A stretch of DNA of 54,360 nucleotides, counting the filler, from Dimargaris cristalligena (Eukaryota), in the NCBI GenBank assembly GCA_003614675.1. It is 2 parts of 2 records of this genome, joined end to end, with 100 filler letters (N's around TTAATTAATTAA, not from the genome) between each part and the next. Parts side by side here need not be neighbours in the genome. Positions count along the whole stretch, not along the records: positions 1 to 27,159 come from ML002522.1; 1 more part is not named here. One strand, 5' to 3'. This document shows positions 1 through 54,360 of this stretch, piece after piece (positions within the stretch are counted from its first letter, which is position 1; the number at the start of each line of letters is the position of its first letter). The position numbers and the translations under genes are program-made. The notes beneath the pieces are model-generated. The model saw nothing but the letters and a program-made list of their open reading frames with translations, had not been told where the DNA came from and searched no databases.

Positions 1-1160
1 GCAGGGGTGCATCATAGTTAAGGGTATAAAATATAATAATAGAAAAAACAATATACTAATGAAAATGGAGGAAAAATGACTATACTCATTAGGGGCAGGG
101 GTAGGGGCTCATTCACTCATCAGGGGTGTACTTTTGATAAGTGCAAAAAATAGATAAAAAATGTGATAAGTTTACCACAATAGCAGAATAAACTAACATA
201 ATTAGATGAAACAGGATAGGATAAAGAATAAGTAGGAACATATTACTCAATATTATCAGCCTTTAAAATTAATTTATTACTAGGTATTCAGTGGCTTTGT
301 ACATATATCTATAACCAATGGTTAGTTATAGTAACCCTATATATATATGAGTGAAATTCAAACCAGCTGTTTAAGGTTTTACATAATACATATATGGGTG
401 AATATATGTGAGAATAGCTTTTAACTAGTAATATTGGCCTTATCTAATGGATTTTTCATTGTACAGCCTGAATAGACTTCTCCCATATGTATTGTTAAGT
501 AATTCCTGAATAATAAGCTGGGGATCCTCCACATCACTAATAAAATATCCTGAGAAAACTAAGTCTATGTCCTGTATTTCTGGGCCAAATAGAATAAAGG
601 TAGCACTTCCTAGTAATAAATTGGGCTTCATGTTGGAGTGATCCCACTGGACTATATAATAAATAATCCATTGGACTAGGCAATAACTACTAGTTAAAAA
701 TGAATCCCTTACCTATGTTCCCATATACACTATTATTTTACTGTATACAATAAGGCCGAATTCCACTCATATAAATGAACCCTAGTAATACTAAAGAGTA
801 ATATAAATGAATTATAGCAAGGAACAATATAATATTCTAATGGTATGGTATGTACATTAGTAAGCATAGAGGATCCAGTCATGCAGAGTAAGGGCAAATT
901 AAATTGACATGATAGGCCAAATGCCCTTGTTATCCATCATTGGCTGTAGATCTCACGTAAACAAAGTCCTTTTTAGAAACTACCATTGTGTAAGTGGGTG
1001 ATTTTTTTAGGTGGGCTACTACTATTGGATAGAGATCACAGACTCTTAAAGCCTGGATTAAAAGGATTCCATTTAAACAAGTTCCTTTCCCATCTACCCA
1101 GCTGTCCACCTTGTCCAAGCTATACATATTATTATTGAAAGCCTTTTCCATGCCTACAAA
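1..1160. other. AT-rich, CpG-depleted degenerate region (probable decayed repeat/pseudogene) containing a MITE copy
   Basis: Only 2 CG dinucleotides counted in 1-1140. Only short, stop-riddled ORFs. CG becomes common again from about 1160. Confidence 0.55.
348..485 (+). mobile_element. MITE-like element, copy 1 (138 bp)
   Basis: TA|TGAGTGAAATTCAAACCAGCTGTTTAAGG...TTGTACAGCCTGAATAGACTTCTCCCA|TA. Imperfect ~28-bp terminal inverted repeats. Aligns end to end with copies at 9092, 31001 and 50055. Confidence 0.8.
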
Positions 1161-1603
1161 GTCGTATACTCCATATTTACCCTATTCGAAGTGACCAATA
1201 CGGAACATTGTTTTTTTATATAAAAAGCTGTTAGATTCTTTAACAGTAATGTCTTTACTGATTTAGTGTCCCCAGTTTTTAATATTCGGACCAAACCGTT
1301 AAGTTGTTCCACCTCGGTCGCTTCGGGCTGGCTATACTGACGACCACTCCACCTCCCACAAAGAATCTCGCCATACAGCGTTTTTTATTGTTCGGTTCGG
1401 GGCTCACATTTAGTACCCGTCCGACGTCTTTTCATAACTATCCCAGACTCTGCTCCGAGTTCTTCGCCGATATAAGGCGGCTCGCCCCAACCTTTTAATC
1501 TTCCGCCCCCTCTCTCCGTCTTGACTTTTCTGTATTTCTATTAGCTTAAGGTCATCGGTACGCTGACCATCCCCTTTTTTGAGCTCTCCTCATCGCGTGC
1601 CCC

Positions 1604-4600
1604 ATGGCTTTCCAACCCCCGTCGCGGGCGGTGCCCGTTGTCCAACCCGTTAGCACGGCCTCCAGACTGGATCACATCCATCCCAGCAGGTGGTCTGTAG
1701 ATGATGTGCACTACTATTTTGCCAACACAGCGCGGCAGGGGGGCATCGCCACCATCCTCCGGAATCTTAAGGTGGACGGCCCCACTTTGTTGGGCTATAA
1801 TAACAGAGAGGCGGCGGTACAAACCCTTGGACTGAAGTCCTATCCCCAACGTACCCGATACTTCGAATGCCTCCAAAAGCTCATAACCCAATATAACCTG
1901 CCGCAGCCACCAAAAGAGAAACCGCCCAAAGGCTCCAAATCAGCCACACCCCCCTCGGACCAGGCTACTTCTAAATGGACCAAGCGGAAACGGCATCGGG
2001 ATTTGTCACTCAGGTGCGCTCTGGCGGACACGGCGGTTAAGGCTGCCGGTGTATCAAAAGGCCCAAATGCCGCGTCGATTACTGCGACATGTCCTCCACT
2101 GGTCAAACCTGACCCCAATCGGGATATCCTGGCCAGATCATCTCCCGCCCGCCACAACCCAACTAAACGCCGATTAACTGAACCTGAGCCGCGACCCGGT
2201 CAGCTGACGGGTAGTACCAAAGGCAAATCGAGCAGCCACTCGCCAAGGTCGACAAAATCGTCTACTCCCAGAAATCATCCAACTGCGAACCACCTCGCCT
2301 CGACTGGGAAGGTTAACACTGGCCGTGCCAAAACGTACATGTGGTCCGTTAAGCCCATCGATGGGAAGGTCCAGCAAGTTACGCTGTCGCCGTCCCCCAA
2401 TCCCACATCTACCAGCAATGGCTCGCCAGTCGAAGCAGGCTCAGATCGGACTAAGCATTCCCATTCATCGGCCGATTTAACAGTTGAGACCCCTCATGAT
2501 AAGAGTTCGTCAATCCCGAGACCTCTGGCAACCGGCTCCCGCACCATTCCTCCAAAAGAACTACAGGGACCTAATGGCCGAGACTCCATAACGGACCCAA
2601 GTTGCGATTATAATCGACCTCTTGTGACTAGTTTCATAAACTCTGTCTCCTTCCCAGTGCCATCCGATACTTCTGCATCCCCACGATTACACTCAGATCA
2701 AGTCCAGGGAATAGGTCGGTACAAGGCCTACCGCCGGCCAACTTCTCCCCACCAATCCAGCGCCATTTCGCCGAGTTCGGATTCTTCTCGTGACCGCCGG
2801 CACTCCTCCCACCATCGCACTAACGACTTTCAGGATGGACCACGTTCATTTAATCGCGCAGTATCCCCATCTAGGCCTGAACCTCGGTCTCCACCTCAGC
2901 ATTTTCATCAAACTGTTAATCGTCTCACCCAGGATAGTCACAAAGGACCCCGCCCCGCTATACGCCAATCTCGTTCTCGATCCCGGTCCCAATCTCGCTC
3001 TCCTACCCGCTATTCTCGACACCAGCCATTGACTTCCCATCCGCTTCACGATCATCAGAACTTCTCAGATCCGAATTCGATTTGCTCTGATTCAACTCCC
3101 CGACATCAAATGCTATACTCTGTACGCCCCCGGCCACCTTTGGTAACCCCTCTGAAGGAAGACGCGGTCCTTGTCGCACTATTCCCTCCAGCAAACCAGA
3201 CCAATCACTCTAGCCCCGACTACATGGAGGATGACGCAGAAATAAGCCCCCCGCAGTCACCGGGCAATTCCCCCAGATCTGTATTAGCCGACCTTATTCA
3301 TGGTACCCCCACGACCTATCGAGCACCCCCGCGTGCCTATCCTCCGTTATTTACCGATGACGAAGGGCTTAATTACTTGGCCAAACTGTTTCCGGAGGAT
3401 CCCCCGCTCACACGACGCGAAACGCGATTCCTCCCGCCTACCCGGCTATTCAACACGGAGGTCTTCTTCCGGCATAGTGAGGGTCAACGGCGCTATACTA
3501 ACATTTCCGCCGCCCCACTGTACAACGAATCAGGCGAGCCTGTTCCCCATAGCTTCTGGTTTCGCCGACCTCCAGAGTGCCCGCCTTTTTCTTTTTCGGG
3601 CGCGATTCCGTTTTCCGGTACCGTTCCTGAACCCGACGCATCGCCCGACTCAGGTCCCCAATCCGGCCCCCTCGATCGGTATCTCGGTACCCGGTGCACT
3701 ATCCAACGTAAAATGCGTCGTCTTTTGGCCAACCCGCCTGTGCGGCGCTACCCCACTCAAACTGTGTATCAGCCGATCGATGATCCTATGGCGCCGGTGT
3801 TTATTGTTAATCGACAGGGCATCGTACTGTCCCATTTCCAAGACGATATGCCCCCTCCGCTAGAATCTGGACATGCCAGGTCCCCCGCCCCCGAATCAAA
3901 GGACGCGAATACTGTCGATCTCTGTTCCAATGATGGGGATAAATCGATTGATCTGGCTGATCTAGACAGGGATATCCAGGATATTGTGGATGGTGGCTTG
4001 GGCGGTTTGGTCGACTTGAGTGATGCATGTGATACCTTTGAAGAAATGTCTGAGGACGAGGAAATGCCGAATGGTTTGGTTGATCCCAGGGCGATAGATG
4101 ATGTGGTACCGGATGCTCTGACCCCGGCGGTACCCCTAAGTGGGGACACGCCGATGGCGGCCTCGTCCCTCTCCCGCTTTTTCTCGGTTGCCGTGGACCG
4201 ATCAGCCCTCGCCACGGGCAATTCACCAACCAGTCGGGCTCTTGATTTCGATGCGGACGGTATTCGACAAGATCCCGATGATCCTATTCTACCCCTCTAT
4301 GGCGAATCGGACTATGCCACCGAAGAACTGGATTCCTCAGATATGAGCGGCGACGAAATCACGTCGGCCAAGGCCCCGGGTGGTGAGTCGGCGACCCCCG
4401 CCAGTCTTCCGATTGATGCGCTTGTTGACGAATTCCTGGTGGGCTACAGGGAAGAGTGGCGGGCCCGAAAGCAACCGAAACTAGAGGCTCGGCAGTGGAA
4501 GCTATGGCATACGGAACAGGCCCGGCTGGACGAATTCAAAGACCAGCTCGAATACCTCAAAGAGGACCGCCTACCACGTCACATTAAAGCCCTCCGCGAC

Positions 4601-7600
4601 ATGGGGATCCGCAACTCGCGGGAATTCCGCCGGATTGGAGTAACCCTTTGCGAAACCGTCTTCTCGATGAGTGAGCTCGAATGGAAAATCCAGTTGGTTT
4701 CCGGACCCGTTCCCGAAACCCCAGTATTTGCGCGGTCCTCTAAGCAGGAATCCCCTTCCTCCACTACCCCCACAAGCCGATTCAAGCGCAAGCCCCTTAG
4801 GGACCAGACTGCTGATGGTAAACCGGACGTGAGCCCTTCAATTTCGACCCAGTCGCAACCCGTGAAACCTCCGGGTGCCCCACCCAAATTTGCAAAGAGC
4901 GACCAGAACATGAAGCCTGCTGTTGGATCTACTTCGGCCAAGGAACCCGATAACATGGACCTATCGGATGACGACTCGGACGATGACTGGGACAATTTTA
5001 TTGACGATTCCGATATGCTGCCGGAAGACCATGAGCGGTTTGGGCACTATCTTAAGGGGCCTAAACGAGCTCCAACTATTCGAAAGCGGCGCGGTACCCC
5101 AATTATTCGGTCACCATCGCTAACCGGGGAGTTGTCTAACGACGCACCCAGCGCTGATGGGCCCGTGCCATTGCCCATTCAGCCCGGCTCTCCGTCCCCG
5201 CCGATCGAAGAGGAGCAAGCACCTACTGCGCCCTTAAAGGTTGTATCTGGTCCTCCGGCTGCAACTATTACTCCGGAGCCTAAATCCTCACCTGAGCCTA
5301 GACCAACCTTGCCTGTATCCTCCTCAAAGACTGAGGCCAAAGTCGAAGTCGAAATCGATGTTGATGACGAACCACAGCTACCTGCGGCTATAAAAGTGGC
5401 CCAATCGCCCATTGCGTTATCGAGCCCGGGATACACAACCCAATTATCGCCGGTAGAGGAAATCACCCTAGCCAGCGGTTTTGTACCAATTCCCCCACCA
5501 CCGATCAGGGTTTCTCGGATCAATGAGGTCATCGTTCTCGACAGCACGGATTCCGAAGACGAGGGTGTCGATATGGATATTTCGGCACCTCAGTCGCCGA
5601 AGGCCTCTTCCCCGAGCACTGCCGCGGCCCCACGGGTGACCGTACCATCAACGCGTACATCCACCACTACCAACATCAAACCAGACTCCCCGTCGATGTC
5701 CATTGGCTCTTTATTGAATTTGCCCCCTGAGACAGCGAAACCCACTGGTACTAATTGCAAAGCCCCGCTATTCGCCAGGCCCCCCTCCCCAACCTTACCA
5801 CGGCTATCTACCGGAATTGGGAAGTTACCTTTAAATTCGGGAGGCGCCGGCGGAGGTCTGCTCAAAAACCCAAATGTTGCCGACTCCAATACACCGGCTG
5901 CCCCATCGCCCCGCTCACTTTCGGATTACGTTAGGGAGGCATTGCGATCGGCCTCTTCCACAAACAATAACACGCTTAAAAAGTTAGGTGACTTCCTCCT
6001 TGACCCATCGGCCCTTTCCTCAAAGGACGACCAACCTTCGGAGAACTCGCCCGCAAACCAGGTCAAGGGCCGGAAAAATATCCGACCCATCCGGGAAGAG
6101 GGGGAAGATGTCCTTAAGCTAAGAAACGCTATTCGGGAAAAGGAAGAAGCATACCAGAATCGGCTACGGGAGCTTGCTAACCAGCCGAGCGAACCAATCA
6201 CGGCCCTAACCACCGGCGACCCGGAAGCGACTAGCGACCGGCAAACCAAGCCCAATCCAGCGGCCGACGAAACGACTGCGCCAGAATCTAGCCAGGTCCC
6301 GCGCGTGATCATCAATTTGGGACACGACCCGGGGGAGAGTGACATTTATATACCCAGCTTTTTGGCTCGCCATATTAAACCCCATCAGGTCGAGGGGGTC
6401 CGCTTCATGTGGAAGAATTTGGTGATGTTCGCCAAGAGCGGCTGTATTCTGGCGCACGCCATGGGTCTGGGGAAAACCTTCCAGGTGATCGTGATCGTCT
6501 TCGTGCTGCTCGAGGAAGTACGCAAGGGCAACCCGGCCATTCCGGAGCACTTCCGGTCCCGACGGATTCTCATTTTATTACCCCCCACGCTACGGAAGAA
6601 CTGGATGCGGGAAATCAATACCTGGATCCCTAAAACATGGCTACGAAGGACTATTGGCCACGTATTTGCCCTGGACGGAACCATCCATAAAAACACGGAA
6701 GCCCGGTTGGCGTACCTACATGACTGGTACGAGCACGGTGGTATCCTGCTAACGGGCTACCAACTGTTTCGGGATCTGTCCATTGGTATGTCAACATCGG
6801 GCAAAACCCCCCTATCCGATGACGAGCTGACTCTCTACCAGCGGTATCTGTTGGATCCCGGTCCAGCGCTTGTGGTGGCTGATGAGGGACATACCATCAA
6901 GAACCCGAATTCCAAAGTGTCCATTGCCACCAAACGCTTTAAAACCAAAAGTCGGGTGTGCCTGACGGGTTATCCCCTACAAAACAACCTATCCGAATAC
7001 TGGTGCATGGTGGACTTCGTCCACCCGGGTTGCTTGGGCCACCTCGCCGACTTCCGCAATGCCTACGTACACCCGATTGAGAACGGGATGTACCCGGACA
7101 GTACCCGCAGCGATGTACGCCTCTTCCGGACGAAACTGTATATTTTGCACGATATCCTCAAGGATTTCGTCCTGCGCCGGGAGCCGGTGGTACTTCAACG
7201 CGAACTGCCGCCCAAGCGCGAATTCGTCATTACCTGCAAACTGCCGGCCCTGCAGCACTCCCTCTACACGGAAATCCTGGAGAACGAATTACAATACGGC
7301 AATGCCTTTAATGCGGGTAAAGGCTTGATTGCCAACGAGATTATTCTACGCAATATTTGTAACCACCCCTACATCTTCAAACTATCCCTCAACAAGCGCT
7401 TTCGAGCTATCCAACCCCGGGGTTCGTCGGGATCATCCTACTCCAGCTCGGGGGGCGATGGACAGTATAAAACCCTCCCTTTGGAAACGGATGAGGACGG
7501 ACAGGCTATCCCCGAGGAAGACGGGGAAAAACTCGAGGCCATGATCCCGTTCCTAGTAGCCATCACTGACAAGGCCTTCCAACGGGTGCCCGATTATAAG

Positions 7601-8602
7601 GATATTAGCCATGGTATCAAAATGGTGGTTCTGATGCACATGGCCGAGATGTGCGTGCGGAACGGGGACAAGATGCTCATCTTTAGCCGGGGTATCCCCA
7701 CGCTCGACTACATCGAGTCGATCTTCCGCACCGCCTCCTGGTCCTCCTTCACCAATAAACGACGGTACATGCGTCTGGACGGGACGACCAACATGGCCGC
7801 CCGCCAGCCTCTGGTCGAGGAATTCAATTCAAACCCCAACCTCAATTTCTTTCTCATTTCGTCGGGAACGGGCTCGCTGGGCCTCAACTTACCTTCCGCC
7901 AACCGAGTGGTGCTGATGGATGCGGGGTGGAATCCCAGTTTCGACGAGCAGGCCATCGCACGAGCCTACCGGTACGGCCAGACCAAGCCGGTGTTCGTGT
8001 ACCGACTGACCACGTGCGGTACCATGGAAGACAAGGTTCTCAAGAATAACGTACATAAAATCGGCTTGTCGAAACGGGTGGTGGACCATAAAAACGTCGA
8101 AAAACGGTACACCAAAAGCCAACTCAAGAGCTACCTCGATATTCCCCCGTCCGACCCACCTAGCCTCGTACCCTATATTCGGGCCCGACTCCCTTTGGAC
8201 CAGGATCCGTACCTTCGGAGTATCGTCGACACTTTGGCCGACCAGTTGGTGAATATTGACGAACGGTCGTTAGACAGTCCGATCGTGGAAGACGAAATGA
8301 CGGCTGAACACCTCTACGAGGCTAACTGTATGTTACAGATGGAACGGGACCGTATTTCGGGTAAGCCCGTGGCCCCCATCCCGGTCCAGGGCCTCCTACC
8401 CACCGAGCGGCCCGTCCCCATTTACGATACGAATGGTCGGGATATCACTCATACGTTCCCCAACTACCAACCGCCGCAACTGCCCTCGGCTCCGGCTTCA
8501 GACCCAGCCCCAGTCCCTCCTCCATTACCGCCTATTCCGACGTCGCAAATGCCCTCGACCCACCTTATGGATTTCCATGGGTTCTCGGAGCAACAGCCGT
8601 AA
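1604..8602 (+). CDS. SNF2-family chromatin-remodelling ATPase, ATRX/RAD54L2(ARIP4)-like, with N-terminal SAM-like domain; intronless, 2332 aa
   Basis: Motifs GCILAHAMGLGKTFQ (I), DEGH (II), LTGYPLQNNLSEYWCMVDF (III), RLDGTT, GSLGLNL (V), QAIARAYRYGQ (VI) are typical of the ATRX/ARIP4 branch. Long S/P-rich disordered N-terminal region. Confidence 0.93.
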   Translation: MAFQPPSRAVPVVQPVSTASRLDHIHPSRWSVDDVHYYFANTARQGGIATILRNLKVDGPTLLGYNNREAAVQTLGLKSYPQRTRYFECLQKLITQYNLPQPPKEKPPKGSKSATPPSDQATSKWTKRKRHRDLSLRCALADTAVKAAGVSKGPNAASITATCPPLVKPDPNRDILARSSPARHNPTKRRLTEPEPRPGQLTGSTKGKSSSHSPRSTKSSTPRNHPTANHLASTGKVNTGRAKTYMWSVKPIDGKVQQVTLSPSPNPTSTSNGSPVEAGSDRTKHSHSSADLTVETPHDKSSSIPRPLATGSRTIPPKELQGPNGRDSITDPSCDYNRPLVTSFINSVSFPVPSDTSASPRLHSDQVQGIGRYKAYRRPTSPHQSSAISPSSDSSRDRRHSSHHRTNDFQDGPRSFNRAVSPSRPEPRSPPQHFHQTVNRLTQDSHKGPRPAIRQSRSRSRSQSRSPTRYSRHQPLTSHPLHDHQNFSDPNSICSDSTPRHQMLYSVRPRPPLVTPLKEDAVLVALFPPANQTNHSSPDYMEDDAEISPPQSPGNSPRSVLADLIHGTPTTYRAPPRAYPPLFTDDEGLNYLAKLFPEDPPLTRRETRFLPPTRLFNTEVFFRHSEGQRRYTNISAAPLYNESGEPVPHSFWFRRPPECPPFSFSGAIPFSGTVPEPDASPDSGPQSGPLDRYLGTRCTIQRKMRRLLANPPVRRYPTQTVYQPIDDPMAPVFIVNRQGIVLSHFQDDMPPPLESGHARSPAPESKDANTVDLCSNDGDKSIDLADLDRDIQDIVDGGLGGLVDLSDACDTFEEMSEDEEMPNGLVDPRAIDDVVPDALTPAVPLSGDTPMAASSLSRFFSVAVDRSALATGNSPTSRALDFDADGIRQDPDDPILPLYGESDYATEELDSSDMSGDEITSAKAPGGESATPASLPIDALVDEFLVGYREEWRARKQPKLEARQWKLWHTEQARLDEFKDQLEYLKEDRLPRHIKALRDMGIRNSREFRRIGVTLCETVFSMSELEWKIQLVSGPVPETPVFARSSKQESPSSTTPTSRFKRKPLRDQTADGKPDVSPSISTQSQPVKPPGAPPKFAKSDQNMKPAVGSTSAKEPDNMDLSDDDSDDDWDNFIDDSDMLPEDHERFGHYLKGPKRAPTIRKRRGTPIIRSPSLTGELSNDAPSADGPVPLPIQPGSPSPPIEEEQAPTAPLKVVSGPPAATITPEPKSSPEPRPTLPVSSSKTEAKVEVEIDVDDEPQLPAAIKVAQSPIALSSPGYTTQLSPVEEITLASGFVPIPPPPIRVSRINEVIVLDSTDSEDEGVDMDISAPQSPKASSPSTAAAPRVTVPSTRTSTTTNIKPDSPSMSIGSLLNLPPETAKPTGTNCKAPLFARPPSPTLPRLSTGIGKLPLNSGGAGGGLLKNPNVADSNTPAAPSPRSLSDYVREALRSASSTNNNTLKKLGDFLLDPSALSSKDDQPSENSPANQVKGRKNIRPIREEGEDVLKLRNAIREKEEAYQNRLRELANQPSEPITALTTGDPEATSDRQTKPNPAADETTAPESSQVPRVIINLGHDPGESDIYIPSFLARHIKPHQVEGVRFMWKNLVMFAKSGCILAHAMGLGKTFQVIVIVFVLLEEVRKGNPAIPEHFRSRRILILLPPTLRKNWMREINTWIPKTWLRRTIGHVFALDGTIHKNTEARLAYLHDWYEHGGILLTGYQLFRDLSIGMSTSGKTPLSDDELTLYQRYLLDPGPALVVADEGHTIKNPNSKVSIATKRFKTKSRVCLTGYPLQNNLSEYWCMVDFVHPGCLGHLADFRNAYVHPIENGMYPDSTRSDVRLFRTKLYILHDILKDFVLRREPVVLQRELPPKREFVITCKLPALQHSLYTEILENELQYGNAFNAGKGLIANEIILRNICNHPYIFKLSLNKRFRAIQPRGSSGSSYSSSGGDGQYKTLPLETDEDGQAIPEEDGEKLEAMIPFLVAITDKAFQRVPDYKDISHGIKMVVLMHMAEMCVRNGDKMLIFSRGIPTLDYIESIFRTASWSSFTNKRRYMRLDGTTNMAARQPLVEEFNSNPNLNFFLISSGTGSLGLNLPSANRVVLMDAGWNPSFDEQAIARAYRYGQTKPVFVYRLTTCGTMEDKVLKNNVHKIGLSKRVVDHKNVEKRYTKSQLKSYLDIPPSDPPSLVPYIRARLPLDQDPYLRSIVDTLADQLVNIDERSLDSPIVEDEMTAEHLYEANCMLQMERDRISGKPVAPIPVQGLLPTERPVPIYDTNGRDITHTFPNYQPPQLPSAPASDPAPVPPPLPPIPTSQMPSTHLMDFHGFSEQQP

Positions 8603-9091
8603 AAACCTGTGTTTTCATATATATATATATATGTATATATATGTGTGGGCGGGTGTGGATGTGAATAACTTCCCTTTCAACAGAGTTGGAGTTGCATTTC
8701 CCTATTTTACCAATTTTAATTGTTTGCAATCCTGGTATATGTATATGAAATTGACCTTAACGGTCGCCCCTCACAATAGAGAGTTAAATAAAGGGATGAG
8801 GTTTCTAATTTGAACCGTCTTCGTACCATGTGAATAGAACGGTGAGCTTGGATGGTTAATCACGCTACTGCTTCGGATGGTCATTAATAATGACCAATGT
8901 AAAATTATTATGCCGATTACAAATAGGTAAAAAAATATTACAATCTTGTCTAGTGTAAATAGACCACTAGACCAAAATACACACTTTCCAAGCATAAATA
9001 TATACCTCCCTATTATTTATCTGGGACAGTATTTATATCATCTATTATTTTATAACGAGGCTAAGGACCATTTCTCAAATAAACAATAATA

Positions 9092-9229
9092 TGGGTAAAG
9101 TTCGGCTCGGCTGTATAAGGTTTTAACTGATATGTGCATGGGAAAATCGGTGGGATATATATTTTCACCTAGTAGTATTTGCCTCATCAAATGGATTTTT
9201 CGTTATACAGCCTGGTTGAACTACTCCCA
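9092..9229 (+). mobile_element. MITE-like element, copy 2 (138 bp)
   Basis: TA|TGGGTAAAGTTCGGCTCGGCTGTATAAGG...CGTTATACAGCCTGGTTGAACTACTCCCA|TA. TIRs and TA flanks. Confidence 0.85.
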
Positions 9230-10680
9230 TATTATGAATCATCCGATATTGCATGATATGCCTATAGCCAAGAACCTAATTAGTTAGCTTCATCACGAGA
9301 GCCAGTAAATCAAATAGGGAGAAACTTAAACCTGCATGCTCCGAAAAAAATGGCTAATAAATGATTCATATGGACTGGTCTGGTGATCGAATATACACAT
9401 TTTAATATTTCTCATGTAATGTATATTAGATAGATAACAAATCTACTAAAAGGATTTCATATTTTGAATGATAAATGGGCAGAAACTAAGCTAGAATATT
9501 AGATATTTAACGGGTGCAACTTCAGCCGGCGGATGGTTTTGCCTATAAGGTCAGACTGGGACTACTTGGCATCAATATGGTGCATGAGTAAGGCTGGTTG
9601 GTGGCCTAACGACAATAGATGTGCTTGATAAGACAGGATTGTTCCTGATACAATAGGAATTTCTAAGCCAGTTGGTTAACTTATAGTGCAGCATTCGAAC
9701 TATCTCCCATTGCTATGTGCCAGATAATCAGCCAATTATGAGTCGGTTTAAAGGGCATCTGGTCACTGACATCTGTCTGGTTTGTAGTATACTACGCCTT
9801 TCATTCTGAACCCTGTGAAGAAAGAACAGTTTTAGTAAGCAACAGTCACCAAGAAGCAACTCTTTGTAGTTGCTCTGTGTTGATTAGATGATGAGTGTAT
9901 CCCCTGCGTACTCATACGACTCATAACCAACCACTTTGTTCTACAGCCTTCCTTCCGGTCGCGCAGCCCCTTACTCCATTCACCTCGCTCGCCTTTAGCT
10001 GCGTCGGCTAGGATGGCTTCCAACTTTGGCCGGTTTCGCTTGGGGACACACCCCTCACATTAATGTCCTTTCCCTAAATCCGTAACCCAGGTAGCTACAG
10101 TCGCCTAGCACGTATACGTATTGCACAGTACTACTAGATATACTGTTAATGCCAGCTGACTATTGCTTGGTAAGCCTTGATTATATTAACGGGAGGCTCA
10201 ATAGTAGCCAAGGCGCAGTTTTTTATCGGAGGATTCAGGAAGGGTTTACCAATAGACCCGCATTCCGGCAAGCTCCCCAGCATAATCACTGGGCTATATT
10301 ATATTGGGATGATTACACAGAGAGAAAGAGAGAGAGAGTTGCGCAGCCCAATATTCCTCGCTTATTTACATGTTGATGATGTGACGGTCTATTTCTATTG
10401 GCGAAATGCCAGCCCCCTTCCCATCTAATGGCATCATTATTCTACTGAGTCATACATAGGCTAGAGTCGATCAAGGCCTCACCTGACGCAGATGCCACGT
10501 ATGCCCTTGCTTTATAGCATATATGCATACATTGGGATTGGACTACTTTAGCTGGCGGTCTCACTTCAGGTTTAAAGTCACAATAGCTGCTCTCATTTGC
10601 TTAATTAAACACTATCTAACTAAATACTCTTCTGTGGTTTTAGCCCATTCCGCCTTCTTTCTCCATTCCCCCCCGTTCCA

Positions 10681-11445
10681 ATGCCCGCCATAGTTGCCAC
10701 CGCCTATCCGTCCTGTCCTGCCTTGGCCGACTCGGTAAGCCCTTTTGACTAGGCAACCTAAACCCTAAACCAGCCATTTGCTCCTACGAAACCAGCACCA
10801 CCCCCTCATGTGTGTCCTCTCGTCTAATGCATATCACCTTGGATATCCTCTCCGAATGTATTTACACTTCCCTAGCAGCCAGACTCTGAACCCGCCGCCA
10901 CCTCCTCCCCAAACCCCCGCCAACCGTCTCCGGCCCGACGGGTTTCTTTCAACCTCCATCATAACGAAATCCTATATCTGCCCCCAAAACAGGTGCTCAC
11001 TCAATTATTCAAGGCCAAGGATTATCTCCGCCGACTTCCATTAAATCAGTCTGACCCTTCCTCGCCCCCCACCTCGTCTTCTGAAGATGAGTTGCTTGCC
11101 TCGCCCGATATCGAGGGTAGCCATACTAGCCCAACCCCGCCCCGGGCCCGCCGGGTCAAGCCACTCAAGTTACCCCAAAACACCCAGCCTTCGGAGTACT
11201 GGATTACCCATACCGGCCTGACCGTGGATACGCCCATCACCGCCTTTGCCGTGCGCAATCACTCCCTAATATCCACCGTCGGGCCCCGCCGTCGCCACTC
11301 CACGCCTTCGGAGTCCGGGGTGCTGAAAAGTGCCCTAAAAGTATCTACCAGCCCCACCTCCACCAAAGCTTCCCCTCCACGCTCGGCGTCGGCATCCCCC
11401 AAAAAGAAGAAGGCCAAGAAGAGTGGTGGTCATCGGAGGCGCTGA
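10681..11445 (+). CDS. Small hypothetical protein (168 aa, 2 exons: 10681-10734, 10993-11445), S/P-rich with basic C-terminal NLS-like segment
   Basis: ATG at 10681, donor GTAAGC at 10735, acceptor CAG ending 10992; phase-0 join into ORF 10993-11445. C-terminal PKKKKAKK. Confidence 0.7.
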
Positions 11446-11711
11446 AGCTTCATCACCATGCGAATCGGGATGGCGGGTGGTTCACCCCCCATTATATTAT
11501 CTTTACTACTTGCTATACTATCGTTGATCCTCTGCTGTAATTCTAACTGCTGATTCCTTTATCAGCACACTTTTCCCCGACTTTTTATTGTCTGCTATGT
11601 TACAATTGGCCTGTCTTTCCGCCGATTTGATTATTACGTTTATTATACAAACCCACACATGCCTGATTTATTCCCCCAAACTGAATAAAGTTTAATCCGT
11701 TACTAACATTA

Positions 11712-13982
11712 TTATTCCCCTTCACCAGCCGCAAGTCCTTCACTTGGGTCTAAACTGCGAACTACATTATCAGCGACAAGCTGGGCTATGGCATCGGGTT
11801 GATAACCCAATACATTAGTAAGCACATCGACCGTATGCTCACCCAGACGAGGCGGGGGGCGTCGGATTTGAGCCGGGGTGGCACTGTAGCGAACGGCGGG
11901 ACCCACCATCGGCACTTGCCCGGCTGTGGGGTGGGCTACCGTTTGCACCACCTGGCGGGCCTTGACCTGAGGGTGCTCAAACGTCTGGTCCAAATTATTA
12001 ACTGGGGCAAACGGAGTCCCCGAAGGTTCCAGGACCCGTAACCAGTGGGCGGTTGACTGGGTCAGGAGTCGATCTTGGATGGTTTTATCGACGAAGGCAC
12101 GGTGCGCTACCCGGCCCTGGTTGGTGGCCAGTCGGGGATCAGCAGCCAGTTGGTGGAGTTCGAGGCATCGGCATAGGGACTGGAATTGCCGGTCATTGCC
12201 CCCTCCAACAATGATATGTCCATCCGCAGTGGCAAAGCCCCGGTAGGGGACAATCGATGGATGGGATGTGCCCCATCGTTGGGCCTCGGTGCCGGTGGTT
12301 AGGTAACTACTGGCAATATTGGCCAAGGCGGCTAATTGGCAGTCGATTAGAGAGATGTCCAGATGTTGGCCTTGTCCAGTACGCTGCTGGGCCAATAGTC
12401 CGGCCATAATCGCACCATGTGCGTATAAACCTATATCAGGCACGGATGCCCATGCCATCAATTAAGCGCCGGCCGATGTCAAAGGGAATACAGTATATTG
12501 GGTATTGACTATGTAAGTGAACCAGACGGACCCGTGTCCATGCTGGGTCCAAATGACCACCAAAAGGCATAGTAACGTCTGCTCAATCTGTAGCGCAAGT
12601 TTGATTCCGCGTAATAGTAAGATGTGATACTTACCGGTGGTGATGTCTAGATTGAATTTAGGTATAACCATATATATACATATTAATGGTGACACAATAG
12701 TTAAAGCAGGGTACGATAATGGATCACAGTCGATTTCAAAAAGGATTCGCAAAAACTAACACATCCATTATCGTAAATAGTATCCTAGGATCGGAGGAGC
12801 CGTCCGTATTCACCCTATTCGAAACCGCCCGTCAAAAATTCAGCCTATCTACCCATCCAATAAATACTGTCTGGGTCGGCTTTTACTAAATGATAGGCTT
12901 ACCTGTGATGGCTACGCCAACCTTGACGGGGGGACCATCGGTTTCGCCAGTAATATACATTAGCCCAGCCTCGGCCTGCCCCGATAAGAAAAGTGTATTG
13001 ATAACAGTGATAATAATTATTAGGCCGCGCTATAAATTTCGGAACCCCTAGAATAAAAAATGATGTTGTCGCATGAACTGTTTACACTATCAGACCTAGA
13101 ATATTAGTATATCGATCTATACCCTCTCAGTTACTGAGCTAATATAAGCAGTACTTACCTCTATCATGACATCGTATCCAGGGCGATTCGCGTAGGGCCC
13201 GGTTTGACCATAGCCTGGAAAATAAATAACGTACATCCGGTGAGCTCCCTTAATTAGCCATGTATTTGGGATGTTTCCCCCCTTAGTATAGGCATTGTAT
13301 CCAACCAGCACCGTGGCAGATAACCGTTGTCTATCAAGCCAGTGCTGGGACATTTTCCATGGCACATAATGATCAGCTTACCGGAGATACTGGCGTAGAT
13401 TAGGGCGGGATTAATACGGCTTAGCTCATCATACCCATACCCCAGCGCCTCGAGTTTGCCCGGAATATAGTTTTCCACCAAGACATCACACTTAGCGACC
13501 AATTGGTGAATGATACGACGTCCGGACGGTGCTTTCATATCAATGGCAATGGACCGCTTGTTCCGGTTAGTGCAGAGAAAGTAGGCACTCTCACCCGGAC
13601 CGTCCGCCGTTGCCGCGTGGTCAGTGGACTTGAGAAAAGGGGGTCCCCAAGCACGGGTATCATCCCCCCGCAGCGGGTGTTCTACTTTGATGACATCGGC
13701 CCCGAGGTCACCCAAGAGCATCGTGCAATAAGGACCGGCTAGAACCCGCGATAAATCGAGAACTCGGATACCGTCCAGAGGTGAGCTCGGAGGAACGGAG
13801 GGTCTTGTAGAGCCACTGACGGCTCGGTTCCAAAGGCTGCCAAGGAGGGAGGAAGGCCTTTGAGCATTATTCACTAGGGGTCTAGGCCGAGTGGAAGCCA
13901 ATAGTCGACTGAATGCGGAAGGGTAGAGCCGGGTCCGTTGAACCAACGCGGACAATGGACTGGGAATGGGGCGATAGACCAT
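11712..13982 (-). CDS. Family III (CaiB/BaiF) CoA-transferase, SUGCT-like, probably mitochondrial; 5 exons (13982-13382, 13214-13159, 12975-12903, 12646-12635, 12430-11712), 486 aa
   Basis: [79 protein letters not shown]. All introns GT-AG and the frame is preserved. Arg/Ser-rich N-terminus lacking acidic residues. Confidence 0.93.
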
Positions 13983-15314
13983 GGTAGGAAAGGCACTAGA
14001 AACAACGGTTATAAGCCAATATAGAATACAGTATATGCTTACTTTACTGCAGTGGCTGGCCTAGGTGTAGGAGCCAAGAAACGAAGAGCAGATAAAGCAA
14101 ATGGGCTGAGGGTTAGCGAATTGGTGGACTAGGGCTGGTAAACCAACTCAACAGTCACGGTTGTGTATGATAAAGATGCCACAGTGAGCAGAGATACCGT
14201 TTGTACACTTCCCCATTACTATTGTTGGTATATCAGATGGGGGTAAATTTATTGGCCAACTACGCCGCCCATCAACCCATTCCATTACCCCGCCCATTAC
14301 AACTCCCTAATGATATTTGATGCACCTAAATGCAGTGCTTTTTATGTGCAGTTATATGTATATATAGACAATATCTGCGATTTTGGTGGATTTTATATTG
14401 AACTAATTAATGGCAATCTTGAGCTATGCCCCCGGCGCCGTCTGGTATAATAATAGCAATTCGAATGGGTAGAATGTGGGGCCACTCCCGTGATTCAGTC
14501 GCCGATAACGCGGAATAGCCGACCGAACCCGCTCAACGCAAGCCCCTGGTGTTTAAGTGTACCAAATTCAACCATTTCCCCGACTACATGCTGGGTTCAA
14601 GAACCCAGGAGTCGGCGAAAAACAAAGCCCCAGCCCCCGTTTCCCCTCAGTATTGCAACCTGCCCCGCTGGCTTTCGAGAAAAAGCCATGCGAGCATAGT
14701 CGGTTGGAAACCCACAGAATACGGGACAGGTGGGAGAAACGGAGACCAAGTTAGTTTGGAGAAACTTAAGGTACCAGGAGGGACCCGGCCGGATTCCCCC
14801 TTTATACTACACGGAGCATCCCAGTTTCCTTCTCCTCCTCCTGACCTTGGCCTAATCCATTGGATAAAAAAAGTAACCTAAATAGTATCACGTGTAAATT
14901 TTATATATCACGTGATATAACTATAGAACCTTCTCTTACAGGACTTTTCTGGAGTCCTTCTTTGTCACAAAGTCACTCAATAAACCCATATTTGAACCAT
15001 TGTCATGTTTGAATTATAAACCCCATAGCTACATAAAATGAAGCCACTAGATTGGCACGCTCTAACGGGGCCAATTGGGCAATACCCCGAATGGATCGGT
15101 ATTGTCAAAATTGCATTTTAATGGCAAAACCCGTAGGCAAATGTGATAAGGATCATATATAGGGTAGGTAGCCATACATTATGTACCAAAGCTCCGATGG
15201 ACCCGAAAAATAAGTTAGACCAAATGTGGCAATAGTTGTATATTCCACATTGTGTTAGAAGGGCGTGTCAACTGCACTTCATCACCTATCCTAAAGACAC
15301 TCTAATCAGCTTAA

Positions 15315-16664
15315 TTATAAAGTGAACATCAGCTGATTTTCCATCACATTCAAAATAGCTTCCTGGTCCACGCCCGTTTGGGTTTCCAAGAGTTGTCCGG
15401 CCTGAGGGAATTCATTGAAAAAGTGTCCCGAGTTAAAGGTCGTTGCCTGTTCAGCCAAAATAGTGCGGCACATTTCCTCCTTGGCGTTTCCGGCTTCGGG
15501 ATGACACCAGTCTAGCAAATAGGGATAGAGGTTTGTCAGACCTGGGTATAAATTACTCGCATCTTCCACCCGGGCCATTAACAACTGGACGGCGGTGGGT
15601 TGGTTGAACCAAAACACCCACATGGCCGAGGTAAAAATATCCAAGGGCAGGTCAAGTTGCAAAAAAAAAACATATTGAAAAATTTCTCCAGAGAGTCAAC
15701 GTCCCCCTGAACCGCCATCACCTTCACCGACCCATTCAACTGGGCCTGCCAGGCTAAAAAGACCCCAATAATGAAGTCGGGGGCATCGCTCTCCGTAAAT
15801 TGATGAGTTTGCACAAACTCATGCATAATATCTTCAACGTGAGTTAATAGCACTATGACCAGATCGGAATGACCCAAGCGAAAAAGCCGGGGGGGGAACG
15901 CTGTGCTGAAGGGAAATCGTTTCAACACTATTTCCATCGCCTTCCTCCAAATCAAACGAGATTTGATTTCCGAGAACGTAGTCGTAGATGAGTTTCTTGG
16001 TCTTAGATTGGGGGACAGTAGCGAAAAATACCCGGATGTCTTGGTTATCATCGGGTGCCAGCTGGGCTTGAAAAAGCTAGTTCCAGAAACTAGTTTGCAT
16101 CTATCTGATAATGGGGAGATGCAAAGTTAAGCGCATGTATGTACATTGGAGCCCCAGGGGCTAGATCAATTAAATAGCACCATTTAAATTATATATCACT
16201 TGCATTCGACACCAACCGTACCTTTCATATCGGGATCTAGACAGCCATGGGGTTAAACTTACCGCTTCAGTAATTTCATCAGCTCCCCTGATTTCAGCTA
16301 ATATGCCATCCAACTGACCTTCGGGCTGAACGGACAAGAGGGAGGCGTCTTGGTGTCTTAGCATTTCCTGTAGGAATTGCAGAGCGATGGCAGTGTGTTG
16401 AGGCGTGAGCTGTGGGATTGGCGTACTACCATTGTCGCCAATTAGGGGAACGGCAATTCCGGCTTCGTCTAGTCGTCGTTCAAGTTCAGCGGCTGCTGCT
16501 CTGGTTAGGCGTACATTCTCGATAGTGGGGGTTGGGCCGGATTGGGGCCGCCCAATCGGGAGGTAAGGATGATAGTCCTGCTCCGGAACAGGGGAGCCCA
16601 ATAGAGTTGGAGCTAGCATGCCGATGGCCGGTAGCGCAAGCAAGAAGTAGGTCAACTTAAACAT
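15315..16664 (-). pseudogene. Lineage-specific secreted protein gene with one intron (donor near 16221, acceptor near 16101), interrupted by at least one frameshift (pseudogene or homopolymer assembly error)
   Basis: Signal peptide MFKLTYFLLALPAIGMLAPTLLGSP. Coding-like sequence continues through ORFs 16051-15578 and 15662-15315, which switch frame at the A10 tract 15661-15670. A second shift is possible at G8 15889-15896. Confidence 0.6.
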
Positions 16665-19017
16665 GGCTTAGTCACTTTTTCGAGGAAATGCTGAGCGATA
16701 CTTAATTGGGGGGAGATTAGGGGTGGTAGACGAGAATGTAAAGCCCTGGGATGATGATTATGTGGGTGGAGGTGCGGGTTATAGATACGCTTTTATACTG
16801 ACAGGGAATGTCCTGTTTATTTGGGGTTGCCTAGATTTAAGTGTTCGTCGAGAAGTGGCCTAGTGTGCTTTACACCAAGAATGTGAATTACCTCTCATTA
16901 TTTCCCACTACCATTTCTCATACATGCCCAAATCTGATATGATAGTTTTTGGTTATATTTACCTGGTTCAAGCGGAATCCCCCTCGGATGTTGTCTGTAT
17001 CAGCGCATAGCTATAGATCTGATGGTTAAAGAGTCATGTGTGATTTGCATTTGCGACAGTCCCACGTACGAAGGACCTTTGTATAACTTTCACATCCCCC
17101 CCTCATTATTATCCAATAATTGCCTGAGTATTTGCACTATAGTTGGCTTTTGAATGAGATTTCCGTTGGGGTTTGCATTCGAAGGCTCCTTTCTCACTAT
17201 TATGTCTGTCGTGCTTAATAATCTAAAGGATTAAAGCCGACTAACTATGAAGGACTAGGTGTCATCATCACCTAGTTCTATCAAGGAGGCGCGGGAATTC
17301 GGCCTTGTTGAAGGATCAGCATCCTTCAGCCATTCCCGCCACTCGATTCACATATTCTATATATCACCTTCATTATATACCCGTCTATTATTAGTTATCA
17401 TTTATATTACTATCTAGTAGCGTTTTCCAGCATCTTCTATACCGGTTTGATGCCTTTACCATTAGTCTGCTCGGCTATATAAAGCCAAGCCAATTCCTAT
17501 AGTTACTCTTGAGTTAATTACCATTTATTCTATACCCCCTTTTATAGTTAACTCAATCTATTAGATATCTCCCTTATTCTCATCTATAAAGCGCCCTTCG
17601 CATCAACTGCCTGTGTGTTAGCTCTTGTAAACTTGTCCGAAGCGTAGCCATTTAGCATATTGTGGAATTTAGCCTACGACAATGTCACCTCTAGATTTAG
17701 AAGGTGTCCCAATCTGCAATGACGGTATTTCCATATTCGCAGGCCAATCCTGGTTCGACATGGGTGACTCTGAACCACTTTTCGACATATAACTTGTATG
17801 AGGGATGTCATATGCGTGGGTGGCTTTCACCTGTCTCGTTTTTCCCAATCACAGTCAATTTCCTTGGTCATACCTTGACCACATTCACATACGATTTATT
17901 GGGATCGCAATATGTTGAGTGGTATAGTTGTCAGACCTGCCGTTTCATAAGATGCTCTTCACGGAGTACGCCCGTTGCCTAATCAGGCACCCAATGGACC
18001 AGAAATGAAGTCGAGGCAATGAGTGTTGAGACACTAAATTGGTGCGTGATAGTTTTGGTTGGGCTCATAGATTAATAGTACAGCCTATGAGAAATGTGGA
18101 CTTGGTGCTAACTCGTGCAGCGAGAGTTACCAAACTGGGATGGCCCGGGCTGAAGCCGATTTATGAAATGAAATCTCCAGGTATTTATTTATTTCAAGTA
18201 GCTGTCAGTGTTTGTGGTGAAAATGTCATAATGGTGGTGGTTGATGTTCCAATGGGGGCTTCTACCGATTATCACTTGGCTAGCTGGGTATAATGGGGTC
18301 GACATATTTACAAGTTAATCTCCCTTGGTTCACTCACCGGCTTTTGAGAGTGAGTGCTATTTTGCCTGTGCTTTTAGTATTCGGGCCAATAATGGCGTGT
18401 AATCTTGTTGTTTGAGAATTGGGTGGCCACATTTCGTCTGCACCGGCTACTTATGATTCTTCACATATAAAGGTTAATCACGTGACCAATGTCGATATTT
18501 CTACATTTCAAAAGCACATTGCCAAAGGATTGATCAAAGGGTTACACCTCGATATTTCCTCTAATCGAAAAAAAAAGAATATTACATAGCATAGTAAATA
18601 TTAGGGAAACCTAAGGCTCATTCGGTGGTTTTTCGACCTATACTACCACTGACTATTTTGCCAAATTAAGCAGCTTTTCCATTATTTCATAAGTAGGCGG
18701 TTTCGGTTCCTACTAGCGTAATTGGCAATATCTAACTATCTTCCTACCCCATCTACATTCCCAATTAGCCCCATTCCCTAGTGGGCCCATATACCCATTT
18801 TTTACTTGCCAACAATTACCACGAGGTGGTAGATACCTGGCTACACTGTGCTTCCAGCTGCCTCGACACATCGTATTCATTTTCCACCCTTGCTCCGACT
18901 TCGAACCCTCCCTATTCAGCCCACAGGTGCCGCTTCGACCTCGTATACCCATAACCAACTCACCCACACCTCGTTCGTACCTAAGCGACCGTTTCGCTGG
19001 CCTATCCTTCCCACACC

Positions 19018-21571
19018 ATGTCCCTCAAACGGAAAAATAACAACGCGGTGCGTGAGCAGCGTAAAAAGCTCCGCGACCAGGAGCAACTGGAAATGGTGCA
19101 GCTGGAAGAGCGAGCCATGAATTTCTCCCCTCCGAGCACGGCGGTCGGTGATGGCTCGACCTTTATCTTCGACACCCTTCCGATTTCGAAGCTTACGGCC
19201 GAAGGCCTCAAGAGGGCCAAATTCCAGGAACTCACCGAGATTCAGCGCAAGGCGATTCCCATGGGTCTGCGGCGCCGGGATATCCTCGGCGCGGCCATGA
19301 CCGGTAGTGGTAAAACATTGGCCTTTCTCGTGCCCATGCTTGAAATTCTGTATCGGGAACGGTGGTCGCGCGAAGACGGCATCGGTGCCATGATTATCGC
19401 CCCGACCCGGGAATTGGCCGTCCAAATCTTTAACGTGTTGACCAAAGTGGGGCGCAACCATTCCTTCTCCGCCGGTTTAATCATCGGCGGCAAAAACCTC
19501 AAGGAAGAGCAAAAGCGGATCGTGGGGCTTAATATTATCATCTGTACCCCCGGGCGTCTGTTGCAGCACATGAATGAAACCCCCAACTTCGACTGTGACA
19601 ACTTAAAAGTGCTCATCCTGGACGAGGCCGATCGTATTCTGGACATGGGCTTCAAATCCACCCTCAACGCCATTATAGAGAACCTGCCCAGAGACCGGCA
19701 CACTTGGCTCTTTTCCGCCACCCAAACCAAATCGGTTAAAGATCTGGCCCGACTTAGTCTCCGGGACCCGGAATACGTGGCCGTCCATGACAAATCCGAG
19801 ACTAGCACTCCCACCAAACTCTCGCAGCACTACCTTCTCTGTGAACTTCACCAGAAAATCGATTTCCTATTCTCGTTCCTCAAGGCCCACCCCAATACCA
19901 AAATTCTGGTGTTTATGTCTACTTGTAAGCAGGTCCGCTATCTATACGAGGCGTTTACCCGCCTTGAGCCCGGCTTTCGCCTCCTGCAGCTGCACGGCCG
20001 CCAGAACCAGTTCCGCCGCGTCGAAATTTTCGAGAAATTCCTGGCCACTAAACATGCTATCATGCTGGCGACGGATGTCGCCGCCCGTGGTTTGGATTTC
20101 CCCGAAGTGAACTGGGTTATTCAGATGGATTGCCCTGAAGATGTGGCGACCTACATTCACCGTGTCGGTCGGACCGCGCGGTACGAATCCGAAGGGAACG
20201 GTCTGCTCTTACTACTCCCTTCCGAAGAGACCAGTATGGTGACGAAATTGCGCGAGAAGCGTGTACCAATTGAGTCCATTAAGGTCAAGGAAAACCGTAC
20301 GCTGGCCACCAAACAGAAACTGCAGTTTCTGTGCTTCCAGGAACCCGAAATCAAATACCTGGCCCAAAAGGCCTTTGTGACTTATATGAAATCCATCCAT
20401 TTACAGAAGGACAAGGAGGTTTTCGATGTCCATGCGATGCCCGCCGACGAATTCGCCGAGTCTTTGGGTCTGTCGGGTGCCCCAAAGATCACCATGATCA
20501 AGGTAAGTGTGTAACCCCCTCCCTCGCTCATGAAGGGCGTAATTGGATTACCTACACCATTTCCTTTCCCATGACTGTCAATTTAAGAGTGCTTTAATAA
20601 ATAGTTGGCCCATGTAGACGACGCGGGTTTTATTATCGGCACCCTTTTCTTTTGTTTCGCAACTAACCAACTGTGCATCTGGCCACTGTATACCAATCTA
20701 TATGGACGGGTTTTACCCATGTACTTTATTTCCGTAGAAATCCAAGTCAAAGAACCAAAACCAACTACCAGCTGTCCTGAGTGACAGTGAACAGGAGGAT
20801 GAGGATGTCGAAGAGGGGGAGAAGCAGGACACCGACAAACCGGACCGTCCCAAAAATAAGGCCGACCGCATGTTCAACCGGAAGAACACCACCGTTTTGG
20901 CGGACCACTACGCTAAACTGGTGGATCGGTCCGACCACCTGGATGGCCCAGTCTCGGACAACGAGGATGAGGACATTTTTGTGGTGAAGCGCGTCATCCC
21001 AGTCGAAGAAGGGGTTGATTCTCTCATTGAGGAGTACCAGCCCGCCCCCAAGCAGGGCCGTCGCCAACAGGCCCGGCAGCGGAAGAAGCAACAGAAGGTC
21101 GTCCATAACGACAAGGTGCTTTTCGACGACGAAGGGCAGCAACTCCACGGCTACGGTCTCAAGAGCGAAGCTGAGGTGGCCCAGGAGGAAGGTCCCCTGG
21201 CAGCGAAGATTGCGGAGCGCATGCAGCGTGAACGGGCCGGGGTCGCGGAACACGATGCGTTGGATAAACAGGAGGCCAAACAGCGGCGCCAGGCGAAACG
21301 GCTCAAGATCCGCCAGCGTGAACGCGAAGCCATGGGCTTGGGCTCTGGGGCTGGAGACGGCGAGGCAACGCTGGCTTCACCCGGGGGAAGTGATCAAGAT
21401 TCGGGTAGTGACTACGGCGGTGGTAGTGATGTCTACAGCGACGACGAGGCGAATAATACATCCCCTGCCGTTTCGACCGGGTCGGAGTCCGGGCGGGGGG
21501 TCATATCCTTTGGTCAACCCATGGGTCTGGCCGACGAAGAAGCGTTAGCGCTTCAACTCCTGCAGGATTAA
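19018..21571 (+). CDS. DBP4: DEAD-box RNA helicase Dbp4/DDX10 (18S rRNA processing); 2 exons (19018-20502, 20738-21571), 772 aa
   Basis: Q motif LTEIQ, AMTGSGKT, PTRELA, DEAD, SAT, HRVGRTAR. Dbp4-type WSREDGIGA and RMFNRKNTTVLADHY. GTAAGT..TAG intron in phase 0. Confidence 0.93.
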
Positions 21572-21854
21572 ACCACGAATCAACTTACTGAATGCCTTAG
21601 GCTGTCCTAGTTTGGGAATCCATCTTTTCCTCGGTCTCTCGGTCTGTATTATTCTCGGGCTTTTTACCTCCACTTTTTTATTATAATCTAAATACACTTA
21701 AGAATTGGGACGATCACGATATCGGCTACTAGGGAACATAATAACATCGCACTTTTCACTATTGCCGCTATATATTTCGGCTGAAATCAATCTTTGGAAT
21801 AGTATATTTATTGGCGAAGCTTGGTGATAAATGGCCTGGAATTGGAAAATAAGA

Positions 21855-23837
21855 TCACTCAGTGGGAATGCTGCTAAACTGCGTTTCACCACTCGATGGG
21901 TAATACACGTAAAAGCTAAAGTCGTTGGTCACAAACGAACCGGGATTAATGCAATGACAACCCTCGTAGTCCACCGAGTAGGTTTCGTACTTATCGGCCA
22001 GCACCAGAAGGTCCGGTATGGGGTAGAGACGTAGGGCGTAATCATAGGCCCAGTATACCGGAGCGGTACGGAGGGGCAGCGGACACAGATGAGACTGGTC
22101 AATCAAGGTACGGACCAGATGTCGTTTGACATTTGTCGTTCCTTCATGATCGGTGGGCACGATGACGCAGTTCCGGCGCAGCTTATTCATAATATCCTGT
22201 CGGGCGAATACCAGTTCGCGGTTGCAGTACTTAATTCGACAGGGGTTGCTTGCAAATACGCACCGGGAAAGTTTGGAGCGGAGGGAGCTGGTGAAGAAAT
22301 CCGGGATGGCCGGTCGGGGCAAAAGATCGCTCGACCACGGGTCGTTCGGACCCGGGATAAATATGAAATAACTGGTCTGGGCCAATCGCTTGAAGCTCTG
22401 GATAATAGTCGCCAAGTTGTCGAATAACCGTTTGTAGCGTTGGGTATCCGGGCCCGATATGACGAAGGGTTCGGCCGAAAAATTACCGCATAGGACAAAG
22501 GCAAGGGGGATCGACGAGGCTTCAAACCCACGGAAAAGGGCCTTTAGCTTATTGAGTACGGCGGGAGAATCCAGGCACACGTCGGAGAGGATAACTATGG
22601 AAGCTTCCGCAAACTCATCCTGAATCTGCTGGAGGATGGAGGCGTCCTGGATTTCTGGGGGACCGCCGAAGAAATTGGTCTTGGTAAACTGGGCTTTGGT
22701 CACCCGGGCCGGTTCCGGGGGTGGCAAACCAATCGCCTCGGCATGGAATAAACCGTCTTCATACAGACCCTCCACCAGCACGAAACTGTTTTCGGTAAAT
22801 AGACCGGTGGACTGGTTCTGGGCCGAAATCCGGCTCAGGTCGAGTTTGATCGACTTGTACCGGTCCTCGAGACTCAGCGCACCTTCCTCCAGCTGGCTGA
22901 GCATCCCGAATAACATGAAGGATTCCCCGTCGCGGCCCTGGAGAGCCTCCACCGTGTCCAACCGACAGATCCGGTCGTCGTCACCGGCGACACTCCAGGA
23001 ACTGGCAAAGTGTTCGTTGCGTAGAATTCGCTGCCGAATAAGGTCGTACCGGTCTTGGAAAATTTCGGCTTTGTTATCGGCACTACCGAGCAGCCGGGGC
23101 GGCTCGCTGTAGCGCATAAACGTTTTTCGCAGGGAGTCGTACTTCCACCGGGGGATACTAAAGGCGTCAATGATGTGGAAGTGATCCCGGATATCTACAT
23201 CCGCCAGCCCCCGGCTCGACCGTGGTTCGGCCCATTCTAAGCCCAGGTCGGAGTCGAGTCCGGAATCAGCCAGCGTTGGATCAAGGCTGTCATGGTGGGG
23301 TTCGATGATCGATACTTGGTGGGTTTGTAGTTTGGCCGATATGATGATTTTGAGAGGCTCTAGCTCCACAATGGAGGTCTCGACTGTAATGGTTGTAGCA
23401 AGGGAAGAGTAGTTAACGAAACAAGAGCGATCTTGGATTAATAGAGGGTCCAACGATACACCATAGTATAGGCTCGTGGAGAGACGGGCCGCTTACCCGT
23501 TCCGCTTGTGGATACCCCTCGCCCTTCCCCGTAGGTAATGGGGGGGGCACTGCAAAAAGGGGTACTATGGGTTATATAAATGGGGGTAATTGAACCGGCC
23601 AAGTTTATCGGCATTCGTCAATATTGAAGTGAACTTGGGAATTGCCCTACTTTAGTGTAAACATTTACCTTCGCGCTTCAGCCATAGAGTGGCGACCGAG
23701 TTGAGCCAGTCGGGGATTTCGACGGGACTGATTTGCAGTTCGGCTAGAATGCTCTGAATATACTGGGAGGCGTCCGCCCGCAATGACAATCCGTGAATCT
23801 TGGTGAAGGTGCGAAAGATTTGCTGTTGGACTGACAT
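21855..23837 (-). CDS. DPB2: DNA polymerase epsilon subunit B (Dpb2/POLE2); 2 exons (23837-23669, 23383-21855), 565 aa
   Basis: IDAFSIPRWKYD, FQDRYDLIRQRILRN, GLFTENSFVLVEG, FIFIPGPNDP, LIDQSHLCPLP, LRLYPIPDLLVLAD, NPGSF. The intron ends with GTTAAC branch site, pyrimidine tract and CAG. Confidence 0.93.
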
Positions 23838-24299
23838 GGTGCCGGGGTTATATTTATAGTTGGGCTAGGCACCAACTGAATAAATAAAAGTATGGTCAAT
23901 CGAAATTGGCTCCGTAAAAACTGTTTGATAACTATACAATGGGAAAATGGGTAGTATTGCGTGGGGTGTAAAGGTTTGACTAGTCACGAAATGGGTAACT
24001 CGTTCACTTCTAATCTAAACTAAGTAGCCAACCAACCCCCCTACTCCCCTTGTTGTGGTTTACAAGAGCATTGTTTTTAATAATCCAAGCATTGTAGGCT
24101 CTTTGGGCTTCAAACTATCACGTGACGTTGTTTGGGGGCTATTACGCACTGTTATTTATTGGAGTATAAACTGGATAGCTACATGGCTCCAATCGGGGTA
24201 TAACTAAAATTTAACCATCTAAATATCTATAACTAGTGTAAGAAAATGGCCAAAACAACCGGAAGAGTTTGACAAATAAATTCAAAACTAGATATTGGC

Positions 24300-26040
24300 T
24301 TAATTATTAGCTGTAAGATTTTGAATTGATACCCGTTCATAGCCTTGGTCCCCAAAACGCTGAAAACCAAGGCTCACTAAATGTTGAAGACTTTCGAAGT
24401 TTTCGGGGTTTAACTGGCGCGCAAAAAGATTGACATCGAAGGCATCAGGCTTTTGGGGGCCCAAGTCAGGCAAGCAGGCCTTGTCCTGTTCATTAAAACC
24501 CGATATTGGTATCAAGATGCCGATTTGGCCATTGTTCTGAAGGTGGAGATAATTTGGGATGACAAAATCTATGGTTAGCCCTTGGTCCCAATCATTTAAA
24601 CCATCATCATCTTCCTGGTCATCTGCATGGGCGACCTCGGCTAGATTTTCGATAATGGGTGCCACTTCGGTCACTCTTACAAACTCTCCATGGGTCAAAG
24701 GACAGCCCCAGACCGACGCTAAGTATTCCGCACCGTGGTCTAGACCGTAGGCCTGCATTTCGTAAACTAGGGGACATTGATTGGCGAGTCGTCTATTCTC
24801 CGAAAAAAAGTTCAATAACAAATCAAAAACGCCCGTAAAGGTGCCAAGGGCATGGGTCTCGCCAAACATAGCGGCCAATACAATCGCAAAGCGATTGGTC
24901 TTCTGGTAAGCATAATCCGACTGAATATGATTGCCGGAGTGGTGTGCCTCTACGGAGGGTTTAAGATTGAGTACAAATGCTTCCATATCGTTAAATCGTC
25001 CTGTAGTGGCCAGCCGAACCAGGATTAAATTGACCAACGTATTAAACACCTCCAACGACAGTTTAGCTATATGTAAATCGACCCGCAGGCCGTTAACCTT
25101 ACTGCGACCCAAGTTGGCTATCCGATTCCATTCGGTGTGTTCCATGCCCTCCTGTCCCAAATCATGCATGCCCGGGCCAGTTAGAACATCGAGTACCTGT
25201 AGGATATGCATAGGGTCGACCAGGTCGTCCACTATGGCCATTAGGGGTAGCTGTGGAACTAGGGCCGGTCGTTTCAATGAGGTGAGATCAATGAACCGCC
25301 AGGCGTCTTTCTGGAAGATTGGGTCATCCCGGTTATCCTTAAGATATGCATAGTAGTCATAAATTTCAGACCACCGCTTGTTTTCTTCGGTCTGTCGGGT
25401 AGAATCGCTCATGTACTGAAGCATATCCCCCTGGTTTGAATAACTATTTACGAATAGTGTGGTGAATAAGGGTTGGTGAATCAGTTGCTGCCAAATCTGC
25501 TCCGGGCGTTCCAACCCCTCAACGAGCGGTTTGTTGGCCTCCGATAAAGCCAAACCTTTGCACATAGCCATATACTTGCCCTGTTCATGGTCGGTTAAAA
25601 CGAGTAAAAGTACACACGGGGTCAAACAGGATGAACCAGTGGCGAGGGGTTAAAATGAGGTTAGTGTCAGCCAAGGTTAAGCCAGCTAGCCATGCATTCT
25701 AAAATATGATTTCGGATAAATTATGGGTCGGAATACCCTCTCCGTGTTGGCTTAAATATACCGAGACGTTACAATTCTCTTCATTTCCTGACGTGTGACT
25801 TACGATAGTTTGTTCGTATGGATGCTTATTGACAGCAGCACTAAGAATCGTTGATGTTTGGGCCAATGCATCTCGGGTTTCAAAGTATACATCATTGATG
25901 ACGTTGTAGAGAACCTCAAAAGGAAGTTTTTCTAAATGATTCACGCCGTTAGCCGGTGCGGATAACGCTGTCTGTGCTTCAAGCCAGAACGAGAGACCCA
26001 GAGTGGTCAGGCTTAAAAAATGGGTATCCGATAGTTTCAT
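24300..26040 (-). CDS. Lineage-specific secreted protein with N-terminal F-box-like motif; 2 exons (26040-25762, 25580-24300), about 519 aa
   Basis: Signal-peptide-like MKLSDTHFLSLTTLGLSFWLEAQTALSAP, then LEKLPFEVLYNVINDVYFETRDALAQTSTILSAAV. GT..CAG phase-0 intron joins ORFs 25699-26142 and 24300-25625. Confidence 0.75.
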
Positions 26041-26986
26041 AGATGCAAGTTGGGGTCGTCGTGATAATCTACTAAATAGCAACGAGTGCTGGTAGGAAGG
26101 GAGATCGGCGTAAATACATTCGTCTAGGGGAAAAATAGTCAAGGGAGTTGGGGATAGGAAGAATGGGAGTTATATAGCGTTGGGGCGTGTACTTATATGT
26201 ACGGGAAACCATCTTGGGGATAGGGTCGCATGTGGTAGTTTACACAAATAATTACTATACTTGACCTAGTCCCTCGAGTATTTTTACCTCAGCTTCATCG
26301 ACACTGGCGCACTGTAGGCAGACGGCTGGCTGGGAGGGAATTCTTCCATCGCCCCCCAGCATCCCCAGCCACCCTAAGTATGACCCTCTCTCGTGCCTTT
26401 TTATGGAGCTTGTACAACATGCAAAATATATGAAGCTTTTGGTCACTAAAACCAAGCCAGTGTGCATTTGTTACACGCAGACCTTCACCGCGAACCCCAT
26501 TGCGTGGCACGGTCTTACTATTGGCGACCTCTGGGGCACTAGTGCACTAACAGATGGCCCGATTCGCTATATTAGTTACCCGACCACAACTCAATGGTGG
26601 CAGTTTAACACTGACTAGCGGTCGCTGTAAAACCTATGGTTATCTCACTTCGGATGAGAGGTATGATGGCTGGAAATATACCAAGAGGGTTAGAAATAAA
26701 GGAAGCTTGTCGGATAGGGGCAGCGGAAAGCGGTGGAATTTGCTAGTAAAAAAATGTTACGTGGGGCACTTGGAATTTTCCCCAATTGAGGAAATCGAGG
26801 ATGCCCCACCGAAAGATATACTATACATTTGCGCTAATGCTAGATGCATTTTTTTTATCGAAAAGGTATGATTATGTACTGCTGCATAGTGCAGGATTGA
26901 GGGAAGCTTATTTTTATCAATTTCTTTATCGGTTTTATCAAGACCGGATCATTACTATATATATTTCTTTTAATCCGAAACGGGCG

Positions 26987-27159
26987 TCAACATTGAACTC
27001 ATTGCCTAGAAAAAGCCGTTATTGCTGAAACCGTGAGAGGAGGCGATGTTTTCTAGACTATGAGGTCATAAAGTGTTGAAGGAGAATGGTCGAGACGGGA
27101 GAAATCATCGTCAACGACCGTTCGGCCCCCTAGCAATCATTCTATCATAGTCTTGCAAT
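26987..27159 (+). ncRNA. Candidate structured RNA or element end, truncated by the gap; family unknown
   Basis: Several nested complementary stems with G-U pairs, a GAAA loop and a possible pseudoknot (detailed in findings). TATA-like tract at about 26956-26964. Confidence 0.3.
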
Positions 27160-27259
27160 NNNNNNNNNNNNNNNNNNNNNNNNNNNNNNNNNNNNNNNNN
27201 NNNTTAATTAATTAANNNNNNNNNNNNNNNNNNNNNNNNNNNNNNNNNNNNNNNNNNNN
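27160..27259. other. Artificial contig linker: 44 N + TTAATTAATTAA (27204-27215, stops in all six frames) + 44 N
   Basis: Directly visible; symmetric 100-bp design. Confidence 0.95.
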
Positions 27260-27534
27260 CCCCCACTTGTTCCCAAAGCCCCGACTACGGCGGGCATTGC
27301 TGCATGCTGCTCGAGCGTACGGTGGGCGCTGATTAACTTACTAGTTGCCGGGTACGAATCCCCCCCCCCCCCCCGGTCGTTTCAACACAGAACCTTCCTT
27401 GCCTAAGGCCGACTTTGTTTGCTGATTTTGCTTCCTCTTTCCATTACCAACCACCCTTCACCCTATTCCGCTATTTATTTAAGAAAAATTGACTAATCAT
27501 CATATTTGTATGACTATATATACATGGGAAATAG

Positions 27535-30500
27535 ACTCCATCTTCGAGCCCAACATCTACCCGTCGGTCATCACCTTCCTACGCTGTGGCGGTACTCCCT
27601 TGGATGTGGTCAACTACCTGTCGAATAATTATGTGGGACTGGTCCCCATGTGTGAATTGCTAGCCGACGAATGGTGCACCACCCTGGGCCTGAACGGAAC
27701 CCAGATCATTTACGATACCTTAAAATCGGTAATTTTGGAACGCTTTGACCCCGAACAATTCGATAAAAAAACCATGGGCTCATCGGTAAGTTGACTAACA
27801 CTGGGTTGATTCTAAGTATATATATATATATATATATAAGTCTGTCCATGTCGGCTATCATTCAGCCGTCTATACCAATTCCCGGAAATAATGAAAATGA
27901 GGCGGGCATTGGCATTATGGCATGGTGTCATTAAACCTACCACACCGTGGTCGTTGGGAGCATTATATTTATTACCTCTGTCTCTTATATATATATGTGT
28001 GTACACATAGTCGCCGCCGGATTGGCTAGGCCCAATGATTCAGCACCATATCTGGCGTTCGGTGATTTACGAGTTATCCGAACAGTACCCCAAGAGCGCA
28101 TTCCTAAACTTCGCCATTCAGTCCATTTCCGCCGCGGGCTACCAATCGGAAATCACCAGTGCTACCACCGCCTCCAAATACTTTAACGTCTACAGCAATG
28201 TCCTACTCGATGCCATTAAGGACATTAAGGATGTCAATGAAAGTAATTTTCCCGAGAAATTCGAGGTATTCGAGGTAAGTGACGGGAGGGGGGGGTTCCC
28301 TTCCCTTGAGTCAGGGGAGGGGATGGGTTATTCAAAAATGGATTGTATATAAGCCCTGGCCTTCCATTGGTTTTGACTAGTATATAGCTTAGTTTATTTA
28401 ACCGACACTTCCCAAAGAAGATGTAGGTCGTTGGAGGAATCGATTTTTAAGTTCCACGACCTTGCACTAGCCTAATCCTACCCTATGTTTTCCATTATCC
28501 TTTACAATACCCAATCCCTCCCTCATACACACACCCAATGTCACTACGCTGGCTTCAGAGAATCTGTGCCCAAAATGAGCACACTTACCTAATTGCCCAG
28601 GCCTTGCTTAACAAGCTGATTCAAGAGAATCCCGCGGAGAACTACCCGCTTAAGCGGGTGGTTAACGATCTTGGACAGATTACCGCTCAGAAGCACCAAA
28701 AGTACGTTACACCTAGTCTACGACATCATCGATTTGCAACGTTATACTCATCACTACCAACCTGTTCGATTTTAATAAGTTCAATGTACTTACACTTCTT
28801 ACTACTCCCTCTTGTTTTGGTTACATTATCTCTGTAATATCAGCCCAACTCTCCTGGGCAATATGAATGTATTGCTGGCAGGGTTGCCTGTGTACAATAA
28901 CGAAGTATCCACGGCTATCATGTCGATTAAGCAAAAACACGAGCTCTCCCCTGGTGATCTGGTCGCGGTAAGTTGACTGTCTATTCAGCTGTTCCTGGGT
29001 CTACTACCTATCGAACTGTTAGATTTCTAAACAATGTTACCTACATCATTCCGCATTCCCTCTTCCCTGCCTCCTAACTTCATATCCATTATTATCTTAA
29101 TTACTACGATATATCTCGTTATGCTTTTGACCCTTGGCAATTTTCTTAATATATATATATATATATATATCCATATTCCTGATCTTTATTACATCCATCT
29201 AAATCTGTCCATATAGCTTTACAAATCCTACAAGGGCCCTACCCCTCCGTCCATCGAGTACCTCCGGGACATTGAAATCATTGAATTTCTCCTAGTGAGC
29301 GTATTCCAGCCCCCCTCCGATGCCGGTCGGAGTCACTTCGCCACCCATACCGTAGGTCTGCGCCCCGAAATCAAGGACAAGTACCTCTGGCTCCTGGGCC
29401 AAATTATCGGTTCGGCCCCGGCATTTTATCCATCCCCAACCGCAGGGGAGGGCAATGGTCATGACCATGGTCAACAGTCGACCGCGCCCGATTCGGTTAC
29501 TGCCACCGAAGCGACCTACCGCCAGTTGGTGGCTCTCGATAAACTACTCATTAGTAAACCCACCGCCGCGGATTTGGCCCAGTTGACGGGGGTGATTCTG
29601 GATCAATATATCGAGTAAGTTTGGAATTATCCGTTGCCTTTGATACACCGGGGATTATATATATATATATATTAAAGGAGAGGGCGATGAGAGTCCTTTT
29701 ACCAACCCTTATTTAACGACATGTATCCTCTATTGCTATTATTATTGGAATGCTGGCTGAATTGTTTATGGATCATAGCCCCTAAATCTCTAACGATAGT
29801 TCCATCTGCTATTTTTTTTATTGCTACCTCATTCTTTTTATTTCTATGTTTTGGGGGACCCTTTAGTGTCCCGATCCTCGCGGCAGCCGTAATTATCTGG
29901 CTACGCCATGTCTTACAGGATGATAATTATCATTACTACGAAACGTACTTCCGGCTCACTGAGGCCCCGCTCCCGCATTTGCTCCTTGAAGAGGTAAGTC
30001 TGGCTTTGCCGGTAATTTGCCACTAGGTCGCCTTAGAGATGCTTACTTTGCATGGTCAACTATTATCAATATATATATATATATATATATATGGTATAAC
30101 TGATATAACTATCATTTATCCGTTGGTTTTATTTACACTACTTCCCTCCACACATGGATAGATTGCCCACCGGCACCCCGGCCTTCAAGACCGCATCTTC
30201 AGTGCGTACCAAGAGAGCTTCACAGCGCGGATCAGTACCATCGGAGCTGAACTAATGGTAAGTGGCCGTGTTGAATTCCGTAGGGGGCCTCTTATTGAAG
30301 TCACCTACCTAATGCCACAGTGACTGTGTTGACGTGTGCCCAAAGGGTTACTGCTAATACTGCCGTGGGCTGTATTTTCCCACCCCCCTTCTCTTCGCTT
30401 CCCTCCCTTTGCTTTTGGAGAGAACCCCTTATCCCTGCGACATATCTATCCCCCTGTGGCATATGCAGCTTTGCTTCCCCCTTGTTTTGCCCGCAGCATG

Positions 30501-31946
30501 GCAATAATATCTTTTCCTCATTATCGTGCAAAATCCCCCCAATGCCAACCATACTAACTCCCATATTCACTCTGTTATTCCATGGCCCGCCTACCGATGG
30601 ACGGATCCTGTACATTCCATATGTGTATGTGTGTGGGTGGTCCATGCTGCCCATTCCTTCCTTGCTGTATTCCCTTTTCCCGCTCACGCCCGAAACTCCG
30701 ACCAACTCCTATCTCTTACCGCCTGGTGACAAACCCCCTAAACAGACCGCCCTGCAAAAATCGGTCTTGGATCGAATGCTCAATTTGATGGCTATGGGCT
30801 ACGCGTTACCCGTTCTTAACTACGTTAAGCGGCTGCAGGAGAAGATTGACGAAAGTCTGACGGTCCACTTTGTGCGCAAGGTAAGTAGAACTTGGGGCGT
30901 ATACAGGTTGTATTTATTCCCACCGCCCTGCTTAGATATGTTAATATATATATATGTATATGGCGGGGAGCTCAGATGGTAGATCTGAATTAAGTCGATA
31001 TGGGAGTAGTTCAACCAGGCTGTATAACGAAAAGTCCATTTGGGAGAAGTTCAACCAGGCTGCTTAACGAAAAATCCATTAGACCGGGTCACTATTACTG
31101 GTTAAAATGATTTCACCCACATACTCTCACATACACGAATCATGTAAAACCTTATACAGCTGGGCTGAATTTCATCCATATGTTGTAGTGGGGGGTGCCA
31201 TTTGACTAACTTTTTGACCCATGGCCCGACTGCTTTTATTCTGATTTTTACGGTTTATACCACTCCCCTCCCCCCACCCCTTGTACTACTAGGTTTTGGA
31301 CATGATAGCGGTACCTTATTCCAAACGGGTCATCAGCATATTATTGGAAATAGCGGCACCGGTCGTGAATACTATCATCGACGATCAGGACTACCACTTG
31401 GCGTTTTCGCGGTTAATCGGTAAGTGTAGGCATGCACTGCCATAATAGTTCACTTCTTTATTTATTCGATACACCGAAGGATTGGTCTTCCACTTTGCAC
31501 AGTGATATATATATATATATATATTATTTCTTATATTTATTTTCGTAGCATTCGTGCTTAATATATTAGTTCACCATCCTTCCTCTCCACTTTTTTTTAC
31601 AGCTTGGCCCGAGCCAAGGAGCTTTTATTGGTGGGTGGGGGGATTACAGTCGTCCGCAATCTAATGCGTATCGTGGGCTATATTCCTGTTCGCCACTGTA
31701 TTGGGGGTCCATACGCTTCCCGAAAGAATGGCTGATTTTGGCGACCCTAATTTCTCACACCGCTTGCCCATTTTATGATTTACAAAAACTTATTATTATT
31801 GGGTTTTTCCCTCCCGCCACCATTAAGATGACCTAATCGACAGCCCGGAAGACGTTCTTCAACCCGGCGAAACGCTATCCCCGGACACCGTAACCCTGCT
31901 TACATCTATGGAAGAAGAACTACCCGCCAACTCGGCTTTTAGTTAA
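27535..31946 (+). CDS. NELFCD: Negative elongation factor C/D (TH1 family), 5' end lost in the gap; visible exons 27535-27785, 28011-28274, 28559-28701, 28844-28967, 29217-29614, 29867-29993, 30162-30257, 30746-30880, 31293-31419, 31828-31946
   Basis: DSIFEPNIYPSVITFLRCGGTPLDVVNYLSNNY, PDWLGPMIQHHIWRSVIYELSEQYPKSAFLNFAIQSISAAGYQSEITS, EHTYLIAQALL, LDRMLNLMAMGYALPVLNY and VLDMIAVPYS match NELF-C/D blocks as I recall them. All GT-AG introns keep frame (about 594 visible residues). Confidence 0.9.
31001..31178 (-). mobile_element. MITE-like element, copy 3 (178 bp, with 40-bp tandem duplication of one end), inside a NELF-C/D intron
   Basis: TA|TGGGAGTAGTTCAACCAGGCTGTATAACGAAAAGTCCATT repeated twice (31001-31080); other end CTTATACAGCTGGGCTGAATTTCATCCA|TA. 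Confidence 0.85.
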
Positions 31947-33545
31947 GCGTCGATGGAGAAAGGACTACGGTCCGTATTTTACTATCTCCCCCTCCCACTC
32001 TTTATACTCGACATATTCAACATTACTCCCCCCCAACCCACTTCTCTTTCTAAAGCTACAGTAGCTCCTGTGATTGATTTCTTATATGTTCTTGACTATA
32101 TATTTACATATAATAATAATAATACTACTACTAGCTATAGTTATATTCGTTACATCCCGGATTACCTTGTTTTTTATATTATTTTACTGTTTACTCGACC
32201 TACCAAATATATAAATAATCCATTTTCCCCTGTAACTGAAACTGGTAGTAAAAGTCACTCATTTTCGCCATCCCCCATATATAAATATAACTATATATTT
32301 ATACCTTCACGATAGTCCGTAATGTTGCAATAGCCGTATTCTTATTACCGTCTAGCCGAGCGTAGGATCAGCTGGCATATACTGCTTTAAAGGGCCTAAA
32401 CCCTTCTCGGGTATCTGCGATTTTTCTATTATCCCTCTAATATTTTTCTCCTTCTATTACACGTTCTCCCGTACACTCACTCACCCACTCATTTACACAC
32501 ACCCATTTGTTGTCGTCCGCTCTGCCAGTCGTCCCCTCCTTTCATCCCTTTTTCCCTTGGCCCATTTTCTCCCACCATTTGTGATGTCGCCCGCCGCATT
32601 TTTATTCCCACGTAAAAGTTGGCCAACATGGACACGCACCCGTGTACGTGAATGGGCCCGACTGAATGTGGGTAAGTGGGTGTGGTCCCCCCTCCTCCCC
32701 TTCCCATACACTCACAGCCATAAAAATACCAACCTGTGCAGTGGCGATTGTATCTGTGCTGGCATAGTGGCGCCTGTAATAATTGACGTTGTTCAGTCGT
32801 AATGATGCCTTCGTCACTTTCGCTTATTGGATTATTTATTAGTAGGAATGCCCTGTGGCGGGGATTGTGGGTCCACTTTGGGGAGTTTCCCCTGTTTAAC
32901 TGGGATTCCACTCTCCCTCCCCCCCCTGGTCGCCTTCCCCCGATATGACTCTTGTTGATATTAATTCAGAAGGTAGGATTCAAGAGAATAGCGATTTATT
33001 AGGTTATGATACTGGGAAGGGGAAACTGAAGATATAGGACCTGTCCTAAAAGGGAAATTATTAACACAAGAGGTCGAAAATGGGGGAGGGAAACGGCAGT
33101 CTAAAAGGAGACCCATCGATGGCAAAGTAGCGAGATTACGAAGGAGACAAGTGTCGATAGCGGGACTAGGTCCATTTTCCCCATTAGCCCCAACCTTTCA
33201 GAGGTGGGTAGATATAGAAAAATAGATATATAGAGGAGGGATATATTCGATAATGTAATGTCAATCAAACCAGGGTCAGAGTCAAGCGGGAGTACTTTTA
33301 ATGTTTACTATTCAATGCCCTTGATTATACATTGGTTATTTTTTAAAAAAAGACGGATGGGTGAGTAGAGGTGGGTAAGTGGACGAGTGGTGTACGGAGT
33401 ATGGTAGGGGGGAGAGCGCCATAGACCTGCTTAGATCGTCCGATAACGATACTAATACCCAAACCTAACCCAAGCCCGTCTCTTCGAGTGAGAATGCAGG
33501 TGGGGTGAGTATTATATATGTATTTTTCGTTTGATTATGTTCTTT

Positions 33546-33869
33546 TTAAAAGCGACACTGGATGTACATGACGTCCGGCTGGATCAGCTGAACCTCGATA
33601 TCGAAGATGGGGTATTCCTCCTCCAGGAAATCGAGGAAGTAATGGTAGCCGGCTTCCGAAGTCAGAATGTGCGTGGCCTGGTTGAGAATAGAGGTGTCGC
33701 TCATCCGGTGGGCCCAATCGTCGAGCGGGGGCGGGTAGACCGTGACTCGACCGGCACGAATAATGAATACGATTTGCCGGATGTTGCTTTTGAAGCCTTC
33801 GACGGAGATATCCAGGACGGCGCGGGCCAGGGACTCGGGGGGCTGGTAGATAAGGGGCAGAACGTGCAT
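33546..33869 (-). CDS. Small hypothetical protein (107 aa from ATG 33869)
   Basis: GC-rich coding-like island with globular composition (MHVLPLIYQPPESLARAVLDISVEGF...), ACC-ATG context, low-complexity non-coding flanks. Confidence 0.6.
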   Translation of the reverse strand: MHVLPLIYQPPESLARAVLDISVEGFKSNIRQIVFIIRAGRVTVYPPPLDDWAHRMSDTSILNQATHILTSEAGYHYFLDFLEEEYPIFDIEVQLIQPDVMYIQCRF

Positions 33870-35466
33870 GGTGGAGTGTGATGGAGTAGTGGGTACTATG
33901 GGGTAGAGGTAGGTATGGGAGTGGAAGTGGGACGGAGGAGGGGGGGTGTTGGTCAAGAGGAGTGACAAAAGTAGCCGAGACTGAGGGGAAGGGAGAAGTG
34001 GTATAAATGGACGGGGGAGGAGTTGTACGTATGGCTTATTGAATGGGTGGCTCAAAGGAGTCAGCGGGACTTTAAGAATCCTGGAAAAAATAATAATCAC
34101 CGAAGATAGGCTGTTGGATCAGACCCAATTTTGAACGGCCAGGCTGTAAATTAATGAATCAGATCCAGGTGTGGAAGCGAGTGAACGGCCCGAATACAAC
34201 ACAGCCTGATGAACAACTGGGAACTGACAGTGTAAATAATAGTGTAGCGTAGCTTGGGGTTAGAAGGTTGGCGTATGGGGGGACGGGCGTGGGTAATCGG
34301 CGATACGAGGATGAAGGGACGAGGTAAAAGAAGGGAAGGGAAAGGTCAAACCAAAGCCTGTTATATAGAGGTAGGCAAGTCAGACAGGGTGAGCATGAAT
34401 AAACGAATGTTAACTTGGAAGGGCCGGTTGGGGAGGGGGGTGGGCTTATTTATAGCCATGCGTCAGACCTGAGCTAAACGCGATTCGAGTAGGATTCCAC
34501 AAGAGGAGGAAAAAATCAGAGAGAGGACAAGCAAGCATACACCCGTGGCCTCCTTCTCCTCTCTCTGATTTTTGCTTGGCTTTTCTTTAAAAAAATTGAC
34601 CAGGTATACCTGGACATAACAGTATTTTTTAGTGCCATACCAGTTTGCTGGCCTGGAGGGAGAATGGCCAACGGGAGGTGCAGGGCCGTTCTCCCGAAGA
34701 CGCCATCACCCCCGCATATAGCATATAGAGCAAACGCATCGGTTATATAGCGCATATATCGTCCCCATCGCATATACCACCTATAGTGGGTCCTCCTTTC
34801 CATGGACTTATTCCGAGTGGTGGCATAATGCACATTCGGTACGGGATTGTATAGTACTGGTGTGGGTTGGGTTGGAGTGGAGTGGAGTGGGAGAACAGGG
34901 AAAGCGTAAAGGGTGTGTGTTGTGTGGACTACAGCAAGGAAAATGTAAATTAAAGGGTAGGAAGCGAAGGATCTAAAGCTACAGCCGCCCTGAAGTGATG
35001 TGTGGCATAGGATAAAGGCTACCCCGGTCCCATTCGCCAGCAATGTCTGCTGCATGCTGAATGTAGCCCTCAAATAGGGCTAGTGAATCCCTTTTCCACC
35101 GCTCTTCTCCTCCTCCTCCTCCTCCATTTCCCGCCCACTTTACGCCTGTCCTTCTCCCCCTTCTTCGGTACCTCTCCTCCGCATAATGGCCACCCAGCCG
35201 CAGTTGGGCAGGTTTATTTAGATGTGGCTTCACCCCCAATCCCGCGGCACGGTATTATTTTTCTCTTAACTTACCTGGTGATGGTCATACATTAACCTCT
35301 CCCTCCGACCGCCGCCTTCTTTCCCGTTCGCTTGCTTTCCCGGACTTGCCAATATTCCCTTCACCCCCGTGTACTTATTCCGGGGGGAGGGCGGACTCTT
35401 TGGAGGTGATGGCTGTGTTTCACCGGTCACTGTCCGGTGCGTAAACCCCGGGGGGGAGGGTGAGTA

Positions 35467-35539
35467 TAGTCACTAAATGCGGGTAAGGGTAGTATTTTAG
35501 TCGCTAAATGCGGGTAAGAGAGGTATTTTAGTCACTAAA
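35467..35539 (+). repeat. 31-bp tandem repeat, about 2.4 copies, upstream of DMC1
   Basis: TAGTCACTAAATGCGGGTAAGGGTAGTATTT / TAGTCGCTAAATGCGGGTAAGAGAGGTATTT / TAGTCACTAAA. Confidence 0.9.
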
Positions 35540-35993
35540 CCATGCTTTTCAACTACATAAAAGACTACGTAATACTCCGCCAAATAATCTCAACTCTATG
35601 CGCATTCAATCACCCAAGCGGCATGGCATACACCCGAAGCTAGTCCATGTCCATTAGTGAATGATATCTCTAAGCAAAAGTGCGTGGTCACTCAATGCGT
35701 CCCACCAAATTCTTCCCGCCATAAAAATATATGCTCACTGTGATCTGGTCTATATAAACCATGCCGACCCGGGGGACCCCGGTTATGCCACTACTTCACT
35801 TTCCTGTTTAATTCCTAGACCCACATATTGTTAAATTTAAATTTAATCCTCCGTGAGCATATCTCTAGTACAAACCCTCTATTTACCCTATAGTTACCTG
35901 CATCGTACCTAACCTTTCAGGCAGTAGTGTTATCGTGGCCCCATCTACACTCCCCGTCCACTATACCGCATTCAATTTGGCCTGATATATACC

Positions 35994-38900
35994 ATGGATG
36001 CCTCTCAGTCGGTTGCGTCTCAAGTGGAGTTGGTTCATGAATCAGTCAGCGATACCGAAGTTGATGAGGTGAGCCTGCCCAGAGGCCTGCACTTTTTACA
36101 CCCCCCCCCCTATTATTAATTGTAGAATAAATATTATATATATATATATCATTCGCTTCATTGGAAAAGTACCCAAACCCCTTTTGGTTGCGGCTATCCA
36201 TTCCCGAGATACGCCGTCTCCCACCCGTTTTCGGCTAGGGGGAGTGGGGAGGGGGAAAAGAAGGCTTGTTGATCAGACCAACCCTCTGGATGAATGCCCA
36301 CCATCTCATCTCAGCTTCTCCACCCCCCTCGCCCAGTCTCTTCATCACGCTCTGGTTCGCTCTCTTCGCACCCTTTCCCATCACCACGGCAGTAACGGAG
36401 GGGTTGGGGTGGTACATTAATAAATGAGCTCTTAATTAACCCGTCATTTATTCCATCACACGGTCGTTGGTATCCGGATCGGTCCTCAGGATTATATTGA
36501 AATAGAAACTCTCGCTGATCAGGGCATCAATGCCGCTGACATCCAGAAACTTAAGGCTTCCGGTATTTGCACTGTAAAGGCAGGTTTTTGTTTCATATAT
36601 ATTTCCCCTTCCCTCCCACGACCTCATCAGTCACCCGGCCCTTGTTTAAGCGTAAACAGCATGGCTACTTGTATATTATAGACTATACCCACCATTAATA
36701 TTACTTTCACATACCTGACTCTCCCGTGTCTAAATATTCCCTCCGAAATGGGCTTGCATCAACCCCATCCACAACCCAATGACCCCCATACCTAGGCCGT
36801 CCAGATGTCGACCAAGCGAATGCTCATTAAAATAAAAGGATTGTCGGAAGCAAAAGTCGATAAGTTGAAGGAGGCGGCCAATAAACTAATGGTAAGAGTT
36901 CTTCGTCTGGATTGCCCACACCGACTGTACTCGAATTCGGATACCCGTGACCTCCTTGTAATAATTTCTTTAAAAAGGAATACATTTCACCAGCACAATG
37001 GCCTCGCCACTGACTCCTAACCTTGTCCTCTGATCCAATACGCCCCCGGAACTCTTCAGGATTGTGGTTTTATTACCGGCCTCGAGTATTCAGTCCGACG
37101 CCAGCGGGTCATGAAAATAGGCACGGGGTCGGTGGAGCTCGACAAACTTCTAGGTGGTGGTATTGAGACCATGGCCATCACAGAGGTGTTTGGCGAATTT
37201 CGGACCGGGAAAACCCAACTAGGTCATACTTTGTGCGTGACCGTGCAGCTACCGACGAACATGGGCGGCGGCCATGGCAAGGTAAATTTGACCCTCCCCT
37301 TTTCTACTAATGTAATTTTGCTACGATAACCCGAAAGACGGCCATCGACATGTATGCTGACGAGGTACAGCGTGTTGATTAAGTCGGGTCTACCCTTTGG
37401 TTTAGCAAATCTAGCTGACCGTTTGCTGCCAGGCCCCGGCCGAGTTACCTGTGCAAATTCACCACTTAACAGTCTAATATGGTTTCAGGTTAGCGGCCGT
37501 TGGATTGAGAGAAAAATATATATAATCCCAACCCGAATCCACCATTCTATGGATTACATTAGCTATACTATATTTTAATAGACCCTATGCACATCCAAAA
37601 ACTCTGCTGCATGACTACTTCTCTTAGCCACGGCAGTCTAGTCACCGCATGTGCGTGCATGGGTGCATGAGAAGGAGTCACTCATCAAATTGGCATACCA
37701 GAGTTTGGTCCATTTCCTGTTTATCTAACTTAATCACCCTGATTCTTCGCTGTCTTTCTGGTTGGTGGGGCCTCGCTATTCAACTTAGGCCGCGTTCATT
37801 GATACGGAGGGGACCTTTCGTCCCGACCGAATTCGGGCCATTGCGGAACGCTACGAATTAGATCCCGAGTTAGTGCTGGATAATCTTATCTACGCCCGGG
37901 CGTTTAATTCCGAACACCAAATGGACCTAATCACCATGGTGTCCGCCAAATTCGCCGAGGAGAAGGGCGTATACAAGCTACTGGTCAGTCCTCCTCCTTA
38001 TGAACTCTTAGTTTGAGAGAACACCCATGTAAAAACCCCGTCATGCTGGCCTACTTTTATTAGCATGGGCAGCGCAATGGAGTCCCCCTTTGGCTGCCCC
38101 TCTCCATAGGTTGCACATTGATAAACCAACCCCAACCACTTTACATTTTCTTTTGTTTATTCTTCCTTACCTTCACACCTGGTTGGGTTATAATACTGAA
38201 TCACGTCTGAATTGGTTTCCACTGGTGGCGGAACACTGGCCCATACACCAGGTGGTGGACAGTATTATTTCACTGTTCCGGACCGATTTTTGCGGTCGGG
38301 GGGAGCTCAGTGAGCGGCAACAAAAACTCAACACCATGCTGTCACGGCTGATGAAAATAGCAGAGGAATTTAATGTGGCCGTGTATATTACGAATCAGGT
38401 AAACCACGAAAAAACGGAAATTGCCCAAGCACTAAACCTAAATACGGACGAATGGCGTACCGACGTAGTACACCTCCCCTAACTGTGTGCATGCGTAAAA
38501 TCTGCTTTGTTTGGGGTGATCATTCAGTAATCCTTGAACCAACTTATGCGGTGTATTATATGTTTTTTTTTAAAAAAAAAACTTACGGGAATTTGTGGTT
38601 GTAAACCAATAGATTTGCTCCGACCCAGGCGCGGGCATGTCCTTCGTAGCCGACCCTAAGAAACCGGTGGGCGGGCATGTACTGGCCCACGCGTAAGTGC
38701 ACTGGACGACTGGCACCGTGATTTGAAATTTGCAGAAATTAACAGATATGTATACTGATGAATCCTCCGATAATTTAACCCCATTTGGAACTGTCTGTGT
38801 ATCCTACCACCATGGCGCTGGTATAAACGTGTAGCTCGACTACCCGACTGAGCCTTCGCAAAGGTCGCGGTGAACAGCGCATTGCTAAATTATTCGATTC

Positions 38901-39166
38901 ACCCAATATGCCAGAAGCGGAGGCTGGTAAGTAGGCAACTTTCCATGTCATAGCCGTACTTTTCCCACCCCCTTGGTCTAAATGCTCAGCCACATTATGC
39001 ACGCAGATATGCTATATTTAAGACTTTACTGAGCATAATCATACTAATTGAAATTACCAACGATGCCATTGATTTGATGTGTTTTATTTTTTGCCCACCC
39101 AAATTAATACCATCGAAATTAGTGTACGCTCTTTCCGATGGCGGGGTCATTGATAGCAAGGAATAG
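35994..39166 (+). CDS. DMC1: Meiotic recombinase Dmc1; 9 exons (35994-36068, 36490-36579, 36796-36891, 37060-37281, 37789-37983, 38252-38398, 38613-38692, 38835-38926, 39123-39166), 346 aa
   Basis: [42 protein letters not shown]. Dmc1-diagnostic [10 protein letters not shown] and [11 protein letters not shown] (Rad51 has ARQMHL and GGNI). Confidence 0.93.
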
Positions 39167-39406
39167 TGGTATTCAACGTCTTCCGCCCACTTTATTCATT
39201 TGCTTGGGCCATAGTTTCAAACGAGTAACTCGTACTTCACCCGGCCTTATCGACAACTTGTTGATGTATCAGATATGCTATCCAATAACCATCGACATTA
39301 TTACAATGACAAAAAATCAGTCATTAAATACTCTTAGTAATTAGAAATAAAAATGGCACTGGTATCTCTTTCCTGATGCATTGGCTGGGTCTGGATCCAT
39401 TATTAA

Positions 39407-42400
39407 CTACGGTAGCTCGGTCATTTTCCGGCTGACGTGGTTGTACAGCGACTCAAACAGGGAGTAGTCCAGGCCATATACAAAAATAAAGGTGATCTGA
39501 ACACCCATTTGATGGACCCATGTGGCGGTCGTGGTCACTGTGGGTTCGCCCTCCTCATCCAATGGCGAGTTGGGGCAATGGGTGCGGGAAGGTTCCGGCT
39601 GATAGGGCGTGACTAGGATAGCCATCTGTGACATACTAGTGGCCTTCGGTAGGCTTTGGGTGGTTGCCTGGGGATGGTGGTGGTGGGTAGGAGGGGTGTT
39701 GTTGGATGGGGACTGGGCGAATTGCCGGCTCCGCCGCGCCCGCCGCGACCAAAAGGCCTCCGCAAACGATAGTCGATACAATAACCCTTCGTTAACCTCC
39801 GACTCAGTTTCCGGTAAATCAAGAACTTCTTCTGATGAAGTTTGAAGAGGTGCTCTCCAAAGAATTTCCATCCGAACTAGCCCTTCGGTGCGGAGGGGGG
39901 CCAATATACCATCCAGGATAGTCAGGGCTGACTCGTAGGGCCGCTTGGGCCACATGTGATACCACAGGTTGGGGTAGCGTATTGCCTTGCGCATGGTTCT
40001 ACGGACAACAGGACCATCAACCCAGCTCATGTCGTCAAGATTTCTATAGTTCAAGTCTAGAGTGGGCTCCTACCAGGAGTCGCGTTGGAGTTGTAGCAAT
40101 AAAAGGCATGATTTAGATTAGAATGGTTCAAGGTGGGGGGGGGTAGATTATGGTTTCGTTGAACGGGCTGTCCTACTGTATCACCCGGCTATTTATAATT
40201 GGGCTGGGCCTACCTTGATTAGCAACCGCTGTCCGGAAAACGACCAAATAAGAATCCAACGCCTGGTACTGCCCTGACAGATCTCGGTAAACCCATAATT
40301 ATGGATCTAAACGTGGCAAGTGCATGGATCAGAGACACAATGAAAGGCAAGTAGTGGTGGTATCGAGATCGGGACTAACGTTAACACCACGAAGACAAAA
40401 TATCCGGGCACCAGGTACATATAATACTTGCCAGCCTGGCCAAACTTTCGGTTAACTGGACTTACCTTATTTGTGTTTAAAACCTCGATGACTTTTTCAA
40501 GGGATGAGTATTTTCCCAGTAGAGAGGTATACCATCTGATAATATACAAATATATAATTAGTTGAGAAATACCTATTTTGGGGGGCTTTAGATAGTCTGC
40601 CATACCATATATCCCCTTTCTCGGCGCCCCTGAGTCGATATATCAATGTGTCGGATGATCACCTAGAACATCTAGCAGGTGGGAGGGTAATGTATCGAAA
40701 GACTTACTTGATACGAGTGGTCCAGCGAAGGCTCTCGGTTATCATTTGAATGACAAATAGCGCCTCACCACCTGGAGTGATCATTTCGTGGGGCTGACCC
40801 TCGCACACCTATTATTAGTTTCACATCGGTATGCATAGATTATCCATGGGACCCAGTCCATTGTGTTAGGATGTAATGCCCAGTTTAGGGTCAGTCTAGT
40901 CCGGAGGGGAAGTCCAAGCCGTTCCCAAAGGTTGCCTACACTTTGAGACATATTTTTTTTAGATACGATCAAGGTAGAGGAGTTAACCATAACCGTATAT
41001 ATATATATATATATATAGGCAATTTTAAAAATCCAATACTTACGGCAAAAGGGGGCAGGGCTTTGTTGTCGCGGAGTTCGCTGATCTCATCCGAACTGCC
41101 GTAAAATGGTGGATTGCACATGCAGAAATCAATCCTGATTGAAGGGTACGGTGTAATGGAAATACTGACCCTCGGTTAGTGTCTATTGCTACTATGTTAG
41201 CGAGGGGTCCCTCGTAGCTGTACCGTAGAGGTAGAGTAACGGTCGGTTCGTGGGGTATGGGTGTATCCAAGGTATTAATCAATTGACTTACTGTGTATCC
41301 CTATCCACGGAATCTAAGATGAGGGAGTTCAAAACGGTGGTAGGGTCAGGGTTTTCCAGAACTTGGATTTTCGACGACAGGCCATTGTTGGCCACGTTTT
41401 GGCGGGCGACTGAGATTGACGGTTTATGAATATCTATTATTATATCCAAATAAATAGTGTACAATTGGTCCGAATCATCTTAGTGATAAAGACATTCGCC
41501 CATGGGTGACTGGATTCCGCTGACTGGACCAGCCAACTAAAAATACACATGTAGTCAAATTTAACACTTGCCTGTTGCGATAAATTTCCAATGGGGGTTG
41601 AGGCGACATGCCAGCAGAGGATATATACAGGATGCGCCAGTCCCACTAGACAACGTGGATATAAATGGGCCAGACATGTAGCAAAATTCAACATTTAGCG
41701 TATTGCTTCAAGGGATTTAGAGAAATGGGCAATTCAGTTCCAATCTGACCCTTCATAACACATAATAATCAATAACAACAGCAAGTTAAAATAGTATTCT
41801 TACATATCTAGTCCAATCATCGACCGCTGCTCAATATGGCTCGAACCGGTACCGACAAGGTCTTCGATAACGTGTATATAGTCGAGACTGCCGTGTGGTA
41901 TGGGTGGCATTTGGATTGGCAAGCCAGGTAATGTTTAGTAGATGGTGCCTCGCGACTAGTTTGGCGTTTTGCGTAACAATTGAACCCCCAATGGAAGGGC
42001 GATTGCCCCCGGTTTATTCGCAAATAAAAACAGAGCAGTAACATAAACCTACCGATTGGGAATCTAACAACAATAGGGTATATTTAAAACAGAACAGCAC
42101 CCCAAAGTTAGGTCTCGGTGGTACACGCAGCCTATGCAATATGAATCCAGTGTGCAGGCGTTTGGCGCTGCAGGGCTTAGTGTAAGCCGGTGGATTCTTG
42201 GTTATACCAAAGTCGGACCTACCATGGGGCAGAGTGTGTGGCGTGGAATGTCGAGTGCCAAATTGAAGTCAGCCTTTAGCAGTGTTAATGTCAATTCCCT
42301 AACGAGTATTCAAACAATAGCATAGTAGCCCCTTATTAATGGGCAGTAGTAACTCTAAAGTATATTATACATACATATATCTGTACGTATACTAGTTTAT

Positions 42401-42872
42401 TTGGTGAAGTTTTTTTTTTAATTATGCGAACAATTCCGAAATACTGTACGGTAAATGTGGCGTCATTACGCTTGGGGAGGAGGTGGGGGAGAAGGTTCAG
42501 GGTGAATAGGGCTTACCTGACGCTTAGGGGATCTTGGAAATCAATGGTGGCTCGACCCGACGACGATATCCTGGTGCTAAATACAAATTCGGGCAGTAGG
42601 AAATGGGCAGGGTGACGTAGAGGCAATGCTGGTCAGCTATGGCTTGCCTTGGCCAAGTGAAACTGCGCTTCAATCGGGTGAACGTTAAATATATATATAT
42701 ATATATGGAATAAATGGTCTTACCGTTGGGCAAATTCGGGATACCGAGTAGCAAGGTCAGTAAAGTTGGGGGGATGCGCTCGATAGCGGTTTCGGCGATG
42801 GAGACGACTAGGAAGGGCGGTCTCTCCCTCGAAAGGGTCACTGAGTACTGTCGACGGAGGCAATGGGGGCAT
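39407..42872 (-). CDS. METTL16: U6 snRNA m6A methyltransferase METTL16/Mtl16 (RlmF family); 12 exons (42872-42724, 42576-42517, 42298-42223, 42063-42053, 41887-41804, 41645-41572, 41433-41292, 41134-41044, 40808-40708, 40535-40466, 40306-40214, 40069-39407), 537 aa
   Basis: Spliced translation gives LHRRNRYRAHPPNFTDLATRYPEF, IDFQDP, LCPMIPNRLDYIH, GLDIGTGASCIYPLL, DFCMCNPPFY, GGEALFV, WYTSLLGK, QGSTRRWILIWSF and C-terminal WSRRARR. Exon sum 1614 nt, in frame. Confidence 0.93.
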
Positions 42873-44457
42873 TGTATTAGAACGCCAGTGGAAGTCCGAA
42901 TGCCAATGGGCTACAAGTTATATTATTTTGAAGGGGAGGGAGGAGAGGGGGACAAAGGGAATCGCGAACCGACTATCGAATTCGAAACAAGCCGATGGTC
43001 AACTACAGCGGTTTGCAAATGTAGCCATGTAATAGGACCTAACTAACTCCCGAATGCCTCCAATCCCTCTCCCCCACTTGGACAAAGAACGCGACACGGA
43101 GGAGCTATACAGGCTTAAAGGTGTGTTAAGGAGTGGTGGGAGTATGAATATGGGGAGTACAAGAAAGAAAAACCCCCACGAGGGAGAATATGGCCAATGG
43201 TAATTGTCCATCCCTCCACCAACTGTGAATGTAACACAGCCAAGGTAGGTGGGCCAGTCGCTGTAGCGCCGCGATTCGGAGACGATTGATCTGGGAATTA
43301 ACTCGACGAAGACTCTTCCTTTACTATTCTTCTCAAACAACCTTGCCAAGCCGGAGACTCAAGGGCCTGGCCAATACTTTCTTCCAGGGTTTTTTCTCTC
43401 CCGGAGGATAGTTTACCCTGGGTACATTTAGGAATATTCAAGTCTGTGGGGACTTGCTGTTTTTGGCTGAGATGCGTACATTAAGTCTACAGCAGTGACG
43501 CTCTGCGGTCTATATGCATTGCAAATGGGGCTTGTAATATCCGGTTCAACGAGGTAGCTGGTTTGCGACCTGTGCCCATCGTAATTGAGGTATTATCCCG
43601 ACTTCCCACTCCAAGATTTAGGCATGGCAAGAGTATCGCTGGGCAGGCACTTCGTATGGTGCCTTGCAACCTAGCTAAGTGAATAACAGACCAAGAGATA
43701 ATACAGGATAAGGTGCCCCAGCCCACCCGACCCCCCTTTTCCCATTTTAGTTGCATCCTATAAATTTAATCCACTCCCATGGTGTCTACGGCGGGGGGCT
43801 GCAGTGGAGCAAAATGGTAGAATGGATAATCAGGTCCTGCGACCTTGGCTTGGTTACACAATGCCGGTGCCCCGGCGGAGTGCGGGTATTAGCCTCCCCC
43901 TATCCCCCATCACCATCCTTCCCCCCAATTCCCTACCCCCCTGTAGGTAGGTCGGCCAATTATGGCAATGACAAACTTGCACGGGGCTCCATTTTAACAG
44001 TGGAATGGGTTGGTGCAGGTAAGGGGGGAGGGTACCAAAAGACATTGCTACTCGCGGTTTACTACTACCATAGTCAGCAATGGCCAATAACCACTTAGAT
44101 TAGGTCATCAATGCGAATTATGGAGGTTTCACAATACCCCGTTTGGGAGGGACCGGGGACCCACCTTCATTAAACTATTGAAGAGGGTAGAACAAAATAG
44201 GAATACTGTAATATCTATGGAGGCGACAAAGTACAAGTGGAGGTGTGAAATAGGTATAGATATACTCACCTACGCCGCTCCCTCTCTCTCTCTCTATCCG
44301 CCCCCCACCCACCCTCTCACTCCATAATTCTCTGTATTAAATGTTGACTGCCCTCCAAAACTTGCTAGACGGTTATAATTTCACATTCTTCTATTATTAT
44401 TCAACTTCCATCCGCCCCCACCTCTCACTTGACAACCATAACTTGCTATTCACCATT

Positions 44458-45615
44458 ATGTACTACCGTATTGCACTGTGGAGTATACTGGCTGCTGGGG
44501 TGGTTGCTGCTAATCCGGAGCTGAACGACTCCACTCCGTTGACCACCCTTACCCGACGCTCGACCAACTCACCTATGACTAGTGGCGCACACGCAGCCGC
44601 CCTCGTTCGGCGCTCACCGGCTTTCTGGAACAGGTCCTCGAATCCCAATTCGGAAATGACGGGCGAAGAATCGACCGACCCGGCCAACAATTCCAGTGAG
44701 CCCTCCAATCATCCCCCTAAATTCATGAGTGCTGTAGGCCTCGGCAAAGTATATAGTCAATTCAATGACCCCGAACGAAAACATTTTATTCGGCGGTGGA
44801 AGAACAAATCCAAGCCCACCGAAGATACCTTCCAATCTGAGCCCAATGCCTTAAATGAACCGAGCACCGGGCCATTTGGGTCGGGCCAACAAGTTTTGGG
44901 TAACCTGCTTTTACTGGCTACCGGATATACACCATCGCCATCGAACGAAGACATAAGCGGGGACAAAGACCATGAGAACCTCTCCAATATCGATGACAAT
45001 GACACTACAGACTATGGCCATCAGAGTATGGGTGGTGGCTCCTCGGCGCCGCGTACCTCGGGTTATACGTACCTACCCACTGATAAGGAAGCTCCTCAAG
45101 ACCCAGGATATTCTATTTCTGATTCTACCTACCCCAATATCTACTTGAACCAAAAGGGAGAGCCTATCGAAAATGGCGTTCGCATGCATAGTGAAACAGC
45201 TCAGGACGCCGATAAGAACCAACGTGCCAAACAATGGTATGATGGTATAAGCTACATTAAAGTAAAGGATTCGGAGCCGTCGGATACGGGGGAGAACGAA
45301 TCATTGTCGCCATTGATTAATGGTAGTAGGGCTCCCGCCGATAAATTGGCTGAAGACGATCGCAATTATGATAGTGATGATGATGACGACGACGGCGATA
45401 ATGACCTTGCACTCTTGAAAAACTACAGTGACGGATACAATAAAAGCCCTACCTTGCTTTTATCACCAGTAGACAACATTCCCGGTGCCCACCAATTAGT
45501 TGGGGCTTTACCTTTACCCTCCCAGATGGAATCATCGGACAATAATGACGAAGCCGCCCCAACCGAACGTGCGAGGAAGAATTGGTGGGAACTCTCCACC
45601 TCTGAAAATAATTAA
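44458..45615 (+). CDS. Secreted low-complexity protein, paralog A (385 aa from ATG 44458), intronless
   Basis: Signal peptide MYYRIALWSILAAGVVAA, LTRRS and LVRRSP sites, S/N/D-rich body with acidic tract. Confidence 0.8.
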   Translation: MYYRIALWSILAAGVVAANPELNDSTPLTTLTRRSTNSPMTSGAHAAALVRRSPAFWNRSSNPNSEMTGEESTDPANNSSEPSNHPPKFMSAVGLGKVYSQFNDPERKHFIRRWKNKSKPTEDTFQSEPNALNEPSTGPFGSGQQVLGNLLLLATGYTPSPSNEDISGDKDHENLSNIDDNDTTDYGHQSMGGGSSAPRTSGYTYLPTDKEAPQDPGYSISDSTYPNIYLNQKGEPIENGVRMHSETAQDADKNQRAKQWYDGISYIKVKDSEPSDTGENESLSPLINGSRAPADKLAEDDRNYDSDDDDDDGDNDLALLKNYSDGYNKSPTLLLSPVDNIPGAHQLVGALPLPSQMESSDNNDEAAPTERARKNWWELSTSENN

Positions 45616-48028
45616 GCCACTCGATCTGTCGCCTAGGTCAACTAATGCGTAATTCCTGAAGCCGGGAAGGATTTCCACGAATACTGCTTTGGGGTATCGT
45701 CCCGTAGCCCTATTAGCCACACCAAAATGGACAGATACGTTGAACAGTGTCGGAGGAACGAATTAAGAAATGCCGTAGTATACAGAGCCGCGCCGCGTAA
45801 GGAGTAACCCCCCCCCCCCCAAAAAAAAACTATACCTTTTGAATCAATCTTGCGACGGTGGTAAGGAATCATCAGGCTATCGACGAACATAATAACAGAC
45901 GGAGCCTGATAAATGCGAAGTACTGGCTTTATTAGCGGTCGATACTCTTGCCATCTAAGCATCGTTATAAATAGTGGGGAGTAGGGAGTGGTTATGGATA
46001 TGGATATTTTTCTTTACCCCGAAGCCGTACTGTAGTTGGACTTGGCTACTTGATCGATTGAGCTTAATACTTGCCCAGCTGGCCTAACCACTGGCCCACT
46101 TGAGTTGAGTATGGAGCGATTATATTTATATTGCCGGCATTTGCTGTTGGGGTTGCCAGTTAAATAAGCATAGGAGTTAATTTTTTAGATTAGGCAATGG
46201 CCACCCCTTGTTGAATATTACTGTTTTGAATAAAACTTACTATAGATTATATGACCTAGTTTTGAAGTCGCCAAATGACTTTGAGTCGCTTATCCCCGAG
46301 TGAGGGCATATTTTCACTCTGCCGCACCCTATAACCGTGTAATTGGCCATCTAAGATGGGAAGTATATTAATCATATTGGTCTAAAAATGAAATGGCCGA
46401 ATACTAGTACAGTGGTTAATACCTAGGTCTAGGTACTTTTGTTTAAGTTGGGATTTTATGCAATGCTAATATATTATATGCGAAAAATCAGGCGGTGTGA
46501 TAAAATAAAAGGCATTTGAACCGTTAAACTCTGCGCCGATGATTATAGACCAAGTCTGTGACAGATGTCTCGCTAGTTTGAACAGCAATAAGGACGTGTA
46601 TGCCATTGCCATGTTAGCGACTCAATTTTTGAAAGCATGCATATAATTTCGCCTATCTAAACGAGTAGAGAAAGTATAACTGGCACACCTGCCATAAATA
46701 TATCAATAGACAAGTAGAATTGAGTACTTGATATGATTTTTGCTCTAAGGCCATGAAATAGGGATGAGGGCCCCATTATAGCCGGGCCGCTTCTTTTGTT
46801 TCGAGGCTGTTGATAGCCTCCATGACATATTTTTATTGGGATACCTGTCAATTGTCCATATTGCAACCTCATACGTTCCATTCCGGTCGGTTCTCCATAT
46901 AGCTGCCTCCTTGGCACAGTCGGCCGGTTACTCGAGAAATCAAGCACATGCAGTGACTTTTATCTGGTCACATCCGTCCTACTGGTCTAAATTTTGAAAA
47001 AAGGAATTCGGGAAATGAGGTAAGTATTACATTTGGGGTGTGCCCCAGACCAATATAGATCATGGGATTAGGACTGGGACTGGGACCCGCGGTTGAAATG
47101 CAGGGGGGGGGGCAGACCCCTAAAGGAATATCCTAGTAGACGACTTGATATACATTGGCTGATAGGAAACTGGCGCAATGAGAGACGATATGTAAGAAAC
47201 GAGGACATATCATTGACAATAGCTGCAATGTAATCGCTAAAACAAAAACTGGCGGGATTCACTGACGCATAGATTGGGCACAATTAACTTGGTAGTACCA
47301 ATTACCCGCCGTTTAGGTAATTGGGACCGATTAAAATAGTTACGGCTCAGCTCATAAATAAGCAACAGCAAAATAATTTGGATGGAAGGTGTAAGCGACT
47401 TCCAATTAAAAGTGGGCCGGGATAAAAACCATTGCGGGATGACTGACTGTGCCGGCCTGTCCATACACGTCCGGGGACCCGGTCCCAAAGATATTCATTG
47501 TCTGGGTCATCGACCGGACCTAGCATCGTTTAAGCCTCGGCTTGAAGTGGAAGGAGGGGAATGAGGATGAGAAGATATAAGTGGTGGGGCTTTTGAACCA
47601 ATAACCGACTAAGGCATATGCGCGCCTTTAGTATGCATTTGCTGTGCCCGTAAAGCGATTACTATCATTGATAATGGCAATTGGCCAATAACTAAAGCAA
47701 CACCCTCATTACCCATGCACCACACATAACTGGTATTACCCCCATGTCCCGGGGGATTCGTAAGCACATATATAAATATCCGTCCCTGCGCCCCATATGT
47801 TGCACTAGACCAACCAGCTTTGTTATATTGTCTTTTGTAGTTTATCCAGTTTGGTCTATTCGTTTCCCGATTATTTATAGCTTCCCGTTCTTTTGGTCCA
47901 CAATTTCTAACCGTTTAACTCTTTCCATCAATTAGTACCCCTCCGCTCGTATTACTCGATATAGGGTATTAGCTATAATAGCCTAGGCTTGCTGTGTCCT
48001 TCGTTTCTCCCATTACCGGCCCGTAACA

Positions 48029-49216
48029 ATGTATTACCATGTTAATGTGGTATCTAGCGCCGTAGTGACGACGGCCATGTTCGCCGGCTCGGCTTTAGCT
48101 ACCTCTATCCCCACGGATGTCCCTGGGACTAGTCAAGGTATGGCATTCAGCACCCCGATGCATCTGACGCGCCGTGCCCCCCTATTCTTAAACTGGCGGA
48201 GCAGTCAAGCTTCCATGACCCCTTCAACCACCGACCAAGCCTATAGTTACCTGGACAACTCGGCAAGTGACTCGGCTTTATACACGGAGACAGACTCTAT
48301 CAGCTCGACATCGACCCGTCGCCGAGACCGTATCGCCCAGCGTCTACCCAATAAAATTACCGGGGCCAATAAGTCCGTCTCCGAACGCAACTCGTTTCAA
48401 AAATGGCTTAGTAAAAGTCAAAGCGACTTGGCCGGGGTTAGTACGGTGGGGTCAACCGACAAGCCATTCACGACCTCCAGTAGTTGGAGTCAGAGCAATG
48501 AGTTTAAACCCCCCTCCATCGATGACATCTCCTTGTCTGAGAACTACCACGCCCCCGATGACAGCCGCATTGGCTCCGATACTGTGGGCCAATCCGGTGG
48601 CAATGACCTGAATTGGAGTAATTTTTTCCAAGGCCCTCATGAAGATGATGACGAGGACGATGGTGGTGATTATAATAGCTACGGGTTCAATCGTGACTTC
48701 CCCGATAGTACGATATCAACGAAAAATTCCGAGCAGAACCAGGTTGAACTTACACCAGAAGAGCTTAAGCAAGAGAAGCGCAAAAGAAGAAGTCTGAAGA
48801 ATCAAGAGGAGCTTGAAAAAGCGGCAGCGCGTTATCATCATGCCAACATGAACGACTACGATAAACCTCCCATCGGATATCCGCTTTATGCCGGCCACGC
48901 CGAAACTAGGTCGACATCGGCAAACGTGAACCAACAAACGAAGGAAAGCGGCGCTGCCATTTTACCCGATACCCCCGTGCCGGATCTCACCAACGACGAT
49001 GACAATGACGATGAATTTTTCGATGCTGAAGATGGTAGTACTTGGCCTAACTATCAGTCGGAAGCTCATGATTACTCGTCTAAGCACCCTTCCTTACCCG
49101 GTTATAATAGCCCAGTGTTGAAGAATAACCGTGCTGCAAACAACTATAGTCCGATCAGTGAGCCTGGCTTGACTAATCATGATGATGAGAACACTTGGTA
49201 TATCGATGACCCTTAA
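48029..49216 (+). CDS. Secreted low-complexity protein, paralog B (395 aa), intronless, with FFAT motif
   Basis: Signal peptide MYYHVNVVSSAVVTTAMFAGSALA, HLTRRAP, DDDNDDEFFDAED. TATA-like TATAAAT at about 47771. Confidence 0.85.
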   Translation: MYYHVNVVSSAVVTTAMFAGSALATSIPTDVPGTSQGMAFSTPMHLTRRAPLFLNWRSSQASMTPSTTDQAYSYLDNSASDSALYTETDSISSTSTRRRDRIAQRLPNKITGANKSVSERNSFQKWLSKSQSDLAGVSTVGSTDKPFTTSSSWSQSNEFKPPSIDDISLSENYHAPDDSRIGSDTVGQSGGNDLNWSNFFQGPHEDDDEDDGGDYNSYGFNRDFPDSTISTKNSEQNQVELTPEELKQEKRKRRSLKNQEELEKAAARYHHANMNDYDKPPIGYPLYAGHAETRSTSANVNQQTKESGAAILPDTPVPDLTNDDDNDDEFFDAEDGSTWPNYQSEAHDYSSKHPSLPGYNSPVLKNNRAANNYSPISEPGLTNHDDENTWYIDDP

Positions 49217-50054
49217 TCCCCTAGGACTTACACCGAGACCCCCGCCACAAAGAGTATCCGCTTCTAAGTTGCGGTTTCAGTGCTACCCAGTGCTATACTA
49301 AAACTTCTTTTATAGGATTCCAACCCAGGGCCCGGTAGCCGAACCTATTCACACTATTAACTTTTTTATCTCTCAGGGAAATGGTTTCTGGGAACCTGTC
49401 GTTCCCAAATCTATACCAACTAGCCCCTCACCGCTTTTTTATTCAGATACCTCTAACGACTTCTAAAACCCGTAGTTGATCGTCAAAAATTAGTTTAACA
49501 GGTTCACTATTAGCTGTGGAATAGCCCTATCGAATTCCGGCCCTCACCTGCCGATATTCACAATAAATATAAATTGGTATCTATTTTTATTTTATTTTTT
49601 TAGGAAGGTTTGACGACAATGGCCTAATTGTCAATGTGTATTTGGAAAAGGTTCGGGGCAGTTGTAGAATGATAAATTGGTCTGGGGAGAAAGGGGTTAT
49701 TGGCTAAAATTCATTATCTCCCCTATTTCACATACAGTATTGTATTCTAAATGCTCTTCAGCTTGGTCAAATACCGCCCAATACACACGTTTAGCACTTG
49801 GGCAAGAGGGCGAGTGGGCCACCATATGGCCAATACATTCTAGCTGATGTTTCACTAATGGTCGCATCTTAACCTGAGTATCATCCCTAAGAAAAATGGG
49901 TTTTCACTGAAAGGTATGTAATTTTCGTGTATTGAGTTGGCGACATGCTAGTTCCGATAATAACATGCTGCTTCTATAGCCGAACGGCTTGTAATATAAT
50001 AGCTTGACTCAATTTTCCCCATATGCCTTAGACCATTATTTTCATAACAAGATA

Positions 50055-50190
50055 TCGGTGAAATTCAGCGCAGCTGTATAGGGGTTTAAGTAACGTATAT
50101 AGGAAAATAGTAGAGTGTTTCATTTTTAACCAGTAGGTTCGGCCTCATACGACGAGTTTTTCGCTATATAGTCTAGTTGAATTCCTCCCA
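50055..50190 (+). mobile_element. MITE-like element, copy 4 (diverged, about 136 bp)
   Basis: TA|TCGGTGAAATTCAGCGCAGCTGTATAGGGG...TTTTTCGCTATATAGTCTAGTTGAATTCCTCCCA|TG. Colinear with the other copies. Confidence 0.75.
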
Positions 50191-52144
50191 TGCCCAAGAA
50201 CCATCAATTAGAAAATTACTGGACAGTTTCATTGGGGGGGAGTAGTGCTTCTGAAAGGAACGTTCCTTTTATTCAAGTGATAACTACGTGCAACCCCCCC
50301 CCCTGTGTCGCAACTTTCCAATGGAAAGGGCGACTTATATTTCTAGGGCACTATTGTCTAGAAACACGCAATATCTATTGGTAACATAATGGTCAAGAGA
50401 CCTTTCGAAGAACATACCTAGCGAAACGGCCCATATAAGTAATCACGGCTAACTGAGTATTCTTTTCTATACGAGCCTTCCCATTTAATATGCATTGGTA
50501 ATAAACTTGCACCAGGGTGAGTATAAACCGACGGATGGCTACACCGCCAATAGCCACCGCGGGAGAGACCACTGTACTCGTAGTTTCCATAGGCCGGTAT
50601 GGGTACATACTGCATTTACTAGAGATATTGTGGTTACATTGGTGGGGCACCTGGAGAGTGGTCGATGAATCGGACCAGCCCGTTCCTGGCATGACTGGGC
50701 TATAGGGCGTGGTGATGAGTTGGGCTGTGTCTTCCATTCCCCCCTTCCACCTAATCCCACTATATACATGTATGACAAGATTGGGGGTACCAGAAAGAAG
50801 AAAAGGTGATAGACAGCACTAAGAACACGCTAAACCCCTCAGTGTTGGCCGATTTGCAAACCGACCTCGGGTTTGTCATGAGGGCCTTGGCCGAGCACTA
50901 TGTGTCGCTAGTTCGCTAAAGGGCCACATAAATGTTAAGTCTTTGCGTGGTAACAACCTGCAAATCAATTTTATTATATCTCGGTAGTGGCTGTTGATAC
51001 TACCGGTTTTCCTATGGCACCCAATAGTGAGCAGGTATACTAAGAGGAAGTGGGAGGAGGGGGAGAGGGCGGAGGAGAAAGGGAAAAAGAGTAGAATGCC
51101 ATATTTTTTTCTGAGTCTTAACTGGGCCTTGAAAACACAAGTGTTACACACACATTTCCATGAATAGACAACAGGGTGGGAGTGCAAAGGCGAAATAAAA
51201 CCAAGCTAAGAACCCATAGTTACCCCTATCTGCCCTAAATCGAGATGCAAGTCGTTCCTAGTGGCAAATGCCGCCCTGGTGTTGGCGATGCTCAATACAC
51301 TTTTACAAAATATTGGTGGTATTGAAGTTGGTACAATAGTGCGAGGGGAGTTAATATTCGCAAATAAGAGGTCGCGTCGAATAAATTCTGTGTTATACAG
51401 CTGGGCGAAGCGCCCACCTCATCGTAAAACCATATTTATTCTGCTGTTCGGTATGAGCTCTAATGGATAATTGTCCAGGGACCGAATATAGCCACGCATT
51501 GGTTCACTCTACATTTATTGGATTTTTTCGGCCCGGGGAATTCTGCTGGCTCTTCTTTTGACAAGGGCAGCGGAGAAGGGAAGAAGGAAAGGATGGAAAA
51601 GGAGAGGTTTGATCGGGAGGGCTTAGGGAGCGGTTACACTTGTGGAACCGCGTCGAGACTAGAAGGTGCAACCGCCAATATGACAAATCCATTTCTCGTA
51701 CAGCCAAACCCGACCACCAATATACAGTTAATAGTCTACAATAGTTCGGCGTGTATCAAATGAAGAAGGCGGAAAATGGGTTGACTTTGTAATGCCAAAA
51801 TAGGGGATAGTCCACCTAAATCCCCCCCCCTCGCCCATGGGCGCCTATTCCTCTCCTACTACCACAGCTGAAGCTACTTGGCCAGTCCTGGGCATCCGAG
51901 TGCAAATGCATATAAAACTGCGCCGGTGCCCTGCAGAAATCGCTACACCCGACTTGTCTTTCTCGTTTATTTCCAACCAGCGTTTCTTTTTGAGATATTT
52001 CTTTCCGCCGCCCTCCTAACTCCCCGCCCCATATTCCCTCCATCCTTTCCACTCAGCGCCTCTTCTTTGTCTAGAGTTTGGGGCATATTCCCATACCATT
52101 GTATTTCTGTCTACCCCCAATTTGTTTAGTGTTGGCCTACCACG

Positions 52145-53241
52145 ATGCATTATCGTTTCGGCGTATTGTCTAGCGCGCTGGTGGCGTCGACTGTGTTCGC
52201 TGGCTCGGCTCTAGCGACCCCTACTCCCGCGGGTGCTCTTGGGGCCAGTCGAGGTATGCCTCCCGGTACCCCAATGTATCTGACGCGCCGTGCTCCCTCA
52301 CATTCATCCTGGTGGTCCAGTGGGACTGACATGACGACCACCGACCAGTCCAGGCAAGGCATCGACTTCTCTCGGTACAACAACAACGAGGAAGAGGGTA
52401 CTACCAGCGCCCCACCAGCCCGCCATCGCGATCGTGTGCGTGATTTCATTAACCGAAAGTTGAAAGGGACCGACAAGCCTGATTCAAAGCGTAGCCAATT
52501 TTATAATGCTATAAAATCCAACCTGAGGAGCTCAGACAATACGAGCACGGCGGAATCCAGTAGCTTGAACCAGGACGACAAGTTGATGGTAAACACCCCC
52601 ATCAACCCCGTCACCTCTTCGGTTGACAACTACGCCCCCGAAAGCAATAGTGTGCACCCAGATGCAACGATGCAAGCTAATAGGGTTCGTGAAGATTGGG
52701 AAGACTTTTTCCAGAGTCCTACTAGCACTGCCTCATTCCCCTTTACCGAAAACTCCGACAAGGTTGAGGTCGAACCAGCAATGTTGGGAGGAGTCAATAA
52801 TAACCAACACAAGGAGAAACATATTCCTATCGTTGTACGACCCCCCCCCCCGTGCCCGTCTATGCCGATGAATACGACCCCCTTACCTATGGTACCAATC
52901 CCAGCCACGTTAACTACCCGGAATATCAGAGATTAGATGGTGTGGCCCAACACTATGGCTTTGGCGATGGAGGGGTCTCCCACGGTGGTGCAAGTTTTGG
53001 AAAATCGTTTAAGAAATCCCTCGAACTCACTGAGACGTACCTCTCCCAATGGAATTCAAACCCGGATTGCTATTCCCCTAAGCTGGCGTCTTCTATTCAA
53101 TCAAATGACCACATTGTATCAAGAGCATCCACGAAGAATTACAATAACGATAACGGTGATAATGAAGACAATGAGTTTTTCGATGCTTTAAGTGAGGCAC
53201 ACGTTGAATACCCCATGTCGCCCAGAGTTATTCCTAACTAA
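52145..53241 (+). CDS. Secreted low-complexity protein, paralog C, with a frameshift at a C11 tract (52841-52851); FFAT motif in the distal frame
   Basis: Signal peptide MHYRFGVLSSALVASTVFAGSALA, YLTRRAP. Colinear with paralog B (RHRDRV/RRRDRI, WEDFFQ/WSNFFQ, PVYA/PLYA, EFFDA). ORFs 52145-52936 and 52852-53241 join if the C run is 9 or 12 nt. Confidence 0.75.
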
Positions 53242-54360
53242 ATATCCCAAATTAGGCGGCGTCTGCTGTTCCCTACCAATATAGTATTGAGGTTCCGATT
53301 GGGGGGCGCTTTCACCTTTATATGATTATTTTCGCCATAGACTTTTCGATTGTAACCGATAAACCTGGAATTTGTTTGTTTCCTAAGGTTCATTTTTTTT
53401 CTTTCAAATATGGGTCCTCCTACCTAGCACGCTCCATCTGTTTAAGCCGCTTAGTAGTGGCTTCATTTTATTATTGAGGTTTTCACAATACATACATCTA
53501 TATATATATATATATATATAGTCGATAGAGGTGACCAGGTGAGCTGTTTCTGATGGTAACGATACTTCATGGACAATGGGGTTATTTGATGGGTTAGTCA
53601 TCGAGTTTTAGGGGGCCTGGTATCCGAAGCCGAAAACTTGGAGGATAACATCATTGTAGTGATCGACCGGTCCAAAGGGAAGTGAATCAGGGACGAGGCT
53701 TCTTGTGCTCCCTATTTACCCCTTGGGTCAATCCATTCCGAACCCCGTGAAACTCGGCGGAATTAATAGTATAGTAACAATAAACCTAATGAAATCCAAT
53801 GGACCCACCCCTGATCCACACCGCGGGGAAATAGGGAGTATATATATCCAATCGCACAGTTGGACTGGTCTTATTACATCGGAAACTAACCCACCCTCCC
53901 TCCCACATGAATAACCATAGTGGACCCCCTTCCAGGCACACATACACCCACACATTTCACCTCCGAATTCTCCTTTTTAGTACATTGGAGATTTCAATAA
54001 GGGAGCTCTTATTGATTGCAGTTGATCGAAATCATCCACCACGATATCCTGGTCAAGGCAGGGATAGTCATCAGATAAAGGGGCCCACTACATTACAATA
54101 CGTCATTCATTATAGTACCTCCATTAACTAAAAAAAATGGCGGGGTTATTAGTGGTGTTCTAAGTATTTCTCTCGACCCCTGGTTCATGAGGGCCCCAAT
54201 TCATGAATTCCCGCAGTAGGGCGTAAAAGGCACCTCCATATGTACTGCCATTTAGGCTGGTCGATTAATGTGCTTTATATTTAATATACTCCAAACATCT
54301 GACCCGCTAGGGCAATGGGGGGGGGGGGGTTCAAAATGACATGAATTGGGATAGGGAGGG

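Follow-up and report, generated by a model that had tools for sequence, protein, structure and literature searches.

The window analyzed here, the whole stretch of 54,360 nucleotides, comes from the haustorial mycoparasite Dimargaris cristalligena. It is eukaryotic DNA with introns, and the housekeeping genes in it encode an SNF2-type helicase, a CoA-transferase III, a DEAD-box helicase, and DNA polymerase epsilon subunit B. One housekeeping gene adjoins the gene of interest, which lies on the minus strand and encodes 505 residues in two exons (Table 1). The first exon encodes a signal-like start, a short linker, and an F-box-like motif, and the second encodes the remaining 426 residues. The original prediction described a signal peptide fused directly to an F-box-like motif, followed by about 430 residues of helical-looking orphan domain. 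Its quoted peptide is reproduced by the minus-strand frame that begins at the ATG at 26040, in which position 25831 closes codon 70, and the observation of a signal-like N-terminus together with an F-box-like motif is confirmed. The fusion also holds, but with a linker of 7 residues in the window's copy, and the orphan domain is present, but behind an intron that the prediction did not include. This intron has the donor GTAAGT at 25803, a branch-like CTAAC near 25664, and its acceptor at 25581, and its position is common to the family of related genes described below.

Table 1. Features of the signal-plus-F-box gene and its flanks in the window.
Feature	Position	Strand	Basis or remark
TATA-like box (TATATAA)	26170..26176	-	about 135 nt upstream of ATG; sequence pattern alone
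Exon 1, 79 codons	25804..26040	-	
Predicted signal peptide, residues 1-27, -3/-1 site after Ser27	25960..26040	-	in-house heuristic; a weak score of 1.71
Short linker (residues 28-34) that lacks an in-frame Met ahead of the F-box	25939..25959	-	sequence
F-box-like motif, residues 35-79, Leu39-Pro40-x-Glu42	25804..25938	-	conservation and models
Phase-0 spliceosomal intron, 223 nt, 41 codons past the motif's Leu	25581..25803	-	deposited protein agrees
Exon 2: mostly helical orphan domain, candidate substrate-binding part	24300..25580	-	sequence and model
AATAAA polyadenylation-like signal	24155..24160	-	sequence pattern alone

A deposited protein (P0182; RKP37234.1) matches this gene model exactly, starting as exon 1 and ending as exon 2. 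Its cluster partner, a 505-residue D. cristalligena protein, matches exon 2 in full, and of the two deposited 505-residue versions, P0001 departs from P0182 at residue 41 only. Because P0182 matches both exons and its UniRef name, given by a method that is not visible, is F-box domain-containing protein, the gene model is already on record, as is an automatic F-box label.

The contig that carries the gene ends about 1.1 kb upstream of the ATG, at a stretch of N at 27160-27259 with a 12-base linker midway. The SNF2-type helicase (1604-8602, plus strand) is a single open frame of 2332 residues with a DUF7607 match, and its N-terminal region is long and disordered. A multi-exon gene at 27489-30982 (plus strand) includes one exon with a weak Pfam match to TH1 (NELF-C/D; E 6e-7); fungi seldom have NELF subunits.

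Signal-like N-termini were called with a heuristic of our own, a charge-free hydrophobic 9-mer followed by a -3/-1 site, at a strict threshold of 1.9 and a relaxed threshold of 1.5. Among 23 paralogs, 19 reach the strict threshold, compared with 90 of 1843 internal control peptides (4.9%) and 910 of 4600 shuffled N-termini (19.8%). The relaxed threshold is passed by 22 of the 23, against 9.2% of the internal controls and 36.5% of the shuffled N-termini. The signal-like N-terminus of the original prediction is supported at the family level by these comparisons, but the call for the window's copy is weak, since it passes the relaxed threshold and fails the strict one. Beyond this region, the window's protein has no strong hydrophobic segment (best 19-mer 1.44) and no ER-retention end. 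The linkers measured in the paralogs vary from 9 to 94 residues, and no shared host-entry motif was found in them, the best motif occurring in 6 of 23 with a shuffle mean of 5.65.

One alternative is that these F-box proteins act inside Dimargaris itself, with the hydrophobic N-terminus bypassed by a downstream start or serving as an uncleaved membrane anchor, and that the expansion serves self-regulation or defence, as in other fungal F-box expansions. In-frame Met codons, which could yield a cytosolic form, occur between residue 15 and the motif in 14 of the 23 paralogs. Additionally, the ATG of the window's gene has a pyrimidine at -3, and the genome contains two Skp1-like genes. However, the window's gene has no such Met, and the count in the paralogs is about what would be expected from the 1.6% Met content of such linkers. 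The hydrophobic segment followed by a -3/-1 site is kept in 19 of the 23, and 11 of the 12 best-scoring PF12937 matches in the genome have no signal call. An intracellular role therefore appears improbable.

The F-box consensus is L-x-x-L-P-x-E with a hydrophobic helix 1, followed later by L-x-x-[TV]-[SC]-[KR]. Within it, Leu-Pro-x-Glu and the hydrophobic positions of helix 1 form the surface that faces Skp1, and these are also the best conserved columns of exon 1 in the family. Across the 23 paralogous exon-1 segments the motif Glu is invariant, the Pro is present in 22, the column of the Leu before the Pro is always hydrophobic, and the later Leu is kept in 21 of 22. The family columns thus follow the consensus, with Thr in place of the final Lys/Arg in the window's copy. 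As judged from the alignments, this conservation exceeds chance, while the exon-2 domains of the same family share a median pairwise identity of just 23%. The Pfam search suggested in the original prediction went against it, as the window's copy had no F-box match at E≤10 and did not reach the curated cut-off (PF00646/PF12937). Among the paralogs, 8 of 23 exon-1 segments matched a Pfam F-box at E≤0.12, one of them above the cut-off, and 15 had no match. A profile of the family motif compared with PDB sequences retrieved chance rows only, with no F-box chain at E≤10.

In the full-length AlphaFold2 model, built with 50 sequences (pLDDT 81, pTM 0.82), the motif comprises helices at residues 35-38, 41-50, 53-62, and 64-72; residues 35-79 modelled by themselves reached a pLDDT of 91, with two of the helices merged by DSSP. 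When the 45-residue model was compared with 48,161 chains by VIA, F-box proteins, classed by entry title and range, filled all of the first 12 rows and 18 of the first 19, at Z-scores of 5.7 to 3.6, all below 8. They included FBXO42 (Z 5.7, rmsd 2.8, 45 aligned), Skp2 (1fs1; Z 5.4, rmsd 1.8, 41 aligned), and AnkB (5k35; Z 5.3, rmsd 2.2, 45 aligned). Foldseek likewise returned F-box complexes in 14 of 14 rows, at non-significant E-values of 3.4-9.9. Low scores are to be expected for a motif of 45 residues; the evidence lies in the uniformity of the match list. On these models, residues 35-79 are predicted to adopt an F-box-like three-helix fold, though the predictor may have drawn it from its memory of F-boxes. 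The claim that the motif fits the F-box pattern is therefore borne out by the conserved columns and by the modelled fold.

The original prediction also suggested modelling the motif with Skp1. F-box and Skp1 are a textbook pair with a solved complex. No Mucorales Skp1 was among the 120 matches listed, so the Skp1 of Gamsiella multidivaricata (Mortierellaceae; P0099) served as a stand-in, and the tool used no alignments. The 45-residue motif scored 0.43, against 0.02 for the best of three controls, in a score range where predictions fail more often than they hold, except for pairs that are likely beforehand. The runs agreed in at least 87% of contacts, with a partner pLDDT of at least 66. In calibration, 51 of 78 solved pairs and 2 of 108 mismatched pairs reached the mark, but those that did so with scores of 0.60 or less were just 5 of the 78 solved pairs and all 4 passing mismatches. 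Because the pair is already solved and familiar, the pass may reflect likeness only. Binding of Skp1 by the window's motif is weakly predicted. Of the two Skp1-like genes of D. cristalligena (L034 on G000:C77 and L035 on G000:C314), one is, across its last exon, about 68% identical to the closest fungal Skp1s, and the other has a long Ser/Thr/Gly/Pro-rich insertion at the acidic loop and a conventional C-terminus.

These results also bear on the possibility that the proteins stay outside cells or at the interface and keep an ancestral F-box as a structural cap or sorting module that no longer binds Skp1. Such a history would account for the degenerate motif, with 15 of 23 segments lacking a Pfam match, for its absence from some paralogs, and for the modest co-fold score. 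Cys348 and Cys372 in the exon-2 domain, kept by 19 and 18 of 24 members, respectively, might point to a disulfide and to a role outside the cell. In contrast, conservation is strongest precisely at the positions that would face Skp1, and F-boxes of other subfamilies exceed the Pfam cut-offs behind a signal call (L045, 34.2 bits; L049, 29.1 bits). A vestigial F-box is accordingly regarded as unlikely, if somewhat less so than an intracellular role.

The domain encoded by exon 2 is mostly helical in the AlphaFold2 model, apart from a small end portion that includes strands and a flexible, acidic loop of low confidence at residues 378-413. Across the family these domains span 300-430 residues. 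Pfam assigned no meaningful family to any of 24 subfamily A members or 19 other members, an exon-2 profile compared with PDB sequences gave chance rows only, and Foldseek of the full-length model against the PDB and BFVD found nothing at E≤0.001. Leucine-rich repeats (LRR) after the F-box were not detected by Pfam in any of 24 exon-2 domains, and the model is helical without repeating strands. Ankyrin repeats, which follow the F-box in the F-box/ankyrin proteins of giant viruses and fungi, had no Pfam match in 24 members, and Foldseek gave no significant row. The ESM Atlas returned weak leads, including ankyrin and NACHT-associated ones, the best at 0.90 and 0.88 with low recognition; the ankyrin leads scored below 0.9. 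Designed helical repeats, the best VIA match of the full model (Z 7.2, rmsd 5.5, 171 aligned), were set aside as a common arrangement. Because these fold searches, made with the full-length model, mainly covered residues up to 379, they speak against no particular family.

If no substrate is recruited by this domain, the proteins, if secreted and delivered, might instead act as a Skp1 decoy or sponge, occupying the host SCF and stabilizing its normal substrates. The evidence from fold, signal, and co-folding would apply equally to a decoy, and no known type of substrate-binding domain was detected in exon 2. A sponge, however, needs neither about 100 copies nor a large folded domain that has diverged so far, and this diversification would be better suited to the selection of targets. 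The decoy is for this reason considered rather unlikely.

The window's gene belongs to a large group of related genes. A genome search with its exon 2 gave 43 match rows that merge to 37 loci. The analysis covered 28 of these closer paralogs: a signal-like start and the motif occur together in 23, one is cut by a contig end, and four have no clear motif. The last four (L014, L020, L024, and L032) keep the signal-like start and the exon-2 domain with the F-box lost or eroded, as in the F-box-less members of the SSGP-71 family discussed below. A phase-0 donor, chosen among candidates, lies 41-46 codons past the motif's Leu in 20 of the 23. An independent search of the genome with two Pfam F-box models found 64 distinct places, of which 62 were examined, the other two having been counted already as paralogs. 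A signal was called in 32 of the 62, with a false-call rate above 5% because several Met codons were tried per locus, and a phase-0 donor 39-47 codons past the motif was found in 30 of these 32 and in 9 of the 30 others (Fisher p 1.5e-7). The second exons of the signal-plus-F-box loci form further subfamilies, and five additional exon-2 queries gave 47, 25, 3, 1, and 1 rows.

In union, there are at least 96 exon-2 loci, or 110 when signal-plus-F-box first exons are added. These counts include broken copies, with the first exon checked in a minority, and they are lower bounds, built from exon-2 matches and Pfam F-box models. A large repertoire is thus found, in line with the original prediction, and the observation is widened beyond the window to about 100 related copies, of which many combine an F-box with a start that resembles an export signal. 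Most members are scattered over different contigs. Several contigs (G000:C112, C191, C20, C295, C122, and C12) carry two family loci each, some within about 3 kb.

If the family evolves by birth and death, the window's copy could itself be a decaying member without function. In-frame stops, with introns and pseudogenes counted together, occur in 9 of 43 and 16 of 47 family match rows. Nevertheless, both exons of the window's copy are open, its splice signals are canonical, the two deposited versions are one residue apart, and the full-length model is confident, which makes decay highly improbable.

In HHalign comparisons, subfamilies B, C, and E are joined at 97-98% probability. The comparison of A to B gave 42.6% (E 2.6e-4; reversed control 0.25), those of A to C, D, and E gave 2-6%, and that of C to D gave 71%. 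Based on shared motifs, kinship between A and B is plausible but not firm. Word-indexed protein searches gave 1 and 2 matches; HMMER, run with a profile against 1.84 billion representatives, found 52. The 20 of these that were looked up comprise 16 from D. cristalligena, two from Tieghemiomyces parasiticus, and two borderline sequences, and all those that are named belong to the Dimargaritales. The T. parasiticus relatives (E 2.7e-7 and 6.5e-5) are, as deposited, without signal or motif. Two matches, P0051 and P0052 (E 4e-4 and 9e-4), align in several short stretches and are probably chance.

The recruitment of F-boxes by pathogens is a known strategy. VirF of Agrobacterium and AnkB of Legionella are bacterial F-box effectors, and effectors of this kind are delivered by type III or type IV secretion. 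Like the proposed Dimargaris proteins, they provide a pathogen-made F-box for the host SCF, and the F-box of AnkB superposes on the modelled motif. They differ in having no ER signal peptide, in having LRR or ankyrin substrate domains, and in being encoded by few copies per genome. Cytosolic fungal F-box proteins of the Cdc4/Met30 type, the top PF12937 matches in the genome, share the fold and consensus, but have no signal call, mostly lack the intron at the shared position, and have long open frames after the F-box. The RipG/GALA proteins of Ralstonia are also described as bacterial F-box effectors (PMC4617103).

Although the original prediction named bacterial effectors, the SSGP-71 family of the Hessian fly (Mayetiola destructor), which combines a signal peptide with an F-box, is closer. 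SSGP-71 is reported to have 426 members with a signal peptide, an N-terminal F-box, and an LRR C-terminus, to bind host Skp proteins, and to include some members without an F-box (Zhao et al. 2015, as reviewed in PMC10317074 and PMC4617103). As far as these accounts describe it, the likeness extends to a eukaryotic parasite, a signal peptide and F-box followed by a variable C-terminus, a very large family, and some F-box-less members. In the Dimargaris family as well, a large expansion in a parasite appears restricted to one lineage, with at least 96 loci and named matches in the Dimargaritales. In contrast, SSGP-71 passes from insect saliva to wheat, and the Dimargaris proteins are proposed to pass from a fungal haustorium to a fungus; the reported C-terminus is LRR rather than an orphan helical domain; and Skp1 binding is reported as shown for SSGP-71 and weakly predicted here. 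No sequence kinship between the two was detected in the profile search of 1.84 billion representatives or in Pfam. By analogy, the Dimargaris family may work like the SSGP-71 type without being a member, having no C-terminal LRR. Among fungi, NLS_30765 of Rhizophagus clarus is predicted to be secreted, has an F-box-like domain, and was proposed to act on the host SCF; the account of it concerns a single candidate in a plant symbiont and does not describe a family (PMC4746824). According to a 2021 survey of ascomycetes, there is little to support a part for F-box proteins in the pathogenicity of eukaryotes (PMC8146833).

The Dimargaritales are described as attacking fungi by means of an appressorium and a biotrophic haustorium (PMC9866270), and the life cycle of D. 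cristalligena is reported to be incomplete without a host (PMC6784888). Skp1 is cytosolic or nuclear, so that an F-box that enters the ER and lies on the luminal side cannot reach the Skp1 of the cell that made it. The retention of the motif across dozens of diverged genes of secreted type is therefore most simply explained by its use in another cell. This upkeep, together with the haustorial, host-dependent lifestyle, favours a reading that we consider moderately probable, in which the window's gene is a member of a lineage-specific secreted F-box superfamily whose products serve as substrate adaptors of the host SCF, convergent with SSGP-71. The adaptor reading is preferred over each of the four alternatives given above. 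The translocated effector of the original prediction fares well on the F-box-like fold, the signal at the family level, the haustorium, and the large repertoire, and less well on Skp1 binding.

In the proposed mechanism, the signal peptide would direct the protein to the ER for release at the haustorium, and the mature protein would then enter the cytosol of the host fungus. There, the F-box would bind host Skp1 and join the host SCF ligase. The variable helical C-terminal domain would choose which host protein is ubiquitinated and degraded, and the targets would differ by paralog. Secretion, entry, and hijacking of the SCF are thus all postulated for the family. A broader proposal stands at even chances. 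In it, D. cristalligena has evolved a modular arsenal of about 100 genes independently of bacteria, viruses, and gall midges, each gene pairing a signal-plus-F-box exon with a diversifying orphan helical exon, and the products cross the haustorial interface and reprogramme the ubiquitin ligases of another fungus.

Little has been worked out about how biotrophic mycoparasites keep control of their living fungal hosts. Two papers on the genomes of these fungi discuss proteases, chitinases, and secondary metabolites, and the term F-box is absent from their main texts (PMC9866270, PMC6784888). No report of the family was found in the literature on Dimargaritales, mycoparasites, and Zoopagomycota in combination with F-box, and the expansion is real and probably undescribed. 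A motif that functions only in the cytosol turns the family into a concrete, testable claim of protein transfer between two fungi. If correct, this would be, in the literature searched, the first family of effectors translocated into the host to be described for a fungus parasitic on fungi. Its substrate-binding domain would be an unclassified one that may represent a new class of substrate recognition. It would also be a fungal case of convergent SCF hijacking and a route to learning which host proteins the parasite must remove. The family offers a ready assay in yeast, based on Skp1 binding and target degradation. Were the F-box vestigial, the roughly 100 unannotated loci would still constitute a candidate secreted family.

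Other secreted-looking frames occur in the window. A 164-codon open reading frame at 16170-16664 (minus strand) has a strong signal-like N-terminus and no Pfam match, and probably encodes another secreted orphan. Three neighbouring low-complexity frames on the plus strand (44341-45615, 48029-49216, and 52145-52936) have a signal-like start and an Arg-Arg followed by Ala/Ser-Pro, possibly a Kex2-type site, with no meaningful Pfam match. The first has faint similarity to its neighbours (E 0.08), and the other two are paralogs, with 35% identity over 205 aligned positions (E 1e-25).

Follow-up and report, generated by a model that had tools for sequence, protein, structure and literature searches.

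FFAT motifs in the tandem paralogs B and C

Two neighboring fungal genes, designated paralogs B and C, encode proteins that combine a signal-peptide-like N-terminus with an acidic tract and an FFAT core close to the C-terminus. We tentatively propose, with somewhat less than even confidence, that B and C are candidate FFAT-mimic effectors of a haustorial mycoparasite. The window, i.e. the whole stretch of 54,360 bases that was analyzed, contains three tandem paralogs as neighbors on the plus strand: A (44458..45615; 385 amino acids plus stop), B (48029..49216; 395 amino acids plus stop in one ORF), and C (52145..53241), in which an N-terminal ORF and the FFAT-bearing frame are joined only via a frame change at a poly-C run.

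The acidic tract and FFAT core of B, NDDDNDD-EFFDAED, were located on the plus strand at 48992..49033 (core 49013-49033) and translate to NDDDNDDEFFDAED. The corresponding element of C, DNGDNEDN-EFFDALSE, was located on the same strand at 53149..53196 (core 53173-53196) and translates to DNGDNEDNEFFDALSE. Both motifs exist in the sequence where the initial annotation had placed them, and both translations matched. The cores EFFDAED of B and EFFDALS(E) of C are close to E-F-F-D-A-x-E. When the six-frame translation of the whole window was searched with the pattern [DE][FY][FY][DE][AC], these two cores were the only matches. Five of the six residues upstream of the core are Asp or Glu in B. In C three of six are acidic and the others are Asn or Gly; this is under the cut-off of at least four of six used in the shuffle test below, and the tract of C was still counted as acidic. 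Paralog A carries an acidic tract, SDDDDDDGDND, and lacks the FF core, which was counted against the FFAT-mimic reading.

Composition shuffling yielded exact EFFDA 3 times in 20,000 for B and 2 times in 20,000 for C, an expectation of ~1e-4 per composition-shuffled protein, and EFFDA preceded by at least four of six acidic residues arose in none of 20,000. The relaxed FFAT regular expression of the TgROP1 paper is nonspecific in both proteins (three matches versus 1.3 expected in B; one versus 0.76 expected in C).

A family of three proteins

The family is restricted to A, B, and C. When 1.84 billion representatives were searched exhaustively with a profile, the three significant matches were A, B, and C themselves, with no orthologs outside this set. 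Compared with the Pfam profiles, A, B, and the N-terminal ORF of C matched no family above the curated cut-off; the best matches (E = 0.56 and E = 0.16) were both below the gathering score. A is identical to the database protein P0124 and has an allele, P0002, that differs at 3 of 385 residues. B is identical to P0001, which is present on two contigs. All three proteins are acidic, nearly Cys-free, and predicted to be disordered. The Atlas model of B had a mean pLDDT of 0.41 and a pTM of 0.16, both whole-protein figures. By this whole-protein mean the motif of B lies in an unstructured region, and because the chain is predicted to be disordered, the FFAT motif of B and C would be accessible. 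Three-frame translations downstream of the stop codons of A, B, and C revealed nothing to suggest an additional exon.

Constraint on the motif block

B and C were aligned by BLASTP over residues 1-203 only (35% identity, E = 5e-25), and past residue 203 tiny HSPs alone were returned. A second shared aromatic block marks where the alignable N-terminal half stops; it reads WSNFFQGP in B (48614..48637, plus strand; followed by HEDDDEDD) and WEDFFQSP in C (52697..52720, plus strand; preceded by RED). A Smith-Waterman comparison of the C-terminal halves scored 48 versus 35 ± 6 for shuffled sequences; 67 of 2000 shuffles scored at least as high. Between the two paralogs B and C, dS is saturated, and the intergenic flanks of the paralog regions, compared as DNA, shared no similarity.

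Within this C-terminal half, the 12-codon motif block had a dN of 0.18 versus 0.76 for the half as a whole, and the 36 nucleotides over the motif were 78% identical. As measured on the one paralog pair B versus C, constraint is strongest in the motif block, an island within an otherwise barely alignable C-terminal half. The dN values and the end of the BLASTP alignment at residue 203 bear out the earlier description of this element as among the best-conserved blocks of diverged C-termini. Standing alone, the HSP DEFFDA/NEFFDA (five of six identities) had E = 13. This value was counted against the FFAT-mimic reading, as was the derivation of conservation from a single paralog pair with no orthologs.

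Reading frame of C and the possibility of a chance motif

A run of 11 C residues (52841..52851, plus strand) breaks the reading frame of C in this window. The signal-peptide ORF comprises 52145-52936, and the FFAT motif lies in another frame, with the shift at the 11-C run; this break was also counted against FFAT mimicry. In P0003, a database model of C with 333 amino acids, 52835-52929 is taken out as an intron. In P0125, a model of 343 amino acids from the other assembly, the same stretch is read in frame, with VVRPPPVPVYADEY... across the C run. P0125 reads through the poly-C run, implying that the length of the run differs in the other assembly. The FFAT motif is retained in both models.

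These observations bear on whether the motif has any function. A chance EFFDA in an acidic low-complexity tail could have stayed undecayed in two paralogs, or the genes could be decaying orphans; we consider this improbable. The broken frame of C in the window, the dependence on one paralog comparison, the E value of the isolated HSP, and the marginal similarity of the C-terminal halves are all in keeping with a functionless motif. So is the nonspecificity of the relaxed regular expression, and rare strings are expected when many windows are scanned. However, the block retains its low dN relative to its surroundings although dS is saturated and noncoding similarity is gone. Moreover, both ORFs remain uninterrupted for 330-395 codons, two assemblies give the same B sequence, the model of C from the other assembly crosses the run in frame, and the shuffles put the exact motif at a low chance per protein.

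Secretory signals of A, B, and C

Signal peptides were called heuristically by hand rules that combine a hydrophobic core with small residues at -3/-1. The N-termini of A, B, and C each have a short n-region, a hydrophobic core of 14-20 residues, and, at -3/-1, ALA ahead of Thr or VAA ahead of Asn. The signal-peptide-like segments, all on the plus strand, are MYYRIALWSILAAGVVAA in A (44458..44511), MYYHVNVVSSAVVTTAMFAGSALA in B (48029..48100; A-L-A ahead of T25), and MHYRFGVLSSALVASTVFAGSALA in C (52145..52216). The hydrophobic stretch measures 20 residues in B and C and ~14 in A. The claim of the initial annotation that B and C begin with signal peptides holds to the extent that the N-termini look cleavable by hand rules only.

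Further downstream, the pattern L-x-R-R (Leu at P4, Arg at P2 and P1) is conserved in A, B, and C at residues 31-52. Pattern matching on the plus strand located LTRR in B at 48164..48175, ~25 residues past the predicted signal-peptide cut, LTRR in C at 52280..52291, and two sites in A (44548..44613), LTRR at 44548-44559 and LVRR at 44602-44613. This agrees with the Kex2 preference described for pro-domain effectors, Leu at P4, Lys or Arg at P2, and Arg at P1 (bioRxiv 10.1101/2020.05.27.120113), and by pattern all three proteins resemble the K2PP effectors. The K2PP effectors SnTox3, ToxA, and the SIX proteins are described as folded, plant-pathogen, and mostly disulfide-bonded proteins (bioRxiv 10.1101/2020.05.27.120113), whereas the mature part of A, B, and C is disordered and Cys-free, with a cleavage predicted from the pattern. 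Because a Kex2-type site is meaningful only within the secretory pathway, L-x-R-R supports secretion, and A, B, and C are predicted to be secreted and processed by Kex2.

A Kyte-Doolittle scan revealed no second hydrophobic segment in A, B, or C. The best 19-residue mean in the C-terminal piece of C was 0.18. The only hydrophobic segment is thus N-terminal, and an anchor of the kind found in tethers such as IncV and TgROP1 was absent from B and C, a difference counted against FFAT mimicry.

The N-terminal segment might instead remain as an anchor. B and C would then not be secreted but inserted in the parasite's own membrane with a cytosolic C-terminus, and the FFAT motif would link them to the parasite's own ER, as in an ordinary self-FFAT adaptor like PTPIP51/RMD3. 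Genuine FFAT motifs are normally found in an organism's own cytosol-facing proteins, RMD3/PTPIP51 is described as a membrane-anchored mitochondrial FFAT protein, and the 20-residue hydrophobic stretches of B and C would suit such an arrangement. We nevertheless regard it as very unlikely. The cores are only moderately hydrophobic (best 19-residue Kyte-Doolittle means of 1.2-1.7) with a high content of Ser, Thr, Gly, and Ala, the core of A is short, and each segment closes with a cleavage site of the A-x-A type. The sole basic residue flanking the core is N-terminal and an acidic residue follows the core in A and B, so that a translocated C-terminus is favored. The conserved L-x-R-R would have no role in the cytosol.

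Location of the mature chains

From the signal-peptide-like N-terminus and the Kex2-type site, the chain is predicted to be lumenal or extracellular with respect to the producing cell, where the FFAT motif would not be exposed to the cytoplasm; exposure would have to come about in the host cell. The number of N-x-S/T sequons differed among the paralogs. A has 11 versus 5.5 expected, and 105 of 10,000 shuffles were as high; B has three versus 6.0 expected, and C has one versus 5.05 expected, a count no higher than which arose in 214 of 10,000 shuffles. The contrast between sequon-poor B and C and sequon-rich A weakly favors FFAT mimicry, as a post hoc argument.

A, B, and C might all be secreted without ever working in the host cytoplasm, their place of action being the parasite wall, the spore surface, or the haustorial matrix. 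EFFDA and W-x-x-F-F-Q-x-P would then serve another partner, and the likeness to FFAT would be coincidental. Such a role suits a chain that the N-terminal signals put in the secretory lumen, it suits A, which has the same architecture with excess sequons and no FF core, and it would require no translocation of B and C. High-scoring FFAT-like strings in non-cytoplasmic proteins are moreover a recognized class of false positives, and in the work of Mikitova and Levine FFAT candidates were filtered by cytoplasmic location. Coincidence of five fixed FFAT residues with an acidic tract is, however, improbable at ~1e-4 per protein, and B and C carry fewer sequons than expected. We know of no partner in the lumen or outside the cell for an EFFDA-type motif, which likewise counts against an extracellular role. 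On balance we hold such a role to be rather unlikely.

Producing organism and proposed route into the host

The closest relatives of the neighboring Pol-epsilon-B gene are from Dimargaritales (72, 68, 65, and 65% identity), placing the window in this order. Dimargaris cristalligena is the organism named in the sources for the A allele and for the two C models. Dimargaritales are described as haustorial mycoparasites, and D. cristalligena appears among listed obligate biotrophic mycoparasites. The producer group thus has the contact with host cells expected for FFAT-mimic effectors. The haustorium had been suggested in the initial annotation, which was blind to the organism, as a route of delivery, a risky prediction that came true insofar as it fits this lifestyle.

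In the proposed scheme, A, B, and C would each be made as a pre-pro-protein comprising a cleavable signal peptide, a pro-segment of ~25 residues that ends in L-x-R-R, and a mature chain. Kex2 would cut at L-x-R-R in the Golgi, leaving an acidic, almost Cys-free, and intrinsically disordered chain of ~300-350 residues. B and C would be set free at the host interface and enter the cytoplasm of a mucoralean host cell, where the near-C-terminal FFAT motif would bind host Scs2/VAP at the ER through its MSP domain. They may thereby be recruited to host ER contact sites or compete with the host's own FFAT proteins; because they are soluble and anchorless, they would not be tethers. Translocation into the host and binding to VAP/Scs2 are purely inferential steps. 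Many fungal effectors are small and Cys-rich, whereas B and C are long and Cys-free, and we know of no translocation signal for this fungal group; both points count against the proposal.

A wider version of this proposal seems possible, and we hold it with more reserve. B and C would be the first fungal and the first fungus-on-fungus FFAT mimics, passed through the Dimargaris haustorium to occupy host Scs2/VAP and to rewire or starve host ER contacts and lipid traffic to the benefit of the parasite, and A would be a glycosylated sister protein of the matrix.

Next to nothing has been described about the effectors of early-diverging mycoparasites. The main text of the D. cristalligena genome paper contains no word starting with "effector", "secret", or "haustori", and in a Kickxellomycotina comparison effectors are touched on only in passing. 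If the proposal is true, fungi too have evolved to hijack VAP at ER contact sites, as have an animal-infecting bacterium, a plant-infecting bacterium, and an apicomplexan. FF-to-AA mutation would then offer a concrete handle on the question of whether proteins pass from haustorial fungi to the host cytoplasm, and by what route, in a setting where the host is itself a fungus and the Scs2 pathway is open to yeast tools. If the motif is inert, B and C are a useful warning that a secreted disordered protein can conserve a canonical motif of the cytosol.

Comparison with known FFAT proteins

Outside fungi, FFAT-mimic effectors are well established, with IncV, XopM, TgROP1, and TgVIP1 as examples. 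None from fungi was found in the literature searched, in agreement with the earlier statement that no fungal FFAT-mimic effector family had been described. Chlamydia IncV is reportedly an FFAT mimic of two-motif architecture that recruits host VAP. B and C would share this pathogen mimicry, but IncV is bacterial, sits in the inclusion membrane by means of transmembrane segments, and serves as a tether.

In Xanthomonas XopM, two FFAT motifs are described as cooperating, binding host VAP, and taking the protein to the host membrane system (PMC11631713). XopM is soluble and has no similarity to known proteins, which recalls B and C with their canonical FFAT motif and second conserved FF block; it differs as a bacterial protein delivered by type III secretion into a plant host (PMC11631713). 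In B and C, by contrast, the second FF block (FFQxP) makes a poor FFAT core.

Toxoplasma gondii TgROP1 and the dense-granule protein TgVIP1 are reported to bind host VAPA/VAPB through an FFAT or FFAT-like motif (PMC12669048). They resemble what is proposed for B and C in being proteins of a eukaryotic parasite that come from its own secretory pathway and then face the host cytosol, but their host is an animal cell and delivery occurs via rhoptry or dense-granule discharge (PMC12669048). TgROP1 is a tether on the parasitophorous vacuole membrane with the relaxed motif DDTFHDALQE (PMC12669048), whereas B and C, known from sequence alone, are anchorless, carry canonical EFFDA, would act fungus-on-fungus, and share no sequence homology with it.

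The cellular FFAT proteins OSBP/Osh, CERT, Opi1, and RMD3/PTPIP51 are described as having an acidic tract and an EFFDA-x-E-like core in a disordered region, as in B and C. They are cytosolic or cytosol-facing in the same cell and contain lipid-transfer or other domains, whereas A, B, and C have secretory signals and no Pfam domain.

FFAT Motifs in Two of Three Tandem Paralogs

Three tandem paralogous genes, A (44458-45615), B (48029-49216), and C (52145-53241), lie on the plus strand near the end of the window. The proteins encoded by B and C had been proposed to carry FFAT motifs, i.e. an acidic tract plus an EFFDA-type core that docks on the MSP domain of the ER protein VAP/Scs2. Translation of both sites confirmed the motif coordinates of the initial annotation: 48992-49033 encodes NDDDNDDEFFDAED in B, and 53149-53196 encodes DNGDNEDNEFFDALSE in C. 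When all 54,360 bases were searched in six frames for [DE][FY][FY][DE][AC], the B and C motifs were the only two matches. The corresponding region of A contains an acidic run, SDDDDDDGDND, without FF. Motif rarity was judged by explicit patterns and by composition shuffles (20,000 per protein). Exact EFFDA arose in 3/20,000 shuffles of B and 2/20,000 of C, and a looser core arose in 72/20,000 and 24/20,000, respectively. A core combined with at least four acidic residues among the six upstream positions was seen in 0/20,000 shuffles of either protein; B itself has such a tract, and C falls short of it with 3/6. The relaxed FFAT regular expression from the paper on the Toxoplasma protein TgROP1 was non-specific when applied to these proteins.

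B and C have another conserved block in common, W-x-x-F-F-Q-x-P with adjoining acidic residues, located at 48614-48637 (B) and 52697-52720 (C). Together with the EFFDA sites, these blocks account for all FF pairs in the two proteins. The second block is a poor FFAT core. It bears a likeness to acidic-aromatic cytosolic motifs such as the Atg8-interacting W-x-x-[LIVF].

Gene Models and the Reading Frame of C

A and B each occupy one uninterrupted frame and are identical to the database proteins P0124 and P0001, respectively. B does not differ between the two available assemblies. The A allele of the other assembly (P0002) differs from A of the window in 3/385 residues (N103H, L150P, and L319P); L319P sits in LALLKNY, the stretch found in A in place of the FFAT region.

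In the window, C does not form one frame: its N-terminal ORF extends from 52145 to a stop at 52936, and the FFAT motif lies in an offset frame. The frame switch coincides with an 11-C run at 52841-52851. In the 333-residue database model P0003, 52835-52929 is removed as an intron, and this model was exactly reproducible from the window. The 343-residue model P0125, from another assembly, is in frame across the same stretch (…VVRPPPVPVYADEYDPLTYGTNPSHVNYPEYQRLDG…). A homopolymer length difference was therefore preferred to the intron, which is taken to be the predictor's patch over it. The length difference stems from an assembly error or else from a strain polymorphism switching C off. NEDNEFFDAL is present in both models of C. 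After EFFDAL, P0125 is spliced to a downstream exon, and the last residues are lost. This splice was judged less likely than the unspliced end LSEAHVEY… because B likewise has SEAHDY (SEAH-x-Y) directly after its motif. Three-frame translations downstream gave no sign of further exons or of a C-terminal anchor past the stops.

Putative Secretory Signals and Chain Properties

Signal peptides of A, B, and C were judged by classical hand rules, namely the Kyte-Doolittle hydrophobicity scale, the -3/-1 rule, and the positive-inside rule. All three proteins start with M-[YH]-Y-[RH] and continue with a core of 14-20 residues in which V, A, L, S, and T abound. Small residues occupy positions -3 and -1 after the core (…GSALA before T in B and C, …VVAA before N in A). 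The sole basic residue near the hydrophobic core is found on its N-terminal side; beyond the core, A and B have an acidic residue. Heuristically, the N terminus of each protein is a putative cleavable signal peptide and not an anchor that would leave the C terminus in the cytosol. The signal peptides claimed for B and C in the initial annotation thus held up as signal-peptide-like sequences, but for C the motif is, in the window, in a different frame from the N terminus.

Kex2 acts late in the secretory pathway, in the Golgi, so that a conserved L-x-R-R sequence provided an independent hint that A, B, and C enter this pathway. It lies ~25 residues beyond the putative signal cut, as LTRR in B and C and as LTRR plus LVRR in A, and fits the published preference of Kex2 for an aliphatic residue or Leu at P4, K/R at P2, and Arg at P1 (SnTox3 preprint, bioRxiv 10.1101/2020.05.27.120113). 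The chains following the putative pro-segment have net charges of -29 (A), -27 (B), and -12 (C), contain 0, 0, and 1 cysteines, respectively, and consist of 63-69% disorder-promoting residues. B is predicted to be disordered, the mean pLDDT of its ESM Atlas model being 0.41 and the pTM 0.16. An internal polybasic run, EKRKRRS, is present only in B (residues ~249-254), with QHKEKH at the aligned place in C. It could offer further Kex2 sites that free the FFAT-bearing C-terminal ~140 residues, a nuclear-localisation-like signal being the alternative.

A contains 11 N-glycosylation sequons against 5.5 expected (105/10,000 shuffles as high), B contains 3 against 6.0, and C contains 1 against 5.05 (214/10,000 shuffles as low). 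The FFAT-less paralog is thus sequon-rich and the FFAT-bearing ones are sequon-poor, a post hoc pattern with n = 3 that weakly fits a functional split.

The most economical description of A, B, and C is that of a putative secreted, Kex2-matured, disordered acidic family. To our knowledge, the FFAT motif has no partner on the lumenal or extracellular side, which leaves four possibilities for B and C. One of them, in which the two proteins would be non-secreted, ordinary self-FFAT adaptors, accommodates the motif but not the secretory signals and was considered improbable.

Constraint on the Motif Block

The convincing BLAST alignment of B and C is limited to residues 1-203 (35% identity, E = 5e-25), and it stops at the aromatic block that both proteins share, WSNFFQGP in B and WEDFFQSP in C. 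For the C-terminal halves, the Smith-Waterman score was 48 versus 35 ± 6 after shuffling, and 67/2000 shuffles reached it. DEFFDA/NEFFDA alone, with 5/6 identities, gave a BLAST E of 13; by itself, this match has no significance as homology. In a collinear global alignment, dN between B and C was 0.18 for the 12-codon motif block but reached 0.76 in the C-terminal half and 0.33 in the signal plus pro region, in line with the earlier claim that the motif is among the best-conserved blocks in diverged C termini. dS was saturated throughout. At the DNA level, the motif is 78% identical across a 36-nt block. Six comparisons of the paralog spacers and upstream regions revealed no shared promoter or intergenic blocks except for 16 nt that match in the A-B spacer and the stretch following C. 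The low dN relative to the C-terminal half, the saturated dS, the DNA identity, and the unalike spacers led us to conclude, from one paralog pair only, that the motif block appears to be kept by selection. An inert FFAT motif, the second possibility, is compatible with the insignificance of the six-residue match taken by itself but would make the constraint a coincidence; we regard it as unlikely.

Homolog Searches

Neither A nor B nor the N-terminal ORF of C matched any Pfam family above cut-off. A word-indexed homolog search with B returned only B itself (1 match among 3025 candidates), and the same search with C returned only its own two database models (2 among 2941). When 1.84 billion representatives were searched exhaustively with an HMMER profile, 3 proteins reached E ≤ 0.001, and these correspond to A, B, and C. 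In a metagenome scan with a single-protein query, 585 pattern matches were obtained, 0 of which were confirmed by tblastn. The ESM Atlas provided no usable feature match, and all structural neighbours had TM ≤ 0.23. P0002 and both C models are named in the database as hypothetical proteins of Dimargaris cristalligena. Because sequenced relatives with annotated proteomes exist and nevertheless no homologs were found, the family would be restricted to this species or else diverge too rapidly for recognition.

Possible Targeting of Host Scs2/VAP

FFAT mimicry by pathogens is established, Chlamydia IncV being one case (cited in PMC12669048). The Xanthomonas protein XopM, a soluble type III effector, binds plant VAP through two cooperating FFAT motifs (PMC11631713). 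TgROP1 uses FFAT mimicry to bind host VAPA/B and tethers the host ER to the vacuole, and TgVIP1 is a dense-granule protein carrying an FFAT motif (PMC12669048). No fungal or oomycete FFAT effector was found among the papers listed by full-text literature searches, which agrees with the previous statement that no fungal FFAT-mimic effector family had been described. A rust "two-component translocation signature" from a preprint was set aside as lineage-specific and unreviewed.

According to the cited passages, the Dimargaritales parasitise Mucorales and some Ascomycota by means of haustoria (PMC3734964) and form an appressorium and a biotrophic haustorium (PMC9866270), and D. cristalligena is counted among the obligate, biotrophic mycoparasites (PMC6784888). 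The earlier suggestion of delivery through a haustorium, made without knowledge of the organism, fits this lifestyle.

We tentatively favor the possibility that B and C get into the host cytoplasm and bind host Scs2/VAP. A constrained canonical FFAT motif would be an improbable coincidence otherwise, and secretory signals, a haustorial lifestyle, and precedents in other pathogens all point in the same direction. The probability assigned to this reading was kept well below even because A is devoid of the motif, C is frame-broken in the window, and neither a tethering anchor nor orthologs were found. In the fourth possibility, the acidic-aromatic blocks of B and C serve another partner outside the host cell. 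This would demand no entry into the host cytoplasm but leaves the canonical form of the motif to chance; it was considered doubtful, although a serious competitor to binding of host Scs2/VAP. A complex prediction would probably dock a canonical FFAT motif on an MSP domain by likeness to solved structures and would not thereby settle the topology.

Genomic Surroundings

Elsewhere, the window has ordinary eukaryotic genes for an SNF2-family ATPase with DUF7607, a DEAD-box/SPB4-type helicase, DNA polymerase epsilon subunit B, an intron-split CoA-transferase III, and a TH1/NELF-like protein encoded in several exons. The ATPase is a 2339-codon open frame (1583-8602, plus strand) in a region with a GC content of 0.55, markedly above that of the rest of the window (0.43-0.51). 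The polymerase subunit ORF is closest to sequences from Tieghemiomyces parasiticus (72%), Dimargaris xerosporica (68%), D. verticillata (65%), and Dispira simplex (65%), with the following matches at ≤50%. A 164-residue ORF at 16170-16664 on the minus strand has a strongly signal-peptide-like N terminus (MFKLTYFLLALPAIGMLAPTLLG…) and no Pfam match, and may encode another small secreted orphan.

Upstream of the paralog cluster, 31000-44000 contains few long ORFs. The spacers within the cluster measure 2.4-2.9 kb, so that genes are sparser here than across the window's first 26 kb. Two GACCCGC…poly-G elements (47084-47112 and 54301-54329) share 76% identity over 29 nt; the first precedes B by ~0.9 kb, and the second, close to the window end, follows C by ~1.1 kb. 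A fourth paralog past this end is conceivable.
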